This document shows, in pieces, positions 1 through 64,000 of a DNA stretch of 64,000 nucleotides; the first letter of the stretch is position 1, and each line of letters opens with the position of its first letter. The stretch is from assembly GCA_965655095.1 (NCBI GenBank), contig OZ296649.1, positions 44,144,001 through 44,208,000 on the forward strand. Reading direction: 5' to 3'. The DNA is from Haplodiscus bocki (Eukaryota). Below the pieces are notes generated by a model. That model searched no databases. It saw only the letters and a list, made by a program, of their open reading frames with translations, and was not told the origin of the DNA. The position numbers and the translations under genes are program-made.

Positions 1-1933
1 CCATTGAAAGAAATATATTGGTTTTTGGAAGTAACCTTTGACCTTGCAAATTCTGAAAGACCCAAACTTCTTTGAAAGGTATTCATTTTCCAGCAGCGAT
101 TTCAATTTGCTTCCATTTTCTTAATTAGCATAAAACTTCGATCATTAAAACATAATTTTCTGCTCTTTAGACAATTTTGACTTGTTTTTCCTGAAATGTA
201 TCGGAAGATGGACTTCCTTATTTCATCCTTAATATTTACCGAGATTTCCATTTCATACAAAACAACCTGTATCTCTTCAAAATAACAAATTCGCTTTCTT
301 CAATATTTTACACTTTTCTAAAAATGCGCTGAAATTTTAGCATCTTGGCATTTGCTTTGCTGAGAACGAAAAGTATCGCAGTGCTGCTGTGGTTCTTTGA
401 ATACAGTATAATCCGATGCAGAGTTTTTTGAGCACGTTTTACCCAAAGAAATCAAAATCTATTTATCTTAAACAAGTGAGCAGCCAACCGTGAATTAAGG
501 GATTGTGGCACAATTTCAATTAGCAGCAAAATCAGTCAGATTTTGATTCTAAAAATCCCATTTTTTTTAACTGGGTGAAAAATTGTACTAATTTTGAAAG
601 TTATTTCAAATGTATTTAATAAATTAACTTGTAGGAGGTATTTTGAGCTTCTAAACATCGGACAATAACATAAAAAGTTGTATACATAAAGCAACCATTT
701 CATTTTCGTCATCTATAAAGCCATTTACAAGAAATCATTTTTCTAGTAACCTTTGACCGCAATCCTACCATGGAAACTGTACCTGCGGTCAATTTTATGC
801 ATTTCCGTTACAGTGACCTGAAAATAACGAGTAACTGCTTTTAGAGTAACAGCAAACGATGCTATGATAATTTGTAGCCAGTAAAAACTGCAAATTTGTA
901 ATCACCTGATTAATAACTTGAGGTCATTCAGTAGAGGTGACACCTTTTGAGACTCGAATGACCTATTTGGTATTTCATTAGGCTAAATTCCAAATTTTAG
1001 ACGACCATCTCCGCCTAGAAGCAACAACCAGTTGACAAATTGATGTCCATTTCCGTTCAAGGATTTTTGGATCAGATTTCAACAGAATCTTTCCTTAATG
1101 TTACCTATCTCTGTCCTCGGAACGGATATCAGAGGAGTTAATGGAAGTTCACGAGTCTCAAATTATAGATACTTTTACTTACAGCCAAAAGGTATAATAG
1201 GTTTTGGGTGAACTCTTGTAGAAAAACATCGCAGAAAAGATGATTTGTTTTTACAATTTCTGATGAAAACATCAATTTTTATTTTTCTTCCGAAAAAGCG
1301 TTGATAGAATAATTCCTCTTTTGCCCAACTTCTTGCCACTTATCGTCACCAAAAGTTGACCGATGGAAGCGAATTTCCAGTTGGGTGTTGAATTAGAAAG
1401 TGCATACCCCAGTGAAGGTTCAATGAGATTTTTGTATGATTTTGTACGTTCCCTGGTTGAAATTCCATGCAAGGTTTATTTGAATTTGTATGTTGCCAAA
1501 CACTCTTATCATGATTTTGAGATATTCATTTTAAAGTTTTCATGCCTAGATTTTCTCTGCTGCATTGAGTTTGTCTAAGATTTTTTCATGACTGTTGCAG
1601 AATTTTGCGGGGTTTTGTAAGCTACTTTGAAAATATGATAGACAAAATGGTGGTAATTCAAAGAACATTTTACAAAATACATGTGAAATATGTCTGCGTT
1701 GTTTGACGCAACCTACACAAAAATGCATTTCAAAACCAGCTGATGTTCTCTCAGCATATCTGCGAAGCCTACGGGTAGATATTCCTACAAAAAAGAATTT
1801 TTCTGGACTCCCAAGAGAGTTGAAAAAACTGAATGTCTAACAAACAATAGACTTTAATTTCATTCACACTTTACTTCTCATGTAAATGGTCGGTAAATAT
1901 ACAGATAATTGTACTAAACTGGTCCAGACTGGG

Positions 1934-2080
1934 TTGGAACCGCTACGGAGCAAGCAGATATTTACATAATAGCTACTGTAGAGGTGAATATTTGATCTAT
2001 GCTTTGTAGCATTGGAACCGCTACGGAGCAAGCAGATATTTACATAATAGCTACTGTAGAGGTGAATATTTGATCCATGC
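1934..2080 (+). repeat. Tandem duplication, 78-bp period
   Basis: TTGGAACCGCTACGGAGCAAGCAG...GAATATTTGATC starts at both 1934 and 2012. Confidence 0.9.
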
Positions 2081-2901
2081 GTGCTCCGTTGCTACTAGTC
2101 TGGTAACATCGCAGCCAAATCATTCCAATTACCAGAGTGCTAGTAGGCTGAGCTGAGATGACCATTCACGGAACAGTTCCATAATCACTCCTTCTCGCCT
2201 CATAGCAGCACCGCTGTCAGCAACGCTACACGCTAAAACAGAACCGTTCCGGAACGGTTTGGTTAAAAAGAAGAATGGACTAGGAAAGTTTCTAGTTTCA
2301 ACCTAGTTTCCACTCAACCTCCACTATTAAAATTTTCAAGTGCACATGCTTTTCTCATCCGCCTAAACATGAATTATGGAAAATCATTTATTGACGATAC
2401 TTCCTTTTTTTAATCCAACAACTAATCTAATAGCTTTTCAGTGGTTTCTGAAAAATGGAAAATGTTTTGATGTACTGTTTTAACAAAAAAGTATGTCGGC
2501 GCGGAAAAAAGCACATTGATGTCCAATTCCGACGGATTAGGACCCTACATTTTCCGTCCAAAAAAAAAGAAAAAACGTGGCCGGCCTATGAGGAAGGATA
2601 TGGATGAAAAAGTGTTTGATTCCCGTCAGAGTTGGCACATTTTTTGTTTAAATAAGACAAAATTACTTTCCCTTACTTTGTACCTTGAATTGGCGTGTAA
2701 GCAATTACGTTTCCGGTTAAAGAAAGGGTGTGAAAGAAAAAATGACAAAACTATATTGGGATAATTAACTGTATCGTTCGCTACTGGTCGTAGTAGTACC
2801 AATACTGATTGTCATTTTTGCCAATTTTTCTCCCAAAGTTGAAATTAAAAACTAACAAACTAAATCAGTCTTCAACAGTCTTCCACAATTTTTCCTTCTA
2901 T

Positions 2902-3330
2902 ATGGCAACATTAGGGAACAAAATAAAGTTGGCAGCAATTGCTAGAGAAAACCAGTAAGGATCCCCAAAGAACAGCCAGTCATGAAAGTCAGCTGTTCCT
3001 AGAATTAACGAGGAGTCTATAAATCAAGTGTCAGAGGAGAGAGACGACAGGGAAAAAAATAAGTTGTCCCAAGAGTTCAGTGGGACAAAGAACCGAATTC
3101 TAGGTGCTCTGTCTAAATTAGCCGAACTTCTTCTGAATACGCAAGTCCGGTTTAAATCAGGAATTGTTCCGGGAAAACCCCGGAACATGAACATAGAAAA
3201 CCAGGAACCAACCAAAGACCGTTCTCAGAATGATCCTCGCCTTGAAGTAGAGGCCTCCATCAACTGGTCCACTCAATCCATGGATTCAGACCCAGAAAAA
3301 ACAATCTGCTATGCAATTTGCTTTATTTGA
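2902..3330 (+). pseudogene. Decayed ORF, probably a transposable-element ORF1/gag-like fragment
   Basis: MATLGNKIKLAAIARE...KLSQEFSGTKNRILGALSKLAELLLN in one frame with two stops; no splice context; family not established. Confidence 0.35.
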
Positions 3331-4695
3331 CATTTTTGGAACGTTTTTTGATGGTAGAAAAACGCAGAAACAGGATTTGCTAGACGAAAGTATGTTGGAC
3401 TGTGATCCTGTTTTTTCAGTTTGAGCCTCAGATTTTTCGTGGTACGACATGAAAAAAAAATATTTTCATCCCTATTCAAAAGCGGGATAATGGAATGCTC
3501 GCTTTTGATTGGTTGCTGATGAACGAATGAACGGAAGTAGAGGAGTCGCGAATTTCAAAACAAACTACAATGAGTAATTTTCCGGCAGAACTTTTGATTT
3601 TTTTGTTCTTTGTTTCTGTAAAGTTTTCAAAGCTAAATCATAGTTGTTCTATATCAAGTAATCAGTTCTTTTGTCCTAGTTTTTTCGATGCTTGTTTTCG
3701 GAGACCCAAAAACTCAAAATTCCGCTTCAAGTAAAGCTTGTGGAATCTTTTTTCAAAGAGTTTTTTGTAGTTTTCAAACAAAATTTTGTATGTTGCATGG
3801 AGGAGTTATATGTTTCAGGCAGGTTTTTTCCATGTTGCATGGCAGTTTCTATATGCCACAAAGAGTTTTTAGTAAAATTTTCCATGTTACAGGCCATTTT
3901 GTATGATTTTTCATGTTGCAGTCTGATTTTGTAAGTTTCTTCAATCAGAAACCCTGAAATTACTGCGTTTTTTCAAGAAATCTGCCCTGCATGCTTTCAT
4001 GCAACATACACAACATACAAAATGTTCATGCAGGTTCGACTAGGCTCAACTTACACTCTTTGAATGATTTTAAATGATTTTTATTTGCTACTTGTACGGA
4101 AACCAACTTGGAAGGGACGTGACTTGGTGGAGTTTCAAACGCTGAATGGGAGGATTAGGTGATAACAAGTCAAATTTTCTGAACTTTAAGATGCAACTTA
4201 GGGTTTGTTACGTTAAGCAGACATTTTTTGATTTCTATCGTTATTTTCAGGTGGTTTTTTTATATAGGTTTATAATCTGGAACTGAGCGTCACTTTTGCA
4301 CAAATAAAAGCTCGAGGATCAAACCGTCAGTGAAATAACAGTTATAAGCAGTTCCGAAGTAACAGTGGTGGAGCGAATAAAAGTTCGAGAATTTTTTTGT
4401 ATTTTCACTGCACAACTCGAATAAATGCAAAAATCGTTTCATGCGGCAGTGAAAACTTCTAAAATACATGCATACTGGTTGTCTCAATTTATTTCTAAAT
4501 TGTTTTCCAATATAGAATAATGTCACGCAACTTCTACAAGGGACAAACACTGCGACTGATGACCACGGTTGCTATTGACAATGCCGTCTCGTAAGTTAAC
4601 AGTAAGGATAAAATGATTATATATACAAATCATCAATAACAACACGTACTTTGAGTCTATGACATGTGTTTTGTACATGTTCACTCCATGTGTTA

Positions 4696-6731
4696 GGTTG
4701 CGCTTCATTTGTATGAATTTAAAAATTCTGTGTCATTACTCCAAAAATATATTTTGTGTCTCATAACTGGGAAAAAATTGCGTCTCATAACTCCGAAAAT
4801 AAATTTGGCGTCTCAATACTCCGAAAATTAAATTTGCGTCTCGTTACTCCGAAAACGAAAATTGCGTCTCGTATATTCGAAAATAAATTCAGAAAATTAG
4901 CAAACACCAATGACTAACAATTGCAAAATTATCAAACAAAACAAAGAAATAAATGCGTCCTATTATCAAACTCAAAATTCAACAACTAATTACCAATTGT
5001 GATTATTCATTGGTTAATTTTATTCGCTGATTAATATTGACCAGTCAATAAAGCAGCTTTATGCAGGTGAGCCATACAGGTCCAATAGTTTAGAAGGTCG
5101 CGATTGCCCAAAAAAGAACGTTTCATTGCTTCAATACGCTCATTTTTCAAGCGCCATGTTCGATTTTAAAGTTGAGGGCGGTTTCCAATTTCCAAATTCA
5201 AGAGAACGTTTTCTACTATTTTTTCTTGTTGGCATAGAAACTTCAAGGCGAGCCAAATAATGGGCGATGCCCTCTTAGTTGTACAACCCCAAGCATTATT
5301 CCAACGTTCGAGACAATTTGTTGTCCTGATAATTGCCAGTCTCCCGAAAACAATCCGCTTTTTAGGATCGAAAGTTTCAATCCAAAACCATCGAAAAGAC
5401 AATAGAAATTCCGCAATAGCTGGATAGTGGCGCACCAAAAATGCTGATTGTGAATCTTGAACCAAATATTGTAAGCTGTTCAAAACTTGGTCAGAGGGAA
5501 CAAGACCAACCGACATAAACTATTGAAAAATCATATTGACAAATGTTTACTTGTGTACTTTTGTGAAAGTCCTAATTCCTGGAATTTTTGATAAATTGCC
5601 TGAGTATAGTGAAAGTAACAACCAAAATGGTTCTTTTCAAGAAAATTTGCTCAAATGACCAAAATATTGCCTCTTTCGTAGTCAGTAACAACATTTACAA
5701 TTTGAATGGGCCCACCTAATTTGTGATTTTTCGGTAACAAACTTCGAATATTTGGTGGTAGATGATGTTAGTTTTTCCGCTAAGAAATGGAGAAACCAGT
5801 GGTATTTTCCTTTCATTCGCCACAAAAAACGAATAATTGCTCGATTAGGGCGGGCTCCATTTGGAGGTTCCATCGGATAAAATAGTTTTGCAAGATCCAA
5901 AAATCAGAGAGGTCTGGATGTCGCGAATATGACCAAAACCGTTTTCGCTATCAGTTTTCAGAAAAAATCCAATTTTTTCCAAAAAATAAATTTCCATCTT
6001 TCGGGATTTTTCATTTTTCTAAAATGATCAAATTCTTGCGGAAGTTTTTTTGCTCACCCACGGTGAAGTGTTGACTCAACCTTGTGGAACTCCGGAACGA
6101 CTCCATTTGTTCTTTTCAAAGCATCATCATGAACGGTCTCGAGAAGTTGGATTGGGTCTTTGGCAACATTTTGTTTCAAATTTTAGAGAAAAATTTTGTG
6201 GCGGAGATTTTCTTTATCATCATCGTGGTTATGTTTTTTGGGGTAATACCAAATTTGCGAAATAGTGGGGTCACTGCATAGTGGGTAACACCGCATTTGT
6301 TGAAACATCGTAAATTTAGTGAATTTGCTGTTTTTCATAATATGATTTTTTTTATATGTGGTAAAAAACGAGTTTTGTTTTTTTTTCCTGCCAAAATTTA
6401 TAAAATCGGTTACCATACCGGTAAAGTTGAGGTTTAGAACAGACTGGTTTATTTTTGTTGCCTGCCTATTTAGATCCGAAACTGATCGTGACCAACAAAA
6501 AATTGACACTGGTTTATTTTAGCTTAAACTGATCGGTTCATTTTTTGTCGGCAAATCGTGTTTTGCATCGGCCAATGGAAATTGATGTACCGATTGGTTC
6601 GAATTTTAGTGGTAATGCGTCAACCAAAAGGAATTAGGTGTTTTTGGAGCGATCAAAATTGATTTTTGGGACAGCTGAAACCAGTTATTTAATTTCGGAG
6701 TAATGGCACTTGGGACAAATGAGACGCCCTC
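4696..6731 (-). mobile_element. Mutator-like (MULE) DNA transposon, decayed
   Basis: Minus-strand remnants DGTSKWSPP, GCYFHYTQAI and RTTNCLERWNNAW; imperfect TIRs (GCGxxTCATTTGT...CATTACTCC); subterminal ~30-bp repeats at 4750-4885; flanking CATGTGTTA (4687-4695) and CATGTGCTA (6732-6740) form a 9-bp TSD with one mismatch. Confidence 0.82.
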
Positions 6732-8304
6732 CATGTGCTACAGGAGTTTATTGCCTGTTTACATGAAATTCGTACCAAATGAAATAAGACCACTAAACAT
6801 AATTTAGGAAATAGTCTCACTCATTAATTACCAATTTTTTAATTGTGACAACAAAGAATAATTCCTACGATTGTGCTAATAACAGCCGCAAAGGGATTTG
6901 CAATTCTATCAGCATTGAAACCATTACCTTCGGCACCTTAAGATTGGCCATTGCGACCACTCGGCGTTGGTATATGTGCCTTTGCTACGCTCGGAAATTT
7001 TTACTTGCTGCCATTTGCAACAATTTGTTGTCCGTGAAAGCATCCGCTGACTCTTTTGAAATAAAGTTAATGGATAGTACGCTTGTAAAATTCATCCAAT
7101 TAGAAAATTTTGTCTGTCCAAATTTTAGCCTGTTCTTTATTATTATGTTTACTGGTTTTATGTCATTTGGGAGTCCACCGTTCACAAGAAGCGCGATAGC
7201 ACTGTCAAGTTTTGCGACAACAGTTGCTTAAAATTTTCAAAATTTGGAAAAACGTAAGGAAGCATTCTGAAAATATGACCTGACATTTTATAATAAGAAA
7301 TTAGGAACAATGAACAAACTTGGAGTGATTAATAAGTCTGGAAAATGATACTGAAAAAGAAATTGGCAAAAATTTAAGTTTCATTCTCAATACTCAAAAA
7401 TTCAGACACAGTTTTTGTAATAAAAAAGCAAAACAAAATCAAAGAACTTCTGATTGGAATTCAAGAAATTTACTCTACTGGGACTTGAACCCAAACTTTC
7501 TTTGTCACAGAACTTTGGAGATTCTACCCCAAAACGATTAACCGTTGGATCAAAAAGGTGCCTCAAGTTGTAAATAAGACAGGAAATGACTCTGCAGAAT
7601 CACGAGATAAAATTTTAGAAAAGCAAAAACAAACTACTGAACCGAAGATTTTGTTCGATACTAAAGTATAGTCGTAAAATAATAGAAAAAACTGCTGATT
7701 TGTTTCTCAATGACACTTCTGACAAAAGATATTTCAACAATGAAACGATTGTCTTATTAGAAGTGTGGGGTGTTACCAAAAATTTACTTACCGAAAATTA
7801 AGTAGTGAGCGCGATTTCTCAGAAATCAAACTGGTAGCTAGCGGTGTTTCTATATGCTGATAACCTTGATCTAGTGGAAAAAAAGAAAGTCTTGATCTTA
7901 ACGCTAACTCAAATCGCTGTTCTCGCCTAGTTACTTTGATGCTCATTGTGAGCTAATAAGTGTAATTTAGACTTAGAAGCCCCTAGAAACAGTTTTTTTT
8001 GAAAATTTTACGCAGCCTCAAAACTATTAAAAACTTAAACTTCCTTTAATGATCTTGAAAATGGTCTAGCAGGCCTTTTTGCACGCACCTGTTTTTTTGT
8101 ATAGATTCCATGAACATTTTTTATGATCTTGGAAAGTTTCTAAGGTACATGACGCAAGGGTGATTCATTATGTCCGAATCTCTGAATGCAAGTGTTTGGA
8201 AACCGTAATATTTTTTACTAACCTACTATATGAGATCCTGACCAACCAAGTGAAATATCAATTTATTGAAATTAGTCCATGCCCAGCTTTGCATTGTGTT
8301 CCAG

Positions 8305-8493
8305 TTTGTGTCTCACCCCCATTGTCAACAACTGCTGACGTCGATATGGTATGATCATGGTCTGCCGGGATGGAGGACGTGGAGATTCGCCATCAAGTTC
8401 CTAGTTGTGTTCAGCATCGTCATACTGCTGCCGATTCACGCTCTAATCTACTACTTCGCCCCAGACTCCAAGTATGGTCGTATCCTCAGACAG
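8305..8493 (+). CDS. TRPC exon (pre-S1 region)
   Basis: ccag|TTTGTG ... AGACAG|gtac; 189 nt; [24 protein letters not shown]...GRILRQ. Confidence 0.93.
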
Positions 8494-11400
8494 GTACACA
8501 CATTTGTTTTTGCATATTACATATAAATGATAAACTATAATTTAAGTGTAACGTAAAAATACAGTACTTTGATTCGGCATGATCCCTGAAGATCGTCTAG
8601 ATTGATGAAGTTTGTCGATGATCGTGAGAATTATAATACAAAGAGTAGGGGAGCTCTTGCTCTCTTCTGCAGCCTTTAGTCCTTAAAATTGATGAAAAGT
8701 TGAAATGGAAATTTAGAGTCTGAACAGTTTGATCAGCTCGTCGTCTACGCGGCGGAAAAAACTCATTCCAATAGCTGGGCTCCTTTTGTTGAAAAAGCGC
8801 CAAGTAAAAAAGTAATGTGACATTTCACCAACTTTATGACCTGACAAGCTCGATTCGATAACATTCATGACGAAGCCTTGGTGTGATGACCAACCAATGT
8901 GGACCAAATATCAAACTCGGCCCAAATCGTTCATTAGTTCCAATTAGCTGCCATTAGCAGCGTTAATTAAAATTTGTTGGATATAATTAAATAAAATAGT
9001 TTTTGGATCATCATAATAATTAGCAGCGCCAATCAGAAATATACGTCAAAGCCAGCCAGAAAACAATGTTTATTAAATAGGTGACTTGATATGCTAATTT
9101 TCCTATTTTGAGCAATAATAACAATAATAGCGGCGTCAAAATCTTCGCTTCATTAAACGCATTTAGCTTAATGCCCAATTACCAGAATGATCAATTGTGA
9201 GTCATGAAATATTTTGATTCGCATCAATATCAATGAGCTGAGAACAAACCTAGAGGGCGCTGCGCGTGAGTCTTAAAAAATTGTACGAGGATCTTTGGTG
9301 TTTTTCAAAGTTTTGGTTTCTCAGAGGAGATCGTTATGCAAGAAACAGGGGTAGCGTCACAATATTTTCGGCAATTGCTTTCTGAAGAAGCATATCTAAT
9401 GAACAAGTATATCATGAAAATTTTGACTTTTTGCCATTTTGGGAAGCTTTCGGAATGTGCTTCTTAACGGCAAGGAGAAACCATGATTTTTTGATTTAGG
9501 GCTTGACTTTCATCAGAGAAATAATTTTGAATTAAAGTGGTTTGAAGTGAAATGAGACCAAACTTTTCGTCTTACTATTACTTTGTGTAAATGCATTAAA
9601 ACCAAGAAAAGTACCCCCAAATGCGTGAGTCTTTTTGCATTTGCGTACCAGAATTTTTTCAGCAAAATTTAATCGAAAATTTTTGAACTACTGTCAATAA
9701 AAGACTACCTAAAAGTCAATCCCAGGATTTCTTTAGTTGCGATATTGTGGCACATTTTTTGAGAGTGCAAAATTTTTCTTTTCCTAAACATTATATAACA
9801 CCAAAGGGTCAAAAAAAGTTTTAAGGCTCACGGAGATCGTCTATTTTGGCCTTGCTGCTTTACACTTCTCGGCTTGTCGTTCATAGAATTACTTTGCCGT
9901 TTTGGTTTTCGGAATTGTAACCACCCCAAAAGCAAAGAGTTAATGTGATCAGTTCATTTTATTTTGAAAGGGGTTTCGAAACTAGCAAATTTGGAAAATA
10001 TATTCGCTTCGACTCATTAAAAAATTAAGACATTAGAATTACCATTGGGCTAATTACGCTGTCTCCGGATTGATTCTGGTTTTTGGACCGATGCACCCAG
10101 GCATAGCTTCTGATTAGTTGGGAAAAGTTGCACAAATTTGTTGGCTTGAATATCCTATAGTGAAACAACTTTTTCAGCCTTTCATGAAGTTCATCAACCA
10201 CACAGCGTCGTTTGCAGTTTTTCTAATTTTGTTAGTGGCCGCAAACAAATCTTTCTTCTATGAGACAGACAGAAGCTTGTCAAGAAATGCAAGAGGACCC
10301 TATCCTACAGCTTTGGAAGTTGCCATCAGTTTATGGGTGATTGGTTAGTCATTATTATGAAAGATAGGGTTACTTACATTAAGATTTTTGAAGGAAAATG
10401 TACTCGATTTTCACGTGAGTTCAAAGTTATTGGATTTAATTTCCTCCGCTGGTGCATTTAAGTAAAACTCCAAAAATGGAACAGCGCATCATGTTTTTGA
10501 TGAGATATCTTAGTGTTAGCATCGGGCTGCAATGACTGACGCTTCCTGAGTTTACTTAAATCAATTTCTTCACCAGGAAAAGAAAATATATCATCAAAAA
10601 ATGACAATTACCATTAAATTTTACACGCATAGCGGAAGTCCGACAGCAGCTGATGAAATCGTGATATCAAAAAGAATAAGTTCTGTGGAGGCCTGGCGTC
10701 AAACAGTCAAGCAATTAAACAGAAACTATTAACAAGTCAAAGATAACCAGAGTCGGCGCAGCCCATATGGCCTTAAATATTCATAGGACAGAGCTGATTT
10801 TGGTGTTTGAAAAAATATTTTTGTTTAAAACGTACGAAAACATAGCTTATGCTGGGATTCGAACCCACTGCCTGTAAAATTGGTATATTTCATAAGGAGG
10901 GTATGGAAGGAAAGTCCATTTTTTTCAGAAATAGGTAGATTTTTGGTATAGTTTCCAGCATAAAGTATTTTTTTCCAAAAATTGTCGTAAGTTCGGTATT
11001 TTCATATATGAATTCAGTGGACCCCGGATTGTAAGCCACTCGATTGTCCGTAATAATTATACATAGGCAGACGTAATTGGCGGACATTCGAATGGCGGGT
11101 ATTCGAAGCAAAACTACGATAAGTTTTTTTGAACCATAGTTTTTGATTTGGAAGAAATCTTAAGTATACCGAGAGAGAGGTTCAGTCATCTCTCAATCAT
11201 CCGCCAATAGTTGCGAAGCTCAGTAATCTCCCGATTTTCCGCCAATAATTGCGGAGATTTTTTTGCGAGTGCGTTGGTACCATTTTCGGTAGCGTTTTGT
11301 AATTTTACGAGATATAATTTTTTACTAAAGAGTGGGTCGAGTCAAAGTGGGAAGAGCGCCTTACGAAAAAAAGCGCCGACCAAAAAGCAGAAAAAGTGCC

Positions 11401-14400
11401 GACCAAAAAGCAGAAAAAGTGCCGACCAAAAAGCAGAAAAAGTGCCGACCAAAAGCAGGAAAAGGAATAAAATCGAATGAATGCTTCAATTTGATTAGTC
11501 ATTCAAACTACTCGGAATCTCTCGGCTCGCATTGAATAGCTATACTTACATACTTTATTCTACTTTTCAGTATGTCTTCTTATTACCTTGTCTGCCTAAC
11601 GCAGAACTTCTAGGTTTTGCGGAAATGAGTACAGAGCGCTGAAGCACGTCACTCAAAAATGCAGGAATTACGCTGCTGTCCCTACAAAACGTTAGATTAG
11701 TTGCTTAATGACGAATACCCGACGTCAACCCGAACACTTCAAAAAATTGCTCTGGTAATCTAATGAGAAAAGTTCTCTCTTCAGGACTCAATGAGAGAAA
11801 ACCTCCATTTTAGGCCATACCTTTTTCCCTAAATGAAAATAGAAGCATTTTTGCAAAAAATGAAAATTCTAGTAAGGCTGGCAGACAATTTTACTATTAA
11901 AAGATTGCAAGAAACTTGAAAGAAATTCTGTAAGGTATATTCTGGTTTAGGAATGGTTTGGGCGGAGTGTAAACAACTGTGGGAGGAGGGGTTGGATGAT
12001 TACATTAGACAGTGGTGGAACTGGCTCGATTTCATCATGCTCTCCCTCTACCTCTGTGCCATCTCTGCCAGGTATGCAATTTGATACCAATGGGTGGGCA
12101 TATTCATTCTCCTTTTCGAAGTACTTTTCATTTTCCTCCACACTTCAAAATGTTTCACTCCCAGAGTGCAAAGTATTGAATTAACGTTGCTTATTGCTTT
12201 CCGTTGTGAAATAATACAAAAGGAAAATCATTCCCTCCGTTTACACACTTTTTTCTCCCGTGATTTGCCAATTCTGCCTGTGTCAACTGCAAAGTTTTCA
12301 AGGGACTGTTTTTGCTCTAAAGGTTCTTCTGAACAAGTAGAAAGCAGTTTTGACAAAACTAGCGAAAAATTGCTCAAATTCGCGAAAAAAATTAAAGTTC
12401 GAATTTGCTTGGCTATACATATTTCCTTGTACAGATAGAATGTAGTTTTCACAACAACAGCCAAAAAAATTTCGCTCAATTTTTTCTCCCCTCGTTTGCA
12501 AAATCTCTGCTATTTTTCTCACTCAAGTAACTTCTCGCTTTACTATATCGACAACCCTACTGACTTCTTTAGTGTAGTGACTATTGGCAATATACGATAC
12601 TCGGACAACGATAAAGTGTTGAACCCACGATCGCAACCAATTATCGCCAGATTTTTTGAAAAGTATTCCGCGTTTTCATCAACATCTCCGAAGAAAGGTT
12701 CACTTTTATACCACAGAGTTTTGTTTTCCGATTTTTGGAAATGTTTTGCTCACAAGTTTTTCGGCGCTGCAAATTTTCGAGCATTATCGAGTACTGTCGC
12801 TTCTGTTTCAAATTTGCTGCCAAAAACTTTTGAAAAACCAGAAAAACCTGTAAAATTTAATTATGGATTATGTGCAAAAAAATATAAATCGAGAAATGTT
12901 TTGACTTTCCTCACCAAAAATATGAATATATGTATATATAATTTGAAGGGAAGGAATAATTTTCACTGGAAAGGTCCCCGTGTTTTGCAAAACAGGTATT
13001 TTAGTTAATATACTACTTATTTGGTGAAACTGACATAGGTTTTCGGGTTTTTATTTTGTTTAACGATGCTATCTACTCTACTGGACTACACTACGTACCC
13101 GGAGAAAGTTCGCGACTTTGGGATAATACCGATCTTGAAGAGATAGAAGAAGATGTATCGCAATCTAAAGGCCTGAATCTACAACTAATTATCATAGAGG
13201 ATATCAAAACACGCACTGAAATATTGCAGGACTTCACTGAAATAATGGATGAGACCTGAAATTATGCACCTAGGAGTAATTTAGACAAGAAGAATTAAAC
13301 AAAAGATCGTATTTTAGTAGATCTTTGCAAAACAACAGAATTGACAATCGATTACAGTAGGCTAGAGAAGATTGTGGGCTAGGAATCAACACATGCATTT
13401 CCCATGATAGCGTTGGCGCCAGAGACTTGGAAAACAACAAAACTTGAAAACATATCGAACTTATTAAAACTGTTCGATGTTTTCAATTGACCATAAATGA
13501 GACCATTACAAACGCTTTGAATGTGGTAATTTCAGTTTGCTGTCTTCCAGCACATTTTGACCCTTTAAAAAAGCAAACATTGAAATTCCACTCTGACCCT
13601 ACCTCGACATTCAAAGTCCTGTAACTCAAGGTCATATAGAGATTTCATCCTACTTTCTTTGCTATCTACATCCATGAAATTTCGGATTCGATTCTAGACA
13701 AAAACTTTGAAAATAGCACCAAACACCACCATTTTGAGAAGTTTTTATTTTGTTGTGATTTTGACCGACTGCAGTTAATTTATCACGACTTTCGTTAATC
13801 ACTCAGGTATTGAAGCTTCAATTAGTCTATAGCGACCTATTTGACCCGTATTTGGTTCTTTACATTGCAAAACTGTCGTCTTCACGAGATTTATTTTGCA
13901 AATTTGGTGTTTTGTAGCGTGATTTTTTGTTTATTGTGCGCTTTACCTTTCTGAAGCGATCATTTACGCCACACCTGCGCTAATCATGGGCTTTGGCATT
14001 CTCTGTGGTTCTTGGGATGTCACATACCTCTTGTTGACTTTTAATTATTTGAGTTAGTTGAAGTCTTCAATGACTATTGAAATAATTACCATACTTTTTT
14101 TCAAGGATGATGCATATTTACTCCAACTGAAGTATTTAACCCCCCTCTTACCTAATATTGTCAGCAATAAGTTGATTTGGATCTTGGCCGCCACCACTGT
14201 ACCTTTTATTCACGCTTTAAAACTTTAGAACGCTCTAATGTTGTGGTTGTTTGTTATGTAAACAATGCTTTTTAATAGTTAGTCAGACCAATTTTGGAAA
14301 AAGCTAGTGAGCGGATGATAGTTTACATGAAACTTAAATTTTATATTGTTCAGTTCATCGTAGCCGGGCGCAAAAGACAATAGGGTTGTAGTTGGACTAT

Positions 14401-17400
14401 TTTCACCGCGAGTGTTCAGCCCGAAGAAGATTTGGAGATTGAATTTCTCAAAATTACAAATAGCAACACAGTGGAACTTTTTGAAATCAATTGGAACGTA
14501 CAGTTCTTTGAAATCCTGCTCTGCTAGTTCAAATTAGGACGAACCAAAAAAAGGCATAAATGTGAATCCATTGTTCAGATGCAAGTCAGCCCTTAAAACT
14601 GGAATGAGTACAACTGAACATTTCATCGTACAAACGACATCCATTGACCTTGTTTGAGAAATTCTTGCGTGGAACTACTCTCATTGTTTTTCTAATGTAC
14701 ACTGTCCCCTGCTGGCAGAAATTGGTGAAAGTGAACACCAATTGCCGCCTGTGGTTGGTCCTGACAGCGTGATACAGTAAACTGGAGCCTGCAGTAACTC
14801 AAAAAAAACAACAGTAATTAAAAAAGATTGGAATCATTGATATCCGAGCCTTTGAGATTTTCGTTCATAATGAAGTGTTGTCTTTGGAAAAAATCAAGTA
14901 GAGCTGTTTCTTTGCTACGAAGTTTGGTGATTCAAATTTTTTTAATATTAGGTATTTTAGGAAAGCCTAGGACTGGAAAATTTATTATACTTAATTGCTG
15001 GTTCGATTAAAACCGCCATGTTCAGGGCACTATATACAGAAAAAAAAACAGAAATCAACCACAGTTGGGATTTATTGTGACAGAAGAAATGCCTCGAAAG
15101 TCAACAGATATTTAAATTAGATGAAGAAAAAGGACAGGCTTGAACATGCTAATGTGAAATTGCGATTGACTAAAACAAAAGATCCTAAAGCTACTAGTCT
15201 TTCGGGAAAAAACTTCCAAGAGAGCAAGATATTATACAGAATGAACGATCAACTAAACTAGGCTTGATTATCTCAAAAACCTCAATGTCACATCGAACAC
15301 AGCACAATGCAAAAGTAACCCATTTTCACTGAGATGTGAAAGAATAGATAAATGAACCATTCAACGAGGAAAAGTTAAAAACTGACTCAGGAAAAAAGTC
15401 AACTGGTTTCAATTGTATCTACCCAAAGTTTATTAAATTTGCGCCAAACTCAAAAACAGGAGGTTCCACGAACTTCTTCACTAAAGTTCTGGATGCTGCT
15501 GCAGTGCCTAATGATTGGGCCTTCTCAAGTTTATACCCAGTTTTCAAAGCAAGGGACAAAAAACTCTAATATTTACAGAAACATCTCTTCCGCCTGCTGT
15601 ATGTTCAAAATGTTTTCGTTTCTTCTGACTGATAGACTTCAAGAAGACATTGGAAATACCACATTGTTAATAAAAGAACAAGCTGGTTTCAGGAAGCATC
15701 TTTGTTGCATAGATCAAACTTTCGTACTTTCTTCCCTGATCTCAATGCAAATAATGAAAATTTTTTTTTACTTTTATTGTTTATGGAAAAGCATTGGATC
15801 GTGTTCCTCGACATATTCTATTTTCGGAGAGTATAACGTGAATGTGGAAAATTTCAAAAATAATTAGGAACCTATACGAGAAAACTAAAGCTTGTTTTGA
15901 GGTCAATGGAAAATTGACCGGCTTGTTTATCTGACCAATATGTGTGCGACCTTGGAGATACGTTGTTTTTTTTCTGTTCATTTTGTTCCAAAAGTAATTT
16001 CGAAAAGTAGTTACTTCTGAGAATAAAGGCATTAAATGGTTATGGGTCGCTATAAAAATGAACATTTCACGGGGGTTTTTGCTACATTTTCGAGGAAGTT
16101 TATGCTCCTATACGCATACGACACGCTTTTTTTGAAAGAAACAGAAAGTGATATGGTGGAAGCAGAAGACGCAACTAAACAATTTTGTAGAGATAACAAT
16201 TCGTCTCCGAACATTAAAAAGACAAAATACATGATATGTTCCAGAGGTAAAATTAGGAAGAGCGCAAAATTTTTGCTAATAGAGCGCCCACAGGGAGTTT
16301 GATATTTTTACCTCCCTTTGAACAATTTTCAATTATGACATTTATTTTCGAGCTGCAATAAAGCAAGTGGTAGAAAAATGCTGGTAAGCAAATGTGATCT
16401 GAAAAGTCAGCAAAGCTGCATCTTTTCTCCACAATGCGAAAACCGATTTTGCTTTCTGGTTGTGAAATATGGGAGTCAAGATGAAATCGAGGAAACTGGC
16501 ATATCTCTTTGCATTTTCTGGAGAAACATACTATTAATTATGAAAGGCCGTGCAAATGCAATGCTCTACCGTGAACTTGGGCAACAAAAATTAAAATGTA
16601 CAGTTTGGCAGTGAAAGGCGGCCTTTCAGAGAAGTCATGCAATGGAAGACGAAAAACTGTCTAATATTGTAAGAATTACAATGATGAATCGAATGAACAT
16701 CTTTTTGGTTAGTTTCTAGGTGAAGCAAATATCATGATAAACTGTGTGTCTCCCATGATTGGTACTTCTATCAACTCAAAACCTGACCGAAAGTTTAACC
16801 CGTTCAATTTTTTCATTAAGGTCCCAATCGACAGCCTTTTATTAGAGGAAAACTGTTCAAAGCAGTAACCATCGGTTTTTACCTTTGAATCTTGACAGGC
16901 AAAAATTGCCACAAAATTTATTAAAAATGGAAGACTTCCGTTTTAAAGTGTTCATTTTTCAAGAATAACACCTTGATTTTCTTGCATCAAGGGTTCAAAC
17001 GATGGCTCTTTACTTCTGGGGGACTTTTCAAAAGAAACACAATCGATTGTCTTCCATCAGCCAGCATCTTAGTTGTGCTAAAAATGCAAAAAGTGCCCTT
17101 TTTTCGTACATATGTCGATATTAGGATTTTAGTTTCTCAATAAGTTTTAGTTTGAATTCTTGCAACAAAATTTCAGTCAGGATCCGTTTACTTGTGGAGG
17201 ACTATTTTGAAAAACAACAGTTTTTTCCACTGTTGAAATTGGATACTCGGAAAAGTTCAGAAACTTCTGATCTTTTTTCACATATTTCAACATTGAATAT
17301 GATATTTTTTTCTACGATACTTACTTCGCTCCTCCTGCAAAGGTCTAAATCAACAACGCTCTACTGATGGTGAACCTTAAACAAAAAAATAATCTTTGTT

Positions 17401-20400
17401 TTTGTTGTGTCGGATTCCCGGCAAGGCAAAATTGCCAAAAAATATTTTTTTATTCAGATAGCTTGGTTTTGAATCTCAAAAATCTCCAGAAGTACAAGCA
17501 TGATTTCTTCAATCAACGTCTCAATCAGCAGCTGTCTAAATGAGGACTGTTTAATAGAAATATCTCTGATATCCTTCCTTGAATCGATTACCTGATAGTC
17601 CAAAAAGCAAAAGATGGTAATAATTTTAATATATCTGCATTTTCAAGTTCACATTTATCCGTATTTATTGGCTTGAATTCTTCCATCAAGGTGTTCATTT
17701 ACTGCATTCTCTGTAGAAAGGTCATCGAATTACAACTAAATGATCCTTGCACCAATTACAAATTTTTCTAGATAGTCGGAAAATGGCCAATAGCGCCATT
17801 ATTCTTGTTGTTTCGTGGATGTTCGAACAAATAGTTTTCGGAGGCTCTCAACTTGGAATCTTCCAACAAAGTCACAGCCCGAAACTTTCTGCCTTGTCAT
17901 CAGTTTTGTGAAAACCATTTGTTGTTTGTTGGATCAATCATTTCTACACCATACTTTGGATGAAAAATATCGCAGTGTGTCTGAACCTTTTTCCAATACT
18001 TGGACAAAGATGCAAGTGTTTGACCCGCAAAATTGCGCACTACCAAAATGTATCAAACCTGCCATAGATTGAATAAAAAGTGCTAGTGTTTCATTATAAG
18101 AACATTGCGGTCGAAAGTCGAAATTTGGTTCTTTCTTGGAGAGATTACAAATTTTTTGTACTTCCCAAATTTCAAAGCAGCTTTCGAAAAAATTAATGCC
18201 TGCTTTTGAGCGTCTGAATTTCAACTTTCATTAATTCAGGTTCCTCGTGAACTTCCAATTATTTAAACTTTTCGGAAGGTAATTTTGTGTTTTGAGAGTA
18301 GCTTATTGAAGTTTTGAAAGTGAAAAACATTACGGAGTTGGCAGCGTGCTCTCCCAGTGCTTGAGATCTTGTTTTTCTACTGTTTTTCTCAGATTTTGTG
18401 AATTCTGCTGGATGAGAATTCTGCTGGAGATTTTGATGAGATATCTTGCCAAGAAATGCCAAGTTATCGACGATCATGGCAAGGCGAACAAGATTTTTTC
18501 CCAGATAGTGTTCTTTGATTTTCAATCTGTGTGTAAGCTGCTATATCGTAAAATGAGAGCAAAACCTTCTTCGGCACTTACTTTGCCACAAGTAGTCCAT
18601 TTCAGAAACGAACGATTCGACCAGTCATTTTCGTATTACGAAGATGATGTATTTTCAAATTTTTTAATGGACACTCATTCTGTCCTCGCAGAGCGAAGGT
18701 CAATCAATTTTCGACGAGCATCCAATTTTTTTAGCAAAAAAAAATCATTTGGGAGATTGGATCATTATGAAGCAAAACGTTTCCTTTAGCTAGAAAACCT
18801 TCCGACAGATTTAGAAATGAACTTAGAAGCAGATAATGATACATGAATTTCAAAATTTTAGCGAAATGAACCATCCGAAATTGAAACCATTTGTTGTTGA
18901 TGATGTTTTTTACTCAATTTTTTGCAACTCTTTCGGATATCATTCATTAAAAATCATCTCTTGTGTGCAAGTTCACAAAATAGTTTGTAATAATACATCT
19001 TTCTTTTGACTATAGTATGTATTAGATATTTTGGGTAGCCCTAGCTACAACAAGTGGGGCATCATGATGCCAATTACATAATCACAGGAAATAGTTTACG
19101 CCCCATTCATCCTTAAAAATTGAATCCCCAGTTTCCATGTTGGGTTCTGGGAAGAATGGGAGGATTATGTTGTGGATTGGATTGACATCTTACGACAGTT
19201 AGGCTCAGCCTAACTTAAACCTAAAATCGCGCTGTAAAAGTGGGCCGTCTTACCTTGATCAAGCTGTGTCTCATCTCTCAGTAGCTATAATGTTATAAAA
19301 AAGAAATTCAAGATACTTTCCTTCAAATAAATCGATTTTGATTTAAAGAAAAATATCCAAAAACTTTCTGTCTCTGGTCGTGTACACTTTCAAGGGACTT
19401 TTTCGATCATTTTCAACGTCTTTTTGACAGCGGAGCTTGTATTTTCCTGCCTTCATGATTTCATGATTGCTCTTTTCAATGTCCAGCATCTTGGAGTAAC
19501 ATGTAAGATGAAACGAATTTTCCAAAGTAGTGTCTCAGATCATCAGTAGAATTTTGAATCGAAAGTTTCAACTGCGTCACTCCCCGGGTTCGTTTGGGGT
19601 CGTCATCAATCACGGGGAGGAAGGATGTCACACGATTAAACATTGTAGTGCTGTTTGGAGTTTTTCAGCTGGACACATCGTTCTTGGGATTCCGTTTCTA
19701 AGGGTTTTGTCCGAGATCTTGATGATGTCGTCACAGTAGAGCGTGGGTTGATCAGTACAAGCATTGAAGAGCGTTTGGCGCTCGGCTGGTTGAACCTCGG
19801 TCGAGTACATTAGTCGAGGCTTGACAAGATATAACATGACTTCTCCATCTTCATCCACAAGTTCTCCAGTTTACAACATCAATGTAGACCGTAGGTTGTG
19901 GGAAAACGGATCTTGTCAAAATTTGAAATAATTCATCATCTAGCTATTTGGGAAGCAATCAGCTTGAGGAGCAGGAATTGACCATGAGAATTGGGCAATG
20001 TTAAGCGCTTGAACGTCCCTTAAAGATTTTTCCGAGAACCAGACCATTACTGTTTCTTCATTTATCCACGCTCAAAAATATGTTCCTTCTGATAGATCCA
20101 TCCAATGCAATCATTTAACAAGTGTGAAGTTCAAAATTTCGCCGAAGAAAAATTGTATCAGTTCTAACCATTAACAAGTAAGTTTTTTTTCAAAATGCCA
20201 GGTTAAATTAAGCCATTAATGAGTGATTGACCAAATCTGACCGAAAATTAAGAGCTCGGTGTAATCTGTATAATTTAACAAGGAAAACCAAATTTAGAAG
20301 AAACCTTTATATATCATAAGTCGTGGAACAGCTCGACGGAAATGAACATAACGGTTCATCTGGAGGCTTATAAGTTTTATTTGGAAAAAAATTAGTTTTT

Positions 20401-23400
20401 ATGTGAGAAAACATATGCGGAGTTTTGCTTAAACTTGCGGTGAAACATCGCTGAAGTCGCCAAAATGTCAGAAACAGCTCAACTTCTTGCAAAATTTTTA
20501 TCTCAGAAAATAGAAGGGATAATTTTGAAAAAAAAGAACAGTGTAAACTCATTCAAACAAGTCGTCGACTGGAGCAATAATCAGTTGGGAGATGTTACCA
20601 TTCAATTACATTTGAAGCCCCTTGAAAATTTCATAATTCTGCCAAAAAACTACTTGAATGCTCGACACCTCGGTAGGTACAGTCAAATTTCCGTCAATTT
20701 TCCGCGAGATTTTTCTCCAGTTATATTTATCGCCAAGGCTTGTAGAAATCCGAGATCTTGGTTAGGAATTTGATTTTTTCTCTACTTTGCGATTTTTATA
20801 TTTTCAAAAATATTCATTCAACTTCACACTTCATGGCCAATTTGTGCTTTTTTATCTCAATTGCTGACAATAATATATGACGTGCTCTAATTGGCAGCTG
20901 TTACAGTAGTGATTTCAATTAGAGTGAATTCCTGACGAAACTTTCAACATTTTTCTGAACTTTTTTGGTTTTGAGTTTGTGCGGTTCAAAAATTGCTAAG
21001 TTCATGTTAATCACCATCACCACTGTGTATACATACAGCCAATAGAGATTAAGAAAAATAGAATTTATTTCCAAGATGAGTAAAATTGATTAATTCTTCG
21101 TGCAACATATTGCTCTTGTGAATAAATTCTGTCTACATATTCATTGTTTATTGCATTGATTTCCGAATGTGGATCGCCCATAATTAAAGCAAGTGACCGG
21201 CCCGAAACATACGGGGTAGTCAAAAACATTTTCGAAACATTAAACTGCAAAAAATTTCATCAAAAAGGCGGTAAAATGTTTGGTACTTCCTGCTTGAAGG
21301 GTGATTTTAATTTCAGGACCTGTGCAATATATCATGTGCGCGTGAGTAACTTCAACTTCAGAAATGGACCAGTTGATATCGAGCGTCGCTTCTGGCCTTC
21401 AGATGACCCCACACTAGTTTCAGAGAGCATCTTTGCAGTTGCAATCGTGTTCAGTTTCTTCCGCATCATCTACTTGTTTCAGGTCAGTGCTCAAAACCAG
21501 AGCCCTGACGAATCTTAGAAGTTCAGCACTAGGTGTCCCATTGTGCCCCTGTACATCGCTTTCAAAGCCGGCCTAAAATCCACCTTTCTTTAAATTCTCA
21601 TTGGATGCTTGTTTTTGGAAGTTTTAAGATGTTTCATACCAAAAATGCATATATTTCAGCCGTATGTTTTGGTAAGTTTAAGATTAGTTAGACATTGAAC
21701 CAGTGCAGAATGTTTCAACAATTTTCAATTACGTTAATTCACAAGGTTTTTCTGGAAGTATTAAGTGTGCAAGGAACATGCTTTACTATAGAGAATTGAA
21801 ACAATAGTATGTACTTTTGACAAAAACAAAAATTAATTTTTTTTCTGCACCGAGAGGGACAGTTTACCTCCGAACAACACAATGACAATTGATCATGCCC
21901 AGTTTCGAACTAGTGCTCATCGATACTTAATTTCTAGAATTCAGTCAATTTTCAGTCCGTTCCGCCTGAAAATATTGAATTTCGATCGGCTTTCTGTGAC
22001 TTTTGAGAAAAAGCAAAAGCTTAAATTAAATCAGATTAGTTGTTTTTCAAGTTGAAAAACTATTTAGGATGTCAATTATCCAACGAATATGTTCCTTTTT
22101 TTCAATACACAGCCCAACAAAGAACCCATTCTGTCATCGGAAGTGTTTAGCGGTTGCATTGTCCCAATTTTTCGAACTATTTTCGAAAAAATTGGGATTG
22201 TCCCTTCATTACGAGACCACCACTGGAGCATATCGGTTGTCATGCTTTCGACTTCTTGGAAGCTATAATTCGATCAAAATCATGCAGTATGCTTCCATCA
22301 TCATTTTCAGACACGTATTCCATCAGTTTGTCCTGTCATACGCTTTCCTCCTGCAAGATTGTATTCCGTATTTGATTATTTTTTCAACTGTGCCCGCTTG
22401 TGTAGTAGGATCGAAAAGCGATATTTTAATTTTAGGGCTCACAGCTGCTGCCCTTAAAAAATAGGACAGTTGAAACACCAGGCAGCCGGTTTAGACCAGC
22501 AATCAACCAAGTTTTGAAACTAGGCAAACTGGTAGTCGGCCAAATTTTTTCTATTTTTTTTCTGTAATAAATGTCAATACACCACATATGCATAAGATAA
22601 AGCAACGTTTGTTTCTGCACTCATTAGAAGTTTCTTGTTGTCGGAAGAATCTGCCGCTGTCGGGAAAGCAGATACATATTTGGCATTTTCTGACGAAGCA
22701 TCTGAAGGGCCGCGGTGATCTGCATTCACAAATAAGCATCCTTTGGTACATAAGAAACTGGAAGTCCATCGTGTTTCAACGTCCTGTACAATGACCATCT
22801 TCCTGGAAATTTGATATAAATGAGCGTGCTGCAAGGTCTCTAGGTAGAAAAGAAGTTGCAATTCTTCGGGAGTTTTCCTATTGATTGTTTGCATTAGCAT
22901 TTAATTCAAAGGAGTCTTTGACCGCTAGTAGCATTGTACGTGAGCCGCAGTGAATCAAAGCTAATACTACTTTTTTGCCAGAGTTTTCATGTTTGAAACA
23001 TTATCTGTTGAGACGGACTCAATTTTCATGAAATTCATATTCAAGCACTTTGGAGCTTTTTATAATCTCACAGGTTTTCTCCTGATTAAGTCAAGTTTTT
23101 GTCATTGAAACTTATGAAAGCTAAAGTCCTCACTATGTTTTGAAATTTGTGTCCAAAAAAGGCCCACTATAATTTAAAAATATGTTTTCCCGCCTGAGAC
23201 TTCCAATACTCTTAGTGTAAAAACTTACCACAATTTGATACACTCACTGAAATTTGTTTCAGCTTATTATTTTTCGCTACTTTTTTTAATTATGCAAGAA
23301 AAAAATATTCATTCAGTAGGGTGGTTTTTCTTTTTTTGACTGTATTTTTGCCAACTTTTTTCATTTTTAAATAATTTGTGGTTAGGACAAAAAATTTTCA

Positions 23401-26400
23401 AGCAGCAGGTTTGGGTTCGATTCTCTATCATGCCATATAACTTTGTAAATTCACAGACAATTGTCAGAAATTGCAATGGTTCCCATGGCACAATGGGTAG
23501 GACAACAGCGTTCTGAAGCGCTAGGTACTGGTTCGAATTCCAGATTATACATATTTTTTTACTTTATTGGAACGATTTTGCATTTTGAGGATTATTCTTT
23601 TTCTACATCTATCGAAATTAATATTTTCCGCTAACTTTTATTCAGTGATTCATGAATTCAAAGACTGACTTTTGTAGGTACCTTGTTTTTAGTTTATTAT
23701 TACTATTCTTTTCAAAATAACTACGAATTTTCTAACTTTTTCCCATTTGTTTCCCCTGCAAATTTTTCTAGAGCATCCTAGGCAGTTTATGTAAGCACAT
23801 GGAAGTACTTGCAAACACCAAAAGATCCTTTAACGAAAATTTTCGGTACTGTGAGGTTGAGACACAAAACCAACAGCGAAAAATCATGATATGCATGAAG
23901 TTTTTCTATACCAGAAACATTCAGAAACACAGAAGGGTTCCCCAATCAAATTCTTTTGTATGGCCAAACAAAAACAAAAAAATCAGTCGAAAAAGTGAGC
24001 TAACCCCGTTACGCAAACTTCATTGATAACAGAAACTTTCAGAAACACAGACGCTTCCAGACCTACAAAGAGAGCCCCCTACTTAATTTTTGGTATTGTA
24101 ATAATCTGACAAGAAAATTTTTCGACTCTTTTTGGTGATACCCTCATTTGGTTTACCGAAGCCTTCGCACCGATAAAATGAGCAGCGTCAACTTTGACAT
24201 ATTCTCAACTTGTTTTAGTTTCCTTAAAAAAATTTCAGGATGCAAAACACTAGTGAAAGTTTTTTTTCCTCCACAACTTGCGAATGTCATGCAAACTTCG
24301 TTGTGCAGATTTATTAGCCTTTTCTTTATTCCATTCATTCGGTGTTACTGCAAATAGTTAGTGCAAGTTAGGATGTACCAACTCTTAAACAATCTGATTT
24401 AATGTTTCCTGAAACTTTCGTACATTTTAATTCCTTCTCTTAGCTCATTTCCATATCAAAGCAAACACAACCTTAGAGAAAAATGTGGAAATTATCAGCT
24501 ATTTGATGGCACATACCGACAACTAGATAACCGGACTTGCCGCAGACTGTTTTTCGCCTCCATAGGGTCTATTCAACGAGTTTGAACGAAGGGTAATCCA
24601 CAAAATTCACGTTCCTTTTCTATAATTGNNNNNNNNNNNNNNNNNNNNNNNNNNNNNNNNNNNNNNNNNNNNNNNNNNNNNNNNNNNNNNNNNNNNNNNN
24701 NNNNNNNNNNNNNNNNNNNNNNNNNNNNNNNNNNNNNNNNNNNNNNNNNNNNNNNNNNNNNNNNNNNNNNNNNNNNNNNNNNNNNNNNNNNNNNNNNNNN
24801 NNNNNNNNNNNNNNNNNNNNNNNNNNNNATTTTCAACTGTTTTTTTGCCACTTAAGAACAAAATATTTTTTTCAAACAAACATCTCGCAACAGATTTTTT
24901 CATCTTCAGGCACGCATTTTGTTCTTTTTTTACAAGGGCTCTTACAGGGCGATCAAGTGCTAAATTCTTGTTTTTTCTCTAAAATTTAGGGCGGTTCTTA
25001 TACACCGACTATCTTATACGCCGAGCTCGACGATAATCGCCTGTATGTCGACTGGTACGGATCTGTTTCTGATTAAAATTACCTTTTGTATCTGCGGTCT
25101 CGTTTTTATCAAGTTCGTTCTGCCTTGTTTTTTTCTAGCTGGCGGTTTTCGTCTACTTGTAGAAACCATTGTGTAATGAAATATTTGAATCATACGAGTT
25201 ATAATAGTAACAAAGGCCATAATGTTAATAATATAGTATATTGCGGATAATACCGGTAGCTCCTCGCTATTGCTCGTCCCACTGATAATATCCGACAATA
25301 TACCCGCTCGCTCGTTCGCTCTGCTCTCTCACCGGCTTCCCTCCAGTCAGCCTCTCGCTTATATTATTGCTCGGCTACGCCTCGCCTTTTTTACTCTACA
25401 CTAATAAAAAATTCATCATCATTTTTTTCTCTCCACTAATAAAAAAATCATACACATTTTCTTTTTTCCAGCTGTGTAATAAAAAATACATAATCATTTT
25501 TCCTCTCCACAACAACAAAAAAAGTCTGCAAAATTTTAGGTCATTGTATTCCTCCCGAACAAAATCCCGATCAAATGTTCGGGTAAATGTTCGATCAAGT
25601 GAAAATGAAATTGTTCTTTTAAGAAAACTTAAAAGTTTTCTTTGTATTTGATAGATTTTTCTGGTAATATCTTACATTTCTTTCTCCTCGAATATTATAT
25701 TTTTTAGATTTGTCGTTGTTTTTAACATGTCTAGTCTTTTCGAAGTATTCCTTTAGTTTTACTACCATTTATAAGTTAACAAATTATGAATTTTGTTGAT
25801 CGTCATCTTCAGTCAAAATTGGTCTAATAGTTTGTTGTTCGTCTCTAATCAATTTCTCAAATGATAGCCTGTATAATATATTTTCTCTTAAATCATGAAT
25901 ATTTTCAAGAATCTTTTCAATATCATTATTGTTAATTTTTAAAAATATATCATCGATTATAGATAAACTCTCAAGAATTCTAGTCTGTGGAATTGTTTTA
26001 TAAAAACCGTTATAAATACATTTACGTGCTTCATTTAACTCACAAGTAATTCTTATATTTGTATAATCATAGAAGACTGCAGCGTTACAAAAATTTGATA
26101 TATCTTTTATCGTTTCCATTTATAAAAAAAATAGTATTTATACCTAATTATCATAATTTGAATGAAATTTATATGTTCTTAATTTTTTAAACGAGTCTTT
26201 TTCACAATTTGAAACATGATAATCAAACAGATTAACGAAATTTTCATTTGTTTCCATTAATTCAAACTTTTTAATGTTTTCTCTTGTAATTAACTTGAAA
26301 TGTGGATTTAAAAAACAGATGTTTTCCTCACCTATAGCTATACTATATGGTACTAAACTATTAGCCATATTTGAGATGTATTTATATATTTTCTCATTAG

Positions 26401-29400
26401 TTAGAATTGAACATACCATAACACCTCCAATTTATAAATACCTGTGTTTATTATTTTCTACACTTATTTTAAGTAAAAATGTATTCCCGTCAAATACTGG
26501 TTTGTTAAAAGCTCCTAAAACTTCCGTCATCATACAAGATTCGCTTTTACCCAAAACTATTTCCAAAGGCTTTACACAATATATATTATTTTTATCATTG
26601 GAGATATCTTCAAATTTTTGTACCTTAATCCATCCATTATTTTCAAAGGTTACTCCATAACATTTAGTATTATGTTCTGTGACATATATTATAGTCATTT
26701 ATATTGAGTAAAAATTACATTAATCTATCTTCTAAATATTTTATTCTATTAATTTTCATTTTTAATTCTGTATCTATATCTACTATTGTAGCACCCATTA
26801 AAATTATCAATTCTTTAAGAATAACATTCTGAATTAGTGTATCATATCCATTTTTTGATTGATATTTACGTGGTAATCTATTATATCTATCTAACATATT
26901 ATTTATTTCAACTCCTACCTTTGGATCTATTCTAATTACATTTATAAAAGCTTCCATTTTAAAAATGATAATTCAATTCAAATAATCTTATCTTAATAAG
27001 TGAATAGTGACAATCAGCAGGCTTTTATTGTGAGGATGGAGAATATAGAGTACATTGGATGTCTGTGATAGTTTATGTATAGAAAGATATTATAAAAATC
27101 ATCTTGAATCACATACTCATACTAATAACATTGGTAAAATAATATTATTTAAATAAATATGAATTACTATTGTGATATTTGTGATAAAACAATTAATCTT
27201 AAATCTAAAAACAAACACTCAAAATCTATTACTCACAACGAATTAGAAAAAACTTTTCATAAATTTCATTTCATAGAAACTCCATAGTGTTTTAACGTTG
27301 ATGATGTATATAAAGATTTTATCAACAATCACAATAAAAATATTCTTTTTATAATGTAAAATGTAATTTTAATTTAGTCTTTGATAATAATTTTTACCTT
27401 GTATCGAATCTGATTTATATACTAACAAAACGATTTGTTATTGGAAAAAAATTTTAATACACACCATTCAAGATTTCATTAACCAAGGATATAAATTTTG
27501 TCTCATCTTTCTAATATGAATTTTATAACAATTAATATTAAGATGAATATGACATATGAATATTATATGGATCAACCTATGTCTATGTGTGAGAGAAAGA
27601 TAAATATGAATAATGCTAAAAATCCACAATTGATAAATCCATTAGATCGTAATAAAAAACATCCTCTCATCAGAAAATATTCTCATGTACCATTTAATAA
27701 CAATTAAATTTGGATCTTCTTTGTAAAGTATGCGATCGAATGATAATCGAAAATCAATCTGGACATATGAACTACCTAGCTACCTTACGTAAAACAGATG
27801 ATAAAAGTTTATATAAAGTAAATACTGCTAATAATCTTAATTTGGATGAAGTTAATAAAATATTGAATGATTATATCTTTACTCATTACAAAAATTTTGA
27901 TTTTTATTTTATTAATTGTGAATTTGTAATAGAATTTGATAATAACTTCATTGCAAATATACAAACTAAGATTTTTCATAATACAAAATTTATCAATATA
28001 AATAAATATTTATTATATGATATTGATTGTTCTAAATACAGAAGACACAATTTTTAAAATATCAATCAAATGATAATTAATATAATTTGTGATAGAAGTA
28101 ACATGACATATGAACATTATATTAATCAACCGATGCACATGTTTGAAAGAAAAATAAATATCAATATTGCTAGAAATCCACATTTGATAAATTCTTTAAA
28201 TCGTAATAAAAACCATCCTATTATCAGAAAGTTTTTACATATACCATATAAAATTATTGATAAATTATAAAAATTTTTTACAATTATAATTATAATTATA
28301 TTTATTATACATATATGAAAATTTTTGATTATCCAAATCATTAGTATTTAAATATAAAATAACTTATTCATACAAATATAAAAGTGATTATACAATATAT
28401 TGGAATTGCTTTATAATCGTAAATTATGCTTTAATAAATGTGTATAACAAATGTTACTGATGATTATAACGATACTTTATCATTAAATAATAATTGTACA
28501 AACAATGATAATAATGAAAATAATATTGAGATATTAATAACTTTATTTACAAAAATCCCATCTGGAATGTCACTTATCTGTTTAATATCCTTCATGGTGT
28601 ATACCTTACTGAAGCCTTTATTCAACAAAAAAAACATTTGAATATATAAATGATGGATAAACTTTTATACCCGGTTTATCCAGTTAGATGTATCATAACA
28701 GGAACCAGCGAATGTGGCAAATCAGTACTTCTAACAAATTTAAAATTAAGTATTATTAACGAATATGATAAAAAATACATCTACTCACCCAGTCTTCATC
28801 AAGATTTATATCAAAAAATAATTAAATGTTTATTAATTTTATACCTATTAACATAATCCCAAATATTTTAAAGGAAAAAGATATAGATATAGCATTTGAA
28901 GAGATAGTTTTTAATAAAGATTTTGAGAAATCTGATACCGAAATAAAAACCTATGAATCGATAGAAGATTTAAATTTCCCCAAGAATATGATGATGGGGG
29001 TATTTTTATACTAGATGATTTAAATGAAAAAAAATGAATGATCCTAGAGTACAAGCAATGTTCAAACGATCTAGACATAATAATTTATCGATATTCATAA
29101 TCTCTCCAGACTATTACGAACTACCAAAGAAAACGATAAGAGCTAATGGAAATATCTATCACATGTTTAAACCACACAATTTCTTAGACGGTCGAAAAAT
29201 TTATCAAGACAAAGTTTCCATGGACATGACATTAGCTGAATATAAGTACCTAACTAGTGCTTGTTGGAATAAAAATTAACAACCACTTACTATTGATATG
29301 ACTAAAGATAAGTTCACAGGTCGATATCTATTAGGATTAAATAGTATATTTGTGCGGAACAGTTCTCTATTTTGTATTTATTAATTGAGTATTTATTCTA

Positions 29401-32400
29401 CTGTAACTGAACAAGATTTAATTATTTTACGTAAAGTAGCTGGACAACAGAAAAATCAACGAGCTCTTAAAATTAAAAATAGAATTTTGAAACAAACTCA
29501 TGATATAAAATTAGCGGAAACTTTATCACCTATTATTAAAAAATTAGATGAAGTTAATAAAACTACTCAAGAATCTTTATCACCTATTCCTAAAAATTAG
29601 ATACAATTAATGAGAGTACTAAACAATTAGGTGAAAATAACAAAGAGATAGTCATTACACCAAGTATTCTTTTACAAGACACTTTTAAATCTTTGGCCAA
29701 AGCACCTAGTTCACTACAATTAAACCAAGACAAGGAAGACAATTGGAGCGTTCCTGGGGTACCTTTAATATCTCTCGGTGGTGATAAAATACAAGTAAAA
29801 GAATATCTATGAATTTACTCTCGAAATACATAAAACATTATCACAAACATCGTACACTGGTAAATCTATGAAAAATGAAAATGATCAAAGAACTCTCTAT
29901 AGATTTTTACTAGATATTGTATATAATGGACAAAGTGAAGAAAAAACCAATCAAAAGAAATTTTTTTACAAGACTCTTCAAATTGTCTGGTAATATTAAA
30001 AAAGAAGAACCTGAAAATTTGAAAGGTCAAGGTAATGAGAAATTCAATATACCATCCAACATATTTGATATTTACAACAGACTTGAGGTCTTATTAGGAT
30101 TAAAATTACGTGGTCATACTGATACCATAACAGAAGCTAGTAACTTAATTGATGATTTATATAAAATAGGTGAAATACAAAACAAACGGCAATATCAAAT
30201 GCTCTTTGCAAATTTTCAACCTCATAAATGGAACTTCCAAGTAAATTATTAGAACAAATAGCTTATAATACTAGACCTGAAATAGAAGAACATTCGTTAC
30301 TTATCATGGATGACAGTAAAACCGAAGAGCATTTATCTCAACCATTACAAACAAATAATAAACAATTTAAAATAGCTGTTACTTTTCTAAGTGCTTATAA
30401 TGGAATTTTCAATGTTACAAATAAAAATAATAAGTTTTATTTCAAGAAAACGCTTATTGAAAAACATTTCATATAAATCAGAATACCTATAGGAGCATAT
30501 GAAATAGAATCATTGAACGATAAAATTAAACGGATTAATATTGATGAAAAGTATTATACAGAAGCAAATTATCCGTTTCATATCAGACCCAATTTTAGTA
30601 CTCTAGGTAGTATTATAGAAATAAAACCACAAGGACCGTTAATCAGCTTTGTGTTTAATGATAGTATTGGAAATCTTTTAGGATTTGATGAGACTATATT
30701 AATCGAACAACATATTTTATCAAAAAAATCAGTCGATATTTTATCATTTGATATCATTTTCATACACACAGACATAGCTGAAGGCATGAATTTCAGAAAT
30801 GAGAGAAATGGTATTATTCGCAATTTTACTAAGGATGTTGATCCAGGGTACAAAATCGTCGAAAAATTTCGAGGCGGGATACAATGGTATATGATGGATA
30901 GCAAAGACGTTACTTCAAGTATATGTTTTAAATTGAAGAATGAGAATCGTAATTTAGTTTCATTTAATGGTCAATCAGTTACGTTCAGGTTGTCAATCAA
31001 AGAAATTTGAATTTCAACATAATAAATGCCCAAAACTTTGATAAAATCGAGATTACATTCTAATAGAAACAAACCTAAAATTAAACAAGAATTTAATAAA
31101 ACTAAATCAAGTTTACCTACAAATATTCAATCACTCAAACAGAAACTATTATCGGGTAATATTTTTATTTCTATTAAAGGAGGTTAGAAGATATTCAATT
31201 GTTAGATAAAGAAGCATTTGATAAAAGTACTAGAAAAAGAGATTTTTTAAAAGTATACCACCAACAAGGTGCTAAATTGAATGGAGAAAAAAACAACTAT
31301 CATAAAATAGGTAATGCTCATCTTGAATATGATATAACAGTACAAGATCCCAATGGTGCTTTTGATAATAATAGTCGTATAAGATTGACTAATATTGGAT
31401 TGGCATATGTTTTTGAAGAAGCTGTTTTAACTACCACATTGTGATCAAACCTCGAACATAATAAATTCGTAGGACAGACACCTACCTTAATTCGAGTTTT
31501 AACAAGTAAAGATGGAGATTTATTATCACAATTTGATAATATTAATGAAGGTAATACAGACGATGATTTCGATTCAACTTCTTTAAAAAGATGCTCATTG
31601 ATAATCATAAAATCGGTAGCCACGAAGTTAATAGGGAAAAAATTAAAGCTCAATTACCACTAGAACATAAGTTTGGATTTTGTAAAACTTTTGAAAAAGT
31701 AATAAAAAATCTCGGTTTTCATATAACTTTCAAAACCGCTAATCTCCAAAATAATATTTACACTTCGATAGCTGATGGTACTCGAATTAATGTAACAATT
31801 AACAGTTTTTATCCGTATGTACCATTTCTCATACCTACAACCGAAACGCAACTTATGTTCAAGGAAGCTATTCAAATTGATTACAGAATCTTTTTCGATG
31901 AATGGTATACGGAGAAAAGAATTGCTACAGATCAAATATTTCAAGTTGATATTGGATCTTCTCAAGCAGGTACCTCTCCAAAATATCTAATTTGTGCCCA
32001 TCAACAAGCTAATAGATCAGATCCTCCCAATAAACGAAATAATACCTTAATTTTTGATAATCTTCGTGTAAGAAAATACTTTGTAGAAATAGATGGTCTT
32101 CGTTACCCACGCGATGTGGTTTTAACAAAATATGATTTATATGATTACATAGATCAATACAAAGATGTCAAACTATTTTATAAAGAATATGTTGGAGAAG
32201 AATTAATGAATCCGTTTATAACATACCCTGCTATGAAAAATAAGTACCCTATTCAAGTGATTGACCTCAGATTTCAAATAGATCATATAACACCTTAAAA
32301 GTTGAACTGTTTGAAGAAATAGAGCCGACCCGGCTAATGCTAGATTATTTGTTATAATGATCAGACGAAGAGAGATAGAGATGGTATCGGATGCAAATAA

Positions 32401-35400
32401 ATTAATTAAAGTTAAAGTTACATAAACATGAAAAAATTAGATTTTAGAGATTTTATGAAAAAATATAACTTAAAAGATGATACTATGAATGAGTCACAAC
32501 CACAGAAATGTTATAATTATCCTCTATACCCAAGAGATAGTAAAGTTTATTCAGATAAAACATTTGTAAATATAGACGATGGATCTCAAGGTGCTACTCA
32601 TTGGACTTGTTTTATAGTAAAAGATAACAAATCATTCTACTTTGATAGTTTTGGAGGACAGCCAGGTAATTTTATACTAATTCAATTACATAAACCAATA
32701 ATATATCACAATTATAAAATACAAGAAATTAATTCTAAGTTATGTGGCTCATAATGTTTGTAATGTTTCTATTTAATCGAAAGAATGAATTATTATGATG
32801 CTATATTAAAAATGTATTTTATATAAACTAATTACAAACAAATCTTTTCCCGATATCAATATGTCTTTGTATTCATACAAATATAATGATAAATATAATA
32901 ATATTCATTTATGTATAGTTGTAAATACACTATTATGTAAAATCATCAAATTTTTACGAATATAATTATCATTATATTATTCTTCATATATGAATGTGTG
33001 TAATTATACTAATAATGTATTCGGTAACAGAATCATTCCAATAATATATTTTAGATATCAATTTTTTAATTTTTTATACGCCTATTAACGTATTTGAAAA
33101 CTCCTCAAATAAGTCTGAACTTAAAATTGATATTTCTCTATTTGTACAGAAACCGTATCTAAGAACTAATTATATAGAAGCTAACATAGAAGAAAACATT
33201 GACTTAAAAAATCAATACAGAATTAAAAATTTACCAGATCCTATCAGCATACGAGAAACAGCATCAAAAAATTACGCTCATAATATATTTAAAAACGATA
33301 TTGATTTCAATGACGTTAAATTAGAGAATATAAAATTCGTTAAAGTTAACTATCAACCTGCTGTTAATGAACACTTAACTCCAAAAATATTTGTTGATAA
33401 TGCCATGGCGAATCATCATTAGTTAGAAGTATTCAAGATAATGATTCTAATAATTATAACCTAACAATTATAAATAGCATTACTTTGAATAAACAAGCAG
33501 AAAATGATGATGAAGTCATTACTAAAGCATATGTAGATCAATTTCATCAAGAGAATGAACGATCCCGACGAGATTCATGTATTAAGTTTTATGATGAATT
33601 AAATGATTTGGTGAAGAATAATTAAGACAATAATCTCAACGATAACAAATTAACAAATATAAATTCAATAACAATTAATAAAAATCCAACTGATGACAAT
33701 CAAGTCAGTAACAAAAAATATATTGATGATGAATTAGATAAGCACTATTGTGAGATTTAATACAACTTTTCAAACTATCTCAAAGTCTCTGTCGGCAATG
33801 ATATATATAATTTGGCTAAATATAATAAAATAGACATTACTAATATAACGGAAATGAGAAGCCCAAACATTAGTCAATGTCTATTACAGAAATGGATTTT
33901 GAAGTAAGTAGATAAAAATTATAATGCTAAAATTGATACATTTTTATAATCAACGACATCAACTTCACCAACAGCAGAAAATGGAGCTAGTAGCATTCCA
34001 CCAATTGGATGGAGTTTTTTGTACATAGAATCAAGTGGAAATAATCATGGAGCTAATCATATATCGGTTTCTTCGGAAAAAAGTGATATTATGCATATTT
34101 CTAACATAAAATTTTTTTATAATCGCTTTTCAACATCTGATCAAAATCTTCGTGGCATGGGTCGTTTTAGAATTCACTTATTATTATAAGGTAATACTTG
34201 GTCAACGATATATATTATAAATAAAAATAGTCAATATAGCAATGGATCAACAGTGTGGCATTTATTTGATGTTGATATTACACAAGAAAACTATGGTGTT
34301 GAATTTATTTATAATCAACTTCCTAGAGCTCATGCCGATATGTCTTTTTCAAATATAATAATAACTCATTCTGTATAACTGTAAATATCTATTATTTTAA
34401 ATGGATCAAATAAATTATTTTTCAGATTTATTTGAATCAATACCAGATTATAAAAAGATTGTCTTATTATTGTTTTTAATAAAAAATGATGTTAATTTTT
34501 GATAGGAATGTGGATTTCTAAAAAGTGATATTAATTTTCTTTATAAAGAATTTAAAATTACTTTACTTGAACTTAATCAAGAATACCTAGGTCATATTAA
34601 AAATCAAGAAGAATCCATTTTGGAAAAGTTTTTAAATAAGTAAATGGAAGCTTACTTCAATAGAATCTTTGAAGCTATTAGACATTAACGAAGTCTTATT
34701 TTGTTAATAAGCTCAGTGGAACCTGATATATTAAAACAAAGTAAATTTGCGGATGATGGAATAGATATAATTAAAGATATTGCTTTAGAGAAATTACACA
34801 GGCAACGAAGTCTTAAAGAATTAATAGCTCTGGCTTTATTAGAAAAACAATTTTCAGATCAATCAATCAATATCATATAATCACTAATATTCAGATATTA
34901 ACTATCATTATATTTGTATGAATAATTTATCTTTACTCTAAATATTATTGATCAATATAGTAAAATCACAAATACTCATATATGAATTTTTAAAATATTT
35001 ATAACTATAATTGTATAAATACTTATTTTTCTTTTGATAAATGACGACTTATACAAATTTAAATATTGATCCAGAATTATTAAAAATAAAAACAAAGGAT
35101 GATGAAATCCAAGATTTAAAATATAAAACGGAAAAACATGTTCACGAAAATATATTAAAATCTCTTAAAATTGATAATGAATATTATGAAAAGAATAATA
35201 AATCATTAAATAAAAAGAAAAGATTATTAATTATCACCGAATTTATGATTGGATCAGGATCGGCAATAGGGAGTTCAACTATGGGTTTGATTAACCCTGG
35301 GGCGGGCAATATTATATCGAGTAGCACAGCTTTATTAACAAGTATTGCTATCTTAATCACAAATGAGTACATATCAAAATTAAAGATACGATATACTAAG

Positions 35401-38400
35401 TTACGGGAGTGGATAAATGTAATCACACTACTATATGAGAAAACTCTATGGTCTTCATTGGTTAATAAGAAAATTGATGAAAAAGAAGCTGAGGAATTAA
35501 AAAAGAGTTATAATCATTACGTTGATAAAAGAAAAGAAATCATGAAAAACACTAGTTTTAAAGTAGGAGATGTATTTGGTAATATTATAAGTAAAGATAA
35601 TTTTAATCAAGAATAATTAACTAATTTAAATAAATTTTTAGCCAAAATAAAGTGAAAATAAATATAAATATTAAATTTGTTTTTTTTAACCTAGAAAGAA
35701 AACAAATATTGATCTTTGAAACAGTGCTCCACCTGAATATGATTTTTAATAGATAAATGGCAGAAACTTATTGCTTGGGAGGTCGTCATTATAGTAATAC
35801 TAATAATATCACTCAATATGGAAAAACTTGTTAGAATTATCAAAGGTACTTGTAGTATTGGCGGTCGTAATAAATCACAACTTTTTACTAAGTAAATGAC
35901 TAGAGGAGAAGATTTTATTAAAAATGCTAAATGCACTCGCGGCCATAGATCAGCTATGAGTAATTCAGCATGGTGTGATTTGAATGAAAATTGTACTGTT
36001 TTAAATCTTCACGATGTGTGCCATAATCCAAAGTGTAGATGTCAGAAACAGATTACTTTTCCCCCAAAGCAATTTCAACTTGAAGGGGGTTCGATTGAAA
36101 GTAAAGTACAAAAAAATTTTGAAGGGACACAAACTGCTTGGAGTACATTTTTAAAACCGGCAATCAATGTAGCGCCACCGTTTATAGGAATGACTGTTAG
36201 TGCTAAGATTAAAAATCCTAAAGTTGGACAAGCGACAACTAATATTCTAAAGTCATTTTCAGGTGGTAAAATCTTATCAGTCACAGACATGCATGGGCAT
36301 GGGCTTCATTTGAAAAAAATGTAAATCATTTCAAAGATAGTTTTCTGAATAAATCAGTACTTGTATTAAAGATTTATGTGATTACGATTTAATTAAAAAA
36401 TGTTGTCGGAGTAAAAATGTTTTGTTAAAATCTAATTTCCATAAAAGTAAAAATATGAATGACGGACTTAATCCACAATGTAAATTCTGTACAAAAAAAT
36501 ATTATGTAGATAATCAAGATCGATTACTGAACAAACAAAAATTGTATGATAAAAAAATTCGTGACAAAATTAACACTCGTAAAAAGATTTGCTTAAATAA
36601 TAAAAAAAAAACAGACAATAATTTTCGTTGAATTTGTAAAACGAGAAGTAGAATTCGTCAAGCATTACAAGGAAAAACAAAATCTTCTTCCAGAAAAGAT
36701 TTTTTAGGAATAGATATCGAGACTTAAAGAAAATGGAAAGAATTTCAATTCTTACCTGAAATGACATGGGATGACATTGAATCAGATCATGTCAAACCAA
36801 TTTGTATGTTTAATATATCTAATGATGAAAAATTAAAAGAAGCATTCTCCTGGAAAAAAACTCAGCCCTTACTCAAGCATGATCATCACCTCAAGGGAAC
36901 AAACTTCAATTTCCTAGAATATCAATTGCAATTCATTAAAGCTGATCAATTTATCAAATTAAATGCCCAAGAAGGATAATATTAAAACTTTCATTGATGA
37001 GATATACTGTTCTCCACCCAAGAAGAATTATGAAACTAATAAGATAATCTACAATCATATCGATGAAATCGGGAGTATTGATCTCGCTGATATGGTTGAC
37101 TGTAAGACTTCAAATAAAAAAGGATATAGATGTATATTTATAATTTTTGACAATTTCTCTAAATATTTGTGGGCTATATCACTTAAAAACAAATATAGTC
37201 AAACTATCACAAATGAATTTTCAACTATATTAACAACACAAGAACGAAATCCTCTCAAAATAGAATCTGACAGAGGTAGTGAATTTTATAATAGTATTTT
37301 CCAAAATTTTTTAAAAATTAAATATTTAAATCATTTTTTCAAGATTCACAGATAAAGGCCCTTCGATAGTTGAACGTGTTATTAGAACAATGCGTAATCT
37401 ATTAAAAAAGCCAGTATTTTTAGCAGGAAATGCTGATTGGTTAAGTGAACTACCATCTGTTATTAAAAAATATAATAACACCATTCACAGCTCAACGAAA
37501 ATGAAACCAATCGATGCTAGTGAAAAATCAAATGCAAACGAAGTCTATTCCAATCTTCGAGACAAGAGAAGAAAACTTAACCCAAAATATAAATTAGGTC
37601 AACTTGTTCGTACAGCTGATATTGAAAGAGTTTTTAGTAAAAGTGATTCAACGAACTTTAGTTATAACTTATATACAATCACAGAAGTCTACAATATACC
37701 ATCATATAATATTGACTTTTTACCCGAGAGATGTAATGAAATTCTATTACTACCAACAAAACTATCTCTTGAAGAAAACACTCAGGATATGAAGAAACTG
37801 AAATTAATTCAATAAAATCAATTTTAATAAATGGAAATATCTGAGGATGAAGTTATACAAAAATATGGCAAAAGATGCGGGCGTTGTAATTGAAACACTT
37901 TACTACCATATGAATATGAATTTACTTGCTTTTCATGCGGATATAACGTAAACAAATGAAAACATGAACTCTCTAAATTTCAACGAAAAAAAATAAAAAT
38001 TTTATGAATAGATTAAAATACGCTGACAAAAAAGCTTTTGTATTTGTGTAGATGTATATAAAAATTCTGACCGTGATGATTTTGATAGAATATTTGAAGT
38101 TTTATCAGCACTAAAAGATAGAAAGTTAAAAATAAACAATACTTTAATGGAAGTATATATAGATATGTTAAAAAATCCTGATTTCGAACAAAACAAATAT
38201 TCAATAACTTCAACATGTATTTACAAAATTGCTCATCATAGTATTCGATTAATGAAATGGATTTGTTAATATGATAGATCTCATTACGAAAATATAAATT
38301 ATTATCACCTGATGGGTTCTGTTTGTAAATTTTTAAATGAAATACTTTGATGGTAATTATTACGTTGAAGTAAAAGATCATAGATTTAGCAATCATCCAA

Positions 38401-41400
38401 CTGAAAGTTTAATATTACGCAAACGAGATCCTCCAATTTCTCTCAGAACTCAGTATCAAGTACAAATTGAAACTCCGATAAGAAAAAATCAAAAATTTGT
38501 TGAAAATAATGGTGAATTGGAAGTTAAAAATTATCCTAAAAATAAACAACCAATTATTCAAAACCAACAACAAAAATTTAAACTACCAAACTGCCCATCC
38601 TGCAAACAAAATAATCGGTTAGATTTCAATAAAGAATACTATTGTCGTAATTGTGAAAACATAAACAACAAACAGAGACATCAAATTGATAAAAAAGTTC
38701 TTAGACAAGGTAGAGATTTCTCAACTATTTTAAAATATGCTAACAAAAAAAATAAGAGAGATTTGGATGAATATGGTTAATACTACATATATTTCAACAA
38801 AAGATGTGATTGATAAATTACAACAGTTGAAAAGCAAAACAAAATAAAAATTTTATAAAAATATAAAAAACTATTATGATAATATGAATATTAAATTTGA
38901 TGAAGATGCTTTTGCTAAAATTTCTCAAGGTATTAGTAAACTTTTTCATGAAGTTTTATTGTTAATGAAATTTCTACAGACTAAACCACAAGTTAAGAAT
39001 ACAAATATTAATAATTATGAGTTATACTACATTGTTATTAAAAACAGAGATGAAAAAGAAATTGTAGATAACCAATATGAAAATGATTATATTTATTTTA
39101 ATGATTGTTCCTAATCATTATATTGGACGAAAAAATAATAATGAAACGTTAAGGTAGAGAAAAATGAGATCTTGTATAACTCATTTCAATAAATTATTAC
39201 TATATAAATGGAGATGATAATGAATAATGAGAATAAAAAATTATCACGAAATAGAAAACGAAGATTCGATCGTAAAAACAAAATGAATAATGATATAAAA
39301 TTATTACTAAATAAAATTAAATCTGAAACGAAAAAGAAATATAAAAATTTTGAAAAAATTTAACAATTAGAAAATCTTTTAGTTAGAATTAAATACGCAA
39401 ACAAACCTGCTAATATAGAATGTGCGTTAAAAGAGTTAAACAGAAATCAAGTTATTAATAAAAATTTACATGAAAATAAAAATGAATTATTACTAGATTA
39501 TGATGACTCATTTGAATTGGTTGGAAATTTACAAGTAGGTGATCAAATCAGACAAACTCATAGTAGATTTAGAAATAATGCTGATTATGAAGCTTATATT
39601 AATAACATTGATCAAGATTATGATGCGGAAGATGCTATTTTTAATGGTTATATTTAAAAAATCAAAACTTCTCAATTTAATAAAGTAAACAGAAGTCAAT
39701 ATGGTAATCGATGTGATTTTAAACAAGAAATTATTGAATATCGAAGAAACAATTGCTTTATACCCACAAAAGGATATTGTTTTGTTAAATATATTAATTT
39801 CTTAACTGGTGGAGATTACAAACAACAATATTTAGAATTTATCAGAAATGAAAAAAGACGGTCAAATATTCTGACTAAAGCGAGAATTCAACCATTTTGT
39901 AGAGCTAATAATAATAATTTAGGATAATTCGATGGTGAAAGAGTTTTTCCTAGATCGGTTACAGAAAGAAATAATGCTTTGTTTTTATACAACAATCACT
40001 TTTGTTCAAAATGGAAATCTGCAGGTGAAAGTTTTAATCAAGCTATTACAGAATTGAAGGATAATTTTAAAACAGTTGATAATTTTATAACTGAAGAAAT
40101 TGTCAAATCTCACTTTGAATACATATATAAACCAAAGAAAATTGAATCTCATCTGACTAATTTTATTGGATATGACCTTGAAACTCTTAATACAGATAGG
40201 GCAAAACCATATAAAATGACTTTTTGTCGATTAGGTAAAATAAGTGGCAGATATGATCGTGATCCTACAGTGGATGAATTAAACAAAAAAAAAGACGCGA
40301 TTGCATTTGTTGGAGATAATTGCGTTGGGACTGCTTTAGATTTCTGTTTAAAATTAAAAGGAGAAGAGTACAAAGACAAAACAGGTAAAGTTCTTGAATA
40401 TCAACTTCAACTACACGCTCATAATGGATCTGGTTTTGATACTTGGATAGTTTTAAATACTCTTCCTTGTGATAAAAGAATTGTCAATTTAATAAAAAAC
40501 GGAAAACACATTATTGAATTAAAAGTATTAAATGGATATATTGATAAAAATAAAAAACAAATTCCTCAATATCTTCGTTTTACATGTGGTTTGACTCATT
40601 TAAATTATTTGTTGAAAAAATTAGGAAAGACTTTTAAATTACCAAAAGAATTATTGAAAACTGAAATAAATCATGATGAAATTGATGAAAATAATTGGAG
40701 AGAAAAAAAAGATGAATGGTTGCCTTAAGTTAAAAACGATGTTCTCTGTACTGCTTACTCATGCGCTCGATATATTAAATGTATGGAAGAAATAACAGGA
40801 GTTTCGATGAAAGATTGTCTTAGCGCTCCAGGTCTAGGATGGCAATATTTTACTAGCATGCGAGATGAAATTGATCAACCAATATACACTTATAATGACA
40901 AATACTTGAGATGGTTTGTAAGACAATCAATAAAAGGCGGACAAGTTTGTGCTTTTAATTAACATTATAGATCAAAAATTTGTGATGAAGTCCTAAAAAT
41001 ATTATCAGAAAAATTAAATGTAAAAGGAAATGTGTATGATATTAAAGAAGCTTATATGAAATCTAAAAGTCATCATGAAGAAATCATTAAAAAAGTTTAA
41101 GAAAGTAAATTCAGTGATTATCGAGATATAGACGAAGAAGAAATGAACAATTATTTTTATAAAAAATTATGTGAATTACCAATCCATAAAATATTACAAG
41201 AAATAAGTTTAAATGATCTATTATGGGATTTCGATGCTGTTAGTTTATATCCAAGTGCTATGACAGATGAAAAATCAATTTATCCGAGAATAGAAACTGG
41301 TTATGCTTATACTCCAGATATGAATGATGAGCTCGTTGAAAAATTTTATAATCAAACTTCCACACAAGGAAGTGCTATATAAAAATTAAATATTACAATG

Positions 41401-44400
41401 CTAAGAATCTAATTGTTCAACATCTTCCTGTTAAAGAACGAGTAAATAAAATGGAAATTAATCGTATGAGAAATGGTTATATTATTGAAACTTTAACATC
41501 TGTAGATATTCAAGAAATTGTTAAGATTGGAGGTAAAGTAATAGAAATTTATGGAGGTGATATTTATCGTGAAAACTTTAAAGTGTCTCCAATTGAAAAA
41601 CTAATCGATAAATTATTTGAACATCGACAAAAAAATAAGGATGAAAATAACGATGTTATGCAATTATTAGTTAAATTAATTATGAACAATTTATGAGGTG
41701 AACAAATTAGAAAAGATATTGAAGAAAGTTATCAATGTAAATCTGAGATGTGGATGATGACAGAACATGATTTTTAGATTATCAGAAAATCAACTATGGA
41801 AATTATATTGTAAAAATGAAAGATGATGAAGGCTTGCAAGATGAAGTTTAAAAAGTCAACACAATGATATTACACTTGGGTGCTTTCGTATTATCAAACA
41901 GTAACTGAACTATGAATAATTTTGTACACGCGATTGATGGATTTTATACAAACGATGTCTATTATACAGTTACTGACTCATTATACATTGAAAACAAACG
42001 TTGGGATAAATTAGACAAGGCCGGACTAGTTGAAAAGAATAGATTACAAGGTAAGAACGATTATAAAGAAAGAGGTATATGGTATGGTCTTTTCTTAGCT
42101 CCAAAAATAAAATATTGTTTAATTATAAATAAATATGGTGTTATAGATGAGCACAAAACATTCAAAGGATTTACAAATGTGAGTGATAATTTAGATAGAA
42201 AAGAATATTTTAATATGGCCGATGGAGGTAAACTAATAGCAAAAGTACTATTAAGTTGGAAAAAATCATTTAGTCAAGGAGCTGTAATTCCACATAACAT
42301 GAGAAATTGTGTTGATTGTAAGAAAGACATTCTTTGTGGTTACCTGCGATAAATTAGTAAATCAGAGAAAAAAATTCTCAGCTAATCTGAATGAAGTGAA
42401 AAGACAACCTTCTAATGAATTTGGTCATATGCTTCCTAAGTAAATTTGCTAACTTATAAATGGTGGTAACAGTAAAGGAATACTTCGAAAAGACTAGACA
42501 TGTTAAAAACAACGACAAATTTAAAAAAATGTATTCTACGAGGAGAAAGAAATGTAAGATATTACGAAAAAATTCTATCAAATACAAAGAAAACTTATAA
42601 GTTTTCTTAAAAGAACAATTTCATTTTCATTTCATCGAGCTAGTACATTTACCCGAACATTTGATCGGGATTTTGTTCGGGGGGAATACAATGACCTAAA
42701 ATTTTGCAGACTTCTTCTGTTGTTGTGGAGAGGAAAAATGATCATGAATTTTTTATTACACAGCTGGAAAAAATAAAATGTGTATGAATTTTTTATTAGT
42801 GGAGAGAAAAAAATTGATGAAGAAATTTTTATTAGTGTCGAGTAAAAAAGGCGAGGCGTAGCCGAGCAATAATATAAGCGAGAGGCTGACTGGAAGGAAG
42901 CCGGTGAGAGAGCAAAGCGAACGAGCGAGCGGCTATATTGTCGGATATTATCAGTGGGACGAGCAATAGCGAGGAGCTACTGGTATTATCCGCAATATAC
43001 TATATTATTAATGTTTGACATAATGGCTTAATTGTTAAATTTATTTCATGGCGACTATGCCATGATCATATCCTGTTTCATTACAACATGACAAATACTC
43101 CATGATATAGAGATGACCATGTCAGGGTGAGCGTGAAACACTATGTTCATGCCATGGCGTAGTATGATTGTCATGTTTGACTATGGTTGTCAACCCTGGT
43201 ATTCCTTCGTCTAGCTGCACATATTTTAAGTGAAGCAATATGAAGGAATACACAGGTTGGCAACCATGGTCATACATGACAACCATACTATCTCATGTGT
43301 TATTTCGGTATTTGATTTTCAATTTGGTTCTGGTCGGTTTAAGAGTAAAATAAATAATTTTGGTCGCTTTTCGGTATATCGACGGGCACTAGTTTGAACC
43401 CGTTATCTATCTTGCGCCACTCTCTCAAGTGATTGCATTTTCTTCCCCTAAGCACCGCCTTTTTGTTTTTCTCCCGGCAGTATAATCTATTACATTACTA
43501 TTGGCTGAAACAATTCTGTCCTGTCGGGTTTCCAAATGAAGTTGTCTTTTATCTTTTGAATAGCTTTGTTAAACTATACGCAGATGGCTTTGTCGATGTA
43601 GTAAAGCTTCCCGCATCCTCTCAGTTGAACACAGAATGCTGCCGTGAAGAAAAAAGTTTTCAATAGCATCCAGTCTTTACCCAACAAAATTAAAATCCAT
43701 TTGAAGTCTATGCAACTTCTTACTTCTGAAAGGAAAAAATGATTGGCTTACTCACTGAAGCTTTTTTACGAATGAAGAAATATTTTCCAAAAGCCGCGTT
43801 CTTTAGTCGACATTTTTTTCCGTATAAAATCTCACTTCTATGTCAGTCACTATTGTTTCTAGCCAGCACTTTACAATTAAGTAGAAATGCTCGGCTAATA
43901 AAGGCTGTTTTTCACCGTGTGTTCGATGAAAATAAAGAGACAGCACATAACTGAAGAGTAGATCAAATAGAAGCAAGCATACTACTATACAGGTCGTGAA
44001 CGAGAAGGAAACGTCCATATGTACGAAAAAAATTCGGGACTTTGGAACAAAATTTGTTCGTGATACTCACTCAAAAATACCAAAAAAATTTCGGCCAAGG
44101 CATATACCGAAGATATTTGGACTAAGGACTTTCTCAGACAGTATATATCGTACCAAACAGTCTCTGTACTAAATTTTCAAGTTTTCATTAAATTTTTACA
44201 TACATTTCAAAGAATTGTGAGAAATTTTTTGCAAGAAAGATAAATAAGATTATGCCAATTTTTTTGAGGAAAAAGCTACGATATTTCTTTTTAAAAAGGA
44301 TCTCTATGGATGATTTGAGCCTTATGAGCGTCATCGACTTGAATTGCCCGGGTTTTTTTTCTCGTAGGCAATGAATTGATCAAAATTTTAGGCACCGGAA

Positions 44401-47400
44401 TTTTATATCAATCTTCCCAAAACAGGAAGAGTACAGGCCTGGAATACGAACACTATCTTCTTTATCATTGGATGACGTTTGAACTTTCGGTTCAAAGAAA
44501 TTTCTTGATCAACCCGCTTTCCATATCTCGGAAAACTTTCCTAAAGTAAAAACGATTAATGTTTGTGACACCTCGCTTTTATATACCGAAATATTTTGCA
44601 ACTGTCGTGTTTCGTGTATCCGAGACACGCCAAACATACACCCAAGCCTTTTGAGAGAAGCAATTTTTTCAGAAAGCAAAAGGCTACTCAAAAAAGCCTT
44701 TACCCTAAGGGCGGCAATGACTTGGTTTAAGAGCCGATCTTGACTTTCCGTTTTTGAAAACCTGCGACTAGTGTTTTTGCCAAGACTGAGTAAGCTCATG
44801 AAACTTACACGTATACTTGGGAAAAAAATTATGCCGCAAAATGACGTAAAAAACAAAAGTTTTGTTATCATGAAAACATTTTCATTCATCCCACAGATTA
44901 TCCCAAAAAAGTTCGGACATTTTTCAGCATAATTCAGCGCAGTTTCAAAAAACAACATTTTTACCAACTCCTATCGGTGCTGTTTTAATACTGTTCGGTG
45001 CTGATTTTTTAAATTACTAAAAACTTTCAAAGCCGAAGATCTCCGATTCAACACTGGTCAGCTGTAATAGTATTTAACCTAAAGAGAGATATGAAAGCTT
45101 CAACATAAACAGAATACAGACAAAAACTGAAGTTCATTTCATTGATTTGCAGAAAAATCCAAAACTCATAAAATTCATAAAATTTCTTCCTTTTGGGCTA
45201 GAAATGCCAAGAATTTCCGAAAGCTTATTAGTACCGGAACTTCCCTGAATTTTTTAAAATATCTTTGGCTTTTGGCAAAAGATTGAACAACTAAGCATTT
45301 TCATTGTTCATTTTTTTCGCAGTGTTGGCTGCAGACCTTTTTTTGCTTTCAAATTGAGGTAACTCAAATTTAATAAGAAGCGTTGCCTTTTCAAACAGAT
45401 AATCAAACAGGAAATAATCAAAAAACATTTTCTAAAAATTTTAATAAAAGTTTATATTTTTCGAAAAATGCTTGAATCATTGGTATCACCAACCTTTGCT
45501 ATTTGCGTTGGCTGACGTATGATATATTGGTGCGTGTTAACTTGAACTGCCAAAGTGCTATTACGTAACGCCAGTACCATATTATCTAATATGTTTGGGA
45601 TTTAAAAGGAGAAATGTTGTTTACGGTGAGAGGTTATCCATTAAAAAATTTAGTACTGTAAAAAATGGGCTTTTTAATAAAAATTACTAAGTCGTTGACT
45701 ACAGATGAAAAAATTCATTTAAGCAAGTGCTATTTTCTTGCTTTTGTAGGTTGGTTTTTGAGTTTTAAAAAAGCGCTGAATCAGCACCTTTTAGAGATTT
45801 TTAGATAATTTATAGTGCTGAGCTGAAACAGCACTGTTCATTGCTGACAAATCCTGGATAGAGCTGATCAGCAAAGAATTTTTCAAAGACTTGAACCTCT
45901 GACACTGCAACTCTAGTAAAATTTTGACTTTACTCGCTGGAACTGCAAAAATAAATCGACAAAAATCTTTCGACACCCTTTCGGTTCAACCACTTGATGT
46001 TAATTTCACAAATAACAATTCCTTCAGTGTCATATTTTTAGGTCGATGAGTATTTTTAGATCAGTCCTTACCTGGGCCCACTGCAGATTTCCCTGGGGAA
46101 GATGCTGATTGACATAGCCAAATTTATGCTCATTTTCTTCCTTGTAATGATATCTTTCACCTGCGGCATCAGTCAACTGTATGAACGCTACGACACACCC
46201 CCCGTGAAAATCGAGGTCGGCGAAAAATGTGGAAAACCGGAATTCCAATATCAACAAAACTATCCTTACTATGTCGAGTAAGTGCACGCTTCAATTGCGT
46301 CTTCACTATCTGCAACTTTTCCTCTTTTTAGAACCTCCCTTTCAATTGAGGAACGCCCACTGTGGACATGAGGTCAAAAAGGGAAGGTTCATTTGGGAGT
46401 AGGGAGATTTTTGAGCTGATAAGTGAGTCCCAGTGTTTATGCTTTTTAAGGAAAATAACGTGAGGGTGTACAACCATTTATGATGCGTATTTACGGTATC
46501 CCGGAAAATTAATCCGTCGGACAGAATGTCGTCAATACTGTTACTTGGGAAAATCAATAACGGAAAAACCGATTTGATTAAAGTAGTATTGGATTTTTTG
46601 CTAAGCCGGACTGGCGCCATTAAATTGTGTATTTTAGCATGCTCAATGAAAATTTTGAAGGTAAATTGGGTTTCACTAACAAAGTGTTTTGAAGCAAATT
46701 CGAAGGTCAACTAAATTAGTTTTACTTCTGAAATCAGTTTGAAAATCGCGAATTGGTTTTTCCATTCCATTCATGGTTATGTGACGCTTTCGTGATTATA
46801 GTAAGACCTGGACATTAGCATGGAAAGTGTTCTATATAAGTTCATTCTTGAACCTTTGTTCAAACCTTTGAAGTACCTCATACTGATTCTTCGCCGTCAA
46901 AAATATATTACTTTAGAAATTTTTCCTTGGAAATGAAAACAATGAAATTGTTCATACTTACTGACACTTCTGTTTTTCCTTTCAGTGCGGGAAAGGCGGG
47001 GGTGAATTTGTTCTTCGCGCTATTTGGACTGAACCCGGATGGTATCAAAGGCTTTGAGCTTAACATCGAGAACCAACACCACTTCGTGTATGCCACTGGA
47101 CTGTTCCTGTTTGCCTCCTACTGCATAGCCTCTGCTCTCGTCCTCATCAACATGCTCATTGCCATGATGAGTCAATCCTATCAGGTCATCGAGGTCAGTT
47201 CACTTACAACTCTACTTACGACTGTTATACCTTCAAATCAATCGAAGCTTAAAAGGGACTATGTATCTGTCAAATTCTAAGTTAACTTGGTTTACTAGGT
47301 ACGGATTTGTTTTTATCCAAAATGATGGGGCTTGAATATAGATAAAGTAACAAATGAGTAGGCAACTGTACGCTGAGAAGTTTTAACGATTAATATTTAT

Positions 47401-50400
47401 CTTTTTGACCTCTAGCGGTCTACTCATTTGGTAGGTTGCTTATATAAAATTTGGATAGACTGTTTGTTGTCTATCACAACGAATTGTTGTCATTCTACGC
47501 CTAATTTATGACATGACAGGTATTCCATTCTAAGGATAGGAACTGAACGCGATGGTTCATGAAGTATTTGACTAAATGTATCCTTACCGAGATCGTAGTT
47601 CTAATGATTGAGCTGGATTCAAAGTATAACACAAACCAACAAAACATTAACCAAAAGTATTAATGTTCAACAACAAGTTTCTGAAAATACTTTTCTTCGG
47701 TTCGATTATGCTACGGTTACGTAACCGAATTAACGGTTTGCACAGTACAACAACCAGACCGCGAAAATCTGCTGCGAGCAGAAAACAGCAGAATTAGCAG
47801 AATTTACAATTCAGAGCAGATTAAGAAAAATGGAAAATTTCCTGTAAATGCTCTGATTTTAACAAAAGAATCAAAGAAAGTCTTGTTTTCCCATAAAACG
47901 AAAGAATATGTGACTCAAAAATCTTGAAGTACAGTGAAACAGTACACGAAAAATCCAAGAATAACGAGCTCAAAAATAGCCAAAATAGTTCATGATTCGA
48001 TAATTTTTGGTCGAAGAGCATATTTTTGATTTGAAAAGAATAAATTCAATATTGTTCCAAAGAAATTTCCGAAAAGCAAAAAAAAACAGATTTCATTTAG
48101 AGTGGCAGCAAAATTTCGGTTTGAGAGCAGCATATTTTCGCGGTGTTTGATTACAGCAGAAAAATCATTTTTTCACCTCGTTCCTTCTATAACGCAAACT
48201 TGCAAAAAATACGATTTGAGATTCAGCGGATAGTTAGAACTTAACTAAGTTTTAGTTATTTCGCTTTCCAAAAGGTTGTATAATTCCCCGGGTTGGCGTC
48301 TCAGAGACATTTAGCGCTGATCAGCTCTAATTCACACCAATTTCAGGTCTGTTTCAGCGCTGTTCATTACATGAAAATCTTTGAACAGCGCTGATTTTCT
48401 TTGAAACAGCGATGAACAGTGCTGATTTTTGACGAATTCAGAATGACAATTTTTGGTTCATTACAAGAAGTTAACTAGCTAAATTTTGGTGTTCAATCTT
48501 CTAATGGGCCAAAAATATAACTAGAACTCGAACGTTCGGGTTTTCTGTTCCTGCTCAAGTAACAGAATTAATATGGTTGAGTTTTTCGAAAACATTTTTC
48601 CGTTTTGTCAGATAAATTTTCAAGATTATTTCAAAAAATTGTGTTTTTGCTGGTATTTTACAGAAAAATCGGGGAATTTTTTACTTTTTCTGAATACGAG
48701 CAATGCGATTTTACTGACCACTTCAAGCGTTTTCATTACTTCTGAATACGTTATCTCACTTTCATATTCCTATCTACATGTGTTAATGTCAGAGCTAATT
48801 CAGAGTAAATCAGCGCTGAGTCAGCGCTGTTCAGCGCTGAAAATCCAATGTTTCAGAGCTAAAAAAAACAGCGCTGAACAGTGCTGATTCAGAACTGTTT
48901 CTCTCTGAAACAGCGCTGTTCAACTCTGAAACAGCGCTGAAAACTTTCAAACCTATGAAACAGCGCTGTTCAGCGCTGATTATCTCTGGGACTTCAACCC
49001 GGGTCTGAAAGTAATGAAAAACTTCGGTTTAAATATAAATTTGGCAGGCATTTAAACAAGACGGCCGACTGGCACCGGCATATTTTCTGCCCAAATACAA
49101 TTATTTTGATCAACCTTCGCAAACAGTTAAAAGCGAGACTATTGTTTGAAATCCAGTTTTGGAATGTTTTCTACAAACATCAATTCCACCACTGATTTCT
49201 ATAGTTTATGGAAAAAAGGGGGGTATTATGAGTTTTCGTTCAAACTTTTTTGTTTCACAGTACCGAAAAATTTCGTGGGGGAACCATTCAATGCTTCAAA
49301 AAAGTTCGGGTGTTGAAAAATTTCATGCACAGGATAGGGGTCATCATGGTTTTGTCGAAAATTTTTTGTCTCACAGGACCGAAAATCTTCGTAAGGGGTC
49401 CCTTCTGTGTTTCGGAAATTTTCTGGTACAGAAAAAATTTATGGGCAAGAGTGGGGGGGGGTGTTATCACTATTCTCCGTTGAAATTTTTTTGTCTTACA
49501 GTACCGAAAAATTTCGTGGGGGAACCCATCCTGGTTTCAGAAAAATTCTGGTCTCGAAACTTATTAATAAAGTTTAAAAATGTTTGTGAAGGCTGGGATT
49601 CGAGCCCGTACCTACCACTTCTGAACCATGTTGTCATACCCACTGTTACATGGGAACAATTGCAACTTCCGACAAATGTCAGTGAAATCGTAAAAATATC
49701 TGACTCGGCAGAGATTTGAACCCGAACCTTGTTGTCCTAACCCCACTGCTGGCATTTATTTTGAATAAAGAGTTGGCAATTTTGTACTGAAAAAAAACGA
49801 CCCTAGTGAATGAACAATTTTTCTTGCATATTACATATGCGGCAAAAAATAACAAGACACCCACCTACCATAGGGATATTTTGCGCCCTCCAACTTTGTT
49901 AAAGATGCCTTTTAGAAGGATGAAAGCGTTTTGTTTTCAAAATATTCTGTTTCTTCATCATATTTTCTATTTTTTCCAAATTTATATTTTTTCTGATTTT
50001 CAGCCAAAAAAATCTCAAAAATGAGGTGGAAACACATTTTAAGAAAAAATACCATTTGCGGCGCATTCTAGAAAAAAGTTACCACATTTAGCGATTTTGA
50101 AAAAATTTAAGGTTTTAGAAAAAACCCATCTATTTTTCCAAAAACCCCAAATTTCGAATGTTTTGAGAAATCTTACAATTTCAGTCGCATTCTACGGGAA
50201 GTTTGCTACAATTAGGTGAAAAAAATTCACGTTCAAAAACGTGAACAAACGAACAAATTGCCGATGTGGCGTGAACGCAATTGGCAAACATCGGGTTTAA
50301 AAAACGTCGGATTTGACCCATTTGAGCGGATTATTTTGCTTCCATAATATATAATAATATGGCGCAAAATAATAAATGTCAATGATCATTTAGCTCGAGC

Positions 50401-53400
50401 TTTACTGTTTAATGAGACGTTTCTCAGCCGTCAGTTGAATGCGATGTACGCAATATCTACGTACTGTTGAAGAAATAATGTTTTCATTTTTCCTTCACGA
50501 AGATTAGAAATGTCATAGAATACTAAAAATTATTCTAGCTTAACCTATAGCTACTGACGGGCCAATTTTATCATTTCTTGTTGTAGAGCAATGCAGATCT
50601 AGAATGGAAGTTTGCAAGGACCAAACTATGGATGAGTTATTATGGAGAGGGAAGCACATTGCCACCGCCATTCAACCTACTGCCAACCCCCAAATGGGCA
50701 TTCAGGATTTTCAAGTCTCTTCTTCTTCACTTCCGCAGCTCCTCAAGACGACCTCAGAACTCCAATATAAAACTCGAAGATGAAATCGAAGGAGAATGCG
50801 TTAGTATCACTGACACCGGATATGGTTTCAGACACTTCCAAATATATTACTTTCAATTTTACGAGCATCAAAGTTTTCTCGACTAAATCAGAAAACGTTT
50901 ATCGCGTTTATTGCTAGTTTTTGCTGACTTGTTGTTGAAAAATCACTCTGTTTTCCAAACCAATAATTCTCCGAGACGAGAAACCCGCGTGTTGTTTCAG
51001 GGAAGTCGCCCGGTTAAACAACCGAGTAGTGATGAGAGCACTTGTAGCAGCATTCTCAATCCACCTGCCAACTCTCATTATCAAGTTAGCAAGAAACTCG
51101 TTTCATGTTGTCTCAAAATTGACGTCAGAAACGGAGTACTCGAGTAGGATCGAAAACTTCTGGAATCAGGTGTACCGATTGCGTAAATACTATTTCCTAA
51201 ACAGAAAACCTCTAATTTACTTCTAATACTTTCCTTCTTTTCAGTGTTAGTCTAAAAACATTTTTGAAAATTTCATAGCCGGACCTCATTGGCCATTATC
51301 TAGTCGTTTACATAACTTTACAATTTGTCAATTTGTGATGCAGATACCTTGGGTCACCGTGTTCATATGTGATGTCAAGTCTGTGAGGCGCCGATTTTTC
51401 TTTTACAAAGTCATTGCATGATTCTCTTGTTTTCTTGGGCGATTTTTACCGCACGCTTATCACTGAACCCTTAGTGTTTGTTTTTTCTTTGCTTCAGATT
51501 CGTGGCAGCAGAAGATTCCGAAATTGTTATAACAATTATATAAATGTTTTCGAACTCACATTTCTCCACAACTACGAGCTTGATTTTTTCCATCAAACGC
51601 CCAAGCAACACTTCTTTACTTAAGGAGGCCAAATGAACAGAAAAATGAGGGATCTCGATTCTGCTCGTTCAAATGTGGCATAACATTTTTGACATTTCCT
51701 TTCCAACAAATTCTTTTTTTCTCCATAACTTTTTGCTTAAATTCTACCATCAAGGTTGCAAAGATAGCTTTTTGTTTGTAGAAGTGTCTTCGAGTTGAAT
51801 TTCCATGTTTTTTGCACAATCAACAGATTTTTCATGATGGGCTAAAAATGCTGAATATTGCAACTGTTTTTGTTGATTTGTCGATATTCAAACTCAGCAT
51901 CTTCCGTAGCTCTTCTGCGATACAACACTGCTTCCGCAAGTGTATGAAATTTTTATCATGAAACACTTATAACGGAAGTTTACAAATTGAAGACTCAATT
52001 AAGAAAATAGTGGCGTGAAGTCTTCCGACAAAGTCTTAATCGGAAACCGCTTGTTATGTGTTCGATCAATCATTTTTATACACCTTTGACGGATAACATC
52101 GCAGTGTGACCGCGTCTTGACTCAGACTTGACGCTCAGTATTTTTGTCAATAAAGCTTGGGAGTTATTGTTTTCCTTCCATATTTTATAAGCGGTAGGAA
52201 AATGATCCAATCAAGTTTTTTACACGAAATCTTCCAAGATTACGATAAACAAAATTGCGTGCTTCAAGTTTTAATTTCGTGAAGTCTTTCAAAATTAAAT
52301 TAGAATGTGTTTAATAACGTAGATTTTCTCGAAAGTTAGGATTTTTTGCTCAAATTTTGTTTTTTTTTCTCCACAAAAAGTACGAAATAAAACTAAAATT
52401 GTCGAGTTTTTTAAAACCATTTTTGCTTTTTTTTCTGAAATTCTTCAATCGCTCTAAAGTTTTTCAAAGTTTCCCAATTGTTTCGGCAGGTAGAAATTAT
52501 CCTGGAGGCTGGCAGGCGTCTTGTATTACTGTTTGCCTAAATTATATTTGGTGAACCAGCGATCTACCCTGTTATTTACATTTGCTAACTCTATGTTTTA
52601 CATGTACATGTACATATGAATGACGTCAGCTAATACTGGATCTAAAACTTCAAAAAATCTTTACATTCTTCGACATTCGTATCTTCTTGTTAGCTATACT
52701 TTTAAATTTGTCTGATATATTGTAATTTCCCTATAATAAAAAAGAACATCAAAAAATAACCCCAATGAATGCATATATTGCTTCTTGATTACTGAAAACA
52801 CAAAGGCTGCTATGGTGAACTAAATAATTTCTCAGGTTACATTTCAAAATGTGGAAGTACAAAGACTCCTTTCTTGTCCTCATCATTTTTGGTGACTTTC
52901 TCTGAAATTACAGGAAAAATGCCGCTTTGGCCGTACAGTATAGCATCATTCTGTTTATCAAAAAAAAAAGAATAGTTGAATTTTTATTTTTTGTTTGGCA
53001 GGATGTCATGCAGCGTCTTGTGAACAGGTATATACATGAATACAAGCAATCAAAGAAACAGAAAGGTGTGAACGAAGATGACTTGAATGAAATCAAAATG
53101 GATATTTCCAGTCTCAGGTTTTTATCTATTTATTTTTACCATTTTTTCCATACGTCATCATTGTATTCTTACCACAACCACGTGAACACATTTGGTTTTC
53201 ACTTTCGTCTCAAAACATTTTGCCAGCTGCTATACTGAAAAGAGATATTTATGACGCCAAATTTACATAGCTGCGCCTTTCAACAAGCTTTTCTCCCGGA
53301 AGTCGGATTTGCCGCGCTGAACAAAATAATTTTCCCCCCGTTGTAATTAAATATTCCCCGAGATTGAGTTTTTTAGAAGTTGATGGTCAGCGATATTTTT

Positions 53401-55865
53401 TGAATTAGCAAAAGCTCAAAAAATATAGTAGCAATTAAGATAGTTACTAATTGCGGAAAAAAATCAATCCTGGTTTTTACCGAACTAAAGTGCTTTAAAC
53501 GGTTTAAAAGTTTTCCGTTATTCCATATAGGCCAAATAAATCAGCGGTTTTTGAGGTAGTTTTAGTTTTGTTACTTTGGTGGTATCCAGTCACTCAAAAA
53601 ATTGCGTTTTTCTCAAATTTTGGCCATCGGAAAACCAAACGAATGAAAATTCTTTTATTCGCTTCTTTTCGCAATATGGACTGAAATTTAGAAATCTCTG
53701 CCTCAAAGAGCAATTATCTTGAATTAATTACAAAAAAATAACAAGCTATAACAAAAAATGTTAATCTGAATCCAAAAAATCAGTTGTTTTGTGCTTTTTC
53801 GAGAAAAATAGAGCTGAATCAGCGCTGTTCGGAGATTTCAGGTAATGAAAATTGCTGCGTCGGAGCTGAAACAGGCTTGATCATCCATGATACTTTTTGA
53901 ATCAGAGCTGATCAGTACGGTGTGTCTCTGAGAAATCAATCCTGGATTATTACTAAATAATTTGGGCAACCTACGATGATTTGGCGACTGAGAGTCTCAA
54001 CGATATCAGTTCCACCTAAATGTGCACGGTGCCTCTAACATCAATAATTAACCATCAATAATTATTAACTATCAATAATTAGCTTGATCACCGAAAATTC
54101 CAATCGATAAACCTGTTAAGTTAATACTATAGGAGATCATATGTTTCATTCCTACAATTTTTTAGATATTGAATTGTTCCCGTAGAATCCAGGAAATATA
54201 GTTTTGCACTGTCTTTTCTTTTTATGCCATAGTGCATGTACACCATAAAATATATTAGAAATCAGAAAAAAATAATTGGAAGCAAAACAAGACGACCGGC
54301 TACCACCGGCATATTTTCCGCCCACCAATTTTAAAAAGAGGAAAACGTTTTTTTCTTTAAAAAATAGTCTTTCTTCACATATTTTCTTTGATTTTTTTGA
54401 TTTTTTTGCAAAAAACTTCACAATGAAGGTGGAAAAGACATTTTTAAGAAATAGCTTCATCTGATACGCATTCTGCAGCAATTTTTTAGAAAAAAAAATC
54501 AATTCTTTTTCACAAATCCAAATTTCGTAAGTTTTGAGAGATCTTACTATTTCAGTCGCATTCTATGGCAAATTTGCTATAATTTGGTTATAAAAATTTT
54601 TCAACTCAGGACCGTCCGGACACACCGTCAGAAGTAGGACAATATCAACTGGCAAGTAAACGTAAAAAATGCATCCTTGAGTGGATGATTTTCCTTCCAT
54701 ATTGCACATAGGCGGAAAATAATAATATCTGAGAAACATGCGGCGATCTGGTTCAAATGTAATATATTTGTTTCTTTAGGTTTGAGCTGCGAGAATCGAA
54801 TAGATTGAATCGGGAGACTCTGCAGGACAATTTTGTCGAGTTGAAGAATGAGTTGAATGTTCATGCGAGCACTCAGAACCCCTCGAACTCTAATCCGACC
54901 ACTGCTACTAGCAGTCACTGTGGAACGATTAGACCCCCGAGCACCGGCAGGACTAAACACGATTGCATCAGGAATTTTTGTAAAACAAGATTTGTTTTAT
55001 ACATGTTGCATCTTCCAAGTGAAGATATTAAAATGCTACTTGCCCTGCTTAAAATTGAAAACAATGTATTTCGCGGTAAAATCAAGGACTTGTCAAAAAC
55101 TTCTGAAGTTCATAAGTTCATATGCAATTTTCCACTGGCGTACGCAGTTTTGAACAATCTTTCGTGAACAAGGCTGGGCATTCAATGTTCATTGCTGCTT
55201 ACAATTAAAGGTAGCTTTTGAGAGCATCAGGTCAAGGTTTCAAACACTTAAAGTCTCCTAGATGTTTGCTGATTGCTGATTCTCTCTCTAGTGCTTCATT
55301 TGCAGTCGGATGTCAGAAAAAACAAATCGTTTTTTAGAAATAGAGATTTCGCAGTTACACACAAATCAATTTAGAAAAATATAAAAACTTCAAAAATTAC
55401 TTGATGAAGCAAAATTTTCTACATGGAACAATAAATGGCATCTCATTTTTTAATGTGTTTTCAGCCACTGTAGACAACAATCTTCTACAAATTCAATGTC
55501 TGCAAGACGAGATTGTTGAGCTTTCTGACTCAGTTTCCGAGCTGACAGCCATGGTCAGTGACTCACACGAGGCATTGAAAAGCCTAGAAAGTCTTTTATT
55601 CTCATATGGACCCTATCTCAGCACTTGCAGGATGCCCCACCCTTCCTCAGGACACCCAACCCCAGGGTTAATGGACCAAATGGGTCAAATGAGTCAAATA
55701 GGTCAATTTAACTCTCACTACGACGTAGAACCATCCATTCCAACGCAGAGTCCACCTAGAACAATGACGTCATCGACAGAGGGCGTCGTTAGACCAGTTT
55801 TGGTCACCTCTGAAAATCAAGGCAAGAATTTGACCCAAAACAGTGATAGCTGTTCACACTTGTAA
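8305..55865 (+). CDS. TRPC-family (canonical TRP) cation channel, 3' part of a multi-exon gene. Exons: 8305-8493, 10178-10343, 11951-12071, 21317-21482, 46060-46277, 46986-47193, 50587-50799, 51001-51084, 53002-53117, 54780-~54946, 55465-55865
   Basis: Exons joined at AG/GT boundaries with consistent phases give [102 protein letters not shown] box [31 protein letters not shown] and [17 protein letters not shown]. These are all hallmark TRPC segments in the expected order. The donor of the penultimate exon is uncertain. Confidence 0.95.
10178..10343 (+). CDS. TRPC exon (S1-S2)
   Basis: tttcag|CCTTTC ... ATTG|gttagt; [19 protein letters not shown]...[11 protein letters not shown]; ends in phase 1. 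Confidence 0.93.
11375..11459 (+). repeat. 23-bp minisatellite, ~3.7 copies
   Basis: Unit GCCGACCAAAAAGCAGAAAAAGT. Confidence 0.92.
11951..12071 (+). CDS. TRPC exon (S2-S3), absent from the ORF track
   Basis: tttag|GAATGG ... GCCAG|gtatgc; [40 protein letters not shown]; phases match both neighbouring exons. Confidence 0.93.
13056..16700 (+). mobile_element. Degenerate non-LTR retrotransposon (LINE): APE endonuclease and RT remnants separated by apparently unrelated sequence
   Basis: APE-like [11 protein letters not shown] and [13 protein letters not shown] (13190-13370); RT-like [25 protein letters not shown] (YADD) and NIKKTKYM (15300-16700). Confidence 0.75.
21317..21482 (+). CDS. TRPC exon (S3-S4)
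   Basis: tttcag|GACC ... TTTCAG|gtcagt; [33 protein letters not shown]. Confidence 0.93.
22090..23000 (-). mobile_element. hAT transposase remnant
   Basis: [10 protein letters not shown] matches the hAT DVxTRWNS motif; downstream WSRNE.. resembles the start of the dimerisation domain; many stops. Confidence 0.6.
23405..23545 (+). repeat. tRNA-derived SINE-like repeat with two B-box-like motifs
   Basis: GGTTCGATTC (~23414), then A-box TGGCACAATGG and B-box GGTTCGAATTCC; a homologous inverted copy lies at ~49590-49735. Confidence 0.55.
24629..24828. other. Assembly gap (200 N)
   Basis: Run of 200 N. Confidence 1.
25227..25785 (+). repeat. Polinton left TIR
   Basis: Starts AATAATATAGTATATTGCGGATAATACC; reverse complement of 42443-43009. 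Manual count: 5 substitutions in the outer ~180 bp, with more differences and indels further in. Confidence 0.96.
25784..26119 (-). CDS. Polinton hypothetical protein (111 aa)
   Basis: Intact ORF with a TAAATG start, abutting the left TIR; no recognised motif. Confidence 0.6.
   Translation of the reverse strand: METIKDISNFCNAAVFYDYTNIRITCELNEARKCIYNGFYKTIPQTRILESLSIIDDIFLKINNNDIEKILENIHDLRENILYRLSFEKLIRDEQQTIRPILTEDDDQQNS
26144..26698 (-). pseudogene. Polinton hypothetical protein, frameshifted (~180 aa)
   Basis: Adjacent ORF pieces 26432-26698 and 26144-26419; TAAATG start; no recognised motif. Confidence 0.55.
26715..26957 (-). CDS. Polinton hypothetical protein (80 aa)
   Basis: Intact ORF tightly packed with its neighbours; no recognised motif. 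Confidence 0.5.
   Translation of the reverse strand: MEAFINVIRIDPKVGVEINNMLDRYNRLPRKYQSKNGYDTLIQNVILKELIILMGATIVDIDTELKMKINRIKYLEDRLM
27000..28270 (+). pseudogene. Tandem paralogous C2H2-like zinc-finger proteins (decayed)
   Basis: [24 protein letters not shown] (~27160) and LLCKVCDR (27710). The duplicated C-termini read [43 protein letters not shown] and [43 protein letters not shown]. Confidence 0.75.
28438..28641 (+). CDS. Small predicted membrane protein (67 aa)
   Basis: Asn-rich N-terminus followed by a hydrophobic stretch ([15 protein letters not shown]); TAAATG start. Confidence 0.5.
   Translation: MCITNVTDDYNDTLSLNNNCTNNDNNENNIEILITLFTKIPSGMSLICLISFMVYTLLKPLFNKKNI
28650..29384 (+). 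pseudogene. A32/FtsK-like genome-packaging ATPase (frameshifted)
   Basis: Walker [14 protein letters not shown]; Walker B ILDD (~29008); [27 protein letters not shown], typical of A32-like ATPases. Confidence 0.9.
29385..30252 (+). pseudogene. Polinton coiled-coil protein with a conserved-looking C-terminal helical domain
   Basis: Fragments 29385-29600 and 29917-30252. The C-terminus LKGQG...[43 protein letters not shown] resembles a domain common next to Maverick capsid genes (recognition, not searched). Confidence 0.6.
30228..31010 (+). pseudogene. Minor capsid protein (penton, single jelly roll)
   Basis: [24 protein letters not shown] and the C-terminal [26 protein letters not shown] pattern typical of Polinton minor capsid proteins; one in-frame stop at ~30474. 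Confidence 0.82.
31184..32425 (+). pseudogene. Major capsid protein (double jelly roll), disrupted
   Basis: ~410 codons in pieces, beta-rich: [54 protein letters not shown]. Lies between the minor capsid and protease genes. Confidence 0.85.
32428..32826 (+). pseudogene. Adenain-like cysteine maturation protease
   Basis: Catalytic motifs GATHWTCF (His), YFDSFG (Asp), [10 protein letters not shown] (Gln, Cys); two in-frame stops after the Cys. Confidence 0.92.
33078..34378 (+). pseudogene. Candidate fibre/spike protein: repeat shaft plus MAM-like C-terminal head (decayed; missing from the ORF track)
   Basis: Manual translation. Repeats: [65 protein letters not shown]-terminus: FLYIESS...IKFFYN...MGRFRI...W...[11 protein letters not shown]. 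Confidence 0.6.
34401..34880 (+). pseudogene. Two short, possibly paralogous helical ORFs
   Basis: [23 protein letters not shown] (34401) and [20 protein letters not shown] (34644), joined by a TAAATG stop-start junction. Confidence 0.5.
35041..35616 (+). CDS. Polinton coiled-coil protein with two hydrophobic segments (191 aa, intact)
   Basis: Open frame; [23 protein letters not shown] and [17 protein letters not shown] are flanked by charged coiled-coil regions. Confidence 0.75.
   Translation: MTTYTNLNIDPELLKIKTKDDEIQDLKYKTEKHVHENILKSLKIDNEYYEKNNKSLNKKKRLLIITEFMIGSGSAIGSSTMGLINPGAGNIISSSTALLTSIAILITNEYISKLKIRYTKLREWINVITLLYEKTLWSSLVNKKIDEKEAEELKKSYNHYVDKRKEIMKNTSFKVGDVFGNIISKDNFNQE
35757..35895 (+). 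pseudogene. Small zinc-ribbon protein (frameshifted)
   Basis: [13 protein letters not shown] ... [17 protein letters not shown]; TAAATG start, and its TAA stop directly precedes the next ATG. Confidence 0.5.
35896..36324 (+). CDS. Candidate protease-processed virion core / membrane-active protein (142 aa, intact)
   Basis: Cys/His-rich N-terminal half, then LEGG|S followed by an amphipathic basic segment ([24 protein letters not shown]); further FSGG and MHGHG motifs. Confidence 0.6.
   Translation: MTRGEDFIKNAKCTRGHRSAMSNSAWCDLNENCTVLNLHDVCHNPKCRCQKQITFPPKQFQLEGGSIESKVQKNFEGTQTAWSTFLKPAINVAPPFIGMTVSAKIKNPKVGQATTNILKSFSGGKILSVTDMHGHGLHLKKM
36353..36979 (+). pseudogene. HNH-type (NCLDV-like) endonuclease, disrupted
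   Basis: N-terminal Cys motif (KCCRS...NFHK...[10 protein letters not shown]), [12 protein letters not shown], and [21 protein letters not shown]...[19 protein letters not shown]. Confidence 0.7.
36963..37815 (+). pseudogene. rve-family (retroviral-like) DDE integrase, frameshifted
   Basis: [69 protein letters not shown]; frameshift at ~37340. Confidence 0.93.
37831..39114 (+). pseudogene. Two CxxC...CxxC zinc-ribbon proteins (decayed, possibly paralogous)
   Basis: RCGRCN...TCFSCG (37831-) and CPSCKQ...YYCRNCE (38337-); each is followed by NKxKH/NKQRH and an LKYAxKK motif. Confidence 0.6.
39208..42443 (+). pseudogene. polB: Protein-primed family B DNA polymerase (pPolB), multiply disrupted
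   Basis: ExoI GYDLET, Exo[10 protein letters not shown], ExoIII VKNDV, motif [13 protein letters not shown], motif B KLIMNNL*G, motif C YYTVTDS (YxDTDS with D>V), LAPKIKY; several stops and frameshifts. Confidence 0.93.
42443..43009 (-). repeat. Polinton right TIR
   Basis: Ends GGTATTATCCGCAATATACTATATTATT; matches the left TIR in inverted orientation. Confidence 0.96.
43153..43297. repeat. Imperfect inverted repeat (~56-bp arms, ~33-bp spacer)
   Basis: 43153-43208 is reverse-complementary to 43242-43297. Confidence 0.8.
46060..46277 (+). CDS. TRPC exon (S4-S5 linker, S5), absent from the ORF track
   Basis: tttttag|ATCAGT ... GTCGA|gtaagt; [41 protein letters not shown]. Confidence 0.93.
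46986..47193 (+). CDS. TRPC exon (pore helix, selectivity filter, S6)
   Basis: ttcag|TGCG ... ATCGAG|gtcagt; [10 protein letters not shown]...[19 protein letters not shown]. Confidence 0.93.
48287..49003. mobile_element. MITE-like non-autonomous element rich in CAGCGCTG palindromes
   Basis: Ends CCCGGGTTGGCGTCTCAGAGA and TCTCTGGGACTTCAACCCGGG are inverted repeats; related partial copies at ~45770-45900 and ~53810-53945; no clear TSD. Confidence 0.7.
49590..49735 (-). repeat. Second copy of the tRNA-derived SINE-like repeat
   Basis: The reverse complement aligns with 23405-23545 (TTGCAATxGTTCCCATG, GGGTAxGACAAC, two B-box-like motifs). Confidence 0.55.
50587..50799 (+). CDS. TRPC exon (TRP box)
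   Basis: ttgtag|AGCAAT ... GAATGC|gttagt; [36 protein letters not shown]. Confidence 0.95.
51001..51084 (+). CDS. TRPC exon (C-terminal linker)
   Basis: tttcag|GGAAGT ... TATCAA|gttagc; 84 nt, phase 0; ends in HYQ, which joins [10 protein letters not shown] to give the conserved YQxVMxxLVxRY motif. Confidence 0.8.
53002..53117 (+). CDS. TRPC exon (rib helix / coiled coil)
   Basis: ggcag|GATGTC ... CTCAG|gtttt; [16 protein letters not shown]...[15 protein letters not shown]. Confidence 0.92.
54285..54725 (+). repeat. Interspersed repeat family (AACAAGAC...AAAATAATA)
   Basis: Homologous to ~49850-50375 (shared GAGAxATCTTACxATTTCAGTCGCATTCTAxGG); related heads at ~49055 and, inverted, ~52490-52525. 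Confidence 0.65.
54780..54946 (+). CDS. TRPC exon (C-terminal tail; 3' boundary uncertain)
   Basis: ctttag|GTTTGAG completes SSLR-FELRE in the correct phase. No strong GT donor is visible; a phase-1 end is required by the next exon. Confidence 0.7.
55465..55865 (+). CDS. Probable TRPC terminal exon
   Basis: ttttcag acceptor, open coiled-coil and low-complexity frame ([30 protein letters not shown]...) ending in TAA at 55863-55865. Confidence 0.65.
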
Positions 55866-58800
55866 TTATTAATTTGTTCAAATATCGCATTATTGGTTTT
55901 TTATGCACTTCTCGTTTTGATATCTAAGGTGTATAAAACATTAATTTTCTCCTCTAACTTCTTGCTTTTTCAACGTGGAATAAGAATCAGGGACCACAGA
56001 TTTTTACCGGCAGCATCAAAAAGCATAAATTGCAGAATCCCTCTCCTAAAGCATAAATTCCCGGGTAGAGCAGTTGGGGCATAATCGAGCATAAAGTGAC
56101 AAAAAACGAGAATTTTGAACACAATTACTCGCGAACTTCACAAATTAGCCGTTTTCTGATTGAGCTTGAACAAAAATTGTCTCATTTCGTGCATGGAAAC
56201 ATCATTTTTCAGATTTATGTGGGCCAGAAATATGACCATCATTCTTTTTGTTTTTGCTCTAAAAAATTAAATTGCAGACGACAGGTATATATTTTGGTGG
56301 AAATGGTGGAATTGGAGAAAAAATGCGTTAAGAAAGCCTGAATCAATCTACAGCAGCAAAAAAGCATAATTTTTAAACTACTGCAGCAGAAATGGCCGTA
56401 TGTGGCAGCATAAATCTGTGGTCCCTGAATAAGAATTCAGACACGAGCTGAAAGTTTATATAATAATTTGCACTTTGTTGGTATTTAGATACGCTCATAT
56501 CTACATTGCAAAACAACAGCAAGTTCGTAGAACTGATCATGTAAATAAAATAAATTTCATTCTGGGCATGCAATTTTACGGCTCTTTTCGCCAGATTGAC
56601 AGTGCTGCCAAAAATTGGTTCATAAGGCAGTTAATTTTTTGAAGAAAAAATTGAGCAAACGACAGAAACAAGCAATAAGTTTGGTGGAAGCTATTTAAAA
56701 TCACTGCAACTTGAGACGGTTTCCTGCAATCTTGTTAAAGTAATTTACCACAGTTAAAGTATCATACAATTGGAAAGAATTAGAAGAGAAGTAGTGTTTC
56801 ATAGTCTATCATTTCCAGTAGTGTCTGACTTAGGACTGCTGAGCTTGACTGTCAAGCTTGCCCTGGTTGAAGTCGCTTGCAGTTTTCAATGCCCCGTACT
56901 GAGACTCTGGGGATCCCTCCGGTGGCCGTCGTTGGTTCGGTGGTCCAGGGCAATCCGACTAATGGCGACAGCCACTGATTCACCTGGCCGTCGATAGACC
57001 ATCTACGAAAATTATGAATCTTGAAAGTCACAACGTCTTAAAATGCTATTAACTTCCTTCTTTCACAAAATACAGAGGTTTTCCACCGGTGAACCACAGA
57101 TGGTCATTGATGGAATTCTAGAAAACCGGTCGCTAACTTTTCTAACCGGTGGTCAAGTATTGACCATTCATGAGTTCGATGGCATAGCAATGGCCATCAG
57201 TGAGATGCCGTAGATTTTCCGTACGGCTCTGACATTTAGATTTCCCAGCGGATCAGTGACGATGCTGGATACTCTCATGATCTCAACTTCAGGCAATGTT
57301 TCATCTGATATTGGAGGAGGGACAACTTTTGGTCTATGACATTCTGAAAAATTTGATTTCAAGGCTGGTGAAGTTAAGTCATTGGAATTGGTGTTTAAAA
57401 TTTCAACAGCTAAATTAGCTATTGCTGACATTATCTTCTATGCAGACGAGCAAATGTCGTTCACTCAACCAAAAACTGGGATCGCACTTCTTTTTGTCTT
57501 TTTGCTGCTCCACCTAATTCTTCATCAGATATGTCATACTTTTCAACTGTAGAAAGACTTTTTCTCGTACTTTCTGACGAACCTGAATCTTCAACTATCT
57601 AGTTTTTCTATTCCAAACTCATCCTGACAATGCTGAATATTTGTGAGTAGCAATTTTCAATTTTCCCTTTTGCAAATAAACAGAGAAAATGCCAAACATC
57701 CTAAGCTTTGTCGTAAACTTGATGAAGGTACAAATACACGAATTTTTTGGACCATTTCAAAATTAAAGAATTTCAGATATAAAAAGCGCGAAAAAAAGTG
57801 AGGAAATTCAACGGTGACGCCGAAATTCTTGGCGTTAAATTAGATCGAAAGACTTTTGATTGGGAGGAAAAAAGCCAGAGACGTCAAAATGTACTTCTTC
57901 TGATTGTCTCAAAAAATGCTGGCAAACAAGTTATACAACTTGGAGTTTCGTTTTGAAGTTACCAATAAGTACGGATTCTAATTTTGTGCCAAACTTAGAT
58001 GTGATAATTACCTTTGAATGTTAGTTATTCAATTTTTTAGAGTTTAAGTGTATAGGTGCAAAATATACCGATAGTATTTGAACTCAGTGAAAAAAATTGA
58101 CGTATCTTTGAGGAAGTATTTCATTTTTAATAGTGATGTCAAATATTTCAGATTTTTACACTATTCTATACTCTAGAACTTTTTTCAAATCTACAGAATC
58201 AATGGAATCATTTGAGTCAAGGAAGTTTGTAAATATTGGCGTTTTGGTTTTGCCTCAGAAACTTTGACGCACCTCATAACTTAGTTACTTTTGTCAACTT
58301 TTTAATAACGCAGTTTAATTGAGTTAAAAGTCCAGTTGCAGCAACATTTCAGCGGAAAAACATTGTTTAATGCCATCTGATGGTGCATTGAGTTCAAGTT
58401 GCTAGTTCATATGAGCTTGAAGAATTGTGATGTATATATTAGGTTGTAAAAATAGCACGACTACAATAACGTTTCAACCATCAACGCAAAGACACATTTT
58501 TCCAAGATATTTTATTTGATAACAAGAATCTTTGATGCATTTTTGAACCTTTTTGGGTGACGTTTTGGGCTCAACAATCTCTTTTATCAAGCAAGTCAAA
58601 GCACTACGTCTTGGTTAACTACAAATTTAGCCACTGACGTCGTAGTGACATTTGCTCATTACAATTTTTTGCGAGATTTTTTTTTGAAAATAGCAACAGG
58701 TTTCAATTCAAAGAGTCAAGTTAGTTTTGTCAGCAAGTATGTAGGTCGTCGAGATGACCTGCAAAGTGGTGTCTCTTCTTCGTCGACCCGAGGCAGTCTT

Positions 58801-61800
58801 CGCGGATGCTTACCCTCTGCGACAGCTGCATTATTGAATACAGGCACAAGAATTTGAAAACAAAGAGAGTTCACACATTGAGCAGTCAAGGGTTTCGAAA
58901 GTATCGAACTCTGCATTACTTCTGTTCAGGCTTCCGAGATAAGCATGGAAAATGAAGAACTTTTAGCTGCACAAAAATATACAGTTTCTTCCACTACTAC
59001 TTCCGGCTTGCTAATTGTACTTACTACATCCCTGACACGTTGACTGTAAATCTTTAATTTGTCACAAAGTGACGTGAGGTAGTTCTATGTTGACTGAACC
59101 TAAACCAATGAAAGGGAAAACCGCGGTAAAGTTAGAATGATGTCTGCCGCATGTTTAGTATCTTCCGCTGCATCCTGAAATTTGGAAAATTTCATCAAAG
59201 TTTCCCTGTATTTCAGTTGTTTGATGTAACGTTTAAAATTGCGTCAAAGTTTGCAAAACTCATTACTGACACTACCGGAAAATCAAGGCACTTGACAGAA
59301 CTACGTTTGAAAATTTATTAGGAATCAGATAAAATCAGTTGAAATGTCTATTGTAACGAACCAAATGACGGAGAAGAACCATGGAACATTACATTTTCAA
59401 AAGTGTTCTCTTAAAACTCTCAGCTAGTAAACGAGGATTCTCGTCTTTCTACATAATTTGTATCTTTTAACATGAAATTTGCGAACCATACCTCCAGAAA
59501 TTTTGGGACTAGGCGATGTTTGGTTCAAAAACTTGGCCCAATTATTTCAGCAGCTTCACGGAAAATTTTTACAGGGGCCCTCAAAAGTGATATGAGGTTA
59601 ATCAAAATCGGAATAAATTTAACCTCCGATAGTGTTCGAATTCAATGAAACGAAAGTTTTTTCCTTAAACAGTTGGATCGTTTTTATTGGACGACTCGTT
59701 CAGGTATCAACACAATGTTCTGGTCTGCACCTCAAATATCAAAAAATAACCATTAAATACCATTTTACCTCGCAGACTTTGTTATTTAACTCTATAGATT
59801 GAGAAGGCCAATTATATTTGGTACTCAATGGTTTCATTTTTCAAAGTCATTTTTTGTCTAAGTTACACCGGCTGGGTTTATGCCATGAGGTCTCAACCCG
59901 CAATTCTCTAATTTTGCAAGGTCATTCAAAAAATAATTGAATTTGCTTGAATTTTTTTAAATCGGAAAGCTGATGTAGTAAAATCAGCAAAACGTGCGAA
60001 CAGTATTGATTTTTCATGCAGATCGAAACAATTTCTCTCCAAGGTACTAGCTGATATTCTCTCATCAATGTATCAGTCTATAGTTTTCAACTCAAGGGAA
60101 AGTTTTTGTTCTTTTAATGCGTTCTGATTCTTGCATTGGACACTTACTGCGGTGATAATGGCAAACTTGGGTGTATGTATGATAGTTCTTGATAATCTAA
60201 CTCACTTCTTTTCCAATTTAAATAGCTGGTTTTATCCTCAAGTTTTCGATCGACAACGTTTTGCTTTTATGGGGCCGACTAAGAGCAATGACGCTGTGTA
60301 TATTGTTTGCACCAAAAAACTGCTTGGCCAAGAATGCCAAAAGTGGCACATCTCATGATTCTTCTTCCTGATATTCTAACTGACTTTCCTCTGAAACGAA
60401 CTACAAGTTGCATATATTTCAGTCAAGGTCTCAGCCAACAGTTATCATTTTTGGAAGGTTCTTCACCACTGGTTTTTTGGCGAATGTTAGTAGCATTCGA
60501 AAATTTGAAGAAGGTTGAACTGGTCAAGTTTACACCGGATTGATATTTTAAAGAATTTGTACCCACTTTTCTCCTCAACTAGCGGTTGCATTCGTCTAAC
60601 GAGTGTTATTTGACAAAAATCTTTTGTCAGTGAGTCTGTCAGAAAAAGGCAATGCTGCGTTTCAATTCCTGCATTTAAAGCTTGTTAGGCCAAAACTCAA
60701 AAAATGCATATTCATTTGAATCGTATCGACATTCAATCTGGATTTTCTACAAAAAATTAGGCAGGATTGCGTCCATCAAGAACGTATCAATATTTTTACT
60801 TTCTGTATGAGGTAAAGATTTTACAAAAAAATTATTGCGAAAAATGTCTTTTGTACTGGTGGCCTCATAGACGGAAAATTGCAAAAGTCCAGTTGAAGTT
60901 GTATCTTAGTTGAACAAATTTCCGCCCCATTCGATGTTTTAAATGGCAGTATCACTGCGTTTTTTGGTTAGTATAAACGTACCAAGTGTAAAGGGCACAC
61001 ACTAATTAATGTGAATTTCACATAAAAGGAGTTGATGAAGTGCTCCTTTGTACAATCGACCAGTTATTGAGTCAGTAATACGTATTGCCTATATTTCATG
61101 TATATTCTCTCCTGATTCTTTGCATTGTGACAAGTATATCGAAGAACATGGTACTTTTTACTATGTTTTTTTTGGTTTTCCGTTGTAATGCAATTACGAA
61201 AGGAAAAACTTCATTTCAGTATAATGACTTTTTCTCGGCGATTTCGCTAATTCCTGTTGAACGTGATTACGAAGGTATACCCCACCTGGCGTCTTTTGTG
61301 CAATAGTTAAATTAACGGGCGTCAGACAATGAAGGTCCAGGTTTTACAATCAGACTTTTTGAAACGTACTGATTGCTTCCATCGGAAACTGATAAGAGAG
61401 TTTTCAATATGCATGAAATCATTGGGCACCAAAATTTTGGGTTTTGCTCTTCTGTTGGCAAATTTAATACTTTGATAAACTCCAAAACTGCAAATTGTAA
61501 TAATTTTAATCCAGAATCAATCAGTAGTCGGTCCAAAAGCACCTGTTCAACTCTTCCCATATTCACATCTTCAGACAACTTTTTACCGTAGAACGTCAAT
61601 TTATAATGTTTTTTTTTCGCTTTCGTTACTTAGATCGGAACACTGATAGGTCAAAAAAATCACACTTCACTGGAGATTTGGGTCTTCTGTCAAAAATACT
61701 GACGTTTTCTGGGCCAGACGTTCTCAATTCTTGTCGACCAAAAATATCTCAGCGCAGCTGTATCTTTTCTTTAACTTTGTTGAGTAATCGATTAATCTTT

Positions 61801-64000
61801 GTTGAATGATTCCCGTTTACTCTATGCATTACTTTTCAGAATGTGCTCTTTGGATGTGACTGTAGATTGAACCGACGACAGCCATGGACTGGCACTGTGG
61901 ATCAATTTTTTTAAAATCAAAACATCGAGAAAATAACCCCGGAAAAAAACAAGCTGTGATTTTGCAAAACGGAAAAAAACTGGATAACATTATAGGAACA
62001 CAAAAATGTTGGTGGTTTCTTAGAAGAATCTTTGGAATTAGCAGGTCTACTTCACCAAAAATTCAGACCCAGAGACACATTCATATTAAAAGTGCCACCA
62101 ATCCTCAACCAGGCGGAAAATAATGAACCAACAATAGAAATTCAATGGAAAGACGACACGTCAATACTACAATCACAAAACATTCTTGATCCTGGAGATT
62201 TGCGATAATCTAGCAGCGCAACACGTTTTGTGGAACTACCAATAGGACAATGTACAATTAATTGGGTTTTTGAATGCTGCCTTGACAAAACGATTAAGAG
62301 AAGCTCGCTCTCAATTATATTTTCCTGGAAAACATTCGAAAGGTCAAGAATAGGAGGCCACAAGCAGAATCTTTTCAGGCACAAAGTTAAGTACCTACAA
62401 CATTTATAGAAACAACATTTATTTCCAGAAGTCCGGATACAAGAACAATTTTCACGAACCTAACCGGACTTTAATCGAACTGACACTCAGGTTTTTATCA
62501 TTTAGTTTGATATTGTTTCTTTAGTTAGTGTATTTTGTTCGATTTTAGTTATTTTGCAAAGTTGAAGCTTTCCGATGCGGATATACCAAATATCTGCTTT
62601 TACTTTTAATAATTTCCTGCGAAAATATTTTCCGAAAAGAAAAAGCTCTATTCACTAGGCGGAGTTTCTTTTCCTTCTCCTGTAACTGCCTATGAAGCGC
62701 AGACTTCGTGTCCTCAGAGTCGTTAGAGGCTGGCATACAACATATGTTGGATGACACGGCGGTTAGGTCGCCGACAGATACGTGGTTCGAATTCCGCTAC
62801 TGATCAACATTTTTTAGCGCCCTTTTAGCTACTCGTTAACAAGTTCTTATTTTTACCAGAAAAAAAAGTTTTCCTACAAAAATTTAGAATTCTTTGGTAA
62901 ATGGGCTTTTGATTTCCAAAAATTACTTCTTTTGCGCCATGACTGAAACAAACTGTTCGTTTTCCATTTTTCTCAAAAACAACTTAGAAAAACTTCCGAT
63001 TTTCCTAACAAACCGAAAAGAAGTCCAAAAATTAAAAGTCTGATGGAAAAAATAATATGAAAATTAAATCTTTGCACAGTTTTATCCAGTTTCAATGTTT
63101 CAATTTTTTTACCTTCCTAAACCATCCAGAAGCAGAAAATGCAAAACTTTTCAGATTAAAACGTCTGCTGCATCACATTGTTCTGCGATCCTGACATTGA
63201 GATAAAATCAAGAAGCCCAATTAGTTTTGATAATCCTTGATGCCCAAACTCGCTTCTATTCAAAAAACCTAAATCTCCAATCTAGATATCAACCGAAAAC
63301 TTCCTATCCGTGATGAACTGTTTCATTAAAGAAGTACTATTTTTGATCATTGCATTTTTATCTTGTTAGTCATGACAAGTATAACAAGTCCTCATTTCAG
63401 TAACTTTTATCGATTTTCAAACTCTTTTTTCTCAACAACTACTCTTCATTTCCGACATCAAGTCTCAACCGAAATCTTGACATTTTTGGAGGATGATTCA
63501 AGTGAAAAGGCATAAATTCTGATCTTTCCATTATTGACCCGATAGTCAGGAATTTCAGAAAAGCTCAATAATATTGACTTGTCTCCAATTTTAAACTCAT
63601 AATTCTCAGTAACTACAGCTATGATTTCTCCCACCAAGGTCTTCAGCTAAAATTTTCTTGCGGATGAGGATTCATATAACAAATCTTTTCTTTTGATCCA
63701 TGCGTCAAATTCAGGACAGTCCGTATTTTCCAAAAAAGTGCATTTTTTTCTTTCGCTCGATCTTCAAACTTTCTTTTTTTCAGCCACTACAACTTGAATT
63801 TCCTATATTAGGTTCCCAAATGGAATATTAGCACTTTTAGACAAATATTTATCAGAACAATAATTCGTTTTCGATTTTTCCTTTGCGTCGGAACCCTGAT
63901 AACCAAAAATTACAAAAAAAAACATTTCAATTTTGATTGTTGTCTTATTTCAAAATCATATTTCCCCCAATCAAAAGGCTTTATCTTCTCCATCAGGCTC

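Follow-up and report, generated by a model that had tools for sequence, protein, structure and literature searches.

A decayed Polinton provirus with (AAT)2 ends in the TRPC intron of a likely acoel, from a family that likely recombines polymerase-plus-end and capsid modules

Polintons and Related Viruses

The element described here resembles the Mavericks, or Polintons, as presented in three sources (PMC4028283; PMC8097293; 10.64898/2026.06.19.733378): a length of ~17-19 kb, long terminal inverted repeats (TIRs) and a 6-bp target-site duplication (TSD); genes for a protein-primed polymerase (pPolB), rve integrase, A32 ATPase, double jelly-roll (DJR) major capsid protein (MCP) and, here putative, protease; a minor capsid protein (mCP) candidate adjoining the MCP; and virion genes under purifying selection. 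As end motifs of vertebrate Mavericks, the vertebrate survey lists (AGT)2, (AG)3 and (AC)3A. Polinton virions have never been observed, according to 10.64898/2026.06.19.733378.

Exchange of modules has been reported in several related groups. Capsid and PolB modules of adintoviruses reassort, giving AA, BB, AB and BA pairings (PMC8502044; PMC11071296). An “end-module turnover” model, in which TIR and replicase are replaced jointly, is outlined in PMC11296320 and 10.64898/2026.10.13.758929, and in the former the question of which polymerase can serve which genome end is answered by a model still awaiting a test at population scale. Polintons account for 7.8% of a coral genome and up to 16.2% in bivalves, and “Maverick” sequence makes up 4.5% of the genome of the acoel Praesagittifera (PMC11131425; 10.1101/2025.04.19.649669; PMC6451197). 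Polymerase swaps, end-module turnover and loads of up to 16% are, in short, already published. Among the openly accessible acoel papers listed, none uses the term Polinton, and none of the listed Maverick/Polinton papers from 2023 on mentions acoels; four papers do mention acoels, genomes and Mavericks together, and supplements may contain such elements.

The Element and Its Insertion Site

The window, a stretch of 64,000 nt from Haplodiscus bocki, likely an acoel, contains a Polinton of 17,783 bp (25227-43009) with ~24 genes, called by comparison with natural sister copies. Its left TIR (25227..25785, plus strand) starts 5'-AATAATATAG and carries the (AAT)2 end motif; the right TIR lies at 42443..43009 on the minus strand. 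The repeats, ~560 bp each, are 94.8% alike (530 matches, 29 mismatches and 3 gaps), and the TSD AATGTT at 25221..25226 is matched perfectly over 6 bp at 43010..43015, so that the TIRs and exact duplication claimed by the first-pass annotation are borne out. GC content falls from ~36% outside to 22-29% across the element.

The same annotation had placed the element within an intron of a TRPC channel gene, and host exons in the correct order on either side confirm this. The upstream exon (21362..21482, plus strand) encodes the S4 region and the downstream exon (46060..46279, plus strand) the S4-S5 linker and S5; the GT..AG, phase 0 intron between them (21483-46059) encloses the Polinton, which is likely now spliced out together with it. 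A scaffold gap of 200 N (24629-24828) ends 392 bp left of the element, and no single contig among those examined spans the whole stretch, which would suit a mis-joined contaminant or assembly artefact. We give that explanation a negligible probability: the junctions and the perfect TSD are free of gaps, the ordered TRPC exons bracket the element, related copies are present on 12/12 large scaffolds, and contigs of runs X1 and X4, probably from the source sample, cross from 22 TIR bases into the flank with zero mismatches, an overlap below the 31-base bar.

Gene Content and Protein Identifications

Three leftward genes on the minus strand occupy the left end: L1 (25784..26119; 111 aa, open), within a variable left region, L2 (26144..26698; interrupted by a stop codon in the window copy, its sister versions being ~176-185 aa long) and L3 (26715..26957; 80 aa, open). 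The remaining genes are on the plus strand, beginning with two tandem paralogous C2H2-type zinc-finger genes (27150..28270; ~185 aa each, broken; assigned by motif, Pfam E 0.01-0.02) and a small hydrophobic ORF (28438..28641; 67 aa). The A32-type packaging ATPase (28650..29381; 3 frameshifts, 1 stop) matches Pfam Pox_A32 with E-values of 4e-8 to 4e-11 in sister copies and 0.016 for the window piece. Beyond a broken, coiled-coil-rich conserved gene (29385..30222) lies the likely mCP (30228..31010; 260 aa, 1 stop), a call that depends on motif and gene position; Pfam and PDB sequence searches gave no match for it, and it sits upstream of the MCP and is under purifying selection. A conserved 51-aa ORF (31026..31178) separates it from the MCP, of module A type (31178..32422; ~430 aa, with 2 stops, 2 frameshifts and a short deletion). 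The window piece of the MCP matches PF21738 (E 6.7e-7), and a structural model of a sister-copy MCP has DJR capsids as 13/13 of its top PDB matches, with Z of 11-13 to the MCP folds of mavirus, PBCV-1 and Sputnik (mavirus: Z 13.2, rmsd 4.5, 289 residues aligned).

Next to the MCP is a putative small adenain/Ulp1-like cysteine protease (32428..32823; 2 stops). Its assignment is by motif, the H-D-Q-C pattern, with H, D and Q kept in 8/8 or 7/8 rows and C in 7/8; searches gave E 1.0 for adenain and E 0.35 for SENP8, neither of them significant. The fibre candidate (33078..34378; ~440 aa, 1 frameshift, ~5 stops) has a repeated AxxKxYVD-type motif, and its predicted model (pLDDT 29) is too low in confidence to use; the candidate has no significant database match. 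There follow two small conserved ORFs (34401..34860; 80 and ~70 aa, broken), a ~204-aa protein with a hydrophobic hairpin (35041..35652; 1 stop) that has a homologue in module C, described below, and a frameshifted conserved ORF of 52 aa (35757..35892).

An open ORF of 142 aa (35896..36324), with a Cys-rich head and an amphipathic helix, is predicted to encode a pVI-like membrane-lytic core protein. Adenain-type cleavage motifs occur at residues 62 and 132, and eight copies have 1-3 each against a background of 0.12 per 142 aa. PDB sequence searches with this ORF and with PolB-I gave nothing significant, and no report of a pVI-like protein in Polintons was found among the openly accessible papers searched. 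The right part of the element encodes a stand-alone zinc-ribbon and HNH/EndoVII nuclease (36380..36979; broken), which matches PHROG 1035 in sister copies (E 1e-10 and 3e-8), and the rve integrase (36963..37815; ~285 aa, 1 frameshift), which matches PF00665 over the cut-off (E 2.4e-9); a 286-aa natural integrase ORF matches rve alone, with no chromodomain. Two related, broken zinc-ribbon genes (37831..39114) precede the type I pPolB (39208..42446; ~1,085 aa in sister copies, about 14 breaks). PolB-I has vOTU Cys/His motifs, exonuclease and palm, without an EndoVII insert, and matches PF03175 (E 8.7e-6 for the window piece, 5e-21 for a sister copy) as well as PHROG 1907.

The gene order read in the first-pass annotation holds along the element, and its call of a Polinton with a virion module is supported. 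Features of Polintoviricetes present here include long TIRs with a 6-bp TSD, protein-primed PolB, rve integrase, A32/FtsK ATPase and DJR MCP. No named close relative was found, the best identity in BFVD being <=15% (on a pLDDT-53 model) and IMG/VR scans being empty. MCP matches in databases were considered as independent homologues and rejected (P0005 is 100% identical to a G000 locus); nearly all such “homologues” apparently come from this same animal and are therefore not independent. Relatives beyond the source genome may include the P0173 cluster (39% to P0005) and loci L019-L027 (57-71%).

Decay and Historical Selection

The nine core genes of the window copy have about 38 stops or frameshifts, counts that depend on alignment, and its decay is about 2.6% per TIR arm. 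The earlier description of the element as “complete” is correct for its full layout and fails for its coding content, with breaks in almost all core genes. Judged from its sequence, the window copy is a dead, ordinary insertion, full-length in layout and inactive. Each of the 14 full-length copies examined has a break in at least one core gene.

Selection was assessed from variants in nine genes of nine copies. Private variants have an N:S of 2220:1316 with 128 stops, and shared variants 526:1043 with 4 stops, against a neutral N/S expectation of 2.7-4.0. Because the private ratio of 1.7 is below neutral, the private branches are a mixture of viral evolution and decay. Purifying selection in shared variants is seen in all nine genes, including those for MCP (the weakest, at 0.87), mCP, protease, ATPase and fibre candidate. 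Selection on virion genes suggests spread by particles, and the ancestors of the window copy likely spread as virus particles; the proposal of a virion-forming lineage made at first pass gains support. This selection is historical and is no evidence of present infectivity.

An alternative is that the family is now an intracellular self-synthesizing transposon, whose virion genes came under selection only when it was viral, long ago, and now ride along as passengers. While the very high copy number, the broken core genes in every full-length copy examined and the lack of a free relative in IMG/VR are consistent with this, we consider it improbable, given the purifying selection on shared variants of the five genes just named. 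Moreover, 82 of the best 100 module-C MCP matches are stop-free (a sample biased to the best), and virion genes are kept in younger copies, whose TIRs are 97-99% alike.

Abundance in the Genome

Abundance was estimated from 100 systematic 6-kb stretches of the genome. Related elements cover 9.2% (95% CI 4.7-14.1) of these, or 7.8% (3.8-12.2) if two library copies must agree, with 0 in the reversed control; coverage of about 8-9% extrapolates to roughly 7,000 element-equivalents. The MCP was found in 7/100 stretches, corresponding to ~14,000 loci (5,800-29,700). The window element is thus estimated to be one of several thousand related copies. The 6-bp TSD is perfect in 3/8 and near-perfect in 3/8 copies of a first set, and perfect in 5/5 further copies. 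A “record genome load” was considered and rejected, as bivalves reach 16.2%. The thousands of copies, the inactivity of the window copy and the reassortment of modules were all absent from the first-pass annotation.

High copy number could also reflect helper-dependent, virophage-like elements, activated by a giant virus and retained as antiviral defence. Precedents exist in protists and in entomopoxvirus-associated PLVs (PMC11296320), and the Atlas cluster nearest to PolB-I has its sole annotated member in Parabasalia, a weak pointer. No tool result ties the elements to a helper, however, and near-neutral decay after insertion argues against host selection for keeping copies; we regard this explanation as very unlikely.

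Likely Reassortment of Polymerase-Plus-End and Capsid Modules

Two virion modules, A and C, have capsids that are 25% identical, and two polymerases, PolB-I and PolB-II, are barely alignable. All 4/4 combinations are present: A with PolB-I (the window copy, eight sisters and a1), A with PolB-II (a2 and a3), C with PolB-I (c1) and C with PolB-II (c2). Module C, known from these two copies, is arranged in a gene order distinct from module A and includes a pair of mCP-like genes; the MCPs of c1 and c2 are 92% identical, and their PolBs have no mutual blastp match. A swap of capsid type C into a module-A backbone was rejected, because type C belongs to the separate module C. PolB-II carries an EndoVII motif (HNH-type insert). 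The rve integrase is not exchanged but travels with the virion genes: across PolB types, module A integrases are ~70-76% identical. Within a set of nine copies, four MCP types were distinguished (57-67% nt identity between types and 74-85% within, with PolB at 74-82%), and by PolB C6a is the sister of C12a (support 1.0), yet their MCP types differ; capsid alleles, too, appear to move between backbones.

In the copies checked, end motifs follow the polymerase. Right ends read AAT in 19/20 PolB-I copies and AGT in 19/20 PolB-II copies, with 2 uncalled and 0 discordant; the window copy combines module A, PolB-I and (AAT)2. All 40 ends come from among the best 150 matches to one query per PolB type, and being interrelated, probably mostly module A and PolB-linked, they make the Fisher P of 6e-11 an overstatement of independence. 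Conceivably, modules are exchanged and the end motif merely hitch-hikes with the adjacent PolB, with no PolB-specific origin. Only 0.5-1.7 kb lie between the end of PolB and the terminus, the TIR of some copies takes in the PolB 3' end, and Caenorhabditis pPolB1 and pPolB2 elements are described with conserved TIRs in 10.1101/2023.08.22.554363. TIR interiors differ, however, and PolB-I elements with differing interiors, such as the window copy and c1, share the outer ~30-100 bp alone, suggesting constraint on the tip; hitch-hiking on its own is less likely than not in our judgement. Reassorting polymerase-plus-end and capsid modules are the distinctive trait of this family.

Proposed Mechanism and Significance

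The steps of a possible life cycle can be drawn from Polinton and adenovirus biology. Replication of the linear genome would fall to a terminal-protein-vOTU-PolB polyprotein, which would prime by a jump-back step on the triplet repeat at the terminus, so that every PolB would depend on a matching origin of ~30 bp. DNA would be packaged into the DJR capsid by the A32 ATPase. The protease would mature the capsid and also release the amphipathic helix from the 142-aa protein, allowing entry through membranes. Whichever its end type, a genome would be inserted by the rve integrase with a stagger of 6 bp. With so many copies resident together, recombination would have recurrent opportunity. Because some TIRs include the PolB 3' end, repair of ends from one TIR to the other would hold origin and polymerase together.

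We are fairly confident that the window holds a decayed Polinton provirus with (AAT)2 ends, whose ancestors were likely particle-borne and likely recombined polymerase-plus-end and capsid modules. A broader proposal, which we put forward tentatively and at somewhat less than even chances, is an undescribed acoel-infecting lineage: a virus population, still active and recombining, of about ten thousand proviruses in one genome, with two polymerases that are each origin-locked, two capsid modules and several deep capsid alleles that reassort freely, and one integrase type serving both end motifs. If true, this would be a natural experiment in which the polymerase specifies the terminal origin, in a tractable animal for seeking the Polinton virion. 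With dated copies numbering in the thousands, four module combinations and a pair of end motifs in one genome, the virion and polymerase-end questions become countable. The source animal is a candidate host for a particle search, and the family adds a likely acoel lineage and the (AAT)2 end motif to known Polinton diversity.

Comparison with Known Systems

Relative to the vertebrate Mavericks, the (AAT)2 of the window and PolB-I copies is unlisted, whereas the (AGT)2 of PolB-II fits; ~24 genes compare with 8 core genes there, and thousands of copies with a vertebrate median of 8. A load of several per cent is common to Polinton-rich invertebrates and this genome, where 8-9% is high but not highest; the top coral has 2,802 MCP, compared with an estimated ~14,000 here, with a wide interval. 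As in adintoviruses Alpha and Beta, PolB has OTU-type Cys/His motifs, a likeness at motif level, and PolB-I matches PF03175 as the Alpha class does (PMC8502044; PMC11071296). The C-terminal integrase chromodomain of adintoviruses (Eupolintoviridae, PMC11071296) was not found here, and the MCP model matched an “Adintovirus sp.” BFVD entry at merely 13% identity.

Caenorhabditis Polintons (10.1101/2023.08.22.554363) likewise have two distant pPolBs on one backbone in the same genome, the second with an HNH-type insert. Their TIRs are described as conserved, whereas in the present family the motif at the end switches with the polymerase type and another capsid module is involved as well. Morphogenetic and replication modules also reassociate in entomopoxvirus-associated PLVs and polisuvirus, as described in PMC11296320 and 10.64898/2026.10.13.758929. 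The end-module turnover model of those sources, based on few genomes, swaps the integrase too, whereas in this family rve remains tied to its virion module and thousands of copies permit counting.

Boundaries and host gene

The Polinton spans 25227-43009 (17,783 bp) of the window, which lies on scaffold G000:C2 of the 1.5-Gb genome, with a copy of AATGTT on each side of the element. Alignment of its TIRs (559/567 bp) gives 94.8% identity, 29 mismatches and 3 gaps, and its AT content is higher than that of the flanks. Both the TSD and the TIRs are present as claimed in the first-pass annotation, as is the location in a TRPC intron (21483-46059, GT..AG, phase 0). TRPC exons are in order on both sides, with the pre-S1 and S1-S2 exons (8254-8523, 10118-10345), the S3 exon (~11940-12072) and the S4 exon (21362-21482) upstream, and the S4-S5/S5 exon (from 46060), the S6 exon (~47071) and the TRP box (50587; TRPC5 match, E 1e-15) downstream. 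A 200-N gap is located 392 bp left of the Polinton.

On the TRPC sense strand, the Polinton has 3.4 AATAAA per kb and the host intron 1.1 per kb; TRPC may be polyadenylated prematurely. The TRPC introns also carry a 23-bp tandem array and, besides it, several small repeats that are dispersed or palindromic (11345-11482, 48300-49600, 50147/54518). In the right flank (43064-44975), sequencing run X2, from another sample, differs by ~2% from the assembly; this is a divergent haplotype.

Gene content and decay

Set beside the natural ORFs that sister copies hold at other loci of the genome, the window copy yields ~24 genes, bearing out the order first proposed. The MCP matches PF21738. The MCP of one sister copy, when modelled (pLDDT 53), resembles the MCPs of mavirus (Z 13.2), PBCV-1 (Z 12.6) and Sputnik (Z 11.1), and the top 13 rows of a fold search with it are DJR capsids; its matches to named viral models have at most 15% identity. 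Library matches were obtained for the ATPase, rve, pPolB and an EndoVII-type nuclease. Two polymerases, PolB-I and PolB-II, both carry vOTU-type Cys and His motifs, matching the TP-vOTU-Exo-Palm layout described in PMC11071308. The protease, mCP and fibre candidate are predicted from motif, position and selection.

Adenain cleaves at M/L/I-x-G-G-x or M/L/I-x-G-x-G. A 142-aa ORF has one to three such motifs in each of eight copies, where the background elsewhere is 0.12 per 142 aa. At residue 62 the two forms are both in use; an amphipathic helix follows the cleavage motif (moment 0.6 in sisters, 0.41 in the window copy). From these sequence features, a pVI-like role is predicted. Separately, an intergenic segment (34867-35027) has counterparts at different intergenic sites of sister copies, behind the ATPase and behind the MCP. 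Many contigs of the sequencing runs skip this segment, which may be a mobile terminator/promoter unit. In one copy, the variable left region holds a RING-finger accessory gene (L010:5748-6065; C3HC4, E 3e-10).

The window copy is dead. Breaks affect the ATPase (three frameshifts, one stop), mCP (one stop), protease (two stops), MCP (two stops, two frameshifts), integrase (one frameshift) and PolB (~14). By alignment across nine genes, it has 18 indels and 20 stops, and eight sisters have 24-56 breaks. The description of a "complete" virus thus holds for the ends and gene order but not for function. Because contigs of runs X1, X3 and X4 are identical to 32192-32477, a stretch holding MCP breaks, these are not assembly errors; that the element itself is an artefact is scarcely credible. 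Each of the 14 full-length copies examined has one or more broken core genes. TIR divergence in the window copy corresponds to ~2.6% per arm, and TIR similarity is 90-95% in one set of other copies and 97-99% in another; insertion therefore continued over a long span.

Selection on virion genes

Nine genes in nine copies were used to compare variants private to one copy with shared variants, against a neutral N/S of 2.7-4.0. Private variants have an N:S of 2220:1316 with 128 stops, and shared variants 526:1043 with 4 stops, a contrast seen in every virion gene and smallest in the MCP. As argued from selection for fish Mavericks (PMC8097293), this difference suggests that the elements spread as particles and decayed once they had inserted. 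Set against it, spread as a transposon only is unlikely. In lists biased to the best matches, open frames of at least 1,045 aa occur in ~23 of the best 150 PolB-I matches (counted by eye). For module C, a second virion gene set, no stop interrupts 82 of the best 100 MCP matches. For particle spread, the ATPase would package, the protease would mature the particle and the 142-aa protein would serve entry; dependence of the elements on a helper is highly improbable.

Mosaicism and end motifs

MCPs of nine copies with the window's virion set (module A) form four types (57-67% nt identity between, 74-85% within), while their PolB genes are 74-82% identical; C6a and C12a are sisters by PolB with different MCP types. 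Module C has a 416-aa MCP, 25% identical to that of module A, two mCP-like genes and a different gene order. PolB-I, which is PF03175-like and present in the window copy, and PolB-II, which has an EndoVII insert, are barely alignable (a single 55-aa patch, E 0.003). All four pairings were found, each with a 6-bp TSD (A+I, 10 copies; A+II, 2; C+I, 1; C+II, 1), and the integrase remains with the virion module. Co-resident genomes may recombine, and rve would insert either end type with a 6-bp stagger.

Module C also contains a winged-HTH gene (L032:6592-7023) and two tandem mCP-like paralogues, 39% identical (L032/L033 8556-10921); none of its ORFs at these loci was recognised as a fibre candidate. 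At G000:C3:93.20-93.24 Mb (L015-L018), a copy has its left ~3.3 kb near-identically duplicated 13.4 kb upstream, and its TIR takes in the PolB 3' end. At G000:C5:31.17-31.19 Mb (L013-L014), the host flanks of a copy are each other's inverted repeats without a direct TSD, reflecting inverted duplication, end-to-end conversion or mis-assembly.

PolB-I copies terminate in 5'-AATAATATA and PolB-II copies in 5'-AGTAGT. Among 40 further right ends, which were taken from the best hits to two queries and are related to each other and linked to PolB, the corresponding motif was found in 19/20 for PolB-I and 19/20 for PolB-II (2 uncalled, 0 discordant). One end of C5a, a PolB-I copy, begins AGTAAAATAG and the opposite end AAT. 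Replication would be primed by the terminal protein with jump-back on the terminal triplet repeat, and because of this jump-back each polymerase would need its own origin. Unlike TIRs have only the outer 30-100 bp in common. The tip lies 0.5-1.7 kb from PolB, and for the origin step alone, linkage without origin specificity is a somewhat doubtful alternative. TIR-to-TIR repair could hold PolB and a polymerase-specific origin together; in a2 and C3a, the 3' end of PolB lies within the TIRs.

Host and abundance

The host is likely an acoel, because its mitochondrion reads AAA as Lys, AGR as Ser and TGA as Trp and has gene blocks in common with the acoel Symsagittifera (nad3-nad4L-(cytb,nad1)-nad2, nad6-nad4, cox1-2-3; PMC2973942). 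In the mitochondrial contig (L030, G000:C6626:1-6300), nad5 occurs three times in tandem, probably through overlap in the assembly, and C1991 holds a second, stop-containing COX1-like stretch.

In 100 systematic 6-kb stretches from 12 large scaffolds, a library of 14 natural copies covered 9.2% (CI 4.7-14.1), or 7.8% (3.8-12.2) under a stricter rule, and 0 in the reversed control. MCP sequence in 7/100 stretches corresponds to ~14,000 loci (5,800-29,700). Contig depth over the Polinton exceeds flank depth by a factor of hundreds to thousands, a figure distinct from copy number. The load is inside the range in published work: 7.8% in a coral (PMC11131425), up to 16.2% in bivalves (10.1101/2025.04.19.649669) and 4.5% for "Maverick" in Praesagittifera (PMC6451197). 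Database MCP matches appear to be from the same animal, and hence are no independent homologues.

Comparison with known systems

The window element is real and dead, and its family is abundant. It belongs to Polintoviricetes by its TIRs/TSD, pPolB, rve, ATPase and DJR MCP; for the two other features compared, the mCP and the protease are candidates. In contrast to adintoviruses (PMC11071296), no integrase chromodomain was found, and the window copy does not match the vertebrate end motifs given in PMC8097293. Polinton groups and the lack of observed virions are treated in 10.64898/2026.06.19.733378 and PY/PX capsids in PMC4028283; the passages of PMC9911081 that were covered make no mention of Mavericks. 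Precedents exist for Alpha/Beta module exchange (PMC8502044), two pPolBs in nematodes (10.1101/2023.08.22.554363), end-module turnover (PMC11296320) and general mosaicism (10.64898/2026.10.13.758929). Within the open acoel and Maverick/Polinton literature searched, the new features are the (AAT)2 motif and the fact that it goes with one polymerase within a single genome, together with the 2x2 module grid and the likely acoel host.

What the first reader, a model, noticed from the sequence alone, without database searches (positions are those of the whole stretch)
33078..34378. Hidden fibre-like gene with tail-fibre-type shaft repeats and a MAM-like head
Seen by manual translation; the ORF track misses it because the start is ACG and the frame is broken. 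There are four repeats of the form D(L/F)xxxx(I/L)xNI...P....xxxKx(Y/F)(V/I)D, then a ~150-aa beta-rich C-terminus ([39 protein letters not shown]). Established: DAATKxYVD-like repeats occur in phage tail fibres and trimeric adhesin stalks, and YMYIETS / FWYHM / MGxLxV / DIAIDDI are MAM adhesion-domain motifs. Inference: this is a receptor-binding spike using a metazoan-type adhesion domain, placed right after the capsid-protease block, which would point to an infectious particle.
Basis: partly seen in the sequence, partly recalled or inferred. Interest (0 to 1): 0.82.

Follow-up and report, generated by a model that had tools for sequence, protein, structure and literature searches.

The report
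Polinton fibre with MAM-like tip
A broken copy of a gene, inside a virus-like DNA element in a host genome, whose intact relatives look like a three-stranded stalk tipped with a domain resembling animal cell-adhesion modules, which suggests how such elements might attach to cells as virus particles.

Summary
33078-34378 is a decayed gene in a 17.8-kb Polinton/Maverick element (terminal inverted repeats, integrase, protein-primed polymerase, capsid) lying in a host ion-channel intron. It has 1971 database relatives; 82 of the best 120 are 430 aa or longer. Four shaft repeats score 16-27 bits against a shuffle maximum of 9.8 and weakly match phage tail fibres. A natural intact relative models as a homotrimer through the shaft only (0.64, best control 0.00). 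The ~180-aa head folds confidently; its top structural matches are animal MAM domains, tied with a bacterial gingipain adhesin. It is MAM-like, not a member: below the Pfam cut-off, no four-cysteine pattern, no signal peptide. Among relatives the head is the most variable part and the gene is mosaic throughout, not swapped as a head block. Best reading: a virion attachment fibre (0.68). Virions, ligand and animal origin of the head are inferred. Fibres are known in protist relatives; a MAM-like tip was not found in my searches.

The parts
33078..34378 (+). Decayed fibre-like gene (relatives mostly 430-450 aa): N-terminal segment, four-repeat shaft, MAM-like head
33183..33275 (+). Shaft repeat 1
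   Evidence: 22.6 bits, shuffle maximum 9.8; this piece has a weak PHROG tail-fibre hit, E 0.03
33303..33401 (+). Shaft repeat 2, short variant (shared with 9 of 83 relatives)
   Evidence: 16.1 bits; variant classes
33434..33547 (+). Shaft repeat 3, followed by a segment whose modelled trimer contacts fall 3-4 residues apart (coiled-coil-like; inference)
   Evidence: 26.6 bits; interface list
33626..33730 (+). Shaft repeat 4
   Evidence: 26.2 bits; lowest-error trimer contacts at residues 189-224 of the relative
33827..34375 (+). MAM-like beta-sandwich (jelly-roll) head, about 180 aa
   Evidence: relative P0015 residues 260-441, pLDDT 84-96; fold searches; sequence hits
25225..25785 (+). Left terminal inverted repeat of the Polinton element
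   Evidence: 532 identical of 561 ungapped columns with the right repeat
42443..43011 (-). Right terminal inverted repeat; candidate 6-7 bp target duplication outside the ends (25218-25224 and 43019-43025), right end offset by several bases
28650..29276 (+). Packaging ATPase, in three pieces
   Evidence: Pox_A32 E 0.016, below cut-off; pieces
30228..31007 (+). Probable minor capsid (penton) gene, in two pieces
   Evidence: position and recalled motif likeness only; Pfam PF22374 E 0.0038; no relevant PDB hit
31178..32295 (+). Major capsid protein (double jelly roll), in pieces
   Evidence: PF21738 E 6.7e-7, 29.3 bits, above cut-off 27
32428..32754 (+). Probable adenain-like maturation protease, cut short
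   Evidence: recalled His/Asp/Cys motif likeness; no hit
36963..37812 (+). Retroviral-type integrase, in two pieces
   Evidence: rve E 2.4e-9
38848..42349 (+). Protein-primed family B DNA polymerase, in many pieces
   Evidence: DNA_pol_B_2 E 8.7e-6 and 0.0064; pieces

Best explanation
The gene encodes the attachment fibre of a Polinton (Maverick/adintovirus-type) particle; this copy is a pseudogene in a decayed provirus. In intact relatives three chains wind together through 4-6 tail-fibre-type repeats into a stalk, and each chain ends in its own MAM-like jelly-roll domain, so the fibre tip would show three binding heads. The short N-terminal segment would dock on the capsid, probably at the penton vertex. 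The head would bind a surface protein or glycan of the host cell, and its surface loops diversify and recombine among copies. Shown here: gene, repeats, element context, family conservation, mosaicism. Modelled: head fold, shaft trimer. Inferred: capsid docking, ligand binding, particles, and capture of the head from an animal MAM protein with loss of the disulfides, as expected of a protein that folds outside the secretory pathway.
For: Context: inside a TIR-bounded element with capsid, ATPase, integrase and polymerase genes, next to the capsid block. Shaft: repeats far above shuffles; PHROG tail-fibre hits E 6.6e-6 and 3e-5 for relative P0168; two solved tail fibres are the top 2 of 4 PDB hits to the family profile, E 0.056 and 0.1; the only hit among 50,697 phage records is annotated as a tail fibre, E 6e-3; an Atlas look-alike cluster at 0.90 is mostly Preplasmiviricota. 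Trimer: three copies of residues 112-442 of P0015 score 0.64, best of 3 controls 0.00; the mark was reached by 21 of 30 solved pairs and 0 of 23 single chains; runs agree in at least 79% of contacts, partner pLDDT at least 69; confident contacts only at residues 118-238. Head: enteropeptidase MAM region Z 13.5 (rmsd 3.0, 149 aligned) and scavenger-receptor-C MAM Z 13.2 (3.3, 152) lead 48,161 chains; the same two lead for a distant subfamily, Z 13.3 and 13.2; Foldseek top hit is the same MAM, E 9.2e-7; P0168 has one PDB sequence hit, MDGA1 MAM, E 0.0038; MAM is the top or joint-top Pfam family, 8 of 92 and 12 of 33 members. Constraint: 103 of 421 sites differ in at most 2 of 82 relatives where uniform decay predicts about 0; head sites shared with distant subfamilies are the conserved ones (entropy 0.41 against 1.16, p 1.7e-10). 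Variability: 31 of 181 head sites against 4 of 201 shaft sites are highly variable. No hydrophobic signal or membrane stretch in 8 of 8 relatives checked. Precedent: the fibre-like Ltf is in purified Gezel-14T particles (10.1101/2022.07.28.501842, passages).
Against: No particle, expression or binding data. All shaft-to-fibre sequence matches for the window's own subfamily are weak (best E 0.0016-0.006 in 5-11 of 92 members; no PDB hit for its profile). The trimer job is outside its calibration (three copies; calibrated on pairs), only three copies were tried, and the pass may come from memory of solved tail fibres. The monomer model of the shaft is unreliable (pLDDT mostly under 50). Gingipain K1 adhesin ties with MAM (Z 12.5 and 13.0) and carbohydrate-binding modules follow at Z 10-11. 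Three of four distant relatives searched singly against the PDB found no MAM chain, 0 of 10 further relatives hit Pfam MAM, and a search of long proteins found no cellular MAM donor (weak test). Head variability may be relaxed constraint; no DNA of relatives was available for dN/dS. Gene order in sibling elements is unchecked. The penton and protease assignments rest on recalled motifs.
Confidence: 0.68

Rival explanations
1. It is a virion fibre, but its head is a glycan-binding module of the wider jelly-roll family (cleaved adhesin, carbohydrate-binding module) of prokaryotic or ancient viral origin, and the MAM likeness is shared ancestry, not capture from an animal. It could bind mucus, matrix glycans, or the glycosylated coat of a helper giant virus.
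For: Gingipain adhesin within 1 Z of the MAM hits; many carbohydrate-binding modules in the Foldseek list; Atlas leads are cleaved adhesin 0.87 and F5/8 type C 0.86, both under 0.9; protist Polinton-like fibres carry laminin G3 or lectin domains (PMC12220804, passages); no MAM disulfides.
Against: Identity in the structural alignments is 19-20% to the scavenger-receptor MAM against 8-10% to gingipain; the sequence-level head hits are to MAM and Cleaved_Adhesin is not among the families listed; no relative in 185,579 prokaryotic genomes by a pattern scan.
Confidence: 0.17
2. It is a structural decoration or stabilising protein of the capsid, or an internal assembly protein, and does not mediate cell attachment; the elements may spread mainly inside the genome.
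For: A PHROG 'head decoration' family also matches the repeat (E 9.6e-5; 9 of 92); thousands of fragments show heavy in-genome accumulation; MAM of neuropilin-1 is monomeric and its partner surfaces are context-specific (PMC5104691, passages).
Against: A stalk plus terminal adhesion-type domain, with repeat number varying from 4 to 6 and variability concentrated in the head, is the pattern of attachment fibres (established knowledge).
Confidence: 0.1
3. It is not a virion protein: a host-derived or domesticated adhesion protein, a secreted decoy, or a neutrally copied passenger.
For: The fold is that of animal extracellular modules; this copy is dead.
Against: No signal or membrane stretch; lies between the TIRs of the element; strong site-specific constraint among relatives; fibre-type repeats.
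Confidence: 0.05

Closest known systems
Fibre proteins of protist Polinton-like viruses (Gezel-14T Ltf; cryptophyte PLV fibres with laminin G3, collagen, phage-tail repeats, S74 chaperone)
   Same: Phage-fibre-like repeats plus a binding domain in a Polinton-type genome; read as attachment proteins; Ltf found in particles (passages).
   Different: Those are often over 1000 aa with S74 chaperones or collagen; this family is 420-533 aa with no such Pfam hit, has one MAM-like head, and sits in an integrase-bearing element in an intron-containing host.
Entry proteins described for animal Polintons/adintoviruses: nematode fusogen, PLA2X, GasderminX, cupiennin-like; one map labelled 'Fiber'
   Same: Same class of element; accessory genes thought to serve entry. 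One insect-associated adintovirus map carries a gene labelled Fiber (PMC8502044, text of Supplementary Fig S2); oomycete Polintons encode a beta-helix fibre-like protein.
   Different: Those are mostly membrane-active proteins. No MAM label in the passages or the supplement text I could search. Whether the one 'Fiber' is related was not tested.
Adenovirus fibre (tail, shaft, knob on the penton base)
   Same: Overall order: short N-terminus, repeated trimeric shaft, C-terminal beta-sandwich head (adenovirus side from my own knowledge).
   Different: Repeats resemble phage tail fibres; the head matches MAM-type jelly rolls, no adenovirus knob is among the 50 rows; the model gives no confident head-head contacts, which is uncertainty, not proof of separate heads.
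MAM domain (PF00629; meprin, neuropilin, RPTP-mu, enteropeptidase, scavenger receptor C, MDGA1)
   Same: Jelly-roll fold over 146-152 aligned residues, and the core strand motifs align.
   Different: Below the Pfam cut-off; profile positions 1-27 unmatched; no four-cysteine pattern; the acidic pair of the last strand reads Ser-Asn or Ser-Asp; not in a secreted or membrane protein.
Phage tail-fibre repeat (PDB 23sh gp9, 8vbx gp47; PHROGs 26630, 11393, 2710)
   Same: The I-x-N-L-x-x-P...D-A-x-T-K-x-Y-V-D unit aligns.
   Different: Single or few units match at modest E-values; here the unit is tandemly repeated and joined to a MAM-like head.

Membership tests
Polinton/Maverick element | Terminal inverted repeats bounding 15-20 kb | tested here: met
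   about 560-bp repeats, 94.8% identical, 17.8 kb apart
Polinton/Maverick element | Protein-primed PolB and retroviral-type integrase | tested here: met
   DNA_pol_B_2 E 8.7e-6 (25.3 bits, just under cut-off 25.8, on a fragment); rve E 2.4e-9
Polinton/Maverick element | Double jelly-roll major capsid protein | tested here: met
   PF21738 29.3 bits, cut-off 27
Polinton/Maverick element | A32-like ATPase, minor capsid protein, adenain protease | tested here: inconclusive
   Pox_A32 E 0.016; the other two have no significant hit; assigned by position and recalled motifs
Polinton/Maverick element | 6-bp target site duplication and AG/AGT end motifs (PMC8097293, passages) | tested here: inconclusive
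   a 6-7 bp candidate flanks the element but the right end is offset, and several other short matches exist in this AT-rich DNA; the end motifs are not evident
MAM domain (PF00629) | Jelly-roll beta-sandwich of about 160-170 aa | tested here: met
   models of two subfamilies; Z 13.2-13.5, rmsd 3.0-3.3, 149-152 aligned
MAM domain (PF00629) | Pfam gathering score 26.4 bits | tested here: not met
   19 bits at E 0.0014; best E 1.8e-4 among 33 (bits not shown); window copy no hit
MAM domain (PF00629) | Four conserved cysteines, two disulfides (PMC5104691, passages) | tested here: not met
   only two head columns are Cys-rich in the near subfamily (86%, 82%); distant relatives have 1-3 Cys elsewhere
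MAM domain (PF00629) | Acidic Ca2+ site shared by neuropilin-1, meprin, RPTP-mu (absent in neuropilin-2) | tested here: inconclusive
   by alignment the last-strand Asp-Asp reads Ser-Asn/Ser-Asp and the N-terminal ligands are unaligned; model coordinates could not be inspected
MAM domain (PF00629) | Extracellular module of a secreted or membrane protein | tested here: not met
   maximum 19-residue hydropathy 0.43-1.46 in 8 of 8 relatives; crude test, no signal-peptide predictor
Viral attachment fibre | Repetitive homotrimeric shaft | tested here: met
   in a model only: 0.64 against best control 0.00; repeats; other stoichiometries not tried
Viral attachment fibre | C-terminal globular binding-type head | tested here: met
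Viral attachment fibre | N-terminal anchor on the penton; presence in the particle | not testable with these tools
   the single complex job went to the trimer; no intact penton sequence was fetched
Viral attachment fibre | Binds a host-cell receptor | not testable with these tools
   needs bench work
Adenovirus fibre | Trimeric knob fold and triple beta-spiral shaft | tested here: inconclusive
   no knob among listed rows; absence from a list does not exclude it

The most novel reading that the evidence does not exclude
An animal Polinton lineage joined a phage-type fibre stalk to an adhesion domain captured from an animal MAM protein, stripped it of disulfides, and uses it as the receptor-binding tip of an infectious particle; thousands of endogenous copies then record an arms race, with the head diversifying and recombining. 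It would be a virus using a copy of its host's own cell-adhesion module as entry key, and a direct handle on whether animal Polintons spread as virions.
Probability: 0.38. Interest if true: 0.8.

Novelty: new variant of a known kind. Interest (0 to 1): 0.62.

Why it matters
Whether animal Polintons make infectious particles, and how such particles would enter cells, is open: vertebrate Maverick particles had not been observed (PMC8097293, abstract passage) and coral elements are argued to make them from expression data only (PMC11131425, passages). A conserved, constrained fibre with an adhesion-type tip is hard to explain for a purely intracellular transposon. It names one small, well-folded domain that can be expressed and tested for a ligand, and one marker to look for in particles. 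The very large set of natural variants allows a test of receptor-driven diversification. Fibres as such are known in protist Polinton-like viruses, so the class is not new; the MAM-like head is the new part.

Tried and rejected
Pfam on the window's own pieces: no MAM hit; one chance HLH hit. Near-family profile against PDB sequences: 0 hits at E<=1. Pfam on 10 further relatives: 0 of 10 MAM. In one search, 4 of 8 proteins hit MAM (my choice of rows was partly off). Single distant relatives against the PDB: 1 of 4 hit MAM, 1 a tail fibre, 2 only chance-level hits. Search for a cellular donor among proteins of 934-2665 aa: 0 of 124 candidates (weak). Prokaryotic genomes: 124 pattern matches, 0 confirmed. 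Foldseek on viral models gave only generic jelly-roll matches with poor rmsd. Head-swap idea: shaft and head trees conflict far more than random column splits (log-likelihood loss per column 7.6 and 14.2 against 1.2-2.3 in 5 splits), but halves of the shaft (11.5, 9.6 against 3.8, 2.5) and of the head (10.5, 5.4 against 3.8, 2.7) conflict too (83 of 92 aligned proteins, 9 short ones dropped), so a head-specific cassette swap is rejected in favour of gene-wide mosaicism. The AU test alone is biased and is not relied on. The estimate that a neutral ORF would stay open with P 0.02 is weak because hits were selected by length and score. PHROGs and PDB gave nothing for the protease or penton pieces. 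Host taxon is not determined: searches on a recalled guess of a worm group (passages of PMC6451197) showed only repeat-class fractions and nothing on this gene. Literature: 'polinton' with 'MAM domain' 0 papers; 'MAM domain', 'virus', 'fiber', 'capsid' 0 papers; no relevant listing; no fibre or MAM-domain passage in PMC11131425, PMC11296320, PMC8097293 (MAM not searched there), 10.64898/2026.10.13.758929 or 10.64898/2026.06.19.733378 (term searches only). The library lacks most subscription papers; slide files of PMC8502044 had no reader and its archive was cut; bioRxiv supplements are closed.

Full report
Setting. An AT-rich island (22-29% GC against about 36% outside) is bounded by inverted repeats at 25225-25785 and 42443-43011, 94.8% identical over 561 ungapped columns. 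Between them lie pieces of a packaging ATPase, a double jelly-roll capsid protein, an integrase and a protein-primed polymerase, plus probable penton and protease genes assigned by position and recalled motifs. This is a Polinton/Maverick. Its core genes are in pieces. Three ion-channel exon-sized pieces match Pfam Ion_trans positions 47-83, 111-156 and 203-237 in order at 11920, 46060 and 46852 (3 of 150 plus-strand flank frames scanned, of 163 listed), so the element sits in an intron of a spliced host gene. The host taxon was not determined; an animal is inferred from the spliced channel gene and the element type.

Observation. Natural relatives map onto 33081-33407 and 33410-34375. The copy has ACG at the start position, a frame change, a short out-of-frame patch and five premature stops. 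Read with X at the stops, the larger piece finds 1971 relatives among 2628 candidates; the best 120 are 59-72% identical. 82 of them are 430 aa or longer and 72 of those 82 share the same first six residues. A profile search finds 2872 cluster representatives, the listed ones mostly fragments. All further work used these natural proteins, unchanged.

Shaft. A repeat profile trained on distant relatives finds four units in the window copy at 16-27 bits; 1000 shuffles reach 9.8 at most. Near relatives have 4 units (76 of 82) or 3 (6 of 82); five distant ones have 4-6 (these were training sequences, so only the counts matter). The unit resembles phage tail fibres: PHROG E 6.6e-6 for P0168, weak hits in 5-11 of 92 near relatives, solved tail fibres as the top two PDB hits of the wider profile at E 0.056 and 0.1, and one phage record annotated as a tail fibre. 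Three copies of residues 112-442 of P0015 score 0.64, best control 0.00; 21 of 30 solved pairs and 0 of 23 single chains reached the mark; runs agree in at least 79% of contacts; partner pLDDT at least 69. Confident contacts are confined to residues 118-238. The job is outside its calibration, and solved tail fibres may be remembered.

Head. AlphaFold2 gives residues 260-441 of P0015 pLDDT 84-96 and leaves most of the shaft unresolved. Against 48,161 chains the best matches are enteropeptidase (chain range 338-499; its MAM region by my knowledge) Z 13.5, scavenger-receptor-C MAM 13.2, gingipain K1 12.5, reelin 12.3, RPTP-mu 11.7. Foldseek ranks the same MAM first. A model of P0275, 37% identical to P0015, repeats this: 13.3, 13.2, 13.0 for gingipain; its alignment included near-family rows, so it is only partly independent. 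Sequence tips the balance to animal MAM: MDGA1 MAM is the sole PDB hit of P0168 (E 0.0038), the wider profile reaches the scavenger-receptor MAM at E 0.43, and Pfam MAM is hit by 8 of 92 and 12 of 33 members. These are weak, and the misses are many. Membership fails on score, cysteines and secretion. So it works like, and probably descends from, a MAM domain, but is not filed as one.

Evolution among copies. Conservation is strongly site-specific: 103 of 421 sites differ in at most 2 of 82 relatives, and head sites shared with distant subfamilies are the least variable. The head is more variable than the shaft (mean pairwise distance 0.28-0.37 against 0.17-0.26; 31 of 181 against 4 of 201 high-entropy sites). 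The short form of repeat 2 (9 of 83) occurs with five head types, each also found with the long form, which a single tree cannot easily give. Tree conflict between shaft and head far exceeds random splits, but so does conflict within each part. The gene is mosaic throughout. The set was chosen by similarity to the window copy, and no DNA was available for dN/dS.

Mechanism. Most likely an attachment fibre: a trimeric stalk, anchored by its N-terminus on the capsid, holding out three MAM-like heads that bind the host cell (0.68). Shown: gene, repeats, context, constraint, mosaicism. Modelled: fold, trimer. Inferred: docking, ligand, particles, origin of the head. Rivals: a glycan-binding head of non-animal origin (0.17), a non-attachment capsid protein (0.10), a non-virion protein (0.05).

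What is known. Protist Polinton-like viruses encode phage-like fibres, some with laminin G3 or lectin domains (PMC12220804, passages), and one is found in particles (10.1101/2022.07.28.501842, passages). Animal elements have described membrane-active proteins (PMC8502044, passages) and a nematode fusogen (10.1101/2023.08.22.554363, passages); one insect-associated map carries a gene labelled Fiber (PMC8502044 supplement text). MAM features are from PMC5104691 and PMC9800333 (passages). Searches pairing MAM domain with Polinton or with viral fibre gave 0 papers; the library is incomplete and some supplements were unreadable.

Verdict. A real, previously unlabelled kind of Polinton fibre, seen here as a dead copy: new variant of a known kind, interest 0.62.

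Noticed in passing
window 11920-12081, 46060-46278, 46852-47277 (+): Exons of a host ion-channel gene flank the element, which lies in an intron of more than 30 kb; the last piece looks TRP-channel-like (recalled motif) and ends at a GT donor.
   Followed up: partly
window 36353-36976 (+): Broken gene with weak endonuclease VII/HNH-like PHROG hits (E about 0.001) just before the integrase.
   Followed up: no
window 35041-35613 (+): The longest open frame between fibre and integrase (191 aa) has a central hydrophobic, glycine-rich stretch between charged helices; no Pfam or PHROG hit. A candidate membrane-active entry partner.
   Followed up: no
window 35896-36321 (+): 142-aa frame with a Cys/His-rich N-part and a basic C-part with L-x-G-G-like sites, recalling adenovirus core-protein precursors cut by adenain (recalled; no significant hit).
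   Followed up: no
window 27516-27697 and 28070-28251: 182-nt direct repeat, 77% identical, encoding two similar protein segments near the left end of the element.
   Followed up: no
window 25787-26972 (-): Four short minus-strand frames inside the left repeat's inner edge, with no family hit.
   Followed up: no
proteins P0168, P0272-P0286, P0263: Distant subfamilies with the same head; five were scanned and have 4-6 shaft units in 420-533 aa; one cluster has 37 members. Several start with a short F-G motif like the near family, a candidate capsid anchor.
   Followed up: partly
window 16036-16299 (+): Weak reverse-transcriptase fragment in the host intron (E 0.0019).
   Followed up: no
window about 24630-24830: Run of 200 N (assembly gap) about 400 bases left of the element.
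   Followed up: no
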